A stretch of DNA of 64,000 nt from Candidatus Buchananbacteria bacterium (GTDB taxonomy: Bacteria > Patescibacteriota > Patescibacteriia > 2-01-FULL-39-33), in the NCBI GenBank assembly GCA_041666945.1, contig JBAYFY010000001.1:55813-119812 (forward strand), written 5' to 3'. Position 1 is the stretch's first letter; every line of letters begins with the position of its first letter. Below are positions 1-64,000 of the stretch, in pieces. The notes beneath the pieces were generated by a model. That model ran no database searches. It had not been told where the DNA came from and was given only the letters and a program-made list of their open reading frames with translations. A program made the translations under genes and the position numbers.

Positions 1-1785
1 CAATACTTTTCCCTCCATAGTCAAGGCGCCCTGGCAATCGGGAAAGCGTTCGCAGGAATAAAATTTGCCGCCGCGTCCCAGTTTGATTTTCATTTTCGCT
101 CCGCACTCCGGACATTTGATGTCGGCCGGCGCGTCACCTAAATCGGTTATTTTAGGGATGGATTTTTTGCTTTTGATCGCTTCAGTGAAGGGGCCGTAAA
201 AATCCTTCAGGGTTTTGATGTAAGTATCCTGGCCGCGGGCGATTTCATCCAGTTGATTTTCCATTTCCGCGGTAAAGGTGTCGGAGATATAATCGCCGAA
301 ATATTTTTCCAGAAAATCATCAACCAGTTCGCCCACCTCCGTTACCTTGAGCGATTTTTGCTCTTTGGTGACATAGCCGCGTTTAATGACGGTATCAATA
401 ATAGAAGCGTAAGTGGAAGGACGGCCGATGCCGCGTTTTTCCAATTCCTTGACCAAGCCGGCTTCGGTGTAGCGGTGCGGCGGTTCGGTTTGCTTTTCTT
501 CGGCCAAAATATCCAGAAGTTCCAATTTTTCTCCGGCCGTCATCTTGGGCAGTTCTACTTCCTCGCCGCGAGCTTTAGGATCGGCTTTCAGCCAGCCGGC
601 AAAAGTGATGCGGCTGCCTTCGGCGACAAATTCCGGCATTTCCGTTTCGTTTTTAGCGACGGCAATGGCTTTGGTCTTTAGGGTTTTAGCGTCGGCCATC
701 TGGCAGGCGACAGTTCTTTGCCAAATCAATTGATAGAGTCGCTTCTCCTGCGGCGTATGTCCGGCTTCGGTAACAGAGAAATGCGTCGGGCGGACGGCCT
801 CATGCGCTTCTTGCGCGTTTTTGCTTTTGGTTAAGAATTTCTGCGGTTTGGCGTATTCTTTGCCGAATTTTTCTATAACCAAACCGTTGATTTCTTTCAT
901 GGCCTGGCCGCTCAAAGTGGTGGAATCGGTACGCATGTAAGTAATGTGGCCGGCTTCATAGAGTTTCTGCGCCAAACGCATGGTCTGGCTGGGAGAATAG
1001 CCCAGGCGCGAAGAGGAAGATTGCTGCAAAGTTGAGGTGGTAAACGGCGCTTTGGCGCGACGCGTGGCCTCATTTTCTTCTACGGCTTTGACTTGCCAAT
1101 CAGCTTTTTTGGCTTTAGCCAGAATGTCCTCCGAATCTTTGGCTGTTTTGGGCTGTTTACTGCATTTGAATTTAACTTTGTCTTTTTGCGGCGTTTCAAA
1201 TTCCGCTTCCAGAACAAAATAGGTTTCCGGCACGAAAGCGCGGATTTCTTTTTCTTTTTCCGTTAGAATGCGCAGAGCCGGGGATTGCACGCGGCCGGCG
1301 GACAAGCCGTAACGGACTTTCTGCCAGATTAGGGCGCTTAAATCGTAACCGAACAGGCGATCCAAGACGCGGCGCGCTTCTTGCGCTTCCTTTAAATTTT
1401 CATCAATGTTGCGCGGATGCTTGATAGCTTCCTGAACGGCTTCCTTGGTAATTTCATGAAAGACGATTCTTTTGGGTTGCTTCAAGCCGATGGCTTCTTT
1501 GATGTGCCAGGCAATCGCTTCTCCCTCGCGGTCCGGATCGGTGGCTAACACCACTTCATCGGCTTTATGCGCTAAGCTTTTCAGTTCGCTGACGATTTTT
1601 TCCTTGCCCGGAACAATCTCGTAATGCGGCACAAAACCGCCCTTGATATCAATGGCGTTCTTGTTGGATTTGGGCAGATCGCGAATATGGCCGACCGAGG
1701 CCTTGACCGTGTATTCGTTATCCAAATATTTAGCGATGGTTTTGGCTTTGGCCGGGGACTCAACAATTAATAGTTTACGTGGCAT
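1..1785 (-). CDS. topA: DNA topoisomerase I, 5' portion; the C-terminal end runs off the window start
   Basis: Manual reverse-complement translation from ATG at 1785 gives MPRKLLIVESPAKAKTIAKYL...TDPDREGEAIAWH (Toprim), ...RPSTYASII..., and at the window edge the zinc-ribbon ...CPECGAKMKIKLGRGGKFYSCERFPDCQGAL. The frame is open to nt 1, which is why it is missing from the ORF track. Confidence 0.9.
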   Translation of the reverse strand, partial: MPRKLLIVESPAKAKTIAKYLDNEYTVKASVGHIRDLPKSNKNAIDIKGGFVPHYEIVPGKEKIVSELKSLAHKADEVVLATDPDREGEAIAWHIKEAIGLKQPKRIVFHEITKEAVQEAIKHPRNIDENLKEAQEARRVLDRLFGYDLSALIWQKVRYGLSAGRVQSPALRILTEKEKEIRAFVPETYFVLEAEFETPQKDKVKFKCSKQPKTAKDSEDILAKAKKADWQVKAVEENEATRRAKAPFTTSTLQQSSSSRLGYSPSQTMRLAQKLYEAGHITYMRTDSTTLSGQAMKEINGLVIEKFGKEYAKPQKFLTKSKNAQEAHEAVRPTHFSVTEAGHTPQEKRLYQLIWQRTVACQMADAKTLKTKAIAVAKNETEMPEFVAEGSRITFAGWLKADPKARGEEVELPKMTAGEKLELLDILAEEKQTEPPHRYTEAGLVKELEKRGIGRPSTYASIIDTVIKRGYVTKEQKSLKVTEVGELVDDFLEKYFGDYISDTFTAEMENQLDEIARGQDTYIKTLKDFYGPFTEAIKSKKSIPKITDLGDAPADIKCPECGAKMKIKLGRGGKFYSCERFPDCQGALTMEGKVL

Positions 1786-1815
1786 AAAAATTAGCAGTAA
1801 TTATTGGTTCTGACT

Positions 1816-2904
1816 TTAGATTTTGATATAATTTCCTCCGCCGACGTCTTTTACCAGTCCTTTTATGGACATCATCATAAGCAAAGACGATAAGGCATTG
1901 ATTCTAATATTACATACCTGGACGATTTTGTCAAGGTGAAGCGGTTCGGCGGAGAGATATCCCAAGATTTCCTTTTCCAATTCCGTCGGCTGGCTTTCTT
2001 CGGCGATCGCCGTTATTTGAGGCAACTTTTGCCAACCGTATTCTTCAATAATATCCGCGGCGTCGCTTACGGGTTTAGCTCCTTTTTTGATTAGATTGTT
2101 GGTACCTGCGGAGCAAGAACTGAAAATATTTCCGGGTACGGCAAAAACGTCGCGGTTTTGTTCTAAGGCGTAATTGGCGGTAATCAGCGAACCGGAATTT
2201 TCGCCGGCCTCAATAACCAATACGCCCGAAGATAAGCCGGAAATAAGGCGGTTGCGTTGGGGAAAAGTGGCTCGGTTGGCGCTGATGCCCAAAGGGAACT
2301 CCGAAATCAAACAGCCGTCTGATTCCAGGATTTTTTCGGCCAAATGAAAGTTGGTTTTAGGCCCGATATTATCCCAACTCAAATCCGATCCTAACACCGC
2401 CGCCGTTAATCCCCGGTTGTCCAAAGCGGTTTTGTGGGCCAGAGCGTCAATGCCCAAAGCCAAACCGGAAACCACGGTGATTCCCGCTTGAGCAATGCCG
2501 GCGATGATTTTTTCCGCCGCTTGCTGGCCGTAAGCCGTATGTTTTCTGGCGCCGACCACGCCCAGGCAAGAAACGTTTAAACAGCCAATGGCGCCGCGAT
2601 AATACAGTAGCGGGGGAGCGTTATAGATTTCTTTTAGCAAAGCCGGATAATCATCCTCGTCAAAAGTCACGAATTTAACGCCGGCCTGGCCCAGCCGCTT
2701 AAGTTCCTCCTCGGGTTGTATTTCCTGGCGTTTCAAAATAATATCCGTTGCTTCTTTTTCATTAAAACCGGCCGCTAAGAATTCCGGCAGCTTGGCGGTC
2801 CAAGCGTCTTTGGGATCGGGGAAAAAGCCAAGCAGCCGCCTTAAGCGAGCCGGACCCAAAAAATTTATTTGTGACAGGGCTATGAGATATGACGCGTTAA
2901 GCAT
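1816..2904 (-). CDS. dprA: DNA processing protein DprA (Smf), a natural-transformation mediator
   Basis: 362-aa ORF. Rossmann-like core GVVGARKHTAYGQ...VVSGLALGIDALAHKTAL...VLGSDLS...LISEFPLG...FPQRNRLISGLS...VIEAGENSGSLITA...RDVFAVPG is typical of the DprA family. Confidence 0.88.
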   Translation of the reverse strand: MLNASYLIALSQINFLGPARLRRLLGFFPDPKDAWTAKLPEFLAAGFNEKEATDIILKRQEIQPEEELKRLGQAGVKFVTFDEDDYPALLKEIYNAPPLLYYRGAIGCLNVSCLGVVGARKHTAYGQQAAEKIIAGIAQAGITVVSGLALGIDALAHKTALDNRGLTAAVLGSDLSWDNIGPKTNFHLAEKILESDGCLISEFPLGISANRATFPQRNRLISGLSSGVLVIEAGENSGSLITANYALEQNRDVFAVPGNIFSSCSAGTNNLIKKGAKPVSDAADIIEEYGWQKLPQITAIAEESQPTELEKEILGYLSAEPLHLDKIVQVCNIRINALSSLLMMMSIKGLVKDVGGGNYIKI

Positions 2905-2973
2905 GGTTGATGAAAAATTAAAATTGAGAGAACCCTCAATTTTTAATGATTGATTGATTTTTATCCTGAGGCC

Positions 2974-3002
2974 TTGACAGATCTATGACCGTTTGCTAAG
3001 AT
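2974..3002 (+). promoter_or_regulatory. Near-consensus sigma70-like promoter: TTGACA, 17-bp spacer, TAAGAT. No CDS follows on the plus strand.
   Basis: TTGACA at 2974-2979 and TAAGAT at 2997-3002, read directly. See the sRNA finding. Confidence 0.4.
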
Positions 3003-3044
3003 GGGGTCGTAAAACAAAGGGTATTATTTTAAGCGAAGCATCAA

Positions 3045-3139
3045 ATGACGGCCATAATTCTGTCTGTTAACTAGCGGTTATTGTCCCCCTCCTGACAATT
3101 TTCGCTTATTGGCAGACAGTATTATATCCGTCATTTTTT
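3045..3139 (+). terminator. Long imperfect hairpin followed by a T6 run; candidate intrinsic terminator, possibly bidirectional
   Basis: Arm 3045-3066 pairs with arm 3113-3134 (~19 bp of 22). It encloses an inner hairpin TTGTC/GACAA at 3081-3098. TTTTTT at 3134-3139. Confidence 0.5.
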
Positions 3140-3209
3140 ATAAAGCCCCTAAAGCCCAGCTTATAAAATAAACAAACTATCTTTATCGGGAATTTTATGG
3201 ACTTTTGAC

Positions 3210-3776
3210 TTAATTATGCCGGTTCATGGCTCGGGGCAAGCCGTCAATGATAATATCCAAAGCCGCGGCCGCGGCTTTTTTTGTTTGCTCTTTGACTATC
3301 GCCTTCTCGCTCCCGCTCCATTTCATCAGCACATAATCGGCGGTGGGGATTTTATCCAGCAACGGCGTCTTGACGCCCAGGCGGACGCGCGAGAATTTTT
3401 GGCTGGCCAGATGTTCAATGATTGATTTGACGCCGTTATGGCCGCCGGCCGAGGAATCATGCGACAGGCGCAATTTGCCTAAAGCCAAATCCTTGTCATC
3501 GTGGATAATGATGATATTTTCATTTTTGATTTTATAAAACTTAGCCAGCTTGGCCACGCTGGCTCCGGAATTATTCATGTAGGTCAGCGGCCTGGCCGCG
3601 ATGACTTTTTCACCGTTGATCGCGCCGCTGCTGATTTCCGCCAGGAATTTGGCGGATTTTTTCATTTTCGGCAAAACCGCCAACTGTCGAAAATTTTCGA
3701 CAGCCAGCCAGCCCAGATTATGCCAGGTTTGTTCGTATTTTTTGCCGGGATTGCCCAAGCCCGCTATTAAATACAT
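3210..3776 (-). CDS. pth: Peptidyl-tRNA hydrolase
   Basis: MYLIAGLGNPGKKYEQTWHNLGW...NGEKVIAARPLTYMNNSG...GHNGVKSI. The internal Met at 3776 is chosen; the ORF track opens at 3818. Confidence 0.9.
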   Translation of the reverse strand: MYLIAGLGNPGKKYEQTWHNLGWLAVENFRQLAVLPKMKKSAKFLAEISSGAINGEKVIAARPLTYMNNSGASVAKLAKFYKIKNENIIIIHDDKDLALGKLRLSHDSSAGGHNGVKSIIEHLASQKFSRVRLGVKTPLLDKIPTADYVLMKWSGSEKAIVKEQTKKAAAAALDIIIDGLPRAMNRHN

Positions 3777-3790
3777 ATAAATGCGCAAAG

Positions 3791-5155
3791 TTATTTTTGT
3801 AATTTGTTTTGGCCCCACTTTTTCATCTCAATCTGTATCGGCGTGCCGATGATTTTGAAGGTGTCGCGCAAATTATTCTGCAAAAAACGCAGATAAGAAA
3901 AATGCAAAGTCGCCGGATCATTCACGTTAATGATAAAGCGCGGCGGATTGGTGCCGCCTTGGCGGATGCTGTAAATGTAAGGATTCTTCAATCCTTTGCC
4001 GCGGCTGGGGCGGTGCTGTTTGATTTTTGATTTTAAGAACTTGTCCAAACGCGAATCGGAAATTTCCACTAAGCGCGAGCCAATGATTTCCAAAATGACG
4101 TCTAAGATTTTTTTGCTGCGCAAATTTTCTTTGGCAGAAACGAAAATCAAAGGCGCCCACCACAGATAAGGAAATGACAGGCGGTAGTAATCCACGAATT
4201 TGTCAATCGTTGCCGTGTCTTTGTCGCCGATCAAATCCCATTTGTTGGCCACGATAATCACGGACTTGCCCGATTCTAAAATGGCCTGGGTTATTTTTTT
4301 GTCCTGCACGTCGATTTTTTTGTCCGCTTCGGTGACGAGCACGGCCACATCGCATTCGGCCAGCGCTTTAAGCGATTTGGCAACGGATTTTTTTTCTAAT
4401 CCGCCTTCCACCCTGGCTTTCTTGCGCAGTCCGGCCGTATCAATAATAACGAATTTGCGGTCATGATATTCAAATTCAGTGTCGTGCGCTTCGCGCGTGG
4501 TGTGCGGCAGGGGGCTGACGATGACTCGCTCTTCGCCTAAAATTGAATTAAGCAAAGATGACTTGCCGACGTTGGGCTTGCCTAAGAGGGCGACGCGAAT
4601 CGGTTCTTGTCCGGCTGTTTCAGCGCTTTTTTGCGGCGGGAGTTTTTTGACGATCTCATCCAGCAAGTCGCCGGTGCCGGAACCGGAGGCGGCGGAAACA
4701 AACAACGGCTGGCCTAAGCCCAATCTTTCCACGCCGGCCGAATGCTTTTCATATCTGGCGCTTTCCGCTTTGTTGCCGACCACTAAGATTTTTGAACGCA
4801 GGCCTTGGCGAAGCAAGGATTTGGCCAATTCCCGATCCGACGTCAGGATGCCGGTTTTCAAGTCAATGACAAAAATAATAACTTTAGCCGTTTTAATGGC
4901 TTGTCGGGCTTGCTTAATAATGCCCAGCGCGATTTCCTCGGGCGCGCCTTCAATCAAGTCAACATCCAGCCCGCCGGTGTCTACCAGGGTGAATTTGACG
5001 CCGCGCCACTCGGCTATGCCGATGTTGCGATCGCGCGTAGTGCCGGCAACGGAAGAAACCAGCGCCTTGTTCTGTTCTATCAGGCGGTTAAAGAGAGTGG
5101 ATTTGCCGACATTGGCTCGGCCGACAATGGCTACTTGCGGTAATTTATCAGACAT
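3791..5155 (-). CDS. der: Ribosome-biogenesis GTPase Der/EngA with tandem GTPase domains
   Basis: Two G-domains, GRANVGKSTLFN...DTGG and GKPNVGKSSLLN...DTAG...NKWD, plus a C-terminal KH-like domain. Start taken at MSDKLPQVAIVGR (5155). Confidence 0.92.
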   Translation of the reverse strand: MSDKLPQVAIVGRANVGKSTLFNRLIEQNKALVSSVAGTTRDRNIGIAEWRGVKFTLVDTGGLDVDLIEGAPEEIALGIIKQARQAIKTAKVIIFVIDLKTGILTSDRELAKSLLRQGLRSKILVVGNKAESARYEKHSAGVERLGLGQPLFVSAASGSGTGDLLDEIVKKLPPQKSAETAGQEPIRVALLGKPNVGKSSLLNSILGEERVIVSPLPHTTREAHDTEFEYHDRKFVIIDTAGLRKKARVEGGLEKKSVAKSLKALAECDVAVLVTEADKKIDVQDKKITQAILESGKSVIIVANKWDLIGDKDTATIDKFVDYYRLSFPYLWWAPLIFVSAKENLRSKKILDVILEIIGSRLVEISDSRLDKFLKSKIKQHRPSRGKGLKNPYIYSIRQGGTNPPRFIINVNDPATLHFSYLRFLQNNLRDTFKIIGTPIQIEMKKWGQNKLQK

Positions 5156-5271
5156 ATTAATTATAGTATCAGTTATTGAGAGACAAAACAATATCATATA
5201 ATATTTTTGTTCTCCCTGTCAAGGCCAAATGTTTTTTATTTTGCCGTTTTTCGCAGTTTTTTGATTTTTAT

Positions 5272-6276
5272 GTTATGATATATTTGATGAAATGGGAAAA
5301 AAATTTCAATCCTAATCGCGCTTCTTGGGAGGAGTTCGTCACGGCCAATGCCGCTGACGGCGGTTTTTTGCAATCCTGGGATTGGGGAGAATTCCAACAA
5401 TCCTACGGACGAAAAATCTGGCGTTTGGCCTTGACTGACCGGAGTGAAATCTTGGCCGCGGCCCTGATTATCCGCCAACCGCTGCCCGGGGGGTGGAGTT
5501 ATTTTTATCTGCCGCGCGGACCGGTGTTAACGGCAAACGGCAAACGGCAAACGGCAAAAAGCGGAATATTGAATTATTTAATTGCCGAAATAAAAGAGCT
5601 GGCTAAAAAAGAAAAAGCCATATTTGTCAGAATGGATCCGGCTTGGCGTCAAGCCGACGATTTAACCGCCAATAAATTCAAATTCAGCGGACAGGTTCAG
5701 CCCCAAAGCACTTTGATCTTGGATTTAACCAAATCCGCGGAAGAATTGCTGTCCGCCATGAAACCCAAGACGCGTTATAATATCAAGGTGGCGCAGAAAC
5801 ACGGCGTAAAAATAACAATCAGCGCCAGACCGCAAGAAGAATTCAAGGAGTTTCTGGCTTTAATGAAGCAAACGGCCCGGCGTGACAATATCGCCGTTCA
5901 TCCGGATGGTTATTATCAAAAAATGTTGGAACAGCCGGAGATAAAATTAGTTTTTGCTCAAGCCGAAGGCCGAATCGCCGCCGCCATCATGGCTTTTTAT
6001 GGCGATTGGTGTTACTACTTGCACGGCGCTTCCGCTTATGAGGCGCGGGAAAAAATGGCGCCTTACTTGCTGCAATGGGAGATGATCAGGGAAGCGCAAA
6101 AACGCGGTTGCAAACATTATGATTTTTTTGGCGCTGACCCCGATAGATGGCCGGGCGTAACCAGATTCAAAGTCGGCTTTGCCCCCCGGCAGCCGTTAGC
6201 GGAATATGTCGGCGCTTATGATTCGGCTGTTAATCCTTTGTTATATTTTGCTTATAGAATAATCAAAAAATCATGA
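5272..6276 (+). CDS. FemAB-family peptidoglycan interpeptide-bridge aminoacyltransferase (FemX-like)
   Basis: GFLQSWDWGEFQ...KTRYNIKVAQK...YYLHGASAYE...KHYDFFGADP resembles the FemABX (tRNA-dependent aminoacyl transferase) family. The start is ambiguous among 5176, 5272 and 5284. Confidence 0.7.
   Translation, partial: VMIYLMKWEKNFNPNRASWEEFVTANAADGGFLQSWDWGEFQQSYGRKIWRLALTDRSEILAAALIIRQPLPGGWSYFYLPRGPVLTANGKRQTAKSGILNYLIAEIKELAKKEKAIFVRMDPAWRQADDLTANKFKFSGQVQPQSTLILDLTKSAEELLSAMKPKTRYNIKVAQKHGVKITISARPQEEFKEFLALMKQTARRDNIAVHPDGYYQKMLEQPEIKLVFAQAEGRIAAAIMAFYGDWCYYLHGASAYEAREKMAPYLLQWEMIREAQKRGCKHYDFFGADPDRWPGVTRFKVGFAPRQPLAEYVGAYDSAVNPLLYFAYRIIKKS
5531..5558. repeat. Heptanucleotide tandem repeat (CGGCAAA)x4 inside the FemAB-family CDS
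   Basis: cggcaaacggcaaacggcaaacggcaaa, read directly. It encodes ...NGKRQTAKSG... Confidence 0.85.
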
Positions 6277-7460
6277 GCAACGGACCGTTTAACATTCTGT
6301 CATCTTTTTTTGCTCATCGGTTGACCCGCCAAGTGAGGGAGCTTTATGCTTCTTCTGTTATTTTGGATTTCGCTTCTTGCATGGTTAGTATTTTTGAACC
6401 GGTTTTTTTGTATGTTTTCTTTTCGCAAACCCACAATTTGCAAGATACGTTGGAATTGATCACCTTGTTTTACTTATTGGTTTACATCCCGTATTTTTTC
6501 TTGGTGCCGTTGGGCGCCAAATTCGCCCGCCGTTTCGGTTACGAGAATTCCATTGCTTTGTCCACGCCCTTTTTGGTCTTGATGTATTTTTTGCTGTTTT
6601 CTGCCAATCAGTTTGCGCCGGCGGTTTGGCTGGCGGTCATACCCTATGTTATTTTTAAAATGCTTTATTGGCCGTCCTACCATTCCAATTTTGCCAAGTT
6701 TTCCGCTGAAGGCGAACAGGGCAGGCAAATCGGAAATCTGTACGCTATTTTGAATGTGGTTTACGTTATCAGTCCGTTAGTCGGCGGTTTGATTTTGCAA
6801 TTTTACGGTTTTAAGGTTTTATTCGTGGTGGCCGCAGTATTGATATTGGCTTCCAATATTCCCATGCTGATCACCAAAGAAGAATTTGAACCGAAATCTT
6901 TCAGTTATCGCGAGGCCTTCAGACGCGTTTTCACTCGGGAACATCGGCTCAAGCTCTGGGCTAATTTGGGCTTCGGCGAAGAATGGATAGTTTTGGTTAT
7001 TTGGCCGATTTTTATTTTTCTGGTCGTCAGCAATTATCTCAATTTAGGCATCCTTTCCGCGGCTTCCACTCTGGTCTCATTGGTTGTTTTATTATTCATT
7101 GGCCGCTGGACCGACAAGAATGACCGCCAGCAAATTATCGGCTACAGTACGGTTTTCTATTTTTTAAGCTGGCTGCTAAAATTAGTTACGCGTTTGCCGT
7201 TGGGAGTGTTGCTTCTGGACATATTCTCCCGCGTTTCCAAAGATTCCTTAACCGTGCCAATCACCGCATTTACTTACAAAGACGCTAAGGACGGTTCGGT
7301 CATGAATACGATTGTATTTTTTGAAATGTCTTTAGTTTTGGGCAAAATTGCGGCTATGTTTGTTTGTTTTCTGGCTTTGCAACTGGTGGCGCCGGGCTGG
7401 AACACAATGTTTATCGTCGGCGCCATCTTTACTTTGTTTTATTTGTTTTACCGCCTATGA
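6273..7460 (+). CDS. MFS-type transporter (12-TM membrane protein)
   Basis: 395 aa. About 12 hydrophobic segments in two halves with a central loop. It overlaps the previous stop (ATGA). Confidence 0.6.
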   Translation: MSNGPFNILSSFFAHRLTRQVRELYASSVILDFASCMVSIFEPVFLYVFFSQTHNLQDTLELITLFYLLVYIPYFFLVPLGAKFARRFGYENSIALSTPFLVLMYFLLFSANQFAPAVWLAVIPYVIFKMLYWPSYHSNFAKFSAEGEQGRQIGNLYAILNVVYVISPLVGGLILQFYGFKVLFVVAAVLILASNIPMLITKEEFEPKSFSYREAFRRVFTREHRLKLWANLGFGEEWIVLVIWPIFIFLVVSNYLNLGILSAASTLVSLVVLLFIGRWTDKNDRQQIIGYSTVFYFLSWLLKLVTRLPLGVLLLDIFSRVSKDSLTVPITAFTYKDAKDGSVMNTIVFFEMSLVLGKIAAMFVCFLALQLVAPGWNTMFIVGAIFTLFYLFYRL

Positions 7461-8260
7461 TTGATGTTAAATCGTTATGCCGGCAGTATGATATCAAGCC
7501 GGCCAAATCCAGGGGGCAGAATTTTTTAATTGACGCCAACATCGTCAAGAAAATTTTAGCCGCGGCCGCCATTGAACCGGGAGAAAAAATTCTGGAGGTC
7601 GGGCCGGGGTTGGGCGTCTTGACTGAAGGATTAGTTCGGGCTACTGATAATTTGACGGCGGTGGAGGTGGATAAAAAAATCATCGCTTATTTAAAAGCCA
7701 ACTTTCCCCAAGTCCGCTTGATTGAAGGTGATGTGTTGCAAGTCAATTTGTCTGCCGCCGGATTTACCGATTTTACTTACCGCATCGTGGCCAACTTGCC
7801 TTATTCAATTACGGCGGCATTCTTAAAATTATTTTTGGAGACCGGCCCCAAACCGACGGAGATGATCCTAATGCTGCAGAAAGAAGTGGCTAAACGGCTC
7901 ATAGCCCGGCCGGGCGAAATGTCTTTATTGGGTCTGTCGGCTCAATTGTTCGGCGAGCCGCAAATATTGTTTGAAGTCGGTCGCGGCTGTTTTTGGCCGG
8001 CGCCGGCCGTGGATTCGGCGGTAATCAAAATAAAATTAAAACAACCGGCGCCGGTCGGAGCCAAACAAATTTTTCGTTTGGCGCGCATCGGCTTTGCCGC
8101 CAAAAGAAAACAATTAAAGAATAATTTAGCCGGCGGATTGCATTTGCCGGAAGAGCAGGTGCGTCAGGCCTTGGTTGAATTGGGGTTAGACGAAAAAATC
8201 CGCGCGCAGGATTTGAGCGTAAATAATTGGTTAAAGTTAGCCGAAAAAATAGGGAAGTAG
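7457..8260 (+). CDS. rsmA: 16S rRNA (adenine1518/1519-N6)-dimethyltransferase RsmA/KsgA
   Basis: MIDVKSLCRQYDIKPAKSRGQNFLID...ILEVGPGLGVLTE...NLPYSITAA. Start at the internal Met, giving an ATGA overlap with the upstream stop. Confidence 0.9.
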   Translation: MIDVKSLCRQYDIKPAKSRGQNFLIDANIVKKILAAAAIEPGEKILEVGPGLGVLTEGLVRATDNLTAVEVDKKIIAYLKANFPQVRLIEGDVLQVNLSAAGFTDFTYRIVANLPYSITAAFLKLFLETGPKPTEMILMLQKEVAKRLIARPGEMSLLGLSAQLFGEPQILFEVGRGCFWPAPAVDSAVIKIKLKQPAPVGAKQIFRLARIGFAAKRKQLKNNLAGGLHLPEEQVRQALVELGLDEKIRAQDLSVNNWLKLAEKIGK

Positions 8261-8480
8261 ATGATAAAAACAGATAAAAAATAAAATAATAGTCAAACCT
8301 CAATAATTACTCCGAAAGTTGTGGCATTAAAGCGGCTTCCAATAAGCAAAGAAATTATAAATTCAGAAATAAAGGATTGGTATTCAAGCTATGTTTTGCT
8401 TCCGTACCCCCTTTATTTTTTTGTTGATTTATGGGCCGTGGAAATGTTCTAATATAAATCTTTTTATGAAAACGATTTTG

Positions 8481-8509
8481 TGGTATAATTAATACATAAC
8501 TTATCCACA
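8481..8509 (+). promoter_or_regulatory. Extended -10 (TGGTATAAT, 8481-8489) followed by a perfect DnaA-box 9-mer TTATCCACA (8501-8509). This is the candidate promoter/operator of the 22-kb surface operon.
   Basis: Read directly. The same 10-mer TGTGGATAAG, in reverse complement here, recurs at 40133 and 52620. Confidence 0.5.
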
Positions 8510-8516
8510 CCTCTAA

Positions 8517-9584
8517 ATGGAAGGTAGTGAACAATTCCAGCCGGTTAATGAAGATAACCAACCCGATTATTTGAAGAATTTAGAAGTCAGCGGCAATAGA
8601 ACGGCAGATAAAAATTCGGGTGTCGGGCGATCATTTACGGGCCAGGAAAAAATGCATGTAGTTTTAATCGCGATAATCGGGGTGCTATCCCTTGGTTTTG
8701 GTTTTTGGCAGTTTTTTTTCGCCAGTCAAAACCCCTTTCAGGATATCGTTAAAGCCGGTGAAAAATCCCGCGCCGAAAGATTGGCTTTACAGCAGGCGCA
8801 AATTAAGGACATGATGACTCGCGATACTGATACCGACGGCCTGGCGGATAATCTGGAATTAAGCATTTACCATACCAGCCCTTATCTGAAAGACAGCGAT
8901 TCTGACGGCATGGATGATAAAATGGAAATAGACAGAGGCACCGATCCCAATTGTCCGCAAGGCCAGAAGTGTACGGGCTTGCCCACTATGGACTCAACTG
9001 CCAGCCCCCTGACCGGCAGTGCATTGTCCTCCGGTTCGGCCACTTCCACCGGATCGTCTGCAACCGCCATTCAGCAAACAACCAGCAATTATTCGGCTTT
9101 GACCCCGTCGGTCATCAGGCAAATGTTGCAAAACAGCGGTATAAGCGACGAGGACTTAGCCGATACTACCGATGAAGAATTGGTGCAGATTTTTGCCCAG
9201 TATTTACAAAATAATCCGACCATGGCGCAGCAGTTGCAGCAATACGGCTTAATTGATCCCACGGTTTTTTCTTCTTACGCGCTGGGCGGAAATTCGGTCA
9301 TTGCCGATAATTCGGCTGACTTGACTGATCAAAACGGTTCAACTTCAGAAACGATCAGTACCGCCGCAAGTGGCTGGGCCAATGTTAATTTGGAGTCATT
9401 CGGCGTTACCACTATGGCTGATTTCAAAAAGTTATCCGGCGCGCAAATTAGGCAGATCTTGATCAAATCCGGCGGCGATGCCGCCATATTAAACGCTGTC
9501 GGTGACGCCGAATTAAGACAGATATTCATCAGTCAATTAGAAAAACGCGTTGTTTCTTCAACAGCCACCAGCACTAGTCAATAA
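8517..9584 (+). CDS. Bitopic membrane protein with thrombospondin-type-3-like Asp-rich Ca-binding repeats
   Basis: TM at aa ~47-70. DTDTDGLADNLE and DSDSDGMDDKMEIDRGTDPNCPQG fit D-x-D-x-D-G-x-x-D. Two C-terminal EL(V/R)QIF helical repeats. Confidence 0.7.
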   Translation: MEGSEQFQPVNEDNQPDYLKNLEVSGNRTADKNSGVGRSFTGQEKMHVVLIAIIGVLSLGFGFWQFFFASQNPFQDIVKAGEKSRAERLALQQAQIKDMMTRDTDTDGLADNLELSIYHTSPYLKDSDSDGMDDKMEIDRGTDPNCPQGQKCTGLPTMDSTASPLTGSALSSGSATSTGSSATAIQQTTSNYSALTPSVIRQMLQNSGISDEDLADTTDEELVQIFAQYLQNNPTMAQQLQQYGLIDPTVFSSYALGGNSVIADNSADLTDQNGSTSETISTAASGWANVNLESFGVTTMADFKKLSGAQIRQILIKSGGDAAILNAVGDAELRQIFISQLEKRVVSSTATSTSQ

Positions 9585-9589
9585 AAATC

Positions 9590-12500
9590 ATGAGAGTAAA
9601 TAATCATAAATTTTGGTTAAGACATTTCAGCGCCCTGGCTTTAATGCTGGGATTGTTTGTTGTCGGCCAGAAAATCGTTTTGGCGCAATCGGGGGTGATT
9701 TATGAAATAGACGAAACGGTAGTTCAGGCGCAAGCGGCAAAATTTTGCGCGTCAGCCGGATCGGTCGGCGCAGTCGGAGGAGAAGAGGGGCTGGATTGTA
9801 CCAACGAAATATTCGCCAAAACCCAGGCAAAGTTAGCTGAATGCGCCGCGATGTACGCCGCCGCTCAATCCTCTGCCGCCGTTTGCACCGGTCCTCAATC
9901 GCTTACTTGTTTGGCTGAAGTGCAAGTAAAAATCGCCGAATATCATGAGGCCTGCGATTCCTACAGCAAATATTACGTGGAAGGCCAACAGATGGCCGCG
10001 GATTTGGCTAAGGAGGAAAGAGACATAAAAAGCAAAAAAAGAAGAATTCAATTTTTAAACGCCTTAAGCACCTCGGCCTCCAAGGCCTTGGATACTTTGC
10101 TAAGAAGCGTTACGCGCGAAGCCACCAAGATCGCTTTCACCGCGCTTAAGGGTCAGAAGCCGGCTTACATTACGGAAGGTTGGAATGCTTATCTGATTAA
10201 CGCCGCCGATTCGGCTTTAGGCGATTTTGTTGATAACTTCAGTCAGCATTACGGCATGGATATTTGCCAGCCCGATTTGTCGGTGCAGTTATTGATTAAT
10301 GTGCAACTTAGCCAAACCACTCCTCGCGTCAGGTGTACCTTTTCCGAAATTATGAGCAATTGGCAGGAAGCCGTAACCAATCCTGTTTTTCCTTTGGAAT
10401 ACACGCTGGCTTTGCGGCCGGGAGAAAATGATATTACCGCTTCATTGTTAGCTTTGGATTTGCGCGACATGGCGGTCAATCAGCAAGTTACGGCTAAAAC
10501 CTATGAAGCCAGCACCAATCAGGGCTGGTTAAGCAAGGTTACGCTTAATGGCAAGATTTTGACTCCCGGAACGTTACTGCACGACATGATGACCGATGCC
10601 ATGCTGAAGAAGGGCAATTCGCAATATTCCATTACTTGGACGGAAACGGCGATGGCCGTGCCATTTGAATTTATGGACACGGTCGTGGCCGAGTCGTTGG
10701 GATTATTGAAAGAGGGCTTGTTCTCTTTGGAACAATCAGCTTATGGCAATAATTCTTCCAGTGGCGGTAGCAGTAATTTAGCCAGCCAGGGCGCTAACAT
10801 TCTTTCCGGCGCTTTAACCGCTTTATTCAATCCCTCGGCCAGTCCGATAATCACCGAAGGCACTAAAGGCGCAGAGGCCAGAATTAATAATGCCATCTCC
10901 GGCAGCCAGGGTCAGCAAGGAGGGAAAATTGATTTGATAGTTAAGCTTTCCTCTTGCGATGATTCGGCCAAAACCAATCCCGGACCCATGGATTGCGTTA
11001 TGGATGATGCTTTGGCGCAGGCAGTCAAGAGTAAGACCTACGTAATTGATTTGCCTGATCAGATTAAAAATCGCGTTTTTTCTCCTCGATCCGAGCAATC
11101 CAATTCTTTGCAGACAGCCATTCCTTATCGTTCCATTTTGATTTTGCGCCAATATCGCATCGTGCCCGTGGGTTGGGAAGAGGCCGCCGATGTTATCAGG
11201 AACTCCAACAGCAATCGCGAGTACACTTTAGGTGAGTTGATTAATTGCTATGAGGGCATAGGCAAAAACGGTTGCACCACCAACAATTTTAAAGGCATGG
11301 TTGATCCTTACTGGACGCTTAAGGCGTATGAAACCAGCTGCCGCCGCCAGGGTTATGGCGCTCTTAATTTGAATAAAGATGATCAAAGCGGCACTATCGG
11401 ACGTTTGGAATACTGCTCCGATGAACAGCAATGTCTGCAGGAAGACGAAAACGGCGCCTGTTTGGCTTATGGCTATTGCAGTGAAGAGCGCCGTATCTGG
11501 GATTTGGGCAAGACCTGCCCGGCTCGGGCCAATTCTTGCCAGACCTATACTTCGCGCGCCGGTAACGCCGCTTCTTATTTAACCAATACTTTGGATTTTA
11601 GAAATTGCAATGCGCAAGTCGCCGGTTGTCGCTGGTATGCCGTTGATTATAATCCGTCCAGCCAAACTTGGACTAATTTGGGCGGCGGCACGCAGTTTAC
11701 CTCGCCCGAGGTCATCAATCAGGTTATCACTTTCAGCAGAAGCAACAGGGATTGGTGGGTTCAGGCCGGGCATCAAGTCAGCGCCAACTCCCGTTTGCGT
11801 TTGGCCTCGCCCTGCTCTTCGGAGATGTGCAAGTTGGATGCCACCGGTAAAGGTTGCGTTTTCCATCAGACCACCGGCGGAAATTATTGCAGTTTCCAAT
11901 ATTCAGAAGCCGCTGGCGCAACCGGTTACATCCCTCAAGATCCTTCTTGCAATGTCCCGGACAATGGCGTGTCTTGCCAGTTACGCTTGTGCAATGATCC
12001 CAAATTGTTTGCCAATGTTTATGCTGCCGAGATAGAAAATACGCCCAACCTCGGCTTAGAAAGGGCGCTTAACGGCCAGGAAACATGGAAAGCCGCTTCC
12101 TGGACTTTGGCGTTTATTGATAACGGCAATCGCCATTTGCGCGTTACTGCTGACAAACATAGCGGCAACGCTTCGCTTCTCATCAAAACGCTGTACGCGC
12201 CGGCCGATCTTATAAGTTATGAGCCGGCTATACCGGTGGAAAAGAATACCAATTATAATGTCAGATTCTACTATAAAGGATCAATTAACGGCAGTATTAA
12301 TGTGGAAGTTAGGGCCGGTGATGGAGACGGTCTGTCTTTTGGCCAAAACAGTGATCTCTGGCCGTCTTTATTAAACAATTTACAATTAACTGATGGCTCA
12401 ACGGGTTGGCGCGAGGTAAACTTCAATTTTAATTCTGGCGATAACGAACAAGTCGTTCTGGTAGCGCGTAACTCCGCCGGTGTTTACGCTGATTTGTATT

Positions 12501-15500
12501 TGGATGACTTTGAGTTTTATCCCATTAGCACCGCTTGCGGCGCCGGCGCCGTCTCGGTTTTTGTTTCTTCACGCGAAGGCGCGACTGAAATGTATTTTGA
12601 TCGTGATGCCAAAACTTGTTCGGCGGCAAGCGACGGTTGCAGCCAATTTATCCGCACTAAGTCCAACTTAGGCGGCAATATTGTCATTAACGGCGGCTTT
12701 GACGGCGCATTATATGATTGGAGCAATTTAAGTTTGGCGGAAAATACCAAAGCAAAAATCACCCACATTAACAGTTTGGACAGCGCCAGTTCCAATAAAT
12801 CAGTTCAGGTTACCCCCGGCCAATATTATTTTTTGGCTTTTGACGGGTATCAAGCTTCCGCGGGTCAAACAGCGGAAGTTGATGCTTTCTTAAGATTCAA
12901 ATCCAAAGCCAATGCTGTTTTGCAGGTTGCCACTTCTTCGGCCACTTGCGAGTGGGCTCAAGAAAAAGACGGCAGCGTTCCCCAGACCCTGGCCTTGAGG
13001 TTCACTCCCGGTTCTTATGCCACCTCCAGTCGCTTCTTTTGCAAATTCAAAGCGCCGGATAATGCCGTTAAAATGGAATTATGGCTGTCCAGCGGAATTA
13101 GCGGCCAGGAAGCGGTTATTGACAATGTTAAAATTGAAGCGATTTCTTTTAATGCCACTTATCCCAGCAATTACAGCGATTACAATCCGGCAACTCGGCC
13201 GACCGAACAAATATCCTATCTTAAGAAAGCCCCAGCTTACTACAATTGCTATGATGCTTATCCGGAAATCATCGGTTGGCAATGGCCGCAAAATCAACAA
13301 GAATTAACCGGTGTTTTAAAAAATAAAAACGCTAATTGTTCCAATTACTCCGGTGTCTGCACGCCGCAAGAAGTCGGCTGTGAATTATACCGGCCGCTTA
13401 ACGGCGATCCGTCCATCCCGGGTGTGGCGCAGGATTTTGACGCTTGTCCCAAGGAATGCGCCGGCTACCAATTATACAATCAGGAAGAAACCAACTTCAT
13501 TAATCAAACCTTCAAGCAATTTATCGCCGATAAGAAACTTAAAACCTGTTCGGCCAGTTATGCCGGTTGCGATGAGTTCACCAATCTGGATGCTGCCGGC
13601 CAGGGTGGAGAACAAAAAGAATATTATAGCCAGATTCGGGCCTGCCAAAAACCAGCCATTGATGACGGCGCCTATTATACTTGGGAGGGTTCGGATATCA
13701 CCGGTTATCAGCTGGTCGCTTTCAGTTTGAAAAAATCGCAGATTGCCAGCGATCCGGAAATCACCGGCGCCGGCAAAGGTAGCGCTCCTTGCACTAACTT
13801 GGCTCACAATGTTTCCGGTAACGCCATTTGCAGCGATCCGACAGATGCCCGAGGCCCGGGGAATGATCGTTATGATTTTGGCGTCTGCGTCAAAGATGAT
13901 ATGGTTAGCAACCCGGATTGTCGTGAATTGTACGATGTGGACGGCAATATTCATTATCGTTTATTGTCTCGCACTGTCTCCGTTTCCGATAATTGCCATC
14001 CGTACCGCCGCACCATGACCGAGACCTCGCTAACTGAAGCCCAAACCAATTGCACCAGCCATAGCGGTTGGTGGAATGGGAACAATGAATGTATTTACAT
14101 GACCATCCCCGGCCAAGGCAAGACCTGTCCGGCCACGGCTCAAGGATGCCGCGCCTATACCGGCAATCGGGGCAATAATGTTAAGAATGCCATTAACGTG
14201 ATTAATTTCACCGCCAGCAGTACCGCTTTGGATTTGTGGGAAGACGAGAACGGCGGTAAAAACGGCTTGTTCATTTCTTCCGAATCAACTTTCCCCGGCG
14301 GCAATTCCCTGTCTAATAAAGCCGACAATTCCACTATAAACTATCCGATAACCATTGCCAAAAATAAGGCCTACACTTTATCGTTCTGGGCCAAAGGCAA
14401 TGCCGCTTATTATTTTGACAATATCAGATTTGCTGAAAAGAGTGGCGCTAATTGGGATGATAATTCCGCCGCTAACGGTGATAATTATTTTTCCGCCAGC
14501 CGCTTAGTCGGAGAAAATCTGATTAACCCGCGGACGCAATTGACGGCGGAATGGAAGCGTTATGAACTGGGGCCGTTGTTTGTAACTTGGGAGCCCGGCG
14601 ATGGCAATTATTTGGAATTTTCCATGCCGAACGGCCAGATTGTTTATCTGGATAATGTCATCTTAAAAGAAATCACCAATCAAGTTTACGCCATAGAAAA
14701 TTCCTGGTTCACGCCCGTTTCCTGCGATAACAAATTGGATGATCCGGAGGGCAGCCGGGCCAAAGCCGAAAATGCCTGCCAGGACGCCAAATCGGGCCGT
14801 TGCTCGGTTGGCGAGATGCTGGGTTGCGCCGGCTACCTGGATCGCAGTAACAAAACGTCCTATTTAAGATCGTTTGCTTCTTTGTGCCGGCCGGAAGCCG
14901 CCGGTTGCGAGGCCTTGATTGACACGTTCAATTCCAGCGCGCCCCAAGCCCAATCGTTTAACGGGACCAATGGCGCCAATCATGACGATGTCACCGTTGC
15001 CGCCGATACTTTGGTTTATTTGGTTAATGATGACAAATACGCTTGCGCCAAAGGAGATAAGGGTTGCACTCGCTATGGCTTGCCCCTCATAGACAAGTGG
15101 GATGAGATTACCGGCTACCGCGACGTTTATCTTGAGAATGACCCGGATCGTTACTCTACCGATTTGTGCGCCGCGGAAAATCTTTGGTGCGAGGAATGGA
15201 CCGGCAATAATACTCTGATTTACTTTAAAGATCCGCACGGCAAAGTTTGTCAATTCGCTTCCGCCGATAACACCAACAGCTGGGATAAATGGGTCAAGTC
15301 CGATACCGCCGAAACCTGCCCCACCACCTATCAACAAACGCTGGGCTTAAGCTATAAGGCGGCGACAGACAAGTTGCAACCGCTCGGCCCGATTAATTCG
15401 GTGACTTTGCAAGAACCGGCTGATCCGGCTTATAGCGGCTGGGTGGGATCGTGTTCAGCCGAACAATCCGGCTGCAGCGAGTATATTGATCCGTTGGACA

Positions 15501-18500
15501 ATTTGGCGTCCAATCTTATACCGCAACGTTGCGAAGGCAAAAATATTTGCGCGGATGTGTCCATTAAGAAAAACATCCTGTATGTTTTGTCCGATAATAT
15601 CCAAGCGGGAAGCGTAATCTGCAGCGATGTTGATAATTTGAGTAATAATTTTTCCGATGATCTCGGTCATTACCTTTATTTGGCCACGGATAATCTCAAG
15701 TCATTGACTTGCCGTGTAACTTTCCAGACCAAAGACGGCTCGCCGATAGATTTAATCAAAGACAAGATCGGATTGGGCAGCGTTTCTTATGTTTTAAATT
15801 CAAAAGTTACCGGCGGAGATTGCAACGGCCAGGTGGATTACCACAAAGGTTGCATCCTGTTTAATGACCGCAGTCAGTTGGATTACGGCAATTTGATCAA
15901 TAGCGCCACCACCTCCTTGGTTTTCTCCAGCCGTTTGACTCGGGATAATAATTATCCGCAGGGGATTAACGGCCTGGCTCAACCAGTATCGCCAATAGCG
16001 ACGGCCGCCGCCGGGAAACCTAAAGATGCCAATATTATTTTAAAATCTCAGCCCAATCGCGCTTGCGCCAGTTGGCTGACTTGCTCTACTTTTGAAAAGA
16101 AAAAGGAGGGCCAGTCATCGGCTTTGGCCCCGTATTTTTTCAGCGATCAAGATTCTTGTTTGGAAGTCGGCGCTTGCAATTCTTTGGGAGACAACGGCAT
16201 TTGTAATAATTATCTGACTAATGAGGCCGTAAGCAGCGATACTTATTCTCCTTCGTCAGATGCCAATAAATCCGGCTTTTCACGCGTCGGTTATTATTCT
16301 TTTGACGCCATGACGCAGGTCGGCCAATCGTCCAACATAGTTAATGGCAATTTTGAAGAGACCTTTGGCGCCACCACTCAGCCGTTAGGCTGGAAGCTGT
16401 CCACTTATTATTGCGCCAGCAATTCCAATTGCGCCAGCGGCAATCCCGATATTGTTTACAGAAATTGGCAAGCCAGCTACGTTACCGTCGGCCGCGATGG
16501 CACCAAAGCCAAGGATGGCGTGGGATATTTGAAAGTCAATTCCGGCTGGGGGGTTATTTCCGAATCGGTTGATATATTGCCTAAGCAGGAATATTTCTTA
16601 TCCGCCTGGGTTCATACCAAGGATTTGCAAGGACCGGGCGCCGGCGGTCGCTTGCCTTACGCGGAATTGCGTTTGCGTTTCCTTAATTCCAAAGGCCAGC
16701 CACGGCCCGGCTTGGCTACCGTTGACGGCGGTACTTATGAGGGTGATTGGGTTAAGGGTGGAATTATGCAAATACCCACGGGTTTGCCTTGGCAGCAAGT
16801 AGTTGTGCATTTTACCACCGGTGACAATGTTTCTGGCGTGCAATTCGCTTTGTTTAATATGAATCCGGATGGCGAAAAAGGCATAGACAACAGCAAGCTC
16901 GGCGGTTATACCATTTGGGATAATGTTAATCTTAAGCCGTTGCTTAAATCCAATAACGCAGGTTATATTGATCGCACTTGTCGCGTTTACCCCAGTATGA
17001 ACGCCCCGGCTTGCAAATATAATAATGGCAATAATTATTTTTACGGCCAATACGGTTATTGTCTGACGCCGGATCCTGCCAATAGCCAGCAGTGTTTGCA
17101 ATGGTGGCCGGTTGATTCTATTCGCGGCGAGACCTTAAGCGATTTTTCCAGTTATTACAGCGAGCGTTATCCTTTGTATTATTGTTTGGAAAAGAAAACT
17201 ATTACTTTGGACGTGTCTCAATACACTGGCAATTTCGGTTTGTTCGGCGAGGGCGTTAATGAGTCCGGAATGGAATCGTTAAAGTTTGACCAAAGCGCTA
17301 AACAGACCAAAGCCACTTCATTCAATATCAGTCCGACTTGGTCGCCGCTTTTCCGTTATCCTTTCATTTACAAATTCCAATTTGACGGTTTGTTTATCGC
17401 TATCGGCGATACGGCCAGCCATACTTTGTTCGGCGGCGCTCTGTCAGTCGGCATGTGGAAAAATTTGGTTTGCGCCAAGCCGCTGGGCATCATTCCTTTG
17501 CCGGTTTGTTATGTGCCGATCGGCAATAATCTGATTACTTCATCGGATGAAGCGGGGGCCATAACTACTCCGGCTCAAGAGGAAATCCAGGCCTGGATTC
17601 AAAACAACCCCAGTAATCGGGTGTGTGAATTTTCCGTTTTGGCCACCCTGCAGGATTCTGATGCCAATAGTCCGGTCGGTTGCGAATGCGATTCAACAGC
17701 AGAGAAAAACAAGGGCGCAAAATTGAATGATGAAATCAGCGATAGCATCTGCCAAAGCAAAAACAATTGCGGCGCCGGCTCGCCGAACTATAATTGCATT
17801 ACCGCTGATTTGGCCAAGGATTATACTCAACCCATCAGTGATTACACTTATCTTTGCGAAACTACGGCCGAGCCCTGTTCTTGCGCCGCTCCTGACGCCG
17901 AAGGAAAATGCGAAGATTCAGTTCATTGCTCCAATTCGGGCACTAATAAATGCGCCAAAGTGTTTATTGATAGCGGCGCTTCCGCCGGAGCGGCCGGAGT
18001 CGCGCAAACGATTTCCCAGCAAAACCAATCATTAAATGACGCTTATCAGAATTGTTCCGACGAAAATCCCTGCGAAGGTTACGATTCAGGCAGCGGTTTC
18101 TGGTCCAAACTTTGGAGCGGCATTAAACAATTTTTCGGTTCTATTTTCAGCACCTTGGGTAATTTATTGGATATAGTTTTTGCTCCCAATTCGCTTAATT
18201 TGGCCGCTGAAGATTCTTGGGGCGGTTGGGGAGCGGTAGCCATCGCCGGTTACGGCCAATTATTAAGTTTCGTACCGGTTAATATCGTTTTGCATGTGGA
18301 GTTGCCTTGGCATACTGCCAAGAAGTTTGACACTTCCGGAGGGGTTTTGGGCAACTTGGCCGGCATGATTATTCAGCAGGCAGGCGTGGATTTAGGGGTT
18401 TCCACTTTCGGTTTAAGGATTATTACGGATGAGGATTCGGAATTTGGTAAAAATTTAACCGATCCCAATCCCACAGTAACCGGAGACGTTCTGGGGTTTG

Positions 18501-21235
18501 CCAAGTTTTTGGACTTTAATAAGCCGGCCGGCATGGGCGATAAAATGGGCGCCATAACCGTGGTGGGAAATTTTGCCGGCAAACAAGTCGTGGAATATTG
18601 TTCCAAATTAGTCCAAGTTGTCAACTCTGGCGATGAAAATAAGGCCTGGGCCAGTCGCTTATCTCCCGGTTCGCAATATTTGGATTATTTGGGCAAGGAT
18701 TGCGTCAAAGACAGTTCGGTTTCCGGCGACGCCATTCCTTCAGGCGTGGGTATTGTTACGCCCAGCAATGATGAATTATTTTCCGACGGTTGTTTCTATA
18801 GCTCCGCTTATTGCTTGGCGGAAAGCCGTCGTCTTTATAGCGCCTCCGGTCAATTATTGGGCTTTTACCCTTTGAATTTGTGCCAGAATTTTATCGGTAT
18901 TGACGATGGCAGGGGAGTCAATGATCCTGATGATGCCACGCGTAAATTATATTGTGCCGAAGATATTTCCCTGGAGGGCAGACAGCGCACCGCTTATCTT
19001 AATCAAGCCAATGCCTTAAACTGCCAGATATCCTATAATTCCCGTCCCGCTACCGATTCCTCGGATAATGATTATTTTCAGGTTCACAGCTTTGCCAAAA
19101 ATGGATCGCTCACCATGAGTGATTGCCAGATTAATTATAAATACTTCTGCGTCAATGACAGAAGTTTCGGGGCCACAGGAGTTTGGAGATCAAAGAAACT
19201 TATTTATCGCCGTGTTTACGCGGCCGTCGGTTATAATTATACCAGCGATTACAAACCCTTCGGTTCTTTGGTAGCGCCGGAAAATGGCCAATATCCCAAT
19301 GAGTGGGACACGCGTCCTGATTCCAGCGGCAATCAGCCGATTTTCTATGAATTCCCCGGCGGAGAAAATCCGCCCTATCAAGCGCGCGCCGGGCAGAAAT
19401 CAGGCACCTCCATCTATTATATTGATAATTTTTCCGTTAATAAGCCGGATTTATTGCAATTATTCGGCCGTTCTTACAGTTTATGGCAGTGGCAAGCGGA
19501 TAAATCCAGCGATCCCTTGATCGGCCATTATGCCGACGTTACCGGCACGACCGGGTCTAATAACTCGGTTTGGAGTTTGCCCACGTTATATTGTCCCAAT
19601 AATTCGCGTCCGACTAACACCTATCTGTCATTCTGTTTGGTCAAGCCGGAATTCACTTTAGCCAAAGTCAGCCCCACTATTGTCAACAGCATCGGCGCGG
19701 TCAAAGTCAGTTTTAATTCCAAAATTGATCCGGATCAAGTGCCTATCCGTTCTTATGATGTTGATTGGGGCGATGGCAGCATCTCATCTTATGCCGGTTT
19801 GTCTTTGGCCAGCCGTCCTACCTCCTCAAATACTTTTGATTTGTATCATTTCTATAATTATGACAGTTTAGCCAACAAAAATTTGCGGGAATGCGAGACC
19901 AAAGCCGGTGTTCTGGTTTTGGGCGACGGCACGACAGAAACAATTGAAGAGTTCAATGATGATTTGACTCGGGGCGCCTGCCAAGAACCGGTTGGGTCGG
20001 TTCCCAATGCCTCTGCTTTCCATGTGCCGATTAAATTGACTGTGAGAGACAATTGGGCTTCAGCCAATTCAATAACGATTAAGGATTTGATTGTTTTAAG
20101 ACGCGATACTTATGATGCGGAACAGCAAGACGCCATTGCCGAGTGCAAGACGACCAGTTACAGTTCAGCTTTGGGCCAGCAATGCGCCAGCGGCAATCCT
20201 TGCTGTTCAGCCGCTTGTTATTGGCGGCCGGCGGAAGAAGTTAATACGGAGCAATGTTGTGCCACTTATTTCGGCGGTTGGCGCAGGTGCCAGGAGATAG
20301 GCGACGGTTATTGCGATCTGGGCGAACAGGCCACCGATGCCAATGCCGAACATTATAGTCCGGATGATTGCGGCAATATCGTATCCAATGTTACGCCGAT
20401 TGATTATGCCGATGGCATCTGTCCGGAAACCAAGTCATTGGATGATGACATTGATTGTCCTTTAGGCCAAGGCAGTTTGGTTACTTTAGCCCATGACAGT
20501 TATGACTGGCAGGCGTTTATGGCGGTAAATACCGTCGGCGGCGGTTGCGGCGGAACTCCGGATACTCAATTTAATGATGGCAGCGGCGCCAGCAAGGGCA
20601 ATTTTAACTTTAACGCCGATGCCGCTACTTTTTCCGGCTATGCCGCCAGCGGCAATACCGAATACTTTCTTGATTTGGTTTATGCTCCCAATGATACGGA
20701 AAACGACAAACAATTGCGTTACGGCGATATTTTCCGTTTGGTGCCTTGTTTCCAGGGCGTTTACGGTTTCGGTTCCAATAATTGTCCGACAGTATCGTCT
20801 GTTAATCCTGCCACTGCCGTGTCAATTCCCGCAATCAGCCCGATAAAATTGAATATTTACAAAATACAGCCGAATTGGTGGCAGCAATTATGGGGAACAG
20901 ACCCCGGAGATTGGAAAGCTTACCTTGATACTTGCGGAACGGACGGCGATGTTTATTTTAAGGTTTGCCAAAGTCAAGCTTGCAACGGTCCGGCTGATAA
21001 AGTGGGAATCGGCGATCGGGTGGTTTTAAGGATGGTAACCAATTCGGCGCAGGCTGGCGAGCCGCTTGAAGCCAGTTTGTATGATGTGGCTTTGCATGTG
21101 GGCGGAGAGGATAGAGCGCCGACTTTCTTGAATACCGAAGAAGACGCGTCCCGTCCTTACAAGGCGGCTCAAGTGAATGTTTCACCGTCTTTGAATTTTC
21201 GTCTCTGTAACCGTTATGGCAATTGCGGATATTAA
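9590..21235 (+). CDS. Giant (3881 aa) secreted cysteine-rich multidomain surface protein. It has CBM4/9-like jelly-roll modules and a PKD-like motif, and is adhesin-like.
   Basis: Single uninterrupted ORF. N-terminal signal peptide MRVNNHKFWLRHFSALALMLGLFVVGQKIVLAQS. At least 8 recurrences of C-x5-GC-x2-[FYW]. Module starts of the NIVINGGFDG... and NIVNGNFEETFG type. YDVDWGDGS (PKD signature). One internal hydrophobic segment. Confidence 0.85.
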   Translation: MRVNNHKFWLRHFSALALMLGLFVVGQKIVLAQSGVIYEIDETVVQAQAAKFCASAGSVGAVGGEEGLDCTNEIFAKTQAKLAECAAMYAAAQSSAAVCTGPQSLTCLAEVQVKIAEYHEACDSYSKYYVEGQQMAADLAKEERDIKSKKRRIQFLNALSTSASKALDTLLRSVTREATKIAFTALKGQKPAYITEGWNAYLINAADSALGDFVDNFSQHYGMDICQPDLSVQLLINVQLSQTTPRVRCTFSEIMSNWQEAVTNPVFPLEYTLALRPGENDITASLLALDLRDMAVNQQVTAKTYEASTNQGWLSKVTLNGKILTPGTLLHDMMTDAMLKKGNSQYSITWTETAMAVPFEFMDTVVAESLGLLKEGLFSLEQSAYGNNSSSGGSSNLASQGANILSGALTALFNPSASPIITEGTKGAEARINNAISGSQGQQGGKIDLIVKLSSCDDSAKTNPGPMDCVMDDALAQAVKSKTYVIDLPDQIKNRVFSPRSEQSNSLQTAIPYRSILILRQYRIVPVGWEEAADVIRNSNSNREYTLGELINCYEGIGKNGCTTNNFKGMVDPYWTLKAYETSCRRQGYGALNLNKDDQSGTIGRLEYCSDEQQCLQEDENGACLAYGYCSEERRIWDLGKTCPARANSCQTYTSRAGNAASYLTNTLDFRNCNAQVAGCRWYAVDYNPSSQTWTNLGGGTQFTSPEVINQVITFSRSNRDWWVQAGHQVSANSRLRLASPCSSEMCKLDATGKGCVFHQTTGGNYCSFQYSEAAGATGYIPQDPSCNVPDNGVSCQLRLCNDPKLFANVYAAEIENTPNLGLERALNGQETWKAASWTLAFIDNGNRHLRVTADKHSGNASLLIKTLYAPADLISYEPAIPVEKNTNYNVRFYYKGSINGSINVEVRAGDGDGLSFGQNSDLWPSLLNNLQLTDGSTGWREVNFNFNSGDNEQVVLVARNSAGVYADLYLDDFEFYPISTACGAGAVSVFVSSREGATEMYFDRDAKTCSAASDGCSQFIRTKSNLGGNIVINGGFDGALYDWSNLSLAENTKAKITHINSLDSASSNKSVQVTPGQYYFLAFDGYQASAGQTAEVDAFLRFKSKANAVLQVATSSATCEWAQEKDGSVPQTLALRFTPGSYATSSRFFCKFKAPDNAVKMELWLSSGISGQEAVIDNVKIEAISFNATYPSNYSDYNPATRPTEQISYLKKAPAYYNCYDAYPEIIGWQWPQNQQELTGVLKNKNANCSNYSGVCTPQEVGCELYRPLNGDPSIPGVAQDFDACPKECAGYQLYNQEETNFINQTFKQFIADKKLKTCSASYAGCDEFTNLDAAGQGGEQKEYYSQIRACQKPAIDDGAYYTWEGSDITGYQLVAFSLKKSQIASDPEITGAGKGSAPCTNLAHNVSGNAICSDPTDARGPGNDRYDFGVCVKDDMVSNPDCRELYDVDGNIHYRLLSRTVSVSDNCHPYRRTMTETSLTEAQTNCTSHSGWWNGNNECIYMTIPGQGKTCPATAQGCRAYTGNRGNNVKNAINVINFTASSTALDLWEDENGGKNGLFISSESTFPGGNSLSNKADNSTINYPITIAKNKAYTLSFWAKGNAAYYFDNIRFAEKSGANWDDNSAANGDNYFSASRLVGENLINPRTQLTAEWKRYELGPLFVTWEPGDGNYLEFSMPNGQIVYLDNVILKEITNQVYAIENSWFTPVSCDNKLDDPEGSRAKAENACQDAKSGRCSVGEMLGCAGYLDRSNKTSYLRSFASLCRPEAAGCEALIDTFNSSAPQAQSFNGTNGANHDDVTVAADTLVYLVNDDKYACAKGDKGCTRYGLPLIDKWDEITGYRDVYLENDPDRYSTDLCAAENLWCEEWTGNNTLIYFKDPHGKVCQFASADNTNSWDKWVKSDTAETCPTTYQQTLGLSYKAATDKLQPLGPINSVTLQEPADPAYSGWVGSCSAEQSGCSEYIDPLDNLASNLIPQRCEGKNICADVSIKKNILYVLSDNIQAGSVICSDVDNLSNNFSDDLGHYLYLATDNLKSLTCRVTFQTKDGSPIDLIKDKIGLGSVSYVLNSKVTGGDCNGQVDYHKGCILFNDRSQLDYGNLINSATTSLVFSSRLTRDNNYPQGINGLAQPVSPIATAAAGKPKDANIILKSQPNRACASWLTCSTFEKKKEGQSSALAPYFFSDQDSCLEVGACNSLGDNGICNNYLTNEAVSSDTYSPSSDANKSGFSRVGYYSFDAMTQVGQSSNIVNGNFEETFGATTQPLGWKLSTYYCASNSNCASGNPDIVYRNWQASYVTVGRDGTKAKDGVGYLKVNSGWGVISESVDILPKQEYFLSAWVHTKDLQGPGAGGRLPYAELRLRFLNSKGQPRPGLATVDGGTYEGDWVKGGIMQIPTGLPWQQVVVHFTTGDNVSGVQFALFNMNPDGEKGIDNSKLGGYTIWDNVNLKPLLKSNNAGYIDRTCRVYPSMNAPACKYNNGNNYFYGQYGYCLTPDPANSQQCLQWWPVDSIRGETLSDFSSYYSERYPLYYCLEKKTITLDVSQYTGNFGLFGEGVNESGMESLKFDQSAKQTKATSFNISPTWSPLFRYPFIYKFQFDGLFIAIGDTASHTLFGGALSVGMWKNLVCAKPLGIIPLPVCYVPIGNNLITSSDEAGAITTPAQEEIQAWIQNNPSNRVCEFSVLATLQDSDANSPVGCECDSTAEKNKGAKLNDEISDSICQSKNNCGAGSPNYNCITADLAKDYTQPISDYTYLCETTAEPCSCAAPDAEGKCEDSVHCSNSGTNKCAKVFIDSGASAGAAGVAQTISQQNQSLNDAYQNCSDENPCEGYDSGSGFWSKLWSGIKQFFGSIFSTLGNLLDIVFAPNSLNLAAEDSWGGWGAVAIAGYGQLLSFVPVNIVLHVELPWHTAKKFDTSGGVLGNLAGMIIQQAGVDLGVSTFGLRIITDEDSEFGKNLTDPNPTVTGDVLGFAKFLDFNKPAGMGDKMGAITVVGNFAGKQVVEYCSKLVQVVNSGDENKAWASRLSPGSQYLDYLGKDCVKDSSVSGDAIPSGVGIVTPSNDELFSDGCFYSSAYCLAESRRLYSASGQLLGFYPLNLCQNFIGIDDGRGVNDPDDATRKLYCAEDISLEGRQRTAYLNQANALNCQISYNSRPATDSSDNDYFQVHSFAKNGSLTMSDCQINYKYFCVNDRSFGATGVWRSKKLIYRRVYAAVGYNYTSDYKPFGSLVAPENGQYPNEWDTRPDSSGNQPIFYEFPGGENPPYQARAGQKSGTSIYYIDNFSVNKPDLLQLFGRSYSLWQWQADKSSDPLIGHYADVTGTTGSNNSVWSLPTLYCPNNSRPTNTYLSFCLVKPEFTLAKVSPTIVNSIGAVKVSFNSKIDPDQVPIRSYDVDWGDGSISSYAGLSLASRPTSSNTFDLYHFYNYDSLANKNLRECETKAGVLVLGDGTTETIEEFNDDLTRGACQEPVGSVPNASAFHVPIKLTVRDNWASANSITIKDLIVLRRDTYDAEQQDAIAECKTTSYSSALGQQCASGNPCCSAACYWRPAEEVNTEQCCATYFGGWRRCQEIGDGYCDLGEQATDANAEHYSPDDCGNIVSNVTPIDYADGICPETKSLDDDIDCPLGQGSLVTLAHDSYDWQAFMAVNTVGGGCGGTPDTQFNDGSGASKGNFNFNADAATFSGYAASGNTEYFLDLVYAPNDTENDKQLRYGDIFRLVPCFQGVYGFGSNNCPTVSSVNPATAVSIPAISPIKLNIYKIQPNWWQQLWGTDPGDWKAYLDTCGTDGDVYFKVCQSQACNGPADKVGIGDRVVLRMVTNSAQAGEPLEASLYDVALHVGGEDRAPTFLNTEEDASRPYKAAQVNVSPSLNFRLCNRYGNCGY

Positions 21236-21265
21236 TTCTCTTTTTATTTATTTTATTGAATTTTT

Positions 21266-24200
21266 GTGATGCCTTACCAAAAACACAAAAGAATAATTTT
21301 AACTCTGTTATTAGCCGCCGTAGTGGGAGGCGGAGTTTTGGGTGTTTTTATCAGCTGTTCTTACGCATATACTAATAGTTATATACAAAGCGCGGGACAA
21401 CTAACAGATAAAAGAATACGATTGACTGGCAATGAAAATATAGAATATCAAGTGTGGCGGTTTGGTAATCCGCCCGAATATTATTTAGTAAATCCTGCCG
21501 GGCAAGATGCGGATACAGCTATGCTCGCCGATGAGAATGGCAATCTGGTTGATCCTAATACTGGAAAATCTCAATCACAAGCAACGGCAGGAACCAGGAC
21601 AGAGACCTCCGGTGCTCAATCCGCTCTTTCCGATGTAATCGCCCGCATGCTGGCCTGGATACTTTATGGTTTAACCTACGGTTTGGGTTGGATTTTGATT
21701 TTAGTCACTAAAGCCATGTTGGCCGTCTCCACTTTTAATAATTTTACCAATCACACGGTAACCACTGTCGGTTGGAAAATTATCAGGGACGTATGCAATA
21801 ATTTTTTCATTATTTTGCTCTTAGTTTCCGCTGTCGGCACGATTCTGCACCAGAAAAACTACGATTTTCGCACGATGATGCCCAAGATCCTGTTAGCGGC
21901 GGTTCTTATCAATTTTTCCAAAATGTTTTTCGGCTTGATGATTGACGCCTCGCAGATTTTAATGTTGACTTTTGCCGCTCCGCTGGCGCAAAGCACCGGC
22001 TATAATGTGATTTTGAATGCCCTGGGCTTGCCTGATTTAATGTCTTTAAGCGGCGTGGCCGCTCAATTGGAAGCAGTCGGTTTCAGCACTTGGAATTTGG
22101 TGGCAGCCATGTTGTTTGCGGTTATTTTTACTTTTATCGCTTTAGTGGTGATCGTGTGCATCACTGCTGTTTTGATGTACCGGGTTGTTTATATGATGTT
22201 TCTGGTTGTGTTATCGCCCCTATATTTTTTCGGCTGGGCCTTTCCTGCCGCTGGCAAACATACCAATCAAATTTTAAGCGATTTGGTCAAATACCTGATT
22301 ATCGGTCCGGCCATGATGTTTTTTATTTATATTTCCCTGATTACGCTTAAGGATCTTGGAAATGGTGAACAGTTTGACAGTACGATTTCCTATGATTTGC
22401 AAACTACCGGGACCGGCGGCAGCGCGGAATTGCAAAAAGAAGCGGCGGTGGCGACCGGGCTTAGTACGGAGAATTCCACTATTTTGGCCTTATCTAAAAT
22501 GGGGACAGTGGAAAAAATTATTAATTTCGGTTTATTGATCGGTTTGCTTGTTTGCTCTTTGGTAATCGGTCAAAAATTGGGTACGGCCGGCGGTTCCTGG
22601 GCCGGCAAAGGCATGGGATTTTTAACTAAACAAGGCAAGCGTTTCAGCGGCTTTAATCTGGCCAAACGTACAGCTAAAGAAGCTCCCAGAGCCATTAGCA
22701 CGGCCGTTGATGACAGATTGGGCATCAGGCAAAGGTTGTATTCCGGCCTCTACCAAGTCGGCGGCAAAAACATACCTTTCGCGCGTGAGGCCCTGGGCGG
22801 CAAAATAGAGTCGCTGGAAGCGGGCACCACCAAGAGGTTTAATCAAAGAATCAGAGCAGTGGCCCAGGGAGCAAAAATTGATAAAAAGGATGAGAACCAA
22901 TTGCGCGATTTAGCTTCCGGCGGCGCTAAATATGAAAAGATTGCCGCTATTCAGGCCCTGATGAAGAAGGGTTTAATCAGAGATGATGAAATCAATGAAA
23001 GCAAGAAACGCAATAATATTGATTTGGTTAATCAAGCGCGTCTCGCTTTGGAGGGGACGGAATTAGGCAAAGAGTTTGATGAGAATTTGAGAAAATACAA
23101 TCCCAATTTGGCCATGAATACCATGTATACCAGGGCAGGCAAGATTAATCGCGAGAAATTGGAGTCGGATCTTAAGACCGGCAAAGTTGATTTGAATAAG
23201 ATTATGGGCAGTATGGACCCCGCGACCTTAACCAATCTTAATGAAGCGTTGGGCGGCAAAAAAAATGACGCCGGACAATTTGACGATACTTTGGCTAAAT
23301 TTTTAATGAAGCATGGCGCCGGCGATTTATCTAAATTGGATAAAGCCATGTCCTCGGAAGTCAAGAAGAGCATCTGGTCCGGGGTCTCTCACACGTCTTT
23401 CATTAAAAAGGACGCCCAAGGCAATAATATTATTGACGCCGCCGGCAGGGCTGCTTATGACGAAGATTTGCGCAAAGAATATTTGTCAACGAAATATGAC
23501 GTGGCCAAGGCCTATGATCGCAGCGATCCGGAACAAAAAGAAAAAGCGCGTAAGTATTTCAGCGAGAATCGCAATAAGGTTTTGGAGAATATGCACTCTG
23601 ACGGCATGACGGCCGATTTTATGCGCGATTTCGGCGATTTGGTTTCGCCTAAAGAATTGCAGGAGAAATTCGGCGATCGCAGCAAGGAACATTCGGGTAA
23701 GATGGAAGCTGCTCTAAGAGAGGCGATTGTCGGTAATGGCGGAAACATCAGCCCTTACGATTTCGGCCAATTGAATGGCAATCTGGCAGAAGCCAGAAAA
23801 GGATTAAGCGTTGCCACTGGAGCAAGCAGAAGCGCCGCCCAGCAGGCCGTTGATCAAGCGGCAAAGAATTTGAAAGACGCCGAAGAAATGATTAAGAAGT
23901 ATTTGTTGTCCCAGGGGTCGTTTGAAGGCATCACCGGGCAAGTCAATGCGGAAAACAAATCAAATATCGTCGGATCGCTTAAAGCCGAAGAAGCGGAAAA
24001 AATCAAGTGGGGCAGTTTGTCCGATGCCGATCAGAGAGCGGTAGCTCAAGGCATGGATGCCAACACCTTGTGGGTAATCGGCGCCAGAGGCAATAATAAT
24101 GAATTAATAAAAGGCGTCAAACAGAGAATTTTTGACGAAGTGGAAAACGACCCGGTGAAAAAGGGGTACGATGATTTGATTGAGCGAGCTAAAAAATTAA

Positions 24201-24505
24201 GATCCGAAGACGAGCAAATAGAGAGCGATTTAAAGAGCTTGCAGGCAAAAGGCGATCCGACATTGCAAAACGATATTAACGCGTTAATGCTAAGACGGGT
24301 AGAATTGAGAGGCGATCAAGCCAGAGGCATTGAAGGAGAGAGAAAGAAAATAAATGACGCCATTGAAAAATTTTTAAAAGAAAACGAGAGATTCTTCGTG
24401 GATATTAACGAAGATCGCCCGAAATTTAAGCCGACCGATTGGGATAAAAAAGCCCGAGCGATTAAGGGCAAGAAAAAGGGCGGTGATTTTGAAGAACAAG
24501 CATAA
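21266..24505 (+). CDS. VirB6/TrbL-like polytopic membrane protein (TcpH/PrgH-type) with a ~700-aa charged coiled-coil C-terminal extension
   Basis: About 7-8 TM helices between aa ~120-440 (e.g. ILLAAVLINFSKMFFGLMIDASQILMLTF, VVIVCITAVLMYRVVYMMFLVVLSPLYFFGW). A K/E/D-rich tail follows. It starts 30 nt after the giant gene. Confidence 0.55.
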   Translation: MMPYQKHKRIILTLLLAAVVGGGVLGVFISCSYAYTNSYIQSAGQLTDKRIRLTGNENIEYQVWRFGNPPEYYLVNPAGQDADTAMLADENGNLVDPNTGKSQSQATAGTRTETSGAQSALSDVIARMLAWILYGLTYGLGWILILVTKAMLAVSTFNNFTNHTVTTVGWKIIRDVCNNFFIILLLVSAVGTILHQKNYDFRTMMPKILLAAVLINFSKMFFGLMIDASQILMLTFAAPLAQSTGYNVILNALGLPDLMSLSGVAAQLEAVGFSTWNLVAAMLFAVIFTFIALVVIVCITAVLMYRVVYMMFLVVLSPLYFFGWAFPAAGKHTNQILSDLVKYLIIGPAMMFFIYISLITLKDLGNGEQFDSTISYDLQTTGTGGSAELQKEAAVATGLSTENSTILALSKMGTVEKIINFGLLIGLLVCSLVIGQKLGTAGGSWAGKGMGFLTKQGKRFSGFNLAKRTAKEAPRAISTAVDDRLGIRQRLYSGLYQVGGKNIPFAREALGGKIESLEAGTTKRFNQRIRAVAQGAKIDKKDENQLRDLASGGAKYEKIAAIQALMKKGLIRDDEINESKKRNNIDLVNQARLALEGTELGKEFDENLRKYNPNLAMNTMYTRAGKINREKLESDLKTGKVDLNKIMGSMDPATLTNLNEALGGKKNDAGQFDDTLAKFLMKHGAGDLSKLDKAMSSEVKKSIWSGVSHTSFIKKDAQGNNIIDAAGRAAYDEDLRKEYLSTKYDVAKAYDRSDPEQKEKARKYFSENRNKVLENMHSDGMTADFMRDFGDLVSPKELQEKFGDRSKEHSGKMEAALREAIVGNGGNISPYDFGQLNGNLAEARKGLSVATGASRSAAQQAVDQAAKNLKDAEEMIKKYLLSQGSFEGITGQVNAENKSNIVGSLKAEEAEKIKWGSLSDADQRAVAQGMDANTLWVIGARGNNNELIKGVKQRIFDEVENDPVKKGYDDLIERAKKLRSEDEQIESDLKSLQAKGDPTLQNDINALMLRRVELRGDQARGIEGERKKINDAIEKFLKENERFFVDINEDRPKFKPTDWDKKARAIKGKKKGGDFEEQA

Positions 24506-24508
24506 ACT

Positions 24509-25027
24509 ATGGCTGATCAAATGACAAAAGAGTTGGGCGCAATCGCCGAGTTAAAACGGTTCAATCCTTGGATCGACTCTTTTCAGTTGTCTGATCCCGA
24601 GATTTATGCGGTTATTGATTTGATCGGCCAGGTGATTTGGGGCGACATGACTTTAGAAGAATTCCCTTTGGCTTTGCAGAAAGCGGTTATCAAGGATGAC
24701 GCCGCTAAACGACGTTTGATTATAGAAATTGCCAAAAACCGTTTTAAGGATTTTCAAGACGATCTTGGCGATGTTGACGCTTTTATCAATAATTTTCAGT
24801 CCGGGAACAGTGTCGTCTCCCCTGTGGTTGAAAACAGCTCTCCTAAGGAAACAAAAAACCTCCCGCCTTCGCCGGCTGTTTCTGCTTTAGTCAAACCGGT
24901 TAACAGCCGGGATGAAATATTGAGACAGTATGACTGGTCGGCCACCACCGGCTTGGAACGCCGTTTGCTGTTGGAAGAATTAGGCGTCAGCCGGCAGGAG
25001 TTGGAAGATTATTTGAAGAGTAATTAA
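24509..25027 (+). CDS. Hypothetical protein (172 aa), translationally coupled within the T4SS-like module
   Basis: ORF with a 3-nt gap to its neighbours. No recognisable motif. Confidence 0.55.
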   Translation: MADQMTKELGAIAELKRFNPWIDSFQLSDPEIYAVIDLIGQVIWGDMTLEEFPLALQKAVIKDDAAKRRLIIEIAKNRFKDFQDDLGDVDAFINNFQSGNSVVSPVVENSSPKETKNLPPSPAVSALVKPVNSRDEILRQYDWSATTGLERRLLLEELGVSRQELEDYLKSN

Positions 25028-25097
25028 TCATCCCCGTTATCCGATAATCGTCACGCAGCCATCCTTCTGAAATTCAAAGGGTGGCGACAAAATTATT

Positions 25098-26507
25098 ATG
25101 CCCCAAGATTATTTAAACAAACTTAAATCTTTACCGCCAACAGTCAAAAACAAACTGTCTACGGATGCGATATTGTCTAAATTGGATGCTTTGGACGAAG
25201 AATTCGGCATCAAATCCACCTCTTTGGTAATCAGTATTCTTTTAGGTGAAGTGACTACCGGAGTTTTAGCGGATAAATTGAAGACCGATTACGGTTTTAA
25301 TGATTATTTGGCGCATCAAGTAGCCAATGGCGTTAGGGAAGTAGTGAATGAAGTCGGTTATTACGGCCGGCCAGCTGGAATGGCCGCCCTCCCGGCGAAA
25401 GAAAGCAGAAAACCGATTCTTGACGCCTTAAACAAACCGCAAAATTCCACAGTTATGACTTTTTCCCGCGAAGATGAAGAGGAAATTGAAAAATATATTG
25501 AGTCGGTTAAAACGACGCCGCGGATTACCGATTATACCGATGCCGCCACCTCAATTATCCTGTCTTTTGGTTATCCGGTCAGTGATGAAGTGATGATTAA
25601 GCGTCTGGGCTCAATCATTATCGCCCGACTCAAAGATATTCGCGATGAACTGGAAACCAAGGAGAATTTAATGAAAAGCCGCAAGGTTGGAGGTATGGAA
25701 TTTCCTGAAGCCGATGCCGACAGAATATTGAAGATTATCAAATCAGTTGTTGCCGGGCAGGCCGCGCCGGCTGACGCCGGAGCGGTTTCAAAGGAATTGC
25801 AAGAAATTTTAGCGGCCAATGAAGAGGCCGACACAATAACGCCGCCCGTTGAAAAACAGCAGCCAAGAATTTCCCCCGCTCCTCCCACTATAGAAATGGA
25901 AGACGGCTTGCCGGTAATTCGGATGCCTGATGATTTAATGATCAGGCCGCGGGATGAATCTGCTGTTTTAGAAAAGAAACTCGGCTTAACGCCGTCTTTC
26001 GAGCAGGGGAGAAAGAAACCTCAATTGCCCACAGCCGCACAAGATGTTAAAATTAAGACAGCCAAGGATTTGCCTTTGCCGCAACCCCAGCCGTTTGCGG
26101 CCAGAGAAACTTTTACCGGCAATCTGGCCATGCCGCGTTCGACCGGCCGGCCGAACTTGGATGATGTCAAATTCAATAAAAAATTAATGGGACCGATTGA
26201 AGAATTGGAGAGTATGACCTTGATCGATTTCCGCCGTTTATCCCCCGATCCGGTTGCGGTAACAGCCAAAATTAAGGAGAAAATTGATTTATTGGAACAA
26301 GAGCATTTTGGCAAAAAAATCGATGGTATAGCGGCTTGGCACAAAAATGAAGTCAGTAAATTTTATCGTTTATTGGGCCAAACGGCCATGGCTGAAGGCA
26401 AGAGCATTGAAACGGTAATCAAAGAGCGCCTGACTGACGGTAAACCGACTTTGTCGTTAGATGAATTCCATGCCGTTATGGGGCTTAATCGTAATTTACG
26501 TTATTAA
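25098..26507 (+). CDS. Hypothetical Pro-rich protein (469 aa)
   Basis: Long ORF on the operon strand with a Pro-rich central region (PPVEKQQPRISPAPP...LPLPQPQP). No recognisable catalytic motif. Confidence 0.6.
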   Translation: MPQDYLNKLKSLPPTVKNKLSTDAILSKLDALDEEFGIKSTSLVISILLGEVTTGVLADKLKTDYGFNDYLAHQVANGVREVVNEVGYYGRPAGMAALPAKESRKPILDALNKPQNSTVMTFSREDEEEIEKYIESVKTTPRITDYTDAATSIILSFGYPVSDEVMIKRLGSIIIARLKDIRDELETKENLMKSRKVGGMEFPEADADRILKIIKSVVAGQAAPADAGAVSKELQEILAANEEADTITPPVEKQQPRISPAPPTIEMEDGLPVIRMPDDLMIRPRDESAVLEKKLGLTPSFEQGRKKPQLPTAAQDVKIKTAKDLPLPQPQPFAARETFTGNLAMPRSTGRPNLDDVKFNKKLMGPIEELESMTLIDFRRLSPDPVAVTAKIKEKIDLLEQEHFGKKIDGIAAWHKNEVSKFYRLLGQTAMAEGKSIETVIKERLTDGKPTLSLDEFHAVMGLNRNLRY

Positions 26508-26509
26508 TT

Positions 26510-26953
26510 ATGCAACAAGTGGTTGTGCCGCAATTTTTGGATGTTGAGGATAAAATTATCGGACCGATTTCCGTCCGTCAGTTTGTTGAGTTGATTGTCG
26601 GCGGATTAATTATCGTGATTTTTTATCGCATTTTTGATTTTTCTTTGTTTATCGTCTCCGGTTTGATAGTTTTGGCTATAACTTTAATCGTGGCCTTCGC
26701 CAAAATTAACGGCCAGCCCTTTCATTTATTCCTGCTTAATTTTATCCAGACCTTAAAAAATCCCAAGCTTAAAGTTTGGCGTAAATTTTTCACCCTGGAT
26801 GAAATAAAAGCCGATTTAATTAAGCCCAAAGAAGAAAAACCGCCGCTTCGGATGGCCGCGCGCCAGCCCGTCAGCAAATCCCGCCTGTCGGAAATCGCTT
26901 TGGTCATTGATACCGGCGGTGTCTACCAGGGAGAAAACGGAGTTAATGATTAA
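26510..26953 (+). CDS. PrgI-family / VirB3-like small two-TM T4SS membrane protein
   Basis: MQQVVVPQFLDVEDKIIGPISVRQFVELIVGGLIIVIF...FIVSGLIVLAITLIVAF. This is the typical size and topology, and it sits immediately upstream of VirB4. Confidence 0.55.
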   Translation: MQQVVVPQFLDVEDKIIGPISVRQFVELIVGGLIIVIFYRIFDFSLFIVSGLIVLAITLIVAFAKINGQPFHLFLLNFIQTLKNPKLKVWRKFFTLDEIKADLIKPKEEKPPLRMAARQPVSKSRLSEIALVIDTGGVYQGENGVND

Positions 26954-27001
26954 ATTAAACTTAGCCCGCCGGCGGGCGGATTATAAACCGAATTTTATTG
27001 T

Positions 27002-27685
27002 ATGGCTAAAAATCGACAAGCCACCAAAACCACCCCCTCAACCCAGAAATTCTTGCAGATAGCGGAGATCAGGGACGACACTATCGTAATGAAAGACGGC
27101 ACTTTGCGGTCAGTGATTTTGGTGTCCTCAATTAATTTTGCGCTTAAATCCGAAGACGAACAGAACGCCATTATTTCCGGTTATGTCAGTTTTTTGAATT
27201 CTTTGGATACGCCTCTGCAGATTATCATTCAATCGCGTCAACTGGATTTGGAATCATATCTGGAATTTTTAAAAGATGCCGAAACCAAACAAACAAATGA
27301 TTTGCTAAAAATGCAAATGGCCGAATATCGGCAATATATCACAGAATTGGTGGAATTGGGCAATATTATGACTAAACGATTTTTGGTCGTGGTGCCTTAC
27401 GAGCCCTTCCGGTCAAAAACCAGGAATTTTTGGCAGCGGAGCGGCGATATCCTGTCGCCGACAAAAGTTTTATCTTTGGGGCAAAAACAATTCATGCAAA
27501 GACAGCGGGAACTTTTAACCATAGTGGACAGGGTTTTAACCGGTTTGGCCAGCATGGGTTTGCGCGCCCAGGTTTTAGACACCCAATCATTAATTGAAAT
27601 TTTTTATAACACCTACAATCCGACTGTTTCTCGCAGTGAAAAATTGGTTGACGTTAATAAATTAAGAACCGAAGACCTCGTTTAA
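27002..27685 (+). CDS. VirB4-family ATPase, N-terminal domain fragment (split gene)
   Basis: IAEIRDDTIVMKDGTLRSVILVSSINFALKSEDEQNAIISGYVSFLNSLDTPLQIIIQS matches the N-domain of Gram-positive VirB4 (TcpF/PrgJ/TraE type). The stop lies 4 nt before the next ORF in another frame. Confidence 0.6.
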   Translation: MAKNRQATKTTPSTQKFLQIAEIRDDTIVMKDGTLRSVILVSSINFALKSEDEQNAIISGYVSFLNSLDTPLQIIIQSRQLDLESYLEFLKDAETKQTNDLLKMQMAEYRQYITELVELGNIMTKRFLVVVPYEPFRSKTRNFWQRSGDILSPTKVLSLGQKQFMQRQRELLTIVDRVLTGLASMGLRAQVLDTQSLIEIFYNTYNPTVSRSEKLVDVNKLRTEDLV

Positions 27686-27689
27686 TTTT

Positions 27690-29594
27690 ATGTTTACTCC
27701 CGAAGATATCAACAAACAAACAACCCCGCCGCCGGTCGGCTATGCTCCGCCGCCAGCGCCAACGCCGCAACAAAAGAAACAAACAGAACTCAAAGAGTTG
27801 CAAACGGCGCGTGAAGTTTTAGAAGAGGAGAGAATTTATCGGCGCGGCGTCGTTTCCGTCCGGGATTTAATAGCTCCGGCCGCTTTGGAAGTCAATTCCG
27901 ATCATATCAGGTTGGGTGAACTTTACATTAGGACCATCTTTGTTTTTGAATATCCGCGTTATATCGCTGTCGGCTGGTTTGCGCCGATTATCAATATGGA
28001 TATTGAGGCGGACATGGCCATGTATTTTTTTCCGGTCAAAGCCGCGGTCATTTTAAAGCAGCTAAAGAAAAAAGTCGGCGTATTAGAGGCGACAATTATT
28101 GGCGCGGCGGAAAAAGGCGCGCCTCGCGATCCTCTGGCCGAAACTGCTTTGCGCGATATGGAAAAGTTGCGCGATGATCTGACCCAGGGCATTGAGCATT
28201 TTTTCCAATTCTCGCTATATGTGACGCTATATGCCAAAACACTGGAGGAATTGGATAAGACCTCGGAACGCATTGAGAATTTTTTCGGCGGCACTTTGAT
28301 TTTCTCCCGCCGGGTATTCTATCAGGCCGAGCAAGGTTTCAATTCCACTTTGCCCATGGCGTATGACGAACTCCAGGTTTATATCAACCTTAATTCTTCA
28401 CCGGCCGCTTCTTCCTTCCCGTTCGTTTCTTCCGATTTGACTTCCGATCATGGCATTCTGTACGGCATCAACCGCCACAATAACAGCTTAATCCTGTTTG
28501 ACCGTTTTTCCCTGCAGAACGCCAACTCCGTGGTGTTTGCCACTTCCGGCGCCGGCAAGTCCTATACGATTAAATTAGAGGTCTTGCGCAGCATGATGTT
28601 CGGCACCGATGTGATTATCATTGATCCGGAACGCGAATATAACCATTTGTGCGAAGCTGTTGGCGGCACTTACATTGACATCTCGCTTAATTCTGAAGGC
28701 AAAATCAATCCTTTTGATCTGCCTCGCGCTATTGGCGAAGACGCCAAACCGGCGGATATTATCCGCAATGCCGTTATCACTGTTAAGGGGCTGGTGCGAT
28801 TAATGATTGGTGATGTGACGCCGGAAGAGGACTCCATTATTGACCGCGCGCTATTAGAGACCTATGCCAAGAAAGATATTACGCCCGATGCCGATTTACG
28901 CACCGTGGAGCCGCCCATTATGCAGGATTTCCAGGATATCCTGGAGGGCATGGAAGGCGGCAACAATATTGTTTTGCGGCTCAAGAAATACACTGAAGGC
29001 ACTTTCTCCGGCTTGCTCAATCATCCGACTAACGTCCAATTGAATAATCAGCTGGTGGTTTTTTCCGTCCGCGATTTGGAAGATGAACTAAAGCCGCTGG
29101 CGATTTACACCATTGTCAATTATATTTGGAATATTGTCCGTTCGGAAATGAAGAAAAGGATTTTGGTGGTGGATGAGGCCTGGTGGCTGATGCAACGCGA
29201 GGATTCGGCCAAATTTATTTTTGCTTTAGTCAAGCGTTGCCGCAAATATTACTTGGGCGTTACGACTATCACCCAGGATGTCAATGATTTTCTGACTTCT
29301 CCCTACGGCCAAGCCATCGTCAATAATTCCGCCATTCAATTGCTGCTCAAGCAATCTCCGGCGGCCATTGATTTGGTGCAAAAAACGTTCCTATTAACCG
29401 AGGGCGAAAAATATTTGCTATTGGAGGGCGCGGTAGGCGAAGGCATTTTCTTTGCCGGCGCCAAACATGTGGCGGTTAAAGTTGTGGCTTCCTATTCCGA
29501 AGACCAATTGATTACTTCCGACCCGCGGCAATTATTGGAAATTGAGGCGGCCAAGAAAGAGTTTGCCGAAGCGATGCTGTCGCAGAATAATTAG
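27690..29594 (+). CDS. VirB4-family T4SS ATPase, central and C-terminal ATPase portion
   Basis: ...YIRTIFVFEYPRYIAVGWFAPIIN..., Walker A FATSGAGKSYT, Walker B LVVDEAWWLM, and ...GVTTITQDVNDF. Confidence 0.85.
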   Translation: MFTPEDINKQTTPPPVGYAPPPAPTPQQKKQTELKELQTAREVLEEERIYRRGVVSVRDLIAPAALEVNSDHIRLGELYIRTIFVFEYPRYIAVGWFAPIINMDIEADMAMYFFPVKAAVILKQLKKKVGVLEATIIGAAEKGAPRDPLAETALRDMEKLRDDLTQGIEHFFQFSLYVTLYAKTLEELDKTSERIENFFGGTLIFSRRVFYQAEQGFNSTLPMAYDELQVYINLNSSPAASSFPFVSSDLTSDHGILYGINRHNNSLILFDRFSLQNANSVVFATSGAGKSYTIKLEVLRSMMFGTDVIIIDPEREYNHLCEAVGGTYIDISLNSEGKINPFDLPRAIGEDAKPADIIRNAVITVKGLVRLMIGDVTPEEDSIIDRALLETYAKKDITPDADLRTVEPPIMQDFQDILEGMEGGNNIVLRLKKYTEGTFSGLLNHPTNVQLNNQLVVFSVRDLEDELKPLAIYTIVNYIWNIVRSEMKKRILVVDEAWWLMQREDSAKFIFALVKRCRKYYLGVTTITQDVNDFLTSPYGQAIVNNSAIQLLLKQSPAAIDLVQKTFLLTEGEKYLLLEGAVGEGIFFAGAKHVAVKVVASYSEDQLITSDPRQLLEIEAAKKEFAEAMLSQNN

Positions 29595-29659
29595 CAACCA
29601 AGAGGCGAGCAGCGGCTAAACGGCAATAACAAAAAGAAGAAAATAATCTAAATTTTTAT

Positions 29660-30229
29660 ATGCTTGAAGATCGACGACGATTGGTACTGATTATTTTAGC
29701 TATTGCCATAGTGCTATCTTTAGCAGTAGCTTTATGGTTGATATTCGGACCTCAAAAAAAACCCCAGAATCAACAAACCGGGTCGACACCGCAGGTGGAG
29801 ACAGGTGGCAGCGCCGCTACTTTCGGCTTGCCGGCAGCGCCGCCGGAGCGTTTGGAACAGGAAAACGATTATCCCATCGGCTTAAAGCAATTAGCCATGT
29901 CTTTTGCCGAACGCTATGGCAGTTATTCCACTGACGAACCGCAAAAAAATATCAAGGATTTGGAATCGCTTATGACTGTGACAATGTATAAAACGTCTTT
30001 GGCCCAAACGCCGGTTATCGGCGCGGCCGGGTTTTCCGGTTACTCGGTCAAAGCGCTTTCTGCCGATTTGCAAAGCGTAAAAACCGATTCAGCGGCAGTA
30101 TTAGTCAAAACCCAAGTCACGCAAACCAGCGGCGACGGCATTACGCCCAATGTTTACTATCGCAACTTGCAATTAACTTTTATTAAATCCGGCACAGAAT
30201 GGCTGGTGAATCAGGCGAAATGGCAATAA
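29660..30229 (+). CDS. Small bitopic membrane protein (189 aa), possible VirB8-like/NTF2-like T4SS component
   Basis: N-terminal TM LVLIILAIAIVLSLAVALWLIF plus a ~150-aa extracytoplasmic domain. Its position is right after VirB4. The assignment rests on topology and context only. Confidence 0.5.
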   Translation: MLEDRRRLVLIILAIAIVLSLAVALWLIFGPQKKPQNQQTGSTPQVETGGSAATFGLPAAPPERLEQENDYPIGLKQLAMSFAERYGSYSTDEPQKNIKDLESLMTVTMYKTSLAQTPVIGAAGFSGYSVKALSADLQSVKTDSAAVLVKTQVTQTSGDGITPNVYYRNLQLTFIKSGTEWLVNQAKWQ

Positions 30230-30879
30230 ACAATATTAAAGAACAGATCGCCGATTTGTTGTTTCCGCGTTACTGCCTAAGCTGTCGGCGGGAAGGTGAG
30301 TGGTTGTGCGAGAAGTGCTTGATAACTTTGCCGGTCGGAAAAAGGCAATTGTTTTTGCCGGTCGGTGTTGGTGGAATAGAAGTTACGGCTTTATTTGATT
30401 ATGATCAATTACTGATGGGCAAGATTATCGCCGCCTTAAAATATAATTTTGCCTTTGATCTGTCGCGAACCGTTCATCGTTTGGTGAGTGAAGTAAAATT
30501 GACAGAACAAATAGGCAATGATCCCACAGTTTTAGTTCCAGTGCCCCTGCATCGTCGTCGGTATCTTTGGCGCGGATTTAATCAGGCGGAAATAATCGCA
30601 CAAGCCCTGGCGGCCGCTAATTCTTCTTGGTCAGTTTGTCCGGATTTGCTTAGGCGAGTTATTTACTCTAAGCCGCAAGTCGGACAAAAACAAAAAGATC
30701 GGGTTAGAAGCGTGCAAGGAGTGTTCCGGATCAATTTGGAGCGATTAAGCGATAATTGGAATAAACGTATTATCTTGGTTGATGATGTTTTAACCACGGG
30801 CTCTACTTTAAGCGAATGCGCCGAAGTTTTAAAAACCGCTGGATTCGCTGAAATTAGCGGTTTTGTCTTGGCTACATGA
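30220..30879 (+). CDS. comFC: ComF family protein (ComFC; phosphoribosyltransferase-domain competence protein)
   Basis: N-terminal zinc finger CLSCRREGEWLCEKC and PRTase motif ILVDDVLTTGSTLSE. Start at MAINNIKEQ, overlapping the upstream ORF by 10 nt. Confidence 0.85.
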   Translation: MAINNIKEQIADLLFPRYCLSCRREGEWLCEKCLITLPVGKRQLFLPVGVGGIEVTALFDYDQLLMGKIIAALKYNFAFDLSRTVHRLVSEVKLTEQIGNDPTVLVPVPLHRRRYLWRGFNQAEIIAQALAAANSSWSVCPDLLRRVIYSKPQVGQKQKDRVRSVQGVFRINLERLSDNWNKRIILVDDVLTTGSTLSECAEVLKTAGFAEISGFVLAT

Positions 30880-30938
30880 TGGACGGGGGCTTTACAAAAG
30901 ACATGCTTTTATGATAGAATAAGCAGGTTGCGTTGTTT

Positions 30939-31030
30939 GGAGAGATGGCCGAGTGGCTGAAGGCGGCGGTTTGCTAAACCGTTGTACGTCTATTATGGGC
31001 GTACCGAGGGTTCGAATCCCTCTCTCTCCG
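30939..31030 (+). tRNA. tRNA-Ser (anticodon GCU), class II with a long variable arm
   Basis: Cloverleaf folded by hand. Acceptor GGAGAGA/TCTCTCC, anticodon loop TTGCTAA, variable-arm hairpin GTACG/CGTAC, T arm GAGGG-TTCGAAT-CCCTC. No encoded CCA. Confidence 0.88.
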
Positions 31031-31077
31031 AATGTACTCTTGAAAGGGTAAACTTTACAATATAATTAACATAAAAT

Positions 31078-31314
31078 ATGTATTCACAACTCTATTCCCA
31101 AAACCCATGGATTATAGTCCTGATGCTGGTTTTGGCGCTTTGGACAATTCCTTGGAAAGGTTTAGCGCTTTGGAAATCGGCTCGTCGTGGCGATACTGCT
31201 TGGTTTATTGTTCTCTTACTGGTTAACACTCTGGGTATCTTGGAAATCCTGTACATTTACGCCTTTAGCGGCAAGAAAGAGAAGAAAGAAGAACCGGTAA
31301 CTCCAGTCGTTTAA
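31078..31314 (+). CDS. Small two-TM membrane protein (PLDc_N/DUF-type)
   Basis: 78 aa. WIIVLMLVLALWTIPWKGLALWKSARRGDTAWFIVLLLVNTLGILEILYIYAF. Confidence 0.55.
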   Translation: MYSQLYSQNPWIIVLMLVLALWTIPWKGLALWKSARRGDTAWFIVLLLVNTLGILEILYIYAFSGKKEKKEEPVTPVV

Positions 31315-31411
31315 GTACCGGCATCAGGACTAAACCAAAAAAAGAGCGGGAGTGACTGGCAGCAGCCGCTGCGTCATTGTATTTTATGTATCTTAGAAAA
31401 GAAGCAAAGAT

Positions 31412-31498
31412 GGAGAGGTGGCAGAGCGGTTGAATGCGTCAGTCTTGAAAACTGAAGTCCCCTTAAAAGGACCGCGAGTTCGAATCTCGCCCTCTCCG
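31412..31498 (+). tRNA. tRNA-Ser (anticodon UGA), class II
   Basis: Acceptor GGAGAGG/CCTCTCC, anticodon loop CTTGAAA, T arm GCGAG-TTCGAAT-CTCGC. Confidence 0.88.
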
Positions 31499-31537
31499 AA
31501 ATAAAAGCACCTGCAATTATTTAATCACATATAGTAT

Positions 31538-32038
31538 ATGCCTCAAAATGAAAAAACCTTAGAACAGCTTAGTCGCGTGGTTTTTTCCTGGCAGTATCCG
31601 GAATTTGTCGTCTATCATAAAGATAAGCGTTGGTATGTCATCTCGCTTATAGTATTGGTCTTGGCTTTGGCTTGGACGATTTATGACAAGAATTATTTAT
31701 TCAGCGCTTTCTTATTGTTGTTTTATTTATTGGTTATATTTTATGAGAGCCGGCAACCGGAAATGATTGATTTTACTATCACGGAAGACGGGGTAAAATC
31801 AGGCGACAATTTTTATTATTTCAAAGATATTGATCATTTTTATGTTGTTTACCAGGCGCAAGGCGTAAAAAATCTTTACTTGGAATTCCGCAATCCTTTG
31901 CGCAGCCGTTTGATTGTGCCGCTGGTCGGCCAGAATGCCGTGGCCGTCAGAGATTTTTTATTGCAACATTTAGCGGAAGATCTGGAACGGGAAGCCGAAC
32001 CTCTTTCCGAGCAATTAAGGCGCTGGCTTAGATTGTAG
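31538..32038 (+). CDS. Hypothetical membrane protein (166 aa)
   Basis: ORF with two adjacent TM helices (WYVISLIVLVLALAWTI / FSAFLLLFYLLVIFY). Confidence 0.5.
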   Translation: MPQNEKTLEQLSRVVFSWQYPEFVVYHKDKRWYVISLIVLVLALAWTIYDKNYLFSAFLLLFYLLVIFYESRQPEMIDFTITEDGVKSGDNFYYFKDIDHFYVVYQAQGVKNLYLEFRNPLRSRLIVPLVGQNAVAVRDFLLQHLAEDLEREAEPLSEQLRRWLRL

Positions 32039-32118
32039 GACTTGATTTATATCGGCAAAAATGATAAGATATGAATCTGTTTCAAAAAGCTGTTTTTGGG
32101 ACAGATTATTAGTATCAT

Positions 32119-32192
32119 GTACCCGTAGCTTAGCTGGATAAAGCGTCGGCTTGCGGAGCCGGAGACCACAGGTTCAAATCCTGTCGGGTACA
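32119..32192 (+). tRNA. tRNA-Arg (anticodon read as GCG)
   Basis: Acceptor GTACCCG/CGGGTAC, D stem GCTT/AAGC, anticodon stem TCGGC/GCCGG with loop TTGCGGA, T arm ACAGG-TTCAAAT-CCTGT, A20 and C35 present. The isotype call is less certain than the tRNA itself. Confidence 0.75.
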
Positions 32193-32235
32193 CAATTAGT
32201 TAAAATTTTATAAAGTCGAAAGTCCATAAAGTTAG

Positions 32236-34314
32236 ATGCTAATCCGACTTCCTTCTATGAACTTATCACTTGATAGCCAGATCAGCCAGATTAGCCCTTA
32301 CGCCAAGCGGTTGGCTAATAAATTAAAGAAGTTAAACATTGAGACCGTTCGGGATCTCATTTTTTATTATCCTTTTCGTTACGAAGATTACAGCCGTTTG
32401 TCCAAAATAGCTGATTTGCGCGAGGGCTTGGAAGCGGCGGTAGTCGGACGTTTGGAATTGGTAGCCAATCGCCGCAGCCACCGGCAGAGAAAAATCATCA
32501 CTGAAGCGGTTTTGACTGACGATAGCGGCTCCATTAAGCTCGTTTGGTTTAATCAGCCCTGGGTGGGCAAAACCCTAACTGGCGGGGAAATTGTCAGGGT
32601 TTACGGCAAAGTTAGCGGGGATATGTTTAATTTGCATTTTAATTCCCCCAATTATGAGCGCGCGACCGCTATCGCTCCGGGAATTGTGCCGGTTTATCCT
32701 TTGACTTCCGGTCTAAGCAATAAACAATTGCGTTTTTTATTGTCCACGCTTAAGCCGCTTTTGGCAAAAGTTTACGATTATCTGCCTATTGAGATAATTA
32801 AACGGCAGAATTTGATCAATCTGTCATCCGCTCTGATTAATATTCATTGGCCGGAAAATGCCAGCGCCTTGGCCGCGGCGCGTCATCGTTTGGCCTTTGA
32901 TGAACTGTTTCTACTTCAAACCTGGTCGCAAATACTGCGACGCAATCTGAAAGAGTTGCAGGCGCCGGCGATTGAATTCAAGGAAACGAAAATAAAAGAA
33001 TTCATAGCGCAGTTGCCGTTTGAATTGATGTTGGACCAAAAGCGCGCCGCTTGGGAAATTATCAAGGACTTGGCTAAGACCGAGCCCATGAATCGGTTGA
33101 TGGAAGGCGATGTCGGTTCGGGAAAAACCGTAGTGGCTTTGATCGCCATGTATAATACTATCTTAAACGGCCAACAGGCGGTCTTGATGGCGCCGACCGA
33201 AATCCTTGCTAATCAGCATTATCAAAATTTAAGCCGGCTGTTAGCCGGTTATAAAATTAATACCGGCCTATTGACCCGAACACAAAAAGTGTTCAATAAT
33301 GGAGAGGTTGGTAAAAAAGAATTTTTAAATAAAATAGCCGCCGGGGGAATAGATTTGATTGTCGGTACTCATGCCCTGATTCAGAAAGAGGTGGTTTTTA
33401 AACAACTGGGGCTGGTCGTCGTAGATGAACAGCATCGCTTTGGCGTCAAACAAAGACAGGAATTAAAGCAGAAGGGCGCCGGCAATAAAATTCCGCATTT
33501 TTTATCTTTAACCGCCACGCCCATACCGCGTTCTTTGGCTTTGATAGTTTACGGCGATTTGGATTTGTCCATCATTCGGGAAATGCCCAAAGGCAGGAAA
33601 GCGATTATAACCAAGGTGGTACCGCCGGATAAACGACTGTTGGCTTATGAATTCCTTGGCAAACAAGCGGCCGCCGGCCGGCAGATATTTGTGATTTGCC
33701 CCTTAATTGACCCTTCGGATAAGCTGGGTGTGCGATCGGTTACCGAAGAATTCCATAAATTAGATAAAGAAGTTTTCCCGCAGCTCCCGGTAGGGTTACT
33801 GCATGGAAAACTGAAGACGGAAGAAAAAGAGGAAGTGATGGCTCGGTTTAAGGATAATGAAGTAAAAATTTTAGTTTCCACTTCAGTGGTGGAAGTCGGG
33901 GTGGATATCCCTAACGCTACCGTCATGATGATCGAAGGCGCGGAAAGATTCGGTTTGAGCCAGTTGCATCAATTCCGCGGTCGCGTGGGGCGAGGGGAGA
34001 GTCAATCGTACTGTTTTTTGTTTTCTGAAGATCCCTCGGATCGGGCTTTGGCGCGATTGAATTATTTGTCGCAAACCACCGACGGTTTTGCTTTGGCTGA
34101 ATACGATATGAAACAACGCGGCGGCGGCAATGTTTTCGGCCTGGAGCAATCGGGCTTTATTGATAATTTAAAAATCGCCGATCCCGGCGATTTGGCTTTA
34201 GCGAAAAAAGCGCGCGATGCCGCTAAAGATTTTACGGCTGAATTCAAATTGGAAGATTTTCCTCGGTTAGCCGAAGCGGTCAGTCAGTTCGGTTTGACGG
34301 CACACTTAGAGTAG
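32236..34314 (+). CDS. recG: ATP-dependent DNA helicase RecG
   Basis: Wedge/OB N-terminus. Helicase motifs DVGSGKTVVAL and VVVDEQHRFGV, and ...VSTSVVEVGVDIPNATVMMIEGAERFGLSQLHQFRGRVGRG. Confidence 0.9.
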   Translation: MLIRLPSMNLSLDSQISQISPYAKRLANKLKKLNIETVRDLIFYYPFRYEDYSRLSKIADLREGLEAAVVGRLELVANRRSHRQRKIITEAVLTDDSGSIKLVWFNQPWVGKTLTGGEIVRVYGKVSGDMFNLHFNSPNYERATAIAPGIVPVYPLTSGLSNKQLRFLLSTLKPLLAKVYDYLPIEIIKRQNLINLSSALINIHWPENASALAAARHRLAFDELFLLQTWSQILRRNLKELQAPAIEFKETKIKEFIAQLPFELMLDQKRAAWEIIKDLAKTEPMNRLMEGDVGSGKTVVALIAMYNTILNGQQAVLMAPTEILANQHYQNLSRLLAGYKINTGLLTRTQKVFNNGEVGKKEFLNKIAAGGIDLIVGTHALIQKEVVFKQLGLVVVDEQHRFGVKQRQELKQKGAGNKIPHFLSLTATPIPRSLALIVYGDLDLSIIREMPKGRKAIITKVVPPDKRLLAYEFLGKQAAAGRQIFVICPLIDPSDKLGVRSVTEEFHKLDKEVFPQLPVGLLHGKLKTEEKEEVMARFKDNEVKILVSTSVVEVGVDIPNATVMMIEGAERFGLSQLHQFRGRVGRGESQSYCFLFSEDPSDRALARLNYLSQTTDGFALAEYDMKQRGGGNVFGLEQSGFIDNLKIADPGDLALAKKARDAAKDFTAEFKLEDFPRLAEAVSQFGLTAHLE

Positions 34315-35637
34315 TCCCATTATCTCGCTAACATGCTTTACGGGTAGAAGTTTTAGTTTTTCCGCCGTTGCTTCCTGCCGAGCGGGGATAATGGCTTTAA
34401 TATAGCCGAGGCGCTCCGCTTCCTTAAGCCGGCGGGTTAATTGCGGCACGGTACGGATCTCCCCGGATAGTCCCACCTCGCCTAAAATCAAGGTTTTGCC
34501 GGGCAAGGGCTTTTCCATAAAAGCGGAAACAATTGCCGCAGCCACCGCCAGATCCGCTGACGGTTCTTTTATTTTTAAGCCGCCGGCGACATTAAGATAA
34601 ACGTCCTGGTTGCTTAAGTTAACTTTATTGTATTTGCCAATAACCGCCAGAAGCATCTGCAGGCGATTAAGATCAAAGCCCGTGGTTTTGCGTTGCGGAT
34701 AACCGAAAAAGGTCTTGGCGGTTAACGATTGTACCTCCACGAGAAACGGCCTGGTGCCCTCAAGCACCATGGTAGCGCCGATGCCCGGGTTGCCCGATGA
34801 CAGTTCTTTATCGGCAAAAATTCCCGCCGGATCGTTGACCTCTTTTAGTCCGCCGCCGGTCATTTCAAAAACCCCGATTTCGCCCACGGCGCCGAAACGG
34901 TTTTTGACGGCTCGTAAGATTTTAAAATTATTTTGCGCGTCATTTTCCAGATACATCACCGTATCCACTAAGTGTTCCAAAGTTTTCGGTCCGGCGACTT
35001 GGCCGTCTTTGGTGACATGGCCGATAATTAGGACGGCGATGTTGTTTATTTTGGCCAGCGACATCAGTTTGGCGGTGCAGGACGTGATTTGCCCCACGTT
35101 GCCGGCCGCGCCGGGAGAGTCAGCCGTGTAGACCGTCTGAATTGAGTCCACTATTAATAATTGCGGCTTAAGCGCGGTGGCCGTGGCGATGACGGCGTCG
35201 ATATCGGTTTGCGGCAAAAATTTTAATTTGCTCAAATCATTAGTTAAGCGTTCGGCGCGCATTTTTATTTGCGCCGCCGATTCCTCGCCGGAAACATACA
35301 AGACGGAATTAAGTTGGCCAACCAATTGCAAAGCTAAAGTGGATTTGCCGATTCCCGGGTCGCCGCCTAAAAGCATTAAAGCGCCATTAACAATGCCGCC
35401 GCCCAAAACGCGATCTACTTCGTTCAGGCCGGTAAGGGTTCTGGTTTCTTTGCCCCCGATTATGGTTGATAAGTCAATAGTTTCTTCCGCTCGGGCCGTA
35501 TTAGCCGAATTTTCTGATTTTTTTCGTTCTTCAGACAAAGTCCCCCAAGCGCCACAATCAAGACAGCGCCCTTGCCACTTAGGGTATTGGGCGCCGCATT
35601 TGGAACAGGAAAAGACGGTTTTGATGTTGGCTGGCAT
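34306..35637 (-). CDS. radA: DNA repair protein RadA/Sms
   Basis: N-terminal zinc finger CSKCGAQYPKWQGRCLDCGAW, RecA-like Walker A GGDPGIGKSTLALQ, KNRFG motif, and a Lon-like C-terminal domain. The stop overlaps recG by 9 nt (convergent). Confidence 0.9.
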   Translation of the reverse strand: MPANIKTVFSCSKCGAQYPKWQGRCLDCGAWGTLSEERKKSENSANTARAEETIDLSTIIGGKETRTLTGLNEVDRVLGGGIVNGALMLLGGDPGIGKSTLALQLVGQLNSVLYVSGEESAAQIKMRAERLTNDLSKLKFLPQTDIDAVIATATALKPQLLIVDSIQTVYTADSPGAAGNVGQITSCTAKLMSLAKINNIAVLIIGHVTKDGQVAGPKTLEHLVDTVMYLENDAQNNFKILRAVKNRFGAVGEIGVFEMTGGGLKEVNDPAGIFADKELSSGNPGIGATMVLEGTRPFLVEVQSLTAKTFFGYPQRKTTGFDLNRLQMLLAVIGKYNKVNLSNQDVYLNVAGGLKIKEPSADLAVAAAIVSAFMEKPLPGKTLILGEVGLSGEIRTVPQLTRRLKEAERLGYIKAIIPARQEATAEKLKLLPVKHVSEIMGLL

Positions 35638-35643
35638 AATTGT

Positions 35644-36855
35644 TTATGGAGTGCTGTTGCCGTTATAATAGTTCATTACTTTATTAACATAATCTCTGGT
35701 TTGCCCGTAACCGGCATTTTGGCAGCATTGGTAGCTTAGGTATCCTTTGCAATTTGTGCTGTTGCTGACAGCGCCCTTGCCGCCATTATAGGCCGCCGCC
35801 GCTCGCGTAAGATCTTTTTCGTTGCTATTTTTTACGTATTTAGCGGCCAATTTAATACTCAAATCCACCCCGGCCTGGCCTTTAAGTTCGTCGCAACTTA
35901 CTTTACGTCCGGCCAATCCGCTGGCAGTTGTCGGTAAAATTTGCATAATACCGCAAGCATTTGATTTACTGGTGCCCACATTGGCGTTGCCGCTTGATTC
36001 TTGAGACATGATGGCTTTTAACAGTTTTGGATCCACACCCTCTGCGGCTGCGGCGGCTTTGATTTGCGAATCGTAAGCGTCGCAATTGGAGCAAGTCATT
36101 GGCTTATTTACACCGTCTTTTTTGTAATCCCAAGCCGTACCATTGGGGGCGCTAAGGCAAGGATCGTTCTTATCGGGGGCAATTTGCTTGCCCTGATTTT
36201 TTAAGTTATTTTGTTGAGTTTCCGTGGAGATGCCGGCATTACCAGCAAGAATCACCGGTTCAAATTCCTGTCCGGTTATAACCGTCAAGTTAGGGTTAAT
36301 AATACTAATTAACGTATAAGATAGCAAGGCCAAGGCCAATCCGGCCAAAGCGGAAAAAATTATGGATTTGGCATCGGTTATTTTGCCGCCATCGCCGCGC
36401 GCCAGAAGCCATTTGAATCCGCCCCACATGACCATAATCGTTGCGAGTATGCCAACTGTTCCCAATAATAATGCGTACCAGGTGTTAATGTAGCTGGGCA
36501 GAAGATCCGCATTAACCGGAATTTTAGCGCCGGCCGTAAAAAGGCCGCCGATGGCCACGTTAGGAGTAAAAGTAAAAGACGCTCCACTATCTTGATCAAT
36601 GGTTTTTGTTGAACCAATGTTCACAGTGGTGTCGGAAGGCGTTGATTGGCCCCATTCCGCCGCCCCATTGGGATAGGTGATGGAGCATTGGTGAATACAG
36701 CCGCTGATTTGTTCTTGAGTCCAATCCGCTCCTGAATCGTAACAACCATCAAGGCATTGCTGATATTCAGTTTTGTTGTCGGCCAAAACCGCTGCCGGCA
36801 GCAACAGATTAAAAACCAGAGCAATAGTTAAAAATGTTTTCAGTAAATATCTCAT
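35644..36855 (-). CDS. Secreted Cys-rich protein: two-helix hydrophobic hairpin module fused to a C-terminal SLT lytic transglycosylase domain (VirB1/TraG-like)
   Basis: Signal peptide. Hairpin WYALLLGTVGILATIMVMWGGFKWLLARGDGGKITDAKSIIFSALAGLALALLSYTLISIINP. SLT motif AIMSQESSGNANVGTSKSNACGIMQI...AAYNGG. Confidence 0.7.
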   Translation of the reverse strand: MRYLLKTFLTIALVFNLLLPAAVLADNKTEYQQCLDGCYDSGADWTQEQISGCIHQCSITYPNGAAEWGQSTPSDTTVNIGSTKTIDQDSGASFTFTPNVAIGGLFTAGAKIPVNADLLPSYINTWYALLLGTVGILATIMVMWGGFKWLLARGDGGKITDAKSIIFSALAGLALALLSYTLISIINPNLTVITGQEFEPVILAGNAGISTETQQNNLKNQGKQIAPDKNDPCLSAPNGTAWDYKKDGVNKPMTCSNCDAYDSQIKAAAAAEGVDPKLLKAIMSQESSGNANVGTSKSNACGIMQILPTTASGLAGRKVSCDELKGQAGVDLSIKLAAKYVKNSNEKDLTRAAAAYNGGKGAVSNSTNCKGYLSYQCCQNAGYGQTRDYVNKVMNYYNGNSTP

Positions 36856-36877
36856 AATTATTAATATAAAAAATAAT

Positions 36878-37927
36878 TCAATTTTTCATAATCTCCCATT
36901 CCACCAATTCTTGATTCATACTGGTTAAACGCAAAGGCATATTCATGCCTTCCAACTGATAAACTCCGCCGACAATCAAGTCGGGAGAAATTTTTAAGGT
37001 GTCCATCAGTAACATTTCGTCAGCGGCTAAAGGATTGGTGGAAATGCTGAATTTGTTATTAGCCAGTTGGTTTAATTCCAACGGGCCCAAACTAAGGTTA
37101 TTCAAGGTGGTGCCCAGAGTGGCCAAATCGCTTATTTCTTGAGTTGAGAGCAATTCATATTGCAGGCAAGACCCCATTTCGGCGCTCGCGGGCAGAGTGG
37201 CGGCGTTTTCGCTGTTGCAATATGGTTTATAAATTTCAAAACCGGATTTTTTTAAGGTGGCTCTGACTTTTTGTTCGGTTTCAGGCAGGATTTGTTTGCC
37301 CAGTTGGTCTTGAAAAAGTTTTTTTAATTCCGCATCAGTCAACGGCGTGTAATTTTGCACTATGGGTTCCCGGCCCTCAAAATTTATATTGCTAAGGTCG
37401 GGGTTAACGATGGATATCAAAGTATAAGACAATAAAGCCAAAGCCAGACCGGCCAAAGCGGAAAAAATCATGGATTTGGCATCGGTAATTTTGCCGCTGT
37501 CGCCGCGCGCCAGAAGCCACTTGAATCCGGCCCACATAATCATTATCGTAGCCACAATGCCGATTACCCCCAGCATCAAGTCATACCAGGCCTTGATATA
37601 ATTACCCAATAAATTTTCGTTGACATTACCGCCCATAAAGGCGCCGATAGGCACGTTGAGAATTAAATCTCCGCTTTGGGCCGCAGTGGCGGCATCTGAT
37701 GCTGCTAATTGCGCATTTTGCGCCGCCTCATATTCGTTTTTGCAAAGGGAAAAATCGTCAGCGGCTTGTTGTTGGCAGGCCGTATCATCAGATTCGCAGT
37801 TATCAAGTTGGTCTTGCTGTTGTTTTAAGCAATCATCAATATAATTCGCTTGAGCCGCAATCCAAGGAAAAAGCAAAAGATAAGAGGCAAAATAAATAAT
37901 CGCTAAGATTGGGATTTTTCTGTTCAT
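36878..37927 (-). CDS. Paralogous secreted Cys-rich protein with the same two-helix hairpin module but no SLT domain (candidate VirB2/TrbC-like pilin-type subunit)
   Basis: WYDLMLGVIGIVATIMIMWAGFKWLLARGDSGKITDAKSMIFSALAGLALALLSYTLISIVNP is about 85% identical to the module in 35644-36855. The two modules are also near-identical at the nucleotide level. Confidence 0.65.
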   Translation of the reverse strand: MNRKIPILAIIYFASYLLLFPWIAAQANYIDDCLKQQQDQLDNCESDDTACQQQAADDFSLCKNEYEAAQNAQLAASDAATAAQSGDLILNVPIGAFMGGNVNENLLGNYIKAWYDLMLGVIGIVATIMIMWAGFKWLLARGDSGKITDAKSMIFSALAGLALALLSYTLISIVNPDLSNINFEGREPIVQNYTPLTDAELKKLFQDQLGKQILPETEQKVRATLKKSGFEIYKPYCNSENAATLPASAEMGSCLQYELLSTQEISDLATLGTTLNNLSLGPLELNQLANNKFSISTNPLAADEMLLMDTLKISPDLIVGGVYQLEGMNMPLRLTSMNQELVEWEIMKN

Positions 37928-39162
37928 GGCAAATCAATTTTATAAATGCGGTTATTGGAACCATCAGTGAAAAATAATGATTTGGGCGAAGAAGCGTTGT
38001 ACATAATATTGGCAATACTACCTTGGCGGGTTGGCGTGGCAATAATTGTCTGTTGGCCTGTCGTTAAATCAATCTGGTAAATATCATCAGTCAGAGTATC
38101 GGCCACGCTACGATCAATGTCGGCGCCATTGGGCAAATCGCGCGGAACGGCGCAGTAAAGCGTATCATTGCCGGCGAAAGAGCATTTGTCCGGCCAAGTG
38201 TTTAAGGAAAGCGCTTGGCGGTTAGTGCCGATATTATCACCATGAGCGTCGGAAATCCACAGTTGCGGCTTGAAATCTGTCATATTGTGCACACTATAAA
38301 GCAGGCGTTCGCCATTGGGCGACCATTCGCTTTGAAACCCTCGGCCCTCCACAATCATGGATTTGAAGTTTTCACCATTTAAACCGATGAGATAAATTTC
38401 AGAACGGTTGAGATCCTTACCCTCGTTAAAAGTTGCTACCACTTGATTATTTGGTGACCAATTAGGTTGGACTTGGTTTTCAATACCGCCGATACTTTCT
38501 AGAATTTGAGGATTGGAACCGTCATAGTTGGCGGCGACTAAAAAACGATTTTCCACGTCCAGGGCCATGTTTTTGAATAGTATCTGCTCATTATTGGCCG
38601 AAAAATCAAAATCTTCCCAATGCTCGGGCAGAGTGATTTGTTTTTCTGTATTAAAGTCATAAACAGTGTTGGAACCGTCAGGATATTCCAATATAGCTTT
38701 ATTACCCTTGCTATCCCAAGTGGCATTACTGATATTATAGAATATTTGGTCGCTCAAAGCAGTGATATTGCCGTTACTGTCCACGCGATAAAATTTGCCG
38801 TCTTTAGAATTATAATAACTGATTGTCCCGTCGGAGGTCATGAAAGAAAAATAAGCCGGATCTTTAACGATAGCGCTTACAGCCGTTAGTCCGCCTTGAG
38901 CTGTTTTGGTGACCGCAGGCACTGAAGCAGTAATTTGCCCGGGAGATTGGGGCAGGAAACCGGATTGCGCCGCTATTTGCTGATTGCCGGCGCCGGCTTC
39001 AGGCAGTTGGCCGATGGTGGTAGTGGCAGTTTGTTCAGTCGGCAGAGTGCTGGCAGGAGCAAAGAAAGGCAGCCAAAAAAACCAATAAATAAAAAACACC
39101 AATAAAACGGCGGCGCCGATAATTAGGGCGAAAACCCCAATTTTTTTCCAATCAAGATTCAT
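37924..39162 (-). CDS. Membrane-anchored TolB-like beta-propeller protein (PD40/WD40-like repeats)
   Basis: N-terminal TM. Repeated DGxxxxY / WSPNG blades: SDGTISYYNSKDGKFY, DSKGNKAILEYPDGSNTVY, WSPNNQVVATF, WSPNGERLLYS. Confidence 0.65.
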   Translation of the reverse strand: MNLDWKKIGVFALIIGAAVLLVFFIYWFFWLPFFAPASTLPTEQTATTTIGQLPEAGAGNQQIAAQSGFLPQSPGQITASVPAVTKTAQGGLTAVSAIVKDPAYFSFMTSDGTISYYNSKDGKFYRVDSNGNITALSDQIFYNISNATWDSKGNKAILEYPDGSNTVYDFNTEKQITLPEHWEDFDFSANNEQILFKNMALDVENRFLVAANYDGSNPQILESIGGIENQVQPNWSPNNQVVATFNEGKDLNRSEIYLIGLNGENFKSMIVEGRGFQSEWSPNGERLLYSVHNMTDFKPQLWISDAHGDNIGTNRQALSLNTWPDKCSFAGNDTLYCAVPRDLPNGADIDRSVADTLTDDIYQIDLTTGQQTIIATPTRQGSIANIMYNASSPKSLFFTDGSNNRIYKIDLP

Positions 39163-39179
39163 ATATGTGATATTTATTA

Positions 39180-39842
39180 TTAACCGCCATCCTCAATTTC
39201 CCCCTCGTTTTCGCCGGCAGTAGCGCCGCTTGACGGTTGCGGACCAGCGTCTTGAGCGCTCGGCGAGGCGGCGGGAGCAGCCGCCGGGGAGCCGGTGTTA
39301 CTTTCCTGAACGCATTCCAAACTCCCGCTGATTAATTTTTCCGGGTCATTGATTAGGTAGCTTATGGCGCCGTTAAGATAGAATGACCAGCCGCATTTTT
39401 CATAAGCGTAATACATGCTGCCGCCAATCATAATAACAATAAGAAGCAGTAGAATAACTACCCAAAGCCACCAAGTTCCGGCGATAAAAGTCAAGGCCAT
39501 CCAAACATACCTGACTGTTTTGACGGTTTTCGCGGCTTGTTGGATTTTTTGTTTCGCTTCACTGGTTTCTTCAGCGGCTTTAGCGGCAGTATTGGCGGCT
39601 TGAGCTTTTTCAGAATTAAGCATGTCGGCCTGATTATCATCCGAAGAAGCTGAATTGGATCGGCTATTTTTGCTTTGTTGGTTTTCTGTTTGTCCGAACG
39701 CGGCTGAACGGCGGCCCAAGGCAGTATCCACCGAAGAAAAATCATCAGCGCGAATCAATTCATTACGCTTGGCGTTTTTTTGGCTGTTTATTTGATTGGC
39801 TATATTTGCCTCATCTATTATAACCCGTTCATCATCCGCCAT
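39180..39842 (-). CDS. Hypothetical bitopic membrane protein (220 aa)
   Basis: Charged N-terminus, TM VWMALTFIAGTWWLWVVILLLLIVIMIGG, and an Ala/Pro/Ser-rich acidic tail. Confidence 0.5.
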   Translation of the reverse strand: MADDERVIIDEANIANQINSQKNAKRNELIRADDFSSVDTALGRRSAAFGQTENQQSKNSRSNSASSDDNQADMLNSEKAQAANTAAKAAEETSEAKQKIQQAAKTVKTVRYVWMALTFIAGTWWLWVVILLLLIVIMIGGSMYYAYEKCGWSFYLNGAISYLINDPEKLISGSLECVQESNTGSPAAAPAASPSAQDAGPQPSSGATAGENEGEIEDGG

Positions 39843-40105
39843 AATAAAGATGTAATAATTACACTTTTATTATACCATTTTTTACCTTTAATCACAAAAT
39901 GTCGCTGACTATGATTTTTTTCTGTCCGACGATTTTCTTATTCTGACCATTTTAACAATTTTTTTTTGACTGCAGGCAATCGGCAGTGATAGCGCAAAGA
40001 TGGTTTTTTAGAATCAACGCAAAGCTTTGATTAGGTACAGGATTGCATTAAAGATAGATTTTATGTTGTAATTAAAATAGTAATTTCTCAAAATAGCTAA
40101 AATGT

Positions 40106-40142
40106 TGTATAATTAAATTATAGTTAATGCTTGTGGATAAGT
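40106..40142 (+). promoter_or_regulatory. -10-like TGTATAAT (40106-40113) followed by TGTGGATAAGTTAT (40133-40146). The 9-mer TGTGGATAA is a DnaA box on the minus strand.
   Basis: Read directly. The 14-mer TGTGGATAAGTTAT is identical to the reverse complement of 8496-8509. Confidence 0.45.
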
Positions 40143-40276
40143 TATAAATCAGCCAATTTTTTCCGTCATTCCCAAAAATCACTGATGAGCTTAAAAGAGC
40201 GAGTCAAAATTTATCGGAAATCAGTAATATAATAATATTAAGTTGGTTTTTCACAAGCAAATAAGGTGACAAAAAT

Positions 40277-42934
40277 ATGCTGGTAAAACAGCCCATCAAG
40301 TTTTTTCAGGTTGCGATTTTCGTCGTAAGCGGCCTGTCTTTGTTTTTAATTTTGTCTGCGCCTGCCTTATCCTGGACCGGTCCGACAGATGATCCGCCTA
40401 ATGGCAATGTCGCGGCGCCGCTTAATCAATCCACGCTTTTCAGCGGCGATGTTATTTCCGGCAGATGGAATACGTTAACAATTACTCCCGATAACTGCAG
40501 TATCGCCTCTTTAGTCGGTTGGAACGGCACTAAATTGGCGTGCACTTCCACTTCGCCAACTTCTGGAGGGATCAGCGGCCGAGTCAATTACTTGTCTAAA
40601 TTTATCACCACTAGCACGCTGGGTGAGTCCTCTATTTTTGACAACGGCAATGTCGGTATAAACGATGTGACTCCTGAAGCTACTTTAGTGATAAAAAGAG
40701 CCGGCGGGGGGGCTACCAATACTTGGTTGCGTGTCCATGATACCTCGGCTAATCCCGAGATTCAGTTGCAATATTCCAGTGGCGTCAATGACCATTGGGG
40801 TATTTATAATAATCAGACCGAAGATGCTTTTAGAATTTGGGGCGGCGGCAATGATCGTTTTTCTATTCTGCAAAACGGCAATATCGGTATCGGCAAAAAT
40901 GCTCCCGTTGCCAAATTAGATGTGGCTGGCACGGTCAGTTCAACCGGTTTGCAAGTTAATGGTTTAATAAGAGCGAGCAGTTTAGTCGGCAGCGGGGTTC
41001 GTTGCTTGCAAACTAGCGCTACCGGCCAAATTTCTGCCACTGCCGCGGCTTGCGGTATCGGATCGGGCGGAAGCGGCGGTGTTAATTACGGTTTGTCTGG
41101 GCAAGTTGCCTATTATCCGGCTAATGGCACGAATGTTACCGGCACCTCGGCTTTAATCATTGATAATGCCAACAATCGGGTTGGTTTAGGCGCGGCTCCA
41201 GCGACTAATCATCGCTTTCTAGTTAAATCGGCCGGTGTTTTGAGTTATGCGATGAAGATTTTGGATTCCAGCGGCAATATACCGCTTTTATCAATTGTTG
41301 ATCTTGGTACGTCAGCTTTGGGCTCTATGGTGGGTATTGGTGTTGACACTCCGGCTGAAATGTTAGAAATAGCAGCCCCCACCAGCGCCAAAACGGCCAG
41401 GGTGCGTATTACCGATACTGTGAATAATCCGGAATTGCAATTGCAATATGGCACCAGTAATGAACATTGGTCAATATATAATCGCAATGCGGGGATTACC
41501 GGTTACCCCGATACAGCAGACAGTTTAAATATTTGGAGCAAAGGTTCCGATAACGGTGGGGATCGTGTTACTCTTACCCAAAATGGCTTTGTCGGAATCA
41601 ATAACAATACTCCGCAGAAAAGGTTGCATATAGGTCCGGGCTTAACTTATTATCCGGCTTCGGCATTAGCGATTACAGAGAGTCCGGCCACACCTTGGAA
41701 TCCTGCCGCTGGAGCGGCTATGGAATTTGATACTATTGCGAATACGGATAGTTATGGCGAGGGCGGCGGGATCGGTTATGACGCCCCTAAAAATGATCCG
41801 GCGCGCGGCATGGAATTTTATGTCGGTCGGACAGACCCCAGCAGTGTTGCTGGTTGGGGCAACGGTTTAACGGCCGTGAAAATTCAAAGCGTCAATGGTT
41901 ATGTCGGCGTGGGAAATTGGAATCCCACTTCTCTGCTATCCATATCCAACCAAAGTATTTATTGGAAGAGACCAACAATAGCCAATAAAGACGTTTTTTT
42001 GGATTTAAGCACTTATAAAACGGAAAATAATAACGGCTTGCGTTGGTCTGTCGGTCCGTCGACCAGCAGCCAAGATTTGTGGTGGTTGTATCGGCCGGCT
42101 AATTCCACTAATTTGGTTTTAGCAACCGGCGACAACAACCCCGCTAATAGCGTAATGACCTTTTTGTCCGATGGAAGAGTAGGCATAGGAACCAGTAGCC
42201 CGGCCTCCACCCTAAGTGTGGTTGGTGATAGCACTACGGGTTATGGTATTGCTCAGCCCGATGGCGCCACTGTTTATGTTAAGAATACTCACATTACTTC
42301 CGGCTTGGAATATTCTTTTGGTGTTATAGCCGAAGGTTATACGGCAGGAGTGTTAGGAATGTCTGCCAGTGATACGGGCATTGGTTTGTATGGCAGTAGT
42401 TCCGGAGGAGAGGGGGTGCAGGGTTGGACGGAAAGCGGCGCAGCAATTTCTGGAAATTCTACCGAGAATAGCGGTTTGTCAGGTACTTTTAGCGGGGGAA
42501 AAGGTTTAAAAATTAATCGTTCTCTCAACGAAAAAGCCGGAGGTTATGCAATCATAGGCGCCTGGCCGGATAGTACGCAAAGCGGTTCATGGATGGCTTT
42601 GCAACTATCAGGGAATGAAATCTCTCAAGGTAATTACAACTTGTTGTCATCGCCTGATAATACCAACCTTTATATTAATCGTCCTTCTGATAGGAATATA
42701 TATTTTAGAGAAAATAATGCCGATCAAATGATTATAAGCACCGGAGGCAATGTGGGTATCGGCTTAACTGCGCCGACGCAGAAACTCCAGGTTAACGGCG
42801 TGGTTCGAGCGACTGGTTTTATGGCCGGTTCGGCCACCGGCATAAGCAGAACGGTGCGAGTCAAAGGAAGCAATGGCGCTAATTGCAATTTAGTTTTTAC
42901 TAATGGCCTCTTAACCAGTGAAACCTGTCCTTAA
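40277..42934 (+). CDS. Secreted fibre-like repeat protein (885 aa) with seven G-x-VGIG...P...L.V.G repeats (tail-fibre-like)
   Basis: Signal peptide. Repeats DNGNVGINDVTPEATL, QNGNIGIGKNAPVAKLDV, QNGFVGINNNTPQKRL, SMVGIGVDTPAEML, NGYVGVGNWNPTSL, DGRVGIGTSSPASTLSV, GGNVGIGLTAPTQKLQV. Tandem ~55-aa NPE(I/L)QLQY...HW(G/S)IYN units. Confidence 0.7.
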   Translation: MLVKQPIKFFQVAIFVVSGLSLFLILSAPALSWTGPTDDPPNGNVAAPLNQSTLFSGDVISGRWNTLTITPDNCSIASLVGWNGTKLACTSTSPTSGGISGRVNYLSKFITTSTLGESSIFDNGNVGINDVTPEATLVIKRAGGGATNTWLRVHDTSANPEIQLQYSSGVNDHWGIYNNQTEDAFRIWGGGNDRFSILQNGNIGIGKNAPVAKLDVAGTVSSTGLQVNGLIRASSLVGSGVRCLQTSATGQISATAAACGIGSGGSGGVNYGLSGQVAYYPANGTNVTGTSALIIDNANNRVGLGAAPATNHRFLVKSAGVLSYAMKILDSSGNIPLLSIVDLGTSALGSMVGIGVDTPAEMLEIAAPTSAKTARVRITDTVNNPELQLQYGTSNEHWSIYNRNAGITGYPDTADSLNIWSKGSDNGGDRVTLTQNGFVGINNNTPQKRLHIGPGLTYYPASALAITESPATPWNPAAGAAMEFDTIANTDSYGEGGGIGYDAPKNDPARGMEFYVGRTDPSSVAGWGNGLTAVKIQSVNGYVGVGNWNPTSLLSISNQSIYWKRPTIANKDVFLDLSTYKTENNNGLRWSVGPSTSSQDLWWLYRPANSTNLVLATGDNNPANSVMTFLSDGRVGIGTSSPASTLSVVGDSTTGYGIAQPDGATVYVKNTHITSGLEYSFGVIAEGYTAGVLGMSASDTGIGLYGSSSGGEGVQGWTESGAAISGNSTENSGLSGTFSGGKGLKINRSLNEKAGGYAIIGAWPDSTQSGSWMALQLSGNEISQGNYNLLSSPDNTNLYINRPSDRNIYFRENNADQMIISTGGNVGIGLTAPTQKLQVNGVVRATGFMAGSATGISRTVRVKGSNGANCNLVFTNGLLTSETCP

Positions 42935-42950
42935 TTTCGTCAACTTAATC

Positions 42951-44618
42951 ATGCCTAATCGTGTTTTTAAATATGGATCACTGACCATGCTTACGGCCAT
43001 TATTGTTTTGGCTGGGGTATTAGCTTGCCGCTTAGCTTTCATGCAAGAAGCAACTGTAGTTTATGATGTTGCCGGCTGGCTATGGAGCGATAATTACGGC
43101 TGGATATCATTGCATTATCAAAATGCGGAATTATCCGAAGGCGGGGATACCAGGGCTTACAGAGTTCAATTAGATAGCGATAATAATCTGATTGGGTATG
43201 GTTGGTCGGAATATGTGGGCTGGATTTGTTTCGGTTTCACTTGCTCCAGTTCGGGTATTGGTGGTACTCCCATCGGCGGTTGGAGCGCCAATTATGACCC
43301 AATAACCAAAAAAGTTTCCGGCTGGGCTGGTATCGTTTCGGTAAAAAGCGATGGTTATTTATATTTAGGCGGTTCTTTAGCGGGCAGCGGCTCTTTGATT
43401 AATGGCGTTGGTCAGACCTGCTACGATTGCAATACTAATAATGAAGAGGGGGCGTTGAATTGCCATACTTGTTTTGCTCGCGTTCGGTTTGATGGCGAAA
43501 ATATACCGGAAGCTAATGTTACTTCCACCGTCGGCGGCAGCGGCTCAATTTGTTTCAATTGCACTGGTTGTCAGACCTCAACCAACGCCTTAGGCGCTGG
43601 TCGAATTGTGTGCAGTTCCGGCTGTGAAAGCTGTAAAAGTTACGGCACAGCAGTTAATGGCGCCAATGGCACGATTTTGGGTTGGGGCTGGAACGGTGAT
43701 GACACTAAATTAGTCGGCGCCGGTTGGGTGGAATTTAATGGCGCAGCTGAAATTGTCTATCCTTGGCTGCAAACGCAATTCGGTTCAGTTTACGGTTCTA
43801 ACTATATCAGACAAAGATTTGAAAAGGGCCGTAACGCCACTTATTGTATTTTTGCCAAGGATGTTTACAGTTTTACGACTGTCAATTGTCAGATACCTTA
43901 TTTTAGCGATGTTTCCATCGCTTTCCCCACAGAGCAAAACGGCGTTTATAAAAATGCTTTGGGGCAGATTGATTTGGTTGGCTTAACTACCGAATATAAA
44001 AAAATAGGCAATGTTCGTTATAATAAATATGATCAGGTGCTAAATATCAGCGCTAACGCCACTTGGAATGATAATAAGATTCTTAATAATGGCGTTTACG
44101 TCATTAATGGCGATCTGGTTATTGGCAGCGGCTTCAATATTGCCAATGCGGCAGGCAATCAAAGGGGCAATGGTTTGGTGGTAGTCAATGGCAATCTGAA
44201 TATTAATAGCAATTTCGGTTATGATTCCGGCCTGCCCGATGATTTGAAAAAGTTAGGTTCCGTAGCTTGGGTTATCAAGGGGGATGTTATAGTCGATCCC
44301 GCCGTAACCAATATCGCCGGCGCTTTTATGCTTTTAGGCAAAGACGGCGTCAGCGTTTGCCAGAGGAGCGGCGGTTCTGATGATTATCCTCAATATGCCG
44401 CCAATGGCTGCGGAGTGTTCTTCTCCAACCAAAGCAAAAATAAGTTGGAGGTGCTGGGCTTGATTATCGCCAGGGCTTTTGATTTCCGTCGCACCTATTC
44501 TAAATTGTCTCAAGGTTCGGAAAGAATTATTTATGATGGCCGTTTGATCGCTAATCCGCCCCCGGGACTTAAGGCCTTGGCTGAAAATCTGCCGGTGATT
44601 AGGGATTATCAGTATTAA
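42951..44618 (+). CDS. Secreted Cys-rich hypothetical protein (~555 aa), candidate pilus-associated adhesin
   Basis: Signal-anchor SLTMLTAIIVLAGVLA, many Cys pairs, and Asn/Gly-rich beta-like repeats. Start at the internal Met; the ORF track opens at 42918. Confidence 0.55.
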   Translation: MPNRVFKYGSLTMLTAIIVLAGVLACRLAFMQEATVVYDVAGWLWSDNYGWISLHYQNAELSEGGDTRAYRVQLDSDNNLIGYGWSEYVGWICFGFTCSSSGIGGTPIGGWSANYDPITKKVSGWAGIVSVKSDGYLYLGGSLAGSGSLINGVGQTCYDCNTNNEEGALNCHTCFARVRFDGENIPEANVTSTVGGSGSICFNCTGCQTSTNALGAGRIVCSSGCESCKSYGTAVNGANGTILGWGWNGDDTKLVGAGWVEFNGAAEIVYPWLQTQFGSVYGSNYIRQRFEKGRNATYCIFAKDVYSFTTVNCQIPYFSDVSIAFPTEQNGVYKNALGQIDLVGLTTEYKKIGNVRYNKYDQVLNISANATWNDNKILNNGVYVINGDLVIGSGFNIANAAGNQRGNGLVVVNGNLNINSNFGYDSGLPDDLKKLGSVAWVIKGDVIVDPAVTNIAGAFMLLGKDGVSVCQRSGGSDDYPQYAANGCGVFFSNQSKNKLEVLGLIIARAFDFRRTYSKLSQGSERIIYDGRLIANPPPGLKALAENLPVIRDYQY

Positions 44619-44697
44619 AGTACAACTAATAATCAATAATTGGTAATTAAAATTAATGAAAAAATGCTTAATTATCGGTTATTAATTTTTAATTTTT

Positions 44698-45810
44698 ATG
44701 CTTGGATCAAAGAAAAACAATTATCTCGGTGTCGATCTGGGGTCTTCTTCCGTTAAAGTAGTTGAATTATCCAATTATTCCGGCCGGCCGCGGTTGATTA
44801 CTTATGGTTTTACCGAAAAAAGCCCGACTAATATCTCAGAATCGGGAATAATTTCCGATATTGAAGAAACTGCCGCCATTCTTAAGGAAGTTTGTAAAAA
44901 ATCAAAAGTAACCGCCAATAAAGCCGTAGCCGCTTTGCCTAATTTTTCCGTTTTTACTTCCATTCTGACTTTGCCATCGTTATCAAAAAAAGATTTGGCG
45001 GCGGCGATAAGCTGGGAAGCTAAAAAAATCATCCCCATGCCGTTGGAAGAAATAATCTTGGATTGGAAGATCGTAGAAGAATTTGAAGCGGGCGGAGGCG
45101 GCGGCGCGGAAAAATTACCAGAGTTGAATCAGGAAGTTAATCCGTTGAAAAAAATATTTTCTAGGCCCAAGAAAAACGTTCGCGTATTGCTAACCGGAGC
45201 CAGTAAACAATTAATTAAGAAATACATTGATATTTTTGCTAAATGCGGCCTGACTTTGCTTAGTTTGGAAACGGAAAGTTTCGCTTTGATTCGTTCGCTT
45301 TTGGGCGATGATAAATCAACGGTGATGATTATTGATTTGGGCGCGGCCACCTCCAGTTTAGTCGTGGTTTCTAAGGGCGTGCCGGTTTTGAATCGTTCTT
45401 TAGAGTTGGGCGGCCAGGCATTGACCAAGGCCATTTCCTTGGCTTTAAACGTTAATTTGGAACGAGCCGAACAATTTAAGCAAGATTTGTCATTGGATTC
45501 GGAAACCAGCGAGAATTCTTTGCCTCAGACCGTAGAAAAGGCCTTCGCTCCTATTTTGAATGAAATTAGTTACACGATTAATTTATATCAAGACAGCAAC
45601 AACACTAAGATTGATAAATTGATTTTAACCGGCGGTACGGCTCTTTTGGGGCATTTACCGGGTTATTTATCGAATACTTTTAATATTAATACGGTTATCG
45701 GCGATCCCTGGGCGCGGGTGGTTTATCCTGTTGACTTGAAGCCGATTTTGGATCGTGTCGGAGCGCGCTTTGCCGTTCCTGTCGGTTTGGCGATGCGGGA
45801 GATAGAATAA
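44698..45810 (+). CDS. pilM: Type IV pilus assembly protein PilM (actin-like ATPase fold)
   Basis: YLGVDLGSSSVKVVEL...LTLLSLETESFALIRS...LTGGTALL. Confidence 0.85.
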   Translation: MLGSKKNNYLGVDLGSSSVKVVELSNYSGRPRLITYGFTEKSPTNISESGIISDIEETAAILKEVCKKSKVTANKAVAALPNFSVFTSILTLPSLSKKDLAAAISWEAKKIIPMPLEEIILDWKIVEEFEAGGGGGAEKLPELNQEVNPLKKIFSRPKKNVRVLLTGASKQLIKKYIDIFAKCGLTLLSLETESFALIRSLLGDDKSTVMIIDLGAATSSLVVVSKGVPVLNRSLELGGQALTKAISLALNVNLERAEQFKQDLSLDSETSENSLPQTVEKAFAPILNEISYTINLYQDSNNTKIDKLILTGGTALLGHLPGYLSNTFNINTVIGDPWARVVYPVDLKPILDRVGARFAVPVGLAMREIE

Positions 45811-45851
45811 TTATTAGTATTGGAGAACAAAAAATGGTATAATATTAATAC

Positions 45852-47084
45852 ATGTCAGATGTTAACTTGTTGCCGGAAGAATTAAGAAAAAAAGAAACTG
45901 AAGAACAAAAGCGGCGAACGAATCAAACGCCGAGTTTTGATATTGCTCTGACTAATCCGAAAGAAGCAAAAAAAGCCAATTGGTTCAGTCGTGTATTTGG
46001 CAAACCGGTTTCACCTATTGTTTCTTCATCCCGTTATCAGCCGTCGGTCAACGATCAGCCGGCAGTTATTTTGCCGACTTTTAAATCCTCGGTTCCGGCT
46101 AATTTGCCATTCAACGAAGAACCATCTAAAAATAATTTCCCCCGCCCGATTTTCAAAGAAGCAATGAAAATGCCGATTACAGAAAATAATAGGCCGATTA
46201 AATCTCAAATGGCGTCCCAATCCGCCGTTTCTTCGTTGGTAAATCAGTCAAAACCCGGCATATTTTTGCCGACTGTCAAAAAAAATAGTTGGTGGCATAT
46301 TTTGTCGGACTTGTTTTCTCGTTCCAAAAAATCAGAACCAGAGATCCGCTTGGCTAAAGCGCCGGAAATGACGGCAATATCGGCGGCGGCGCCGGTAAAC
46401 TTTGCGGAGTTTGGATCCAAGCCGGGCAGCGAACAAGCGAAATCGGGGAAAGGGGGCAAACCTAAAAAATCCGGCGGTTACCATACTGTTATTCCGCTAA
46501 AACATAATCGTCATACCTATATAAATCTCATACCCTCTGAATTATTAAGAGGAGAAGCGGGAGGCGTTAGTTGGTTGAGAATCGTCTTAGCCATGATTTT
46601 GCCGGCTTTATTGGTATTCTTCTGTTATTTGGGTATGAATTGGTTGCAAGGTGATATTAATCAAAAGATATCAACCGGCCGAAAAGATTTAACACAATTA
46701 CAAAAGAGCGTCGGTGACTATAATGAACGGGCGAGAATTAACAATGATACAGCTAATCGCGTCATTACTTTAAAAAAACTGCTGGACAATCGCATTTATT
46801 GGAGCAAGTTCTTTGTTTTATTGGAGAAATATACTTTGGACGGAGTGTATTTCAAGGAATTCAAAGCTGATATTGCCGGACTTATCTCTTTGCCGGCTGC
46901 GGCTGATAACTACGAAACTTTGGCGCGGCAACTTGTGGTTTTAAGGAACGCCGGTGATTTTGTCAAGGATGCCAGAACCACCAGCATGCAAGTGTCTGCC
47001 GATCCTAAAGCCGGAGTTACCGGTGTTGATTTCCTTTTACGCCTGACCTTGGCCGAAGGCGTTTTTCGTCAGTTGACCAAATAA
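45852..47084 (+). CDS. pilN: PilN-family protein with a ~210-aa N-terminal low-complexity extension and a duplicated INLLP motif
   Basis: DVNLLPEEL at aa 3-11 and again YINLIPSELL at aa ~216-225, just before the TM VSWLRIVLAMILPALLVFF. A coiled-coil periplasmic part follows. Confidence 0.7.
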   Translation: MSDVNLLPEELRKKETEEQKRRTNQTPSFDIALTNPKEAKKANWFSRVFGKPVSPIVSSSRYQPSVNDQPAVILPTFKSSVPANLPFNEEPSKNNFPRPIFKEAMKMPITENNRPIKSQMASQSAVSSLVNQSKPGIFLPTVKKNSWWHILSDLFSRSKKSEPEIRLAKAPEMTAISAAAPVNFAEFGSKPGSEQAKSGKGGKPKKSGGYHTVIPLKHNRHTYINLIPSELLRGEAGGVSWLRIVLAMILPALLVFFCYLGMNWLQGDINQKISTGRKDLTQLQKSVGDYNERARINNDTANRVITLKKLLDNRIYWSKFFVLLEKYTLDGVYFKEFKADIAGLISLPAAADNYETLARQLVVLRNAGDFVKDARTTSMQVSADPKAGVTGVDFLLRLTLAEGVFRQLTK

Positions 47085-47087
47085 TTT

Positions 47088-47666
47088 ATGCCTGATTTGA
47101 GCTATAAAAATACTTTAGTTGAATTTTGGAACAAATATGAGCGTTTTTGGTTGGCCTTAATCGCTATCCTGGTTTTATTATTTGGCTATTTATTGGTTTT
47201 AAATCCACAGTGGACAAATTATAATAATAGCCGCCAGGTACAAGCCGAATTGCAGGAAAAAATCTCCATTGCTCAATTTCAATTGAGCGAATCGCAAAAG
47301 AACGCTTCTCAAATAGTTGAGTTAACGGCGGAAGAGAAACGCCTTTTGTCTTTGGTTTTGCCAGCAGCGCCAGATACGCCAAGCATGATTGTGCATTTTA
47401 CCAATTTAGCCAAACGCGCCGGTTTTATCGTCAGTAATTTATCGTTTAGCGATGGCGTTAGTACTTTGCCCGGTAATACGGGAACAGTCATCGGCGTACA
47501 AAAAATAATTGTTAAAATGCATTTGGCCGGCGGTGATTATAATTCTTTTAAGTTATTTTTGAGTTTTTTGGAAAAATCAGCCATTATTGCTGACATTAAT
47601 TCCATTAGTATGGCCGATGATGGCAAGGATTATGATCTTTCTTTGGCCGTTTATTATCGTCCCTAA
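47088..47666 (+). CDS. pilO: PilO-like pilus assembly protein
   Basis: N-terminal TM FWLALIAILVLLFGYLLVL, a coiled coil and a ferredoxin-like C-terminal domain. Positioned after pilN. Confidence 0.6.
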   Translation: MPDLSYKNTLVEFWNKYERFWLALIAILVLLFGYLLVLNPQWTNYNNSRQVQAELQEKISIAQFQLSESQKNASQIVELTAEEKRLLSLVLPAAPDTPSMIVHFTNLAKRAGFIVSNLSFSDGVSTLPGNTGTVIGVQKIIVKMHLAGGDYNSFKLFLSFLEKSAIIADINSISMADDGKDYDLSLAVYYRP

Positions 47667-47677
47667 TAAAAGCGATT

Positions 47678-48013
47678 TTGAATATGGAAAAACAAGAAAA
47701 AAAATCCTCTTGGCGTTTATACATTTTATTGTTTATTTTGATTGTCATTGCTTATGGCGCCCTGGCTTATTGGCAGAAATTTTGGCCTTTCTCTTTATTA
47801 CAGAAGCAGGATTTGGTTAATTTAGGCAGTCAATTCGTCAAGATAAATCGGGATATTTTTCCAGAAATCAGTCAACTTAATCAATGCAATGATTGGCCGA
47901 TTACCGGAGTGGAGTTGAGTTCCGGCCGAGGTAATCCTTTTGAACGAAAAATCGCCGATGTTAACGCGATAGTGAATACTTCAACCGCTCGTTGCCGCGA
48001 ATTAGGAGAATAA
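47678..48013 (+). CDS. Small bitopic membrane protein (111 aa), possible PilP-like accessory
   Basis: TM WRLYILLFILIVIAYGALAYW. Context only. Confidence 0.45.
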   Translation: MNMEKQEKKSSWRLYILLFILIVIAYGALAYWQKFWPFSLLQKQDLVNLGSQFVKINRDIFPEISQLNQCNDWPITGVELSSGRGNPFERKIADVNAIVNTSTARCRELGE

Positions 48014-48017
48014 AATT

Positions 48018-49760
48018 ATGCCCGACATTCAATACAATGAAAAAATAAGAAATTATTTAGCTAGCCATAACTTAGTTAACCCTTCTATTTTAGATGAGGC
48101 CTTAAGCGCGGCCAATAAGGGCAAGCGAACAATTGAAGAGGAATTGACGGAACGCAATGTCTTCAATCGTGATGAACTGCTAAAAATCAAGGGAGGAATA
48201 TTCAACTTACCCGTAGCTGATTTGGCGGTCAGTCAGATTAAGCCGGAGATTCTTAATTTGTTATCGCAGAAAGTGGCGGAAAATTATAAGGCCATTGTCT
48301 TCGCCCAGAAAGATAAGCAGGTCAGCATTGGTTTAGTTGATCCCGGGGATTTTATGGCTAATGAAGCGATTGAATTCTGGGCTAAGACCTCGGGTTTTCA
48401 AATTAGTTATTTTGTAATTTTATTGGAAGATTTTCGTCGTTTTATTAAGAATTATAGCGGTTTTACCAAGGAAATCGGTACTGCTTTGCAGTCAGCGGAA
48501 GAGAAGTACGCGGAGAAGGAAGATGAACTAATATTGGAAGGCGGAGCTGCTTTGGAAGAAAAAATTAAAGCTGCCCCCGTTGCTAAGATTGTTTCCGTAA
48601 TTATCCGTCATGGCATTGAAGGCAATGCCTCGGATATCCATATTGAGCCGGGACGCAGTGAAAGCCGTGTACGCTATCGCGTGGATGGAATTTTGCATAC
48701 TTCGCTGACCTTGCCCACTTACATCCATAACGCCGTGGTATCGCGCATCAAGGTTATGGCTAACCTAAAATTAGATGAAACGCGCCTGCCTCAAGACGGC
48801 CGCATCAGGTCGCAAATAGACGGCCAGGAAGTGGATCTGCGCATTTCCGTTTTACCCATGCTAAATTCAGAAAAGGTGGTAATTCGCGTTCTGGATACTT
48901 CTGCCGGCGTGCCTAATTTGTCTCAACTCGGTTTTCTTGATAATGAAGTTGAATTGTTAAACCAGAATGCCAATAAGCCGTTTGGCCTGATTCTTTTAAC
49001 CGGTCCGACCGGCTCCGGCAAAACCACTACTTTGTATTCCATTCTAAACCAGATAAAAACCGAAAATAGCAATGTTACTACTTTGGAGGATCCGATTGAG
49101 TATTCTATTGCCGGCATTAATCAATCCCAGATCAACCCGGATGTCGGTTTTACCTTCGCTTCCGGCTTGAGAGCAATTTTGCGCCAAGATCCCAACGTGA
49201 TTATGGTGGGAGAAATCCGCGATAGTGAAACGGCGGAGTTAGTCATTCATGCCGGTTTGACCGGACATTTGGTTTTCTCCACTTTGCATACCAACAACGC
49301 TTGGGGCGCTATCCCGCGCATGATTGATATGAAAGCCGAACCGTTTTTGCTATCCTCTACGCTTAATTTAATCATGGCTCAACGCTTGGTTAGAAAAATC
49401 TGCTCCAGTTGCCGCCAAGAAGTGTCTTTACCCGGTCCCTTACTTAAGCAAGTAGAAAGCGAAATCCAGCAGATTCCGCCGGAATTGCTTAAGCGTTATG
49501 CGCCGCAAGCCAAATTTTATCGGGCAGTAGGTTGTGATCTTTGCGGCAAGAGCGGTTTCGTCGGTCGTACGGTTATTAGTGAAATTATCGCCATTACCCC
49601 GGAATTGCGGGAACTTATCGCCAAAGAGAATTTTTCTAATGAGGCAGTCATAGCTGAATTGAAGAAACAGAATTTTGTCACTTTAATGCAGGACGGGATA
49701 ATGAAATCAATGATGGGATTGACAACCATTGAAGAGGTGATGCAGGTGACGCAAATGTAA
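48018..49760 (+). CDS. pilB: Type IV pilus assembly ATPase PilB (GspE family)
   Basis: Walker A LLTGPTGSGKTTTLYS, Asp box, Walker B VIMVGEIRD, His box GHLVFSTLHTN, and the tetracysteine motif CSSC...CDLC. Confidence 0.92.
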   Translation: MPDIQYNEKIRNYLASHNLVNPSILDEALSAANKGKRTIEEELTERNVFNRDELLKIKGGIFNLPVADLAVSQIKPEILNLLSQKVAENYKAIVFAQKDKQVSIGLVDPGDFMANEAIEFWAKTSGFQISYFVILLEDFRRFIKNYSGFTKEIGTALQSAEEKYAEKEDELILEGGAALEEKIKAAPVAKIVSVIIRHGIEGNASDIHIEPGRSESRVRYRVDGILHTSLTLPTYIHNAVVSRIKVMANLKLDETRLPQDGRIRSQIDGQEVDLRISVLPMLNSEKVVIRVLDTSAGVPNLSQLGFLDNEVELLNQNANKPFGLILLTGPTGSGKTTTLYSILNQIKTENSNVTTLEDPIEYSIAGINQSQINPDVGFTFASGLRAILRQDPNVIMVGEIRDSETAELVIHAGLTGHLVFSTLHTNNAWGAIPRMIDMKAEPFLLSSTLNLIMAQRLVRKICSSCRQEVSLPGPLLKQVESEIQQIPPELLKRYAPQAKFYRAVGCDLCGKSGFVGRTVISEIIAITPELRELIAKENFSNEAVIAELKKQNFVTLMQDGIMKSMMGLTTIEEVMQVTQM

Positions 49761-49883
49761 TATTTAGATTCAGTTGCCTTATCGTCATTCCGAGTGCAGC
49801 GTAAGCGAAGCGGGAGTGGAACCGAGGAATCCCTTGATCTATTAAGATAGTTTATTTAATTTATAATTTCTAATATATTTTAT

Positions 49884-50264
49884 ATGACTAAAGACAAGAA
49901 AGTAAATATTTTGATTGTGGAGGATGATGTTTTTTTGGCTGATTTGTATAAAACCAAATTCACCCTGGAGGGATTTAAGGTAACTGTGGCTTATGACGGT
50001 GAAAAGGGTTGGGAGTCAGCGAAGAAAATTTCGCCGGATATTATTTTATTGGATTTGATTCTGCCCAAAATGAGCGGCTTTGATATCCTTAAGTCGCTTA
50101 AGGCCGACAGCAAATTAGAGAAAATTCCGGTTATTTTATTAACCAATTTGAGCCAAAAATCAGATGTGGAAAAGGGTTTAAAAATGGGCGCCAAGGATTA
50201 TTTGATTAAAGCTCATTTTATGCCGTCCGAAGTGGTGGAAAAGATCAAAAAATTAATTGCGTAA
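49884..50264 (+). CDS. Single-domain CheY-like response regulator (PilH/PilG-like)
   Basis: ILIVEDD...DIILLDLILPKMSG...PVILLTN...KDYLIKA. The Asp pocket, Thr and Lys are all present. Confidence 0.85.
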   Translation: MTKDKKVNILIVEDDVFLADLYKTKFTLEGFKVTVAYDGEKGWESAKKISPDIILLDLILPKMSGFDILKSLKADSKLEKIPVILLTNLSQKSDVEKGLKMGAKDYLIKAHFMPSEVVEKIKKLIA

Positions 50265-50266
50265 TT

Positions 50267-51331
50267 ATGGATACTGGCCAGGACTTATTTTTGAAACAAA
50301 TATTGACTGAAGGAATAACGGCCAGCGCGTCCGACTGGCATTTTACCGTTGGCCATTTCCCGATTATCAAAGTCAACGGCGAATTGCATTATCTGGAAGA
50401 CAAGGGGATTATTACTGGAGAGTTCATGACTAAGTTGGCGGGAACATTGTTGACACCGGGCCAACAGGAAAAATTAGCTAAGGATAGGGAAATAATCCTA
50501 ACCTATAATTTTGATAAAAATCTTCGTTTCAAAATAAATATTTTTTACCAGAAAAGTTTTCTATCCGCCACTTTTCGTTATATCCCGATGCAAATCCCGG
50601 CTTTAAATCAATTGGGCTTGCCGGCGGCGGTTAAGGAATTAGTTAAATTGAATCGAGGTTTGATTATCGTTTCCGGCGCTTTCGGTTCGGGCCGGACTTC
50701 CACGGCTTCTTCTATGATTGAGGAGATAAATATCAGCCGAAAGAAGTATATTATTACCATTGAAGATCCGATTGAATATATTTTTGCCAACAAGAACAGC
50801 GTTATTGAGCAACGTGAAGTTGGTCAGGATACGAAAAGTTTTGTTGATGCCCTGAGTTATTTTCAAGAAGAAAGCGGAGATGTATTGTTTTTGGAACAGC
50901 TGAACAGCGCTTCCATTGTTCCGCCGGTGTTAGAAATAGCTCGTGGCAGCGCTTTGGTTGTCACTACTATGGTCGCTGATACTTGCACCAGAACACTGAC
51001 TGCCATCCTTGACTATTTTCCGGCCTTTGATCAGGAACGAATCCGTGATTTGTTGTCCGGCGCTTTAAAAGCCGTGGTTTGCCAGAAGCTTTTGCCTAAA
51101 ATCGGCGGCGGGATAGTCCCAATTTGCGAAATACTCTTAGTCAATGATACGGTTAGATCAACCATAGCCAGCGGCAATCTTAATCAATTAGACAACATTA
51201 TCGCCACCTCGCGCCGTGAGGGCATGATATCGTTCAATCAGGCCTTAAATGAGGCGATAAAGGCCAATTTGATCACTTACGAAGAAGCGCAAGAGCATTC
51301 CCCCGATTCTAAGGGTTTGGGAAAGAATTAA
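50267..51331 (+). CDS. PilT-family retraction-ATPase paralogue with degenerate catalytic motifs
   Basis: PilT-like fold. Walker A reads GAFGSGRTST (Lys replaced by Arg). The His-box region reads ALVVTTMVAD with no His. GDVLFLEQLN stands in place of the ...VGEMRD motif. Confidence 0.75.
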   Translation: MDTGQDLFLKQILTEGITASASDWHFTVGHFPIIKVNGELHYLEDKGIITGEFMTKLAGTLLTPGQQEKLAKDREIILTYNFDKNLRFKINIFYQKSFLSATFRYIPMQIPALNQLGLPAAVKELVKLNRGLIIVSGAFGSGRTSTASSMIEEINISRKKYIITIEDPIEYIFANKNSVIEQREVGQDTKSFVDALSYFQEESGDVLFLEQLNSASIVPPVLEIARGSALVVTTMVADTCTRTLTAILDYFPAFDQERIRDLLSGALKAVVCQKLLPKIGGGIVPICEILLVNDTVRSTIASGNLNQLDNIIATSRREGMISFNQALNEAIKANLITYEEAQEHSPDSKGLGKN

Positions 51332-51339
51332 TTTTATTC

Positions 51340-52551
51340 ATGTCGGTATACAAGTATAAAGCCAAGGATCGCCGAGGCAACATTATTGAAGCAGCCATGG
51401 ATGCGGTTTCCACTGAGGCCGTAGCCAATTTTTTGTTGGATAAAAAATTAGCCATCATTGATATCCGGCCTCAAGTCGTTTCAGGTGTCTGGTATTGGCA
51501 AAAAATATTTTTTTTTAATCGAGTCAGTAATAAAGATTTAGTGATATTTTTCCGTCAGCTGGCGGTGATGGTAGAGGCCAATATTCCTTTGGTGCGCGGT
51601 TTGCGTATTTTGGTCAGACAAACCAAAAATGACTATTTGCGCAACGTGATTGATAAAGTGGCTGATGAAGTAGAAGGCGGGTCAAGTTTCTCCTCCGCTT
51701 TGGAAGTCCATCCCGATATTTTCACCAAGTTTTATGTTAATATTATGCGTTCCGGTGAAACTTCGGGGCGCCTGTCCGAGGTGATGAATTATTTGGCCGA
51801 TCAGAAGGAAAAGGATTATGATTTGGAATCAAAAGTCAGGGGAGCGATGATTTATCCGGCTATGATTGTTTTGGTTTTGGGCGTGGTCGGCTTCATCGTT
51901 GTGGCCTTCGTTATCCCCGGAATTACCAAGATGTTGATAGAATCAGGCGCTCAAATACCTCTGATTACCCAAATTATGATGAATTTAGCCAATTTCTTAA
52001 GGAATTTTTGGTGGTTAGTGGTTCTTACGGCTGTCGGTTTATTAATTATATTTTTTGTCGGTCGACGGACACCGGAGGGTCGGCGTTTTCTGGACTTGGT
52101 TAAACTTAAAATTCCCATTTTTGGCGCTATTTTTAAAGATATTTACATTGTGCGTTTTGCTCAAAGTTTTGCCACCCTGATTAAAGGCGGCGTTCCCATT
52201 GCCCAGGGGTTGGCGGTAGTCAAGGAAGTGGTGGATAATAAAATGTTTGAAGAGATGATCAATAATGCGATAGGGAGCGTCAATGAGGGCAATCAAATTT
52301 CTGAAAGCTTAGCCGCCAGTCCTTATTTACCGCAAATCGTGGCCAATATGATCAGCGTTGGCGAGGAATCGGGTAAATTAGAAGAAGTGTTGGACAAAGC
52401 CGCTGATTTTTATTCTAAAGAAATAGATAATTCCGTCAGGAATTTGTCTAATTTGATTGAACCGATTATCATGATTTTTTTAGGAATCGCTGTGGCTTTA
52501 TTTGTTATCGCGGTTCTTCTGCCGATGTGGCAATTGTCATCGGCTTTCTGA
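51340..52551 (+). CDS. pilC: Type IV pilus platform protein PilC (GspF family)
   Basis: Two GspF repeats with three TM segments. NVIDKVADEVEGGSSFSSAL and ...VANMISVGEESGKLEEVL. Confidence 0.9.
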   Translation: MSVYKYKAKDRRGNIIEAAMDAVSTEAVANFLLDKKLAIIDIRPQVVSGVWYWQKIFFFNRVSNKDLVIFFRQLAVMVEANIPLVRGLRILVRQTKNDYLRNVIDKVADEVEGGSSFSSALEVHPDIFTKFYVNIMRSGETSGRLSEVMNYLADQKEKDYDLESKVRGAMIYPAMIVLVLGVVGFIVVAFVIPGITKMLIESGAQIPLITQIMMNLANFLRNFWWLVVLTAVGLLIIFFVGRRTPEGRRFLDLVKLKIPIFGAIFKDIYIVRFAQSFATLIKGGVPIAQGLAVVKEVVDNKMFEEMINNAIGSVNEGNQISESLAASPYLPQIVANMISVGEESGKLEEVLDKAADFYSKEIDNSVRNLSNLIEPIIMIFLGIAVALFVIAVLLPMWQLSSAF

Positions 52552-52594
52552 TTTTTATTAACAGTTGATTTTTCTGTTTTTTTGTCCTATTTTG

Positions 52595-52629
52595 TGCTAT
52601 AATTATGTTATAAAATAGCTGTGGATAAG
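52595..52629 (+). promoter_or_regulatory. Extended -10 (TGCTATAAT, 52595-52603) followed by TGTGGATAAG (52620-52629), upstream of the major pilin gene
   Basis: Read directly. This is the third copy of the 10-mer. Confidence 0.5.
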
Positions 52630-52739
52630 CAAAATATCCCTCAAGATTAAAGAGGAAAGGTCGAAGAAAAAGCTTAAAAACAGCATAATTTTATTCACTC
52701 GCGAGTGAAATTAAAATGTTAAATATAAATCATAAACCT

Positions 52740-53150
52740 ATGAATAAGAAAGGTTTTACTTTAATCGAATTATTGGTCGTCATCGCCATCATCGGCATTT
52801 TGTCCTCGGTTGCTATCGTTTATTTGCAGGATGCCAGAAATAAAGCCAATGACGCTAAAGTTCAATCAAACGTCGCTACTGCTTCTACCCAGACGGAGAT
52901 TGCCAGAGCTAATGGCGAAAGTGTTGACTCTGACACTTATAGTAATTCTGTTATTGCAAAGTTAGGCACTTATCCTTGCACTGCTGCCGGTAAAGTAAGT
53001 TGGACCGCTTCAGCTTCCACTACGGCCTCTGTTGTCGCTTATTATGCGCAACTTTGTACCAGTGACTCCTATTTCTGCGCCGACACCAATGGTTTTAGGG
53101 GAGCAAATACGGCTATCCCCGCCGTTGCCGGACAATGTAATGCCAATTAA
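52740..53150 (+). CDS. Major type IV pilin (prepilin with class III signal)
   Basis: MNKKGFTLIELLVVIAIIGILSSVAIVYL: the G/FTLIE cleavage and methylation motif. C-terminal Cys pairs. Confidence 0.88.
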   Translation: MNKKGFTLIELLVVIAIIGILSSVAIVYLQDARNKANDAKVQSNVATASTQTEIARANGESVDSDTYSNSVIAKLGTYPCTAAGKVSWTASASTTASVVAYYAQLCTSDSYFCADTNGFRGANTAIPAVAGQCNAN

Positions 53151-53162
53151 GAATCTTGAATA

Positions 53163-53194
53163 AAACCCTCCCATTGAATTGAGAGGGTTTTTTT
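53163..53194 (+). terminator. Rho-independent terminator after the pilin gene
   Basis: AAACCCTC (53163-53170) pairs with GAGGGTTT (53183-53190) over a 12-nt loop, followed by a T run to 53194. Confidence 0.75.
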
Positions 53195-53235
53195 GTTGTC
53201 TCGGTTATGGTATAATATTAAGATAAAGACAACTT

Positions 53236-53619
53236 ATGCGACGATTATCGTACAAAATTATCGTTTATGCCATGTTGCTTATTTTAGGGTTGATTTTTAC
53301 CGGTTTAGCCGTTTGGTTTTATAGCGGCCAAGCCAGGGATTTTGAACGTCTCAAAGGTTTAAAAACCTGGCAAGATATTATGGCCGGATATTTTTCTAAA
53401 TATAATACCTATCAAGTCGTTGATTGTAATTCGGGTATGATTATTAGCCAATGTTTTCCCAACCAAACCACACCGCTTGACCCCATAAGCCAAGGCAATT
53501 ATAAATATCTTGTCGGCGCTTTAGGCGAAAGCGACTATGAAATTAATTTTTATTTGGAGCGAGGCATCGGCGGTCTTAAGGCCGGCGGTTATATTTGGAC
53601 GAAAAACGGAGTGAAATAA
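53236..53619 (+). CDS. Hypothetical bitopic membrane protein (127 aa)
   Basis: TM IIVYAMLLILGLIFTGLAVWFY. An extended -10 TGGTATAAT lies just upstream, at 53208-53216. Confidence 0.5.
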   Translation: MRRLSYKIIVYAMLLILGLIFTGLAVWFYSGQARDFERLKGLKTWQDIMAGYFSKYNTYQVVDCNSGMIISQCFPNQTTPLDPISQGNYKYLVGALGESDYEINFYLERGIGGLKAGGYIWTKNGVK

Positions 53620-53626
53620 ATAAAGC

Positions 53627-54439
53627 ATGCTTATTATATTGTTTATTTTTATCATCGGACTTATCATCGGCAGCTTCCTTAATGTCGTGATTTGGCGTTT
53701 GCATTCCAATGAGTCAATCATTTCCGGCCGATCGCAGTGCTCTCAATGCAAAACTAAATTAAAAGCTAAAGATTTGGTGCCGCTGGTTAGTTTTATTGTT
53801 TTGCGCGGCAAATGCCGTTATTGCCAAAAACCGATTTCTTGGCAATATCCATTGGTGGAACTCGCGACGGGGTTGTTGTTTGTCTTGGTTTACCTTGTCA
53901 ATTTACAATTGCCCGTTATTGGTTTACAATCAAGCGATATCTTTTTTGCTCCAGCCGCAACCCCCACCCAACTACTGAAATTTTTTAGGGACATTTTTTT
54001 AGTTTCCGTGTTAACTATTATTTTTGTTTATGATCTGCGCTGGCAATTGATACCGGATCAGGTTACTATTCCTTCCATTGTTTTATTGTTCGTTTTCAGT
54101 TTGCTTTTGGGCCAAAGTTTAGGGTCGTTGGTTTTTGCCGTCTTAGTCGGTTTTGGTTTTTTCGGCTTGCAATACTGGGTTTCTTCCGGCCGTTGGATCG
54201 GGGGAGGCGATTTGCGTTTAGGCGCCTTAATGGGCGCGGCTTTGGGCTGGCCGCTTCTTATAGTCGGATTATTGGCCGCTTATATTGTCGGCGCGGCGGT
54301 TTCCGTTGTTTTGTTGGTTTCTGGCAAAGCCCAAGCCAAAACGCCGATAGCTTTTGGCACTTTTTTGGCCTTAGGCACTCTCGTTGCCTTATTTTGGGGA
54401 GAAAAAATAATCAATTGGTATTTTGGCTTATTGTCATAA
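53627..54439 (+). CDS. pilD: Prepilin peptidase PilD (A24 family)
   Basis: Zn-binding CSQC...CRYC N-domain and a polytopic C-terminal domain with ...GGGDLRLGALMGAALGWPL. Confidence 0.88.
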   Translation: MLIILFIFIIGLIIGSFLNVVIWRLHSNESIISGRSQCSQCKTKLKAKDLVPLVSFIVLRGKCRYCQKPISWQYPLVELATGLLFVLVYLVNLQLPVIGLQSSDIFFAPAATPTQLLKFFRDIFLVSVLTIIFVYDLRWQLIPDQVTIPSIVLLFVFSLLLGQSLGSLVFAVLVGFGFFGLQYWVSSGRWIGGGDLRLGALMGAALGWPLLIVGLLAAYIVGAAVSVVLLVSGKAQAKTPIAFGTFLALGTLVALFWGEKIINWYFGLLS

Positions 54440-54444
54440 TTTTT

Positions 54445-54954
54445 ATGCTTAAACATCAAGCGCAAAAAGGATTTACTCTGATTGAGTTGCTTGTTGCCAT
54501 TGCTATATTCACTTTGCTTTCCTCTTTTATGGTGGCTAAATTTGCCGGTAACGAAGACGCTCGCCTGCTCAAAGAACAAGCTGATTTGGTTTTAACCGGC
54601 ATTGATCAGGCGCGCAATCTGTCTTTGGCTGGCAGCGGTCCGAGCAATATTTATTCCCAGCAATTTGTTTTTGCTATCAGTAATTGCCAGAGCAACTGTT
54701 TTTATGAGATCAGCGGTAAGGACCCGGACCAGCAAGTGGTTAAAAAAAATTTAGAGAAAGTTAATATTACCATTAAGGATGAAACCAGTAACAAGTTGGC
54801 AATCGTTTTTGCCGTGCCTCGGGGACGCATGACTCTGTTAGGCGATAATCCCAGTGAAGCTAAGATAGAAATCAGCAACGATTCGGCCGCTTTTTGCATC
54901 CAAGTCAATAGTGTTTCCGGTAAGGTAGAGGAGATTAAAGGAAATTGCCTGTAA
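54445..54954 (+). CDS. Minor pilin / pseudopilin
   Basis: MLKHQAQKGFTLIELLVAIAIFTLLSS. The track ORF 54193-54954 is an upstream artefact. Confidence 0.8.
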   Translation: MLKHQAQKGFTLIELLVAIAIFTLLSSFMVAKFAGNEDARLLKEQADLVLTGIDQARNLSLAGSGPSNIYSQQFVFAISNCQSNCFYEISGKDPDQQVVKKNLEKVNITIKDETSNKLAIVFAVPRGRMTLLGDNPSEAKIEISNDSAAFCIQVNSVSGKVEEIKGNCL

Positions 54955-54957
54955 TTT

Positions 54958-55581
54958 ATGAAACGTTTGAAAAATAATCAATCCGGCCAAAGTTTAATCG
55001 AACTCATTGTTTCTATTGCCGTTATTACTATCGGTTTGTTTTCCGTTTGGTTTTTATTTTTAGTTAATTTCAATGCCGTTAAGGAATCGGAGATGCGGAT
55101 TGTGGCGGCTAATTTAGCGCGTGAAGGCGCTGAAATAGTTAAAAATATTCGCGACAGCAATTGGTTGAGAATGGCCAGGAATCTGTCCGATTCTGGAGCC
55201 GCTTCCGGTTTATGGCTTTGGGATAGGGGGTTGGCTGACGGCATTTACACTATTGATTACCGCAATGGTCTGCTTGTTTTAGAAGACGATAACCAGGCCG
55301 GTAAGTTGTTTTTTGATGCCGACGGTTACTATTCATCTTCAGCCACGGCAAATTCCTCGCCTTTTTCCCGCTTGGTAACACTGGCCTCCATTTGCTGTTA
55401 TGATAGCGATCCGGAAGATTTGAAATGCGATGATACGTCCCACTTTTTCACTACAAACGATAGTGGTTGTCCCGCCAATACCATTAAAATCGGTATTAAT
55501 GTAAATTCCCGCGTGACTTGGACTTATTCCGGCCAGCCGCGCCAACTGGTCGTGGAGGATCAATTATTTAATTGGCGCTGA
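54958..55581 (+). CDS. Minor pilin (prepilin-type N-terminus)
   Basis: MKRLKNNQSGQSLIELIVSIAVITIGLF. Confidence 0.78.
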   Translation: MKRLKNNQSGQSLIELIVSIAVITIGLFSVWFLFLVNFNAVKESEMRIVAANLAREGAEIVKNIRDSNWLRMARNLSDSGAASGLWLWDRGLADGIYTIDYRNGLLVLEDDNQAGKLFFDADGYYSSSATANSSPFSRLVTLASICCYDSDPEDLKCDDTSHFFTTNDSGCPANTIKIGINVNSRVTWTYSGQPRQLVVEDQLFNWR

Positions 55582-55584
55582 TTT

Positions 55585-56160
55585 ATGGAATTAAAACCCG
55601 GACAAAATCAAGGATTCACTTTGGTAGAAATGCTGATTACTGCCGGTTTGTTTGCTATTACCTCAATATTGGTTGGCGGAGTTTTTATCAATGTCAATAA
55701 CCTTCAACAGCAGACCGCCAATATGGAAAAATTGCAAAACGACGGCAGATATATGGTGGAAAAGATGGGTCGGGAAATCCGCGGCCGTGAGTTGGATTAT
55801 GAAGCAACTTTGCCGTCCGCCGAGGGCAAGGTGGACCGGCTGGTATTTAAAGAAGACGAAGCCGGAGAAATTTGGCAGTTGGCTTATGATGCGGAAGATT
55901 TTTCCGCCAAAATATTCATCACCACCGTTAATCCTAACAATACCGTTTCCGCTTCACTTAACGCTTCCGATGTGGGCGTAAAGAATCTGCAATTCATCGT
56001 CAGCCCGGTTTTTAATCCTTATGACGATGATACGCTCAATGATTATGTTTATCAGCCGGAGATAACCGTGCTGATGACGCTCTACAACAAAAATACTTCA
56101 AGTCGCCATTATAAAGAACTGCGATTGCAGACCACGATTTCTTCCAAAGTTTATCACTAA
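55585..56160 (+). CDS. Minor pilin (PilW/PilV-like)
   Basis: MELKPGQNQGFTLVEMLITAGLFAITSIL. Confidence 0.78.
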   Translation: MELKPGQNQGFTLVEMLITAGLFAITSILVGGVFINVNNLQQQTANMEKLQNDGRYMVEKMGREIRGRELDYEATLPSAEGKVDRLVFKEDEAGEIWQLAYDAEDFSAKIFITTVNPNNTVSASLNASDVGVKNLQFIVSPVFNPYDDDTLNDYVYQPEITVLMTLYNKNTSSRHYKELRLQTTISSKVYH

Positions 56161-56162
56161 TT

Positions 56163-59083
<2,921 letters not shown>

Positions 59084-59088
59084 TTTTT

Positions 59089-59541
59089 ATGAAAAGATAC
59101 CATAAACGATTACGCGATTTAAAAAGCGTCAAGGAGATTAATGATGTTAACCGGGAACACTATAATCGTTTGAGTCCCTTGGATAAATTAGCGATTTTCA
59201 TCACGGAGAGGGTCGGGACCATTGGATTTTTTTTGGTTATTTTTTGTTGGACTTTTTGCTGGCTGACCTGGAATATCTTTGCTCCCAACGCCTGGCGTTT
59301 TGATTCTTTTCCCGCTTTTGTTTTGTGGTTATTCATCTCCAATATGATCCAGATCATGTTGCTGCCATTAATCATGGTCGGCCAGAATTTGCAAGCCCAT
59401 CATGCGGAGATTCGGGCAGAAAGTGATTTCCGAGTTAACGTAAAAGCCGAACGAGAGATTAAAAGGGTTATTAATCATCTTCAGGATCAGAATAAGATCT
59501 TATTAAAAATGGTTAAGTACCTGGAAAAAGAAGATAAATAA
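59089..59541 (+). CDS. DUF1003-family membrane protein
   Basis: Two TMs (GFFLVIFCWTFCWLTWNIF / VLWLFISNMIQIMLLPLIMVGQN) followed by a coiled coil. Confidence 0.6.
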   Translation: MKRYHKRLRDLKSVKEINDVNREHYNRLSPLDKLAIFITERVGTIGFFLVIFCWTFCWLTWNIFAPNAWRFDSFPAFVLWLFISNMIQIMLLPLIMVGQNLQAHHAEIRAESDFRVNVKAEREIKRVINHLQDQNKILLKMVKYLEKEDK

Positions 59542-59559
59542 TACCCGTTAGCCAGGATA

Positions 59560-59583
59560 AACGCCCGCGTTAGGGCGTTTTTT
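59560..59583 (+). terminator. Rho-independent terminator
   Basis: AACGCCC/GGGCGTT stem (59560-59566 pairs with 59573-59579), 6-nt loop, then TTTTTT. Confidence 0.8.
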
Positions 59584-59625
59584 AGCACTTGATTTTTTTT
59601 ACTGTTTTATGTTATGATTTAATAT

Positions 59626-61122
59626 ATGAAAGAAGCCGCTAAACAACGTTTATCGGAAATTTTTCCTGCTGCCAGTATCTGGTTAACTTTTATCGCTGCC
59701 ATAACTTTGTCACTAATTAAGCCGCTTTGGGCGGTTTATTTTATTTTGGTTTTTTCCGTTTATTGGATTGTCCGCTTGTTTTACATGCTCTGGTGGCTGA
59801 TTTCCTCCTGGATTAAATTCCGGCGCGATATTAAGAAGAATTGGCTTAAAGAGTTGAAAACATTGCCTAAGAATTATCTTGATTATTGGCAGGTAATTAC
59901 TTTGCCGACTTATAAGGAGCCGTATGAAGTAATTGAAAGGACTTTTGAGACATTGCTGAAATGCGATTATCCTTTGGAAAAGATGATTGTGGTTTTGGGC
60001 GGAGAAGACCGCGATGAAGAAAGTTTTTTGGCTATAGCCAAAAAAATTGAAATTAAATTTGCCGGCAATTTTAAAAAATTGATTATTACAGTACACCCTC
60101 GGCGGCCCGATGAATTGCCCGGTAAGGGCGCCAACGTCAATTACATGGAGAAAAAACTCAAGGAATATATTGATGTTGAAAATATTCCCTATGAGAACGT
60201 CATTGTCTCTTGTTTTGACGTGGAGACATTGCCTCACCCGCAGTATTTTGCCTGCTTAGCTTATAAATACCTGACTCATCCCAATCCGACCCATGCCAGT
60301 TATCAGCCCCTGGTGCTTTATAACAACAACGTCTGGGAATCTAATCCGATTATCCGCGTCGTGGCTTCTTCCACAACTTTTTGGTTGTTAACCGATATGT
60401 CACGGCCGGAGCGTTTACTGACTTTTTCCAGTCACTCCATGAGTTTTAAGATGATTGTGGATGTGGGCGGACACGAAAAGACCATTGTTTCCGAGGATTC
60501 ACGCATTTGTCTGCAAGCCATTGATCGCTATAATGGCGATTATGAAGTGGTGCCCATGTTTATCACCGTGTCCATGGATACGGTTTATATCGGCAAGTTT
60601 TGGCAGTCCCTGAAGAACCAATACAAACAGATGCGGCGCTGGGCCTGGGGCGTAGAGCACTTCCCTTGGATGTGGGATCATTTTTTTGGCGCTCATAAAA
60701 ATGTCAATATTCCTTTACGCGTGCGTTTGAGATATTTCTGGGTGCAGGCCGAAGGCATGTATTCTTGGGCGACGGCGCCGATTTTGATTTTGGTTGTCGG
60801 TCGCTTGCCTTTAGCCATGATTTCCGGCGCGGATAAGGCCTCGGCCTTTGTTCAAAATGCCCCCGTTACCCTGGAAAGTTTGATGACCATTGGTATGGTA
60901 GGTTTGATCTTAAACGCGATTATGTACACCCTGACCCTGCCGGAACGTCCTAATCGCATGTCAATCGTTAATTGGTTGATAATGGTTTTGCAGTGGGTGT
61001 TATTTCCTGTTACCATGATTATTTTCGGTTCCATTCCAGCCATAGAATCGCAGACCCGTCTTTTGCTTGGCGGCAAATACCGCCTGGGTTTCTGGGTGAC
61101 GGAGAAAAAAATACAGAAATGA
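59626..61122 (+). CDS. Processive family-2 glycosyltransferase (cellulose/chitin-synthase-like), membrane-embedded
   Basis: N-terminal TMs, DxD-type motifs, and the signature QxxRW (KQMRRWAWG). C-terminal TMs. Confidence 0.75.
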   Translation: MKEAAKQRLSEIFPAASIWLTFIAAITLSLIKPLWAVYFILVFSVYWIVRLFYMLWWLISSWIKFRRDIKKNWLKELKTLPKNYLDYWQVITLPTYKEPYEVIERTFETLLKCDYPLEKMIVVLGGEDRDEESFLAIAKKIEIKFAGNFKKLIITVHPRRPDELPGKGANVNYMEKKLKEYIDVENIPYENVIVSCFDVETLPHPQYFACLAYKYLTHPNPTHASYQPLVLYNNNVWESNPIIRVVASSTTFWLLTDMSRPERLLTFSSHSMSFKMIVDVGGHEKTIVSEDSRICLQAIDRYNGDYEVVPMFITVSMDTVYIGKFWQSLKNQYKQMRRWAWGVEHFPWMWDHFFGAHKNVNIPLRVRLRYFWVQAEGMYSWATAPILILVVGRLPLAMISGADKASAFVQNAPVTLESLMTIGMVGLILNAIMYTLTLPERPNRMSIVNWLIMVLQWVLFPVTMIIFGSIPAIESQTRLLLGGKYRLGFWVTEKKIQK

Positions 61123-61143
61123 AAAGAATGACGCTTAATATCT

Positions 61144-62181
61144 ATGATTAGCCCTAAGGTTACCATAATTATAGTTACCCGAAACAGCCAACGCTTCATG
61201 GCGTCTTGTTTGGATTCTATTTATGCCCAAACCTATCACGATTTTCAGGTTTTAATTATTGATAATGACAGCCATGACGGTACGGTTGATTTTGTCCGTT
61301 CCAATTATCCGCAAGCCGGGATGTTTATTAACAATAAAAATTCCGGTTTTGCCAAAGCGAACAATCAAGGCATTCGGTTGATTAAGTCGCCGTTTTTCCT
61401 GCTCTGCAATCCGGATATAATTTTAGAGCCGGATTGGCTTATGAAAATCATGGCCATAGCGGAGTTGGAGCAGAATAATGATTGCGCCAGCTTCGGCGGC
61501 AAATTGCTCAAACTGAAATTGATCAACTCGGAAATAGGCGAAACAGAAAAAACCGAAATCATTGATTCCTGCGGTTTACAATTACTTAAGAATCATCGTT
61601 TTGTGGAATTGGGCGCGGGCCGGCCGTCAGCCGATTATAATCAGGCGCAAGAGGTGTTCGGTCACTCCGGCGCTTTAGTGTTGTTGCGCAAGGAATTATT
61701 AGAACAGGCCGCCATTCAGGACAAATATCATTACACGGGAGATTTTTTAGACAGTAATTTTTTCTTTTATAAAGAAGATGTGGATTTGGCTTGGCGGTTG
61801 CGCCTTCAAGGTTTTAGGTCAATGTTTATCCCCGAGGCCGTGGCTTATCATTTGCGGACGTTTCCGGCGGCGCAAAAGAATCGTCTGAGCGAGGTGATAG
61901 CCAATCGCCGCCACCAGAACGATTTGGCTCGCTATTATTCTTACCGCAATCATTTTTTGGTGCTCTTGGGTAATGAATTTTTGTCCAATTTGTTGATTTA
62001 TTCGCCGTTTATCATTTGGCATGAACTAAAAAAATTATGTTATTTGTTAATTTTTGAAATCAGGAATTTAAGGGCGATTATTGAGGTGATTGGAATGTTT
62101 CCCCAGACGCTCGCCAAACGCCGCCAAGTTTTCCGGCGCGCCAAACTAACGGCAAAAGACATAAGGAAGTGGATAAATTAG
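61144..62181 (+). CDS. Glycosyltransferase family 2
   Basis: VTIIIVTRNSQRFMASCLDSIYAQTY...VLIIDNDSHDGT. Confidence 0.8.
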   Translation: MISPKVTIIIVTRNSQRFMASCLDSIYAQTYHDFQVLIIDNDSHDGTVDFVRSNYPQAGMFINNKNSGFAKANNQGIRLIKSPFFLLCNPDIILEPDWLMKIMAIAELEQNNDCASFGGKLLKLKLINSEIGETEKTEIIDSCGLQLLKNHRFVELGAGRPSADYNQAQEVFGHSGALVLLRKELLEQAAIQDKYHYTGDFLDSNFFFYKEDVDLAWRLRLQGFRSMFIPEAVAYHLRTFPAAQKNRLSEVIANRRHQNDLARYYSYRNHFLVLLGNEFLSNLLIYSPFIIWHELKKLCYLLIFEIRNLRAIIEVIGMFPQTLAKRRQVFRRAKLTAKDIRKWIN

Positions 62182-62969
62182 TTAAAATTATGGAAATATC
62201 AATAATTATTAATAATTATAAAACCCGCGGCCTGCTCAAGCAGTGCCTGAAGGGGATATATGCCAATCCGCCCAGCGTGGAGTTTGAGGTCGTAGTGGTT
62301 GATAATAATAGCCAAGATGGCTCCGTAGAATTAGTTAAAGAGAATTTTCCGCAAGTTCGTTTAATCGCCTCAGATAAAAATCTCGGCCATCATAAAGGCA
62401 ATAATTTAGGCATTAAAAATTCCACCGGCAAATATGTTTTGATTTTAAACACCGACATCGCCGTATCGGCCGGCGCCATTGATGAACTGTACGGGTTTAT
62501 GGTTAGCCAGCCGGAAATCGCTTTGGCCGGCCCGCGGTTAAAGAACCCCGACGGTTCTATCCAAATGTCTTGTTTGCGTTTTCCGCATTTGCTGACCCCG
62601 TTTTATCGCCGAACCATACTTAGTCAATTCAAATTCGCGCAAGAAGAATTGCGTCGTTATTTGATGGAGGATTTCAGTCATAATGAAACGCGACCCGTTG
62701 ATTGGATTCTGGGCGCCTGCGAGATGGTGCGCCGCAGCGCGATTGAGAAAATCGGCGGCATGGATGAAGGATTATTTTTGTATTTCGGCGATGTGGCGTG
62801 GTGTCGGAAATTCTGGCAGGCGGGATTGCCGGTGTATTATTTTGCCGGCGCCGATATCATCCATTATCATAAACGCGAATCGGCGGAAAGCGGGGTATTC
62901 TCCAAGATTTTTTGGATTCATATCAGTGATTGGATCAAATACTTATTGAAGTATTATCGGAACAGTTAG
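62169..62969 (+). CDS. Glycosyltransferase family 2
   Basis: ISIIINNYKT...VVVVDNNSQDGS...LILNTDI. Overlaps the previous gene by 13 nt. Confidence 0.8.
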   Translation: MDKLVKIMEISIIINNYKTRGLLKQCLKGIYANPPSVEFEVVVVDNNSQDGSVELVKENFPQVRLIASDKNLGHHKGNNLGIKNSTGKYVLILNTDIAVSAGAIDELYGFMVSQPEIALAGPRLKNPDGSIQMSCLRFPHLLTPFYRRTILSQFKFAQEELRRYLMEDFSHNETRPVDWILGACEMVRRSAIEKIGGMDEGLFLYFGDVAWCRKFWQAGLPVYYFAGADIIHYHKRESAESGVFSKIFWIHISDWIKYLLKYYRNS

Positions 62970-63028
62970 GGCGGTTAATTTTGTTTGGGCTTTTGACTTC
63001 AAATAACTTTATGAACTTTTGACTCAGA

Positions 63029-64000
63029 TATGTTTTTTAAGAAGAAAAACAAGCTGGAGCAGCTGCTCCAGGCAAGCCCTTTTAATGGGAAACCCAAAAG
63101 GAGGTGGTGGAGATTTCTAGCGCCGATTTTGTTATTGCTGGCGATTGTTTCAGCCGTTATCGTTCCTTTGGCGGTAAACGGCAGCCAGATTTACGCGCGA
63201 ATGATGGCAATTAATAACCGGGTAGAACCGCTGATGGCAGCCGCGGCGCGGGGTGATTTTGCGGCTATTGACAGCCAATTGACAGCGACGCGTGAAGATC
63301 TGGCCGCAGTAAGAGGGAAGGTTCAAAAATTAGGGCCGATCCTCTGGTTTCCAGCGGTAGCCAAAACCGCGCGGACCGGCGATAAGATGCTGCTGGCAAC
63401 CGGTGATTTATTGGCCGGTTATCAGGAGATGTTGTCGGTTTTTTCTGATTTGTTTTCCCAAACAGAAGAGCAAAAAGTGGTGTTTGATTTTTCCCTCAAG
63501 GAATCCAAGCGTCAGCTGTTAGCTTCCATTGTTAAAAACAGGAACAAGCTGGAAGAGGCCAAAACTAAAATCGCTTTGGCTAAAGCCGAATTAAACTCGG
63601 TTAATGCCAATGATTTGACCGGCGTTTTCCAGAGCAGAGTAATCGCCGCCAATCGCTTGTTGTCTGAAGTGGTGGAGCAAAGCGAAACGGCCTTGCCGTT
63701 ATTCAAATATTTGCCGGAACTCGCCGGTTATAATCAAGCAAAAAATTATCTGATTCTGTTTGAAAACAATACCGAACTCAGGCCGACCGGCGGATTCATC
63801 GGCAGTTATGGCTTAGTGACCATTAAAGATGGCGACATTATCGCCATGCATACCGATGATATCTATAATTTGGATAAATGGTCTAAAGATAAATTGCAGG
63901 TGCCGGCGCCTTGGCCTATGACCGTTTATAACAATCAGAAGTACCTGTTTTTGCGCGACGCCAACTGGTCGCCGGATTGGCCGACCTCGGCGCGGCAGAT
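63029..64000 (+). CDS. DUF4012-domain membrane-anchored protein; the 3' end lies beyond the window
   Basis: Manual translation from ATG at 63029: MFFKKKNKLEQ...WWRFLAPILLLLAIVSAVIV (TM) ...LFENNTELRPTGGFIGSYG (DUF4012 signature). The frame is open to the window end, so it is missing from the ORF track. Confidence 0.75.

Follow-up and report, generated by a model that had tools for sequence, protein, structure and literature searches.

Results

A pair of long pilin genes lies near a type IV secretion locus

We analyzed a 64-kb stretch of a Candidatus Buchananbacteria genome (Patescibacteria), hereafter the window, in which two adjacent minus-strand genes, A and B, encode proteins that share a hydrophobic hairpin. 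The locus contains the following genes and sites.

26510..26953, plus strand: PrgI/VirB3-like gene (Pfam PrgI, E 2.9e-8)
27002..27685, plus strand: TrsD-like gene (NCBIfam TrsD, E 5.8e-11)
27690..29594, plus strand: VirB4 ATPase gene (P-loop_TraG, E 7e-31; NCBIfam CD1110-family VirB4, 355.8 bits against a cut-off of 325)
34306..35637, minus strand: radA, recognized by Pfam, 6 nt 3' of A on the same strand
35644..36855, minus strand: gene A, ORF of 403 residues (predicted signal peptide, twin-CX3C hairpin, VirB2-type pilin hairpin, linker, SLT domain)
36878..37927, minus strand: gene B, ORF of 349 residues (predicted signal peptide, 4-Cys hairpin, pilin hairpin, orphan C-terminal domain)
37924..39162, minus strand: p412, encoding an N-terminal TM helix (residues 8-26) and a TolB-like beta-propeller; its stop codon overlaps the B start (ATGA)
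39180..39842, minus strand: p220, encoding a single-pass membrane protein, first gene of the putative operon
39869..39897, minus strand: promoter-like site, TTGTGA-17-TATAAT, with an extended -10 TG

The product of gene A is identical to the NCBI entry 'transglycosylase SLT domain-containing protein [Candidatus Buchananbacteria bacterium]', that of gene B is named 'pilin' by NCBI, and the two genes are 22 nt apart. The gene p412, whose product gives a partial match to TIGR02800 (E 1.7e-9), is a conserved partner: about 20 species-level loci have it next to a single or paired pilin gene, nearly always upstream. Its neighbor p220 is kept in close relatives only and is the first gene of the probable operon; the promoter-like site ahead of it, the top minus-strand match (10 of 12 positions), was identified by consensus match alone. 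At the other end, radA also holds its position next to the pilin genes in three relatives (L001, L003 and L007). No terminator-like site was found on the minus strand between A and radA, and the two genes are probably co-transcribed.

The genes for PrgI, TrsD and VirB4 (the latter in two ORFs, 27002-27685 and 27690-29594) lie 6-10 kb from the pilin genes. VirB4 itself is 6 kb from the pilin pair on the opposite strand, with comF, recG and radA between. Linkage of pilin genes to VirB4, TrsD and PrgI is repeated in L003, L006, L011-13, L019, L025 and others, and the order p412, pilin pair, radA/recG/comF/VirB4 is seen again in about 20 species. The original prediction had associated the hairpin genes with a VirB3/4/6 core of a type IV secretion system (T4SS). 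PrgI/VirB3 and VirB4 are indeed present in this recurring neighborhood, but the VirB6 assignment is not supported: no profile matches, the ORF at 25098-26507 beside PrgI has no TM segment, and the sole polytopic VirB6 candidate is at 21266-24505. Six-frame HMM and phmmer searches of the 64-kb window found no further hairpin copies, silent pilin cassettes or SLT domains, leaving A and B as its only pilin-like ORFs and A as its only SLT gene.

The shared hairpin belongs to the T4SS pilin family

36292..36492, minus strand: pilin hairpin of A, residues 122-188 (TM1, loop KWLLARGDGGKITDAKS, TM2, INP), PF18895
37400..37600, minus strand: pilin hairpin of B, residues 110-176, PF18895

By BLASTP, A and B are 42% identical over 224 residues (E = 8e-36), with the similarity confined to the hairpin and its immediate flanks. 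The near-identical hairpin of about 70 residues that had been predicted was recovered as a 67-residue core with 55 of 67 positions identical (82%), and the noted consensus was reproduced. The claim of about 85% nucleotide identity holds for the best local segment (84.9% over 146 nt, 36308-36453 against 37416-37561) but not across 36300-36480, where identity is 78% in the correct register; the segments originally paired were offset by 1110 nt rather than 1108, a register in which identity is 23%. Within the hairpin, nucleotide identity between A and B is 91% in the central 90 nt, 65% in the TM1 part and 69% at the TM2 end.

Both hairpins match PF18895 (T4SS_pilin) at model positions 7-70 of 71, A with 30.7 bits (E 3.2e-7) and B with 35.7 bits (E 8.9e-9), above the gathering threshold of 26.6 bits, in agreement with the proposed VirB2/TrbC-like arrangement of two TM helices and a charged loop. 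Hydropathy gives the same topology in each protein, a signal-like segment followed by two TM helices joined by the K/R-rich loop KWLLARGD(G/S)GKITDAKS. The TrbC/VirB2 family itself, PF04956 (threshold 27.9 bits), is matched by B below threshold (17.0 bits, E 0.0069) and not by A. This match, though weak, is placed consistently, and in related long pilins it reaches E 6.7e-8; both labels are also found on many short PF18895 proteins. Because these proteins form the bridge, the relation of the hairpin to PF04956 is transitive and not direct.

AF2 models place the hairpin helices at residues 118-151 and 156-186 in A (pLDDT 90-94) and at 105-139 and 144-174 in B (pLDDT 86-96). In an alignment of 12 pilin-SLT fusions, N187 and P188 at the end of TM2 are invariant and L190 is nearly so. 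A Foldseek search of the PDB with the B model returned only generic helical-hairpin matches (E >= 0.15), and a search of PDB sequences with the hairpin profile found no solved pilin. The hairpin has no holin match in PHROGs or Pfam. Nor is it a signal sequence, for a separate N-terminal segment resembling a signal peptide stands a good distance ahead of it. The match to an unrelated family that would have counted against the original prediction was thus not seen.

A carries a predicted lytic transglycosylase head and B an orphan head

36781..36855, minus strand: predicted Sec signal peptide of A, residues 1-25 (...AAVLA|DN), with the hydrophobic segment at residues 7-25
36676..36774, minus strand: N-terminal helix-loop-helix of A, CX3C...CX3C (C34, C38, C53, C57)
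36106..36282, minus strand: flexible tether of A, residues 192-250, about 60 residues, with LAGNAG and the invariant C233
35647..36105, minus strand: family-1 lytic transglycosylase domain of A, residues 251-403, PF01464
35998-36000, minus strand: predicted catalytic E286 of A, aligned to MltE E64
35941-35952, minus strand: GIMQ motif of A, residues 302-305
35779-35793, minus strand: AYNGG motif of A, residues 355-359
36881..37372, minus strand: orphan head of B, residues 186-349

Both proteins have an N-terminal domain of about 95 residues and a C-terminal head of 165-215 residues. In A, the AXA rule would place signal-peptide cleavage after residue 25. The mature N-terminus is modeled as two helices (residues 28-40 and 47-60, pLDDT ~80), and this hairpin is probably extracellular and stapled by disulfides. 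The termini had been described as Cys-rich, which is true of each N-terminal region (four cysteines, those of B being C33, C44, C51 and C62) and of the C-terminal part of A (eight) but not of the C-terminal part of B, which has two.

The head of A matches PF01464 over residues 265-367 with 66.7 bits (E 1.7e-18; threshold 21.3 bits), and its model has a pLDDT of 90-98. Foldseek found MltE (3t36) as the best match (E 6e-5, TM 0.67, probability 1.0) and also Slt, MltF and MltC (probability 1.0), with TM up to 0.68 overall. The catalytic glutamate on which the prediction depended is present, as E286 (E286-S287) aligns with E64 of MltE. Across the 12 aligned fusions E286, G302, M304, Q305 and Y356 are invariant, and N357 is conserved in at least 90%. 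Matches in NCBIfam were generic (BB0259 flagellar lytic transglycosylase, EmtA, Slt) and all far below their cut-offs; the SLT head also matches phage lysin PHROGs. From these motifs and models, the head of A looks like an intact lytic transglycosylase and would be expected to be active. The base composition of the SLT cassette is ordinary (GC 0.466, against 0.451 in the window).

The tether between hairpin and head has pLDDT values below 50 over residues 202-227 and 234-246, and its LAGNAG is the local form of an LPGSxG motif conserved among the 12 aligned fusions. The head of B has no Pfam, NCBIfam or PHROG match, an AF2 pLDDT mostly below 50 and homologues confined to the sister genome L001/L009.

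Heads are exchanged among close relatives

35644..36253, minus strand: replaceable head cassette of A; the closest relatives have an unrelated LAS/M15-like peptidase module instead

By blastn, collinearity with L001 ends at window position 36254 and resumes at radA (35621). Gene order around A is unchanged in L001 and L003, yet both carry a LAS-like peptidase head in place of the SLT domain found here. The alternative head is probably a LAS/M15 peptidase, judged from an invariant H, D, H triad, a PDB profile match (E 0.002) and sub-threshold matches to L-Ala-D-Glu peptidase and hedgehog N-domains.

Among the best 120 clusters (50% identity), 117 contain PF18895, 85 SLT, five Phage_lysozyme, two YkuD and one Peptidase_M15_3; fusion of the pilin module to SLT is found in at least 83 protein clusters. 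Other heads on the same module are lysozyme (as in L016), YkuD, LAS-like peptidase, Cys-rich and orphan domains. Pairs of long pilins recur across the group. Glycosidase and peptidase heads seem to be combined in some of these pairs: L006 and L013 have an SLT head together with a LAS-like head (the partner in L006 being called from a sequence motif only). CHAP-like and SLT-like motif calls for heads in L016 and L023 had no Pfam support. A tblastn search of 50,697 phage and 72,556 plasmid records returned no relatives.

Paired hairpins evolve in concert

The likeness of the two hairpins had been attributed to recent duplication or gene conversion. Recent tandem duplication is rejected, as A and B each have syntenic orthologues in L001 and L003 that are closer than the paralogues are to each other: nucleotide identity in TM1 is 80-83% between orthologues and 65% between paralogues. 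Gene conversion is strongly supported, chiefly by pairs in other species and less by A and B themselves. In 17 of 17 independent species pairs, the nearest neighbor of a hairpin is its within-genome partner. Hairpin identity is 0.68-1.00 within genomes and 0.39-0.64 between the SLT-bearing pilins of different species, despite their orthologous SLT domains. Nucleotide tracts within pairs reach 99.8% over 432 nt next to 3' halves without similarity. On these comparisons, the hairpins of a pair evolve in concert.

The A and B hairpins are among the least homogenized pairs. Informative sites of A are B-like in 5 of 8 cases within core nucleotides 81-154 and in 2 of 15 outside, with that interval chosen post hoc, and genome-specific sites shared by A and B are no commoner than in cross-genome controls. 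A conversion tract in this genome is therefore only suggested.

Discussion

Relation to known systems

Publications of 2023-2025 already describe patescibacterial T4SSs whose VirB2-like pilin genes stand in tandem (Quinonero-Coronel et al. 2025, PMC12102498; Wang et al. 2023, PMC10633639), so the kind of system described here is known. The pilin arrays of Southlakia epibionticum ML1 and TM7x belong to the same family (PF18895) and phylum-level group as A and B, and likewise stand in tandem close to an MPF-FATA-type core of VirB4, TrsD and PrgI. The T4SS loci of ABY1 also contain comF, recG and radA (PMC12102498), exactly as in this window. In contrast, published arrays consist of 2-11 short divergent pilins with a mean identity of 25% and a maximum of 54% (PMC12102498), and the Saccharibacteria pilin loci compared here are likewise divergent, whereas A and B are one pair of long (349 and 403 residues), headed proteins with hairpins 82% identical (100% at most in other pairs). 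Hydrolase fusion and concerted evolution appear to be undescribed in the published accounts of these T4SSs that we searched. What seems new is thus the long modular pilin with a hydrolase head, the difference in heads between syntenic relatives and the concerted hairpins.

Like TrbC, VirB2 and TraA pilins, A and B have a signal peptide, two hydrophobic helices and a short basic loop, which is lumen-facing in the solved T-, N- and F-pili. Canonical VirB2 pilins have a mature size of 64-74 residues and no large extra domains, and typical PF18895 proteins stop about 2 residues past the hairpin; A and B are about five times larger than the canonical pilins, fall short of the PF04956 threshold, could not be linked to any solved pilin by sequence or fold, and belong to a monoderm.

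VirB1, PrgK (pCF10) and TraG (pIP501) are SLT-type lytic transglycosylases that are encoded along with a T4SS and sit outside the membrane, as is predicted for A. VirB1-type hydrolases are separate proteins with just a TM helix or a signal peptide, whereas the anchor of A is a VirB2-type pilin hairpin to which the enzyme is fused. Monoderm T4SS hydrolases are membrane-anchored and combine glycosidase with peptidase, and Gram-positive T4SSs use SLT+CHAP hydrolases (PMC12102498); here the two predicted activities are sometimes split over two pilins.

A precedent in principle is offered by the proteolytic flagellins (flagellinolysins), filament subunits that join a conserved assembly module to an enzymatic domain and so make, or could make, the filament enzymatically active (PMC5595980), although proteins and machinery are unrelated. 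Their enzyme is an internal insertion, while that of A hangs from the C-terminal side by a tether, and polymerization of A is hypothetical.

In the Neisseria pilE/pilS system and in polymorphic toxins (CdiA-CT, Rhs), too, exchangeable C-terminal modules follow a constant module for trafficking or assembly, with recombination at the constant part. A and B differ from them in being two expressed copies only, with no silent cassettes in the window, and heads of the A/B type are mostly wall hydrolases and not toxins with immunity genes.

A proposed pilin-tethered equivalent of VirB1

We propose, with a probability of roughly 0.6, that A and B are T4SS pilin subunits, that the SLT domain of A is a pilin-tethered equivalent of VirB1, and that conversion keeps the hairpins alike. 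Both proteins would be built into the chromosomal T4SS of monoderm (MPF-FATA-like) type that is typical of the Buchananbacteria/Falkowbacteria branch. Each would consist, in order, of a cleaved signal peptide, an extracellular disulfide-stapled hairpin, the VirB2-type membrane hairpin (TM1 running out-to-in, the basic loop cytoplasmic, TM2 in-to-out) and an extracellular head. On its tether of about 60 residues, the head of A would open the cell's own wall at the T4SS, and, as a physical part of the pilin pool, would cut glycan at the very point where the T4SS or pilus crosses the wall. B would carry the same assembly module with its orphan head. The two would have to share one VirB3/VirB4/VirB6 machinery or pack side by side, and we propose that this is why their hairpins are kept nearly identical, by recurrent conversion between the tandem genes, with the heads free to be exchanged. 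Co-assembly of this kind could yield the wall-spanning apparatus envisaged by the original prediction.

Most Patescibacteria with VirB2 have no recognizable VirB1 (PMC12102498), a gap that a pilin-SLT fusion would fill. Several observations count against our proposal: turnover of heads among very close relatives is commoner in host-interaction genes than in housekeeping assembly genes, and the pilin genes, 6 kb from VirB4 on the other strand, are apparently co-transcribed with radA and not with the T4SS core. The sub-threshold PF04956 match, the lack of a profile or Foldseek link to a solved pilin and the low homogenization of the A and B hairpins also weigh against it. Polymerization of subunits of 320-380 residues is also uncertain, given the size of canonical pilins and the end of PF18895 proteins at the hairpin.

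Alternative readings

The diversity of the heads and their exchange among close relatives also fit a possible, if less favored, reading in which A and B, the sole pilin candidates in the window, polymerize via their hairpins into a filament that breaches the wall of a host bacterium, with head swaps adapting it. Epibiotic growth of Southlakia requires its pilin array and T4SS, and a pilus has been suggested for this organism, the flagellinolysins offer a precedent, and the SLT head resembles virion-associated lysins, which attack walls from outside. As the loop faces the lumen in conjugative pili, by analogy both termini should be outside, and with termini on the outer surface every subunit would show its head. 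However, a pilus has not been observed in this group, and a rough estimate for an 80-angstrom, 5-start filament leaves about 700 square angstroms per subunit, tight for a 150-residue head plus the N-domain. The pairing of glycosidase and peptidase, moreover, is equally used by Gram-positive T4SSs on their own wall.

Slightly less probable is that the T4SS of one large branch of Patescibacteria builds a self-drilling pilus that, growing from the membrane, would cut through the epibiont's own wall and then that of the host, with a conversion-homogenized VirB2-like stalk and exchangeable wall-degrading heads (lytic transglycosylase, lysozyme, LAS/YkuD peptidases). The homogenized stalk would in that case also be a recombination anchor for head swaps between strains.

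It is improbable that A and B are propilins or polyproteins in which the hairpin serves export and a cut near INP-x-L or LPGSxG frees a soluble hydrolase and leaves a short pilin. Processing of TrbC and VirB2 propilins is known, typical PF18895 pilins stop just past the hairpin, and both N187/P188/L190 and LPGSxG, the latter in an otherwise disordered linker, are conserved. Nevertheless, no TraF- or LepB-like protease gene was recognized in the operon and the motif is degenerate in A. The absence of LPGSxG from B and from non-SLT heads makes it more likely a part of the SLT module, and the cleavage itself is speculation.

We consider it very improbable that the proteins are membrane-anchored autolysins for growth or division, with the hairpin a plain anchor and the T4SS close by incidentally. 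The distance and opposite orientation of VirB4, the intervening comF, recG and radA, and the apparent transcription with radA would suit such enzymes, but the hairpin falls in the T4SS_pilin family, the VirB4/TrsD/PrgI neighborhood is repeated in many species, and strict within-genome homogenization is hard to explain for a mere anchor.

A prophage remnant in which the hairpin is a two-TM holin and the SLT domain an endolysin, superficially suggested by two TM helices next to a muralytic domain that matches phage lysins, is effectively refuted by the holin-family, phage and plasmid searches, and is further contradicted by the predicted signal peptides and extracellular N-domains of A and B, the lack of phage genes nearby and a chromosomal gene order kept across the group.

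Significance

Among T4SSs, only the patescibacterial ones are known to be indispensable to the cell that carries them, and among monoderm T4SSs only they have VirB2-like pilins. The pilin of one large branch serves as a carrier for predicted wall-cutting enzymes, and this fusion offers an answer to the puzzle of the absent VirB1. Homogenization of the two module copies by conversion argues for the same assembly interface in both proteins, and the head swaps between close relatives point to selection on whatever the apparatus encounters beyond the cell. The SLT head (residues 251-403) and an E286Q mutant are cloneable targets. If the subunits do polymerize, theirs would be the first enzymatically active pilus of the conjugative type.

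Tandem genes encode pilin-like proteins, one of which carries a lytic transglycosylase

The two minus-strand ORFs of the original prediction, gene A (a pilin hairpin joined to an SLT lytic transglycosylase) and gene B (its tandem paralogue, with an orphan C-terminal head), match its coordinates exactly and are separated by 22 nt. Both products have identical counterparts at NCBI from a Candidatus Buchananbacteria MAG, that of A named "transglycosylase SLT domain-containing protein" and that of B "pilin".

Gene pair and its elements
35644-36855, minus strand: gene A, ORF of 403 aa
36232-36249, minus strand: LAGNAG, the local form of LPGSxG in A (aa 203-208; fusion alignment)
36292-36492, minus strand: hairpin core of A (aa 122-188)
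36878-37927, minus strand: gene B, ORF of 349 aa
37400-37600, minus strand: hairpin core of B (aa 110-176)

The likeness between A and B (BLASTP E = 8e-36) is restricted to the region around a two-helix hydrophobic hairpin, whose 67-residue core is identical at 55 positions (82%). The ~85% nucleotide identity claimed for this region holds for the best local 146 nt (84.9%, 36308-36453 against 37416-37561) and not over 36300-36480 (78%), and the offset between the two hairpins is 1108 nt rather than the 1110 nt used. At the nucleotide level the central 90 nt agree at 91%, whereas TM1 and the last part of TM2 reach only 65-69%. We found no additional hairpin or SLT copies in the 64-kb window. With these corrected identity figures, the observation of tandem hairpin paralogues, one fused to an SLT domain, is confirmed.

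Both hairpins score above the Pfam gathering cut-off (26.6 bits) for the T4SS_pilin family PF18895 (A, 30.7 bits; B, 35.7 bits), and B also matches TrbC/VirB2 (PF04956) below threshold (E 0.007). Each protein starts with a signal-peptide-like segment and a ~95-residue region with four Cys, followed by TM1, a basic loop (KWLLARGD-G/S-GKITDAKS), TM2 and the C-terminal domain. AlphaFold predicts the N-terminal Cys regions as confident helix-loop-helix structures, with a twin CX3C arrangement in A, and the TM hairpins with pLDDT of 86-96; in A a disordered tether (~aa 192-250) leads to a confident SLT domain (pLDDT 90-98), and the C-terminal domain of B is modeled at low confidence. If the signal peptide is cleaved, the predicted topology would be that of VirB2, with an extracellular N-domain and head and a cytoplasmic basic loop, and this would be the only topology that lets the SLT domain reach peptidoglycan. 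The PF18895 scores and this predicted topology uphold the proposal that both proteins are VirB2-like pilins.

The assignment of an SLT lytic transglycosylase to A was also correct, given its PF01464 match (E 1.7e-18), intact GIMQ and AYNGG motifs, and a catalytic Glu, E286, that aligns with E64 of E. coli MltE. E286, G302, M304, Q305 and Y356 are invariant, and N357 nearly so, among 12 aligned pilin-SLT fusions, and Foldseek matches the modeled SLT domain to MltE, Slt, MltF and MltC. In their otherwise disordered linker, the fusions have a conserved LPGSxG motif, with G205 and G208 invariant, and an invariant C233; these may mark a site of processing or belong to the SLT module.

The gene pair lies in an ABY1-type T4SS locus

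The minus-strand gene order is p220, p412 (both named by aa length), B, A and radA. The p412 stop codon overlaps the B start (ATGA), the best promoter-like site is directly upstream of p220, and no minus-strand terminator-like site was found ahead of radA. Near A and B, the plus strand carries a PrgI/VirB3-like gene, a two-part VirB4, a ComF-like gene and recG; farther away are dprA, an ORF for a 3881-aa surface protein and a type IV pilus cluster.

Neighborhood of the gene pair
1816-2904, minus strand: dprA
9590-21235, plus strand: 3881-aa ORF with a CBM_4_9 carbohydrate-binding domain, directly upstream of the 1079-aa ORF
21266-24505, plus strand: 1079-aa ORF, ~8 TM segments within its first 440 residues
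25098-26507, plus strand: 469-aa ORF beside PrgI, weak ATPase-like NCBIfam match
27002-27685, plus strand: TrsD-like N-terminal part of VirB4
27690-29594, plus strand: VirB4 ATPase part
30199-30879, plus strand: ComF-like gene
32236-34314, plus strand: recG
34306-35637, minus strand: radA, 6 nt after A
37924-39162, minus strand: p412, 412 aa, N-terminal TM helix and TolB-like beta-propeller
39180-39842, minus strand: p220, single-pass membrane protein
40277-42934 and 42918-44618: two large conserved ORFs between the pilin operon and the type IV pilus cluster, without Pfam match
44698-~57000, plus strand: type IV pilus cluster including PilM, starting 5 kb past the pilin operon
48018-49760, plus strand: PilB-type ATPase of that cluster

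The PrgI/VirB3-like, TrsD-like and VirB4 genes, and a linkage that recurs among species, bear out the predicted T4SS context of A and B. The two-ORF VirB4, a TrsD-like part plus the ATPase, is organized as in pGO1-type Gram-positive systems. The predicted VirB6 was not confirmed. The 469-aa ORF next to PrgI has neither a TM segment nor a Pfam match and is not VirB6; the sole polytopic candidate is the 1079-aa ORF, which may be an "extended VirB6". Both this ORF and the 3881-aa ORF are immediately upstream of the T4SS core. The 469-aa ORF also neighbors PrgI in L012, L013, L019, L025, L029 and L031 (loci from other genomes).

A monoderm-type T4SS with VirB4, TrsD, PrgI/VirB3 and VirB6 has been described across the Patescibacteria (Quinonero-Coronel et al. 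2025, PMC12102498), with VirB2-like pilins found by PF18895 and PF04956 in 1,948 assemblies, 441 arrays of 2-11 pilin genes each (mean identity 25%, maximum 54%) and no VirB1 in most VirB2-bearing genomes. In Southlakia, the pilin array and T4SS are essential, and a pilus has been raised as a possibility for this T4SS (Wang et al. 2023, PMC10633639; 2025 review, PMC12857230). The kind of system is therefore already known. comF, recG and radA are common in ABY1 loci, in which T4SS linkage with transformation and recombination genes has been noted (PMC12102498), and the window is a typical ABY1-type T4SS locus. The lasting linkage to radA, recG, the ComF-like gene and dprA could reflect DNA uptake or processing. 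In relatives, radA keeps its same-strand place next to the pilin-SLT gene. We found pilin-hydrolase fusions, long modular pilins and pilin-module concerted evolution mentioned neither in these three papers and the searchable supplement nor in full-text literature searches.

Pilin-SLT fusions form a family

A full HMMER search with A as query against 1.84 billion cluster representatives gave 39 matches below 1e-30; the best 120 matches included PF18895 in 117, SLT in 85, Phage_lysozyme in 5, YkuD in 2 and Peptidase_M15_3 in 1. As the usual PF18895 proteins (120-160 aa) end a median of 2 residues past the hairpin, the C-terminal heads are a departure from the norm. Scanning GTDB species representatives yielded 39 loci, mainly from Buchananbacteria, Falkowbacteria and unclassified Patescibacteria, with some from Paceibacterota. 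A p412 homologue adjoins one or two long pilin genes, and is upstream in nearly all cases, in ~20 of the 39, next to radA, recG, comF, VirB4, TrsD and PrgI; besides the window, this placement of p412 is seen in L001, L003, L006-L008, L010-L014, L016, L017, L020-L026, L029 and L040. The p412 protein, which has no Pfam family, is probably an undescribed component of this Patescibacteria T4SS type. An SLT domain is present on one pair member in L006-8, L010-15 and L019. The pilin-SLT fusion is a family and not an accident.

In L006 (9306-10001), and likewise in L012, a DsbA/thioredoxin-like gene separates the p412 homologue from the pilin-SLT gene, consistent with the formation of disulfides in the extracellular domains that contain Cys. 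The Patescibacteria-type locus also occurs in GTDB/ENA records titled "uncultured Gammaproteobacteria bacterium" (L010, L012-L014, L025-L030, L034), whose organism labels are probably wrong.

Hairpins are homogenized while heads are exchanged

Recent duplication, one of two origins originally suggested for the hairpin likeness, is rejected: in the window, L001 (of a sister genome, as is L009) and L003, orthologous hairpins are closer than paralogous ones, and the duplication is thus old. Gene conversion, the other, holds mainly on evidence from other species, in which the nearest hairpin relative was the protein's own neighbor in 17/17 independent species-level pairs (within-pair aa identity 0.68-1.00; five pairs 100%, four 96%). 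Across seven species with an SLT-bearing pilin and a partner, the SLT-pilin hairpin was 0.74-1.00 identical to its own-genome partner versus only 0.39-0.64 to SLT-pilins of other species, and the SLT domains were orthologous (0.33-0.62 identity). Some pairs share long nucleotide tracts (L013, 99.8% over 432 nt; L026, 99.7% over 367 nt; L025, 97.7% over 216 nt; L022, 94.4% over 320 nt; L006, 92.9% over 309 nt), and no similarity was seen in the 3' halves of these five. Such patterns read as the signature of recurrent gene conversion, or repeated module transfer, between tandem genes. For A and B themselves the signal is weak: a B-like run in the center of A is only suggestive of a conversion tract.

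The Saccharibacteria pilin arrays compared here, in contrast, lack within-genome hairpin homogenization. A third arrangement, intermediate between the homogenized pairs and these short, divergent arrays, occurs in some loci (L027, L028, L034), with arrays of 3-5 genes for long pilin-domain proteins (370-550 aa) and hairpin identities of only 40-68%.

In the two close relatives (L001/L009 and L003), gene order is kept and the flanks are 76-86% identical to the window at the nucleotide level. At the A position both encode the N-terminal and hairpin module of A (L003 without the Cys domain), joined to a head unrelated to SLT with invariant H, D and H. This head is probably a LAS/M15-type peptidase, judging from a PDB profile match (E 0.002) and sub-threshold L-Ala-D-Glu peptidase and hedgehog matches. 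Nucleotide collinearity between the window and L001 ends at 36254, just past the hairpin, and restarts at radA (35621). The B head, for which no relatives were found beyond L001, is common to the window and L001, and L003 has a different one; among species, partner heads include LAS-like, phage-lysozyme, Cys-rich and orphan domains. Heads are exchanged between close relatives.

Proposed role of the pilin-SLT protein

What is established is a T4SS_pilin-family pair with VirB2-like predicted topology, an intact lytic transglycosylase on a flexible tether, conserved linkage to T4SS core genes, head exchange and hairpin homogenization. We propose, with a probability of roughly 0.6, that A is the system's VirB1 equivalent, which would open up the wall of the bacterium itself for the T4SS or a pilus. 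A would be placed correctly through membership in the pilin pool, and the hairpins of A and B would stay alike through a common assembly interface. This proposal draws on the window, in which we found no recognizable hydrolase besides the A SLT domain, on the "missing VirB1" of these genomes in the literature, and on the apparent pairing of glycosidase and peptidase heads in some species, a pairing reminiscent of bifunctional Gram-positive T4SS hydrolases.

The main alternative, which we consider less likely, is an enzyme-armed pilus directed at a host wall; it gains support from the rapid turnover of heads and from proteolytic flagellins as a precedent. By a rough estimate, each subunit of an 80-angstrom pilus would have ~700 square angstroms of outer surface. 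Full decoration would be crowded, although still conceivable with a 60-residue tether. A cleaved propilin and an autolysin independent of the T4SS are lesser alternatives, and a lysis cassette is effectively excluded.

The original interpretation of the locus is largely upheld, except for recent duplication and VirB6. Within a known kind of T4SS, three features appear new: pilins that are long, modular and fitted with wall-hydrolase heads, the swapping of these heads, and a stalk module that evolves in concert; the locus is directly testable and merits specialist attention.
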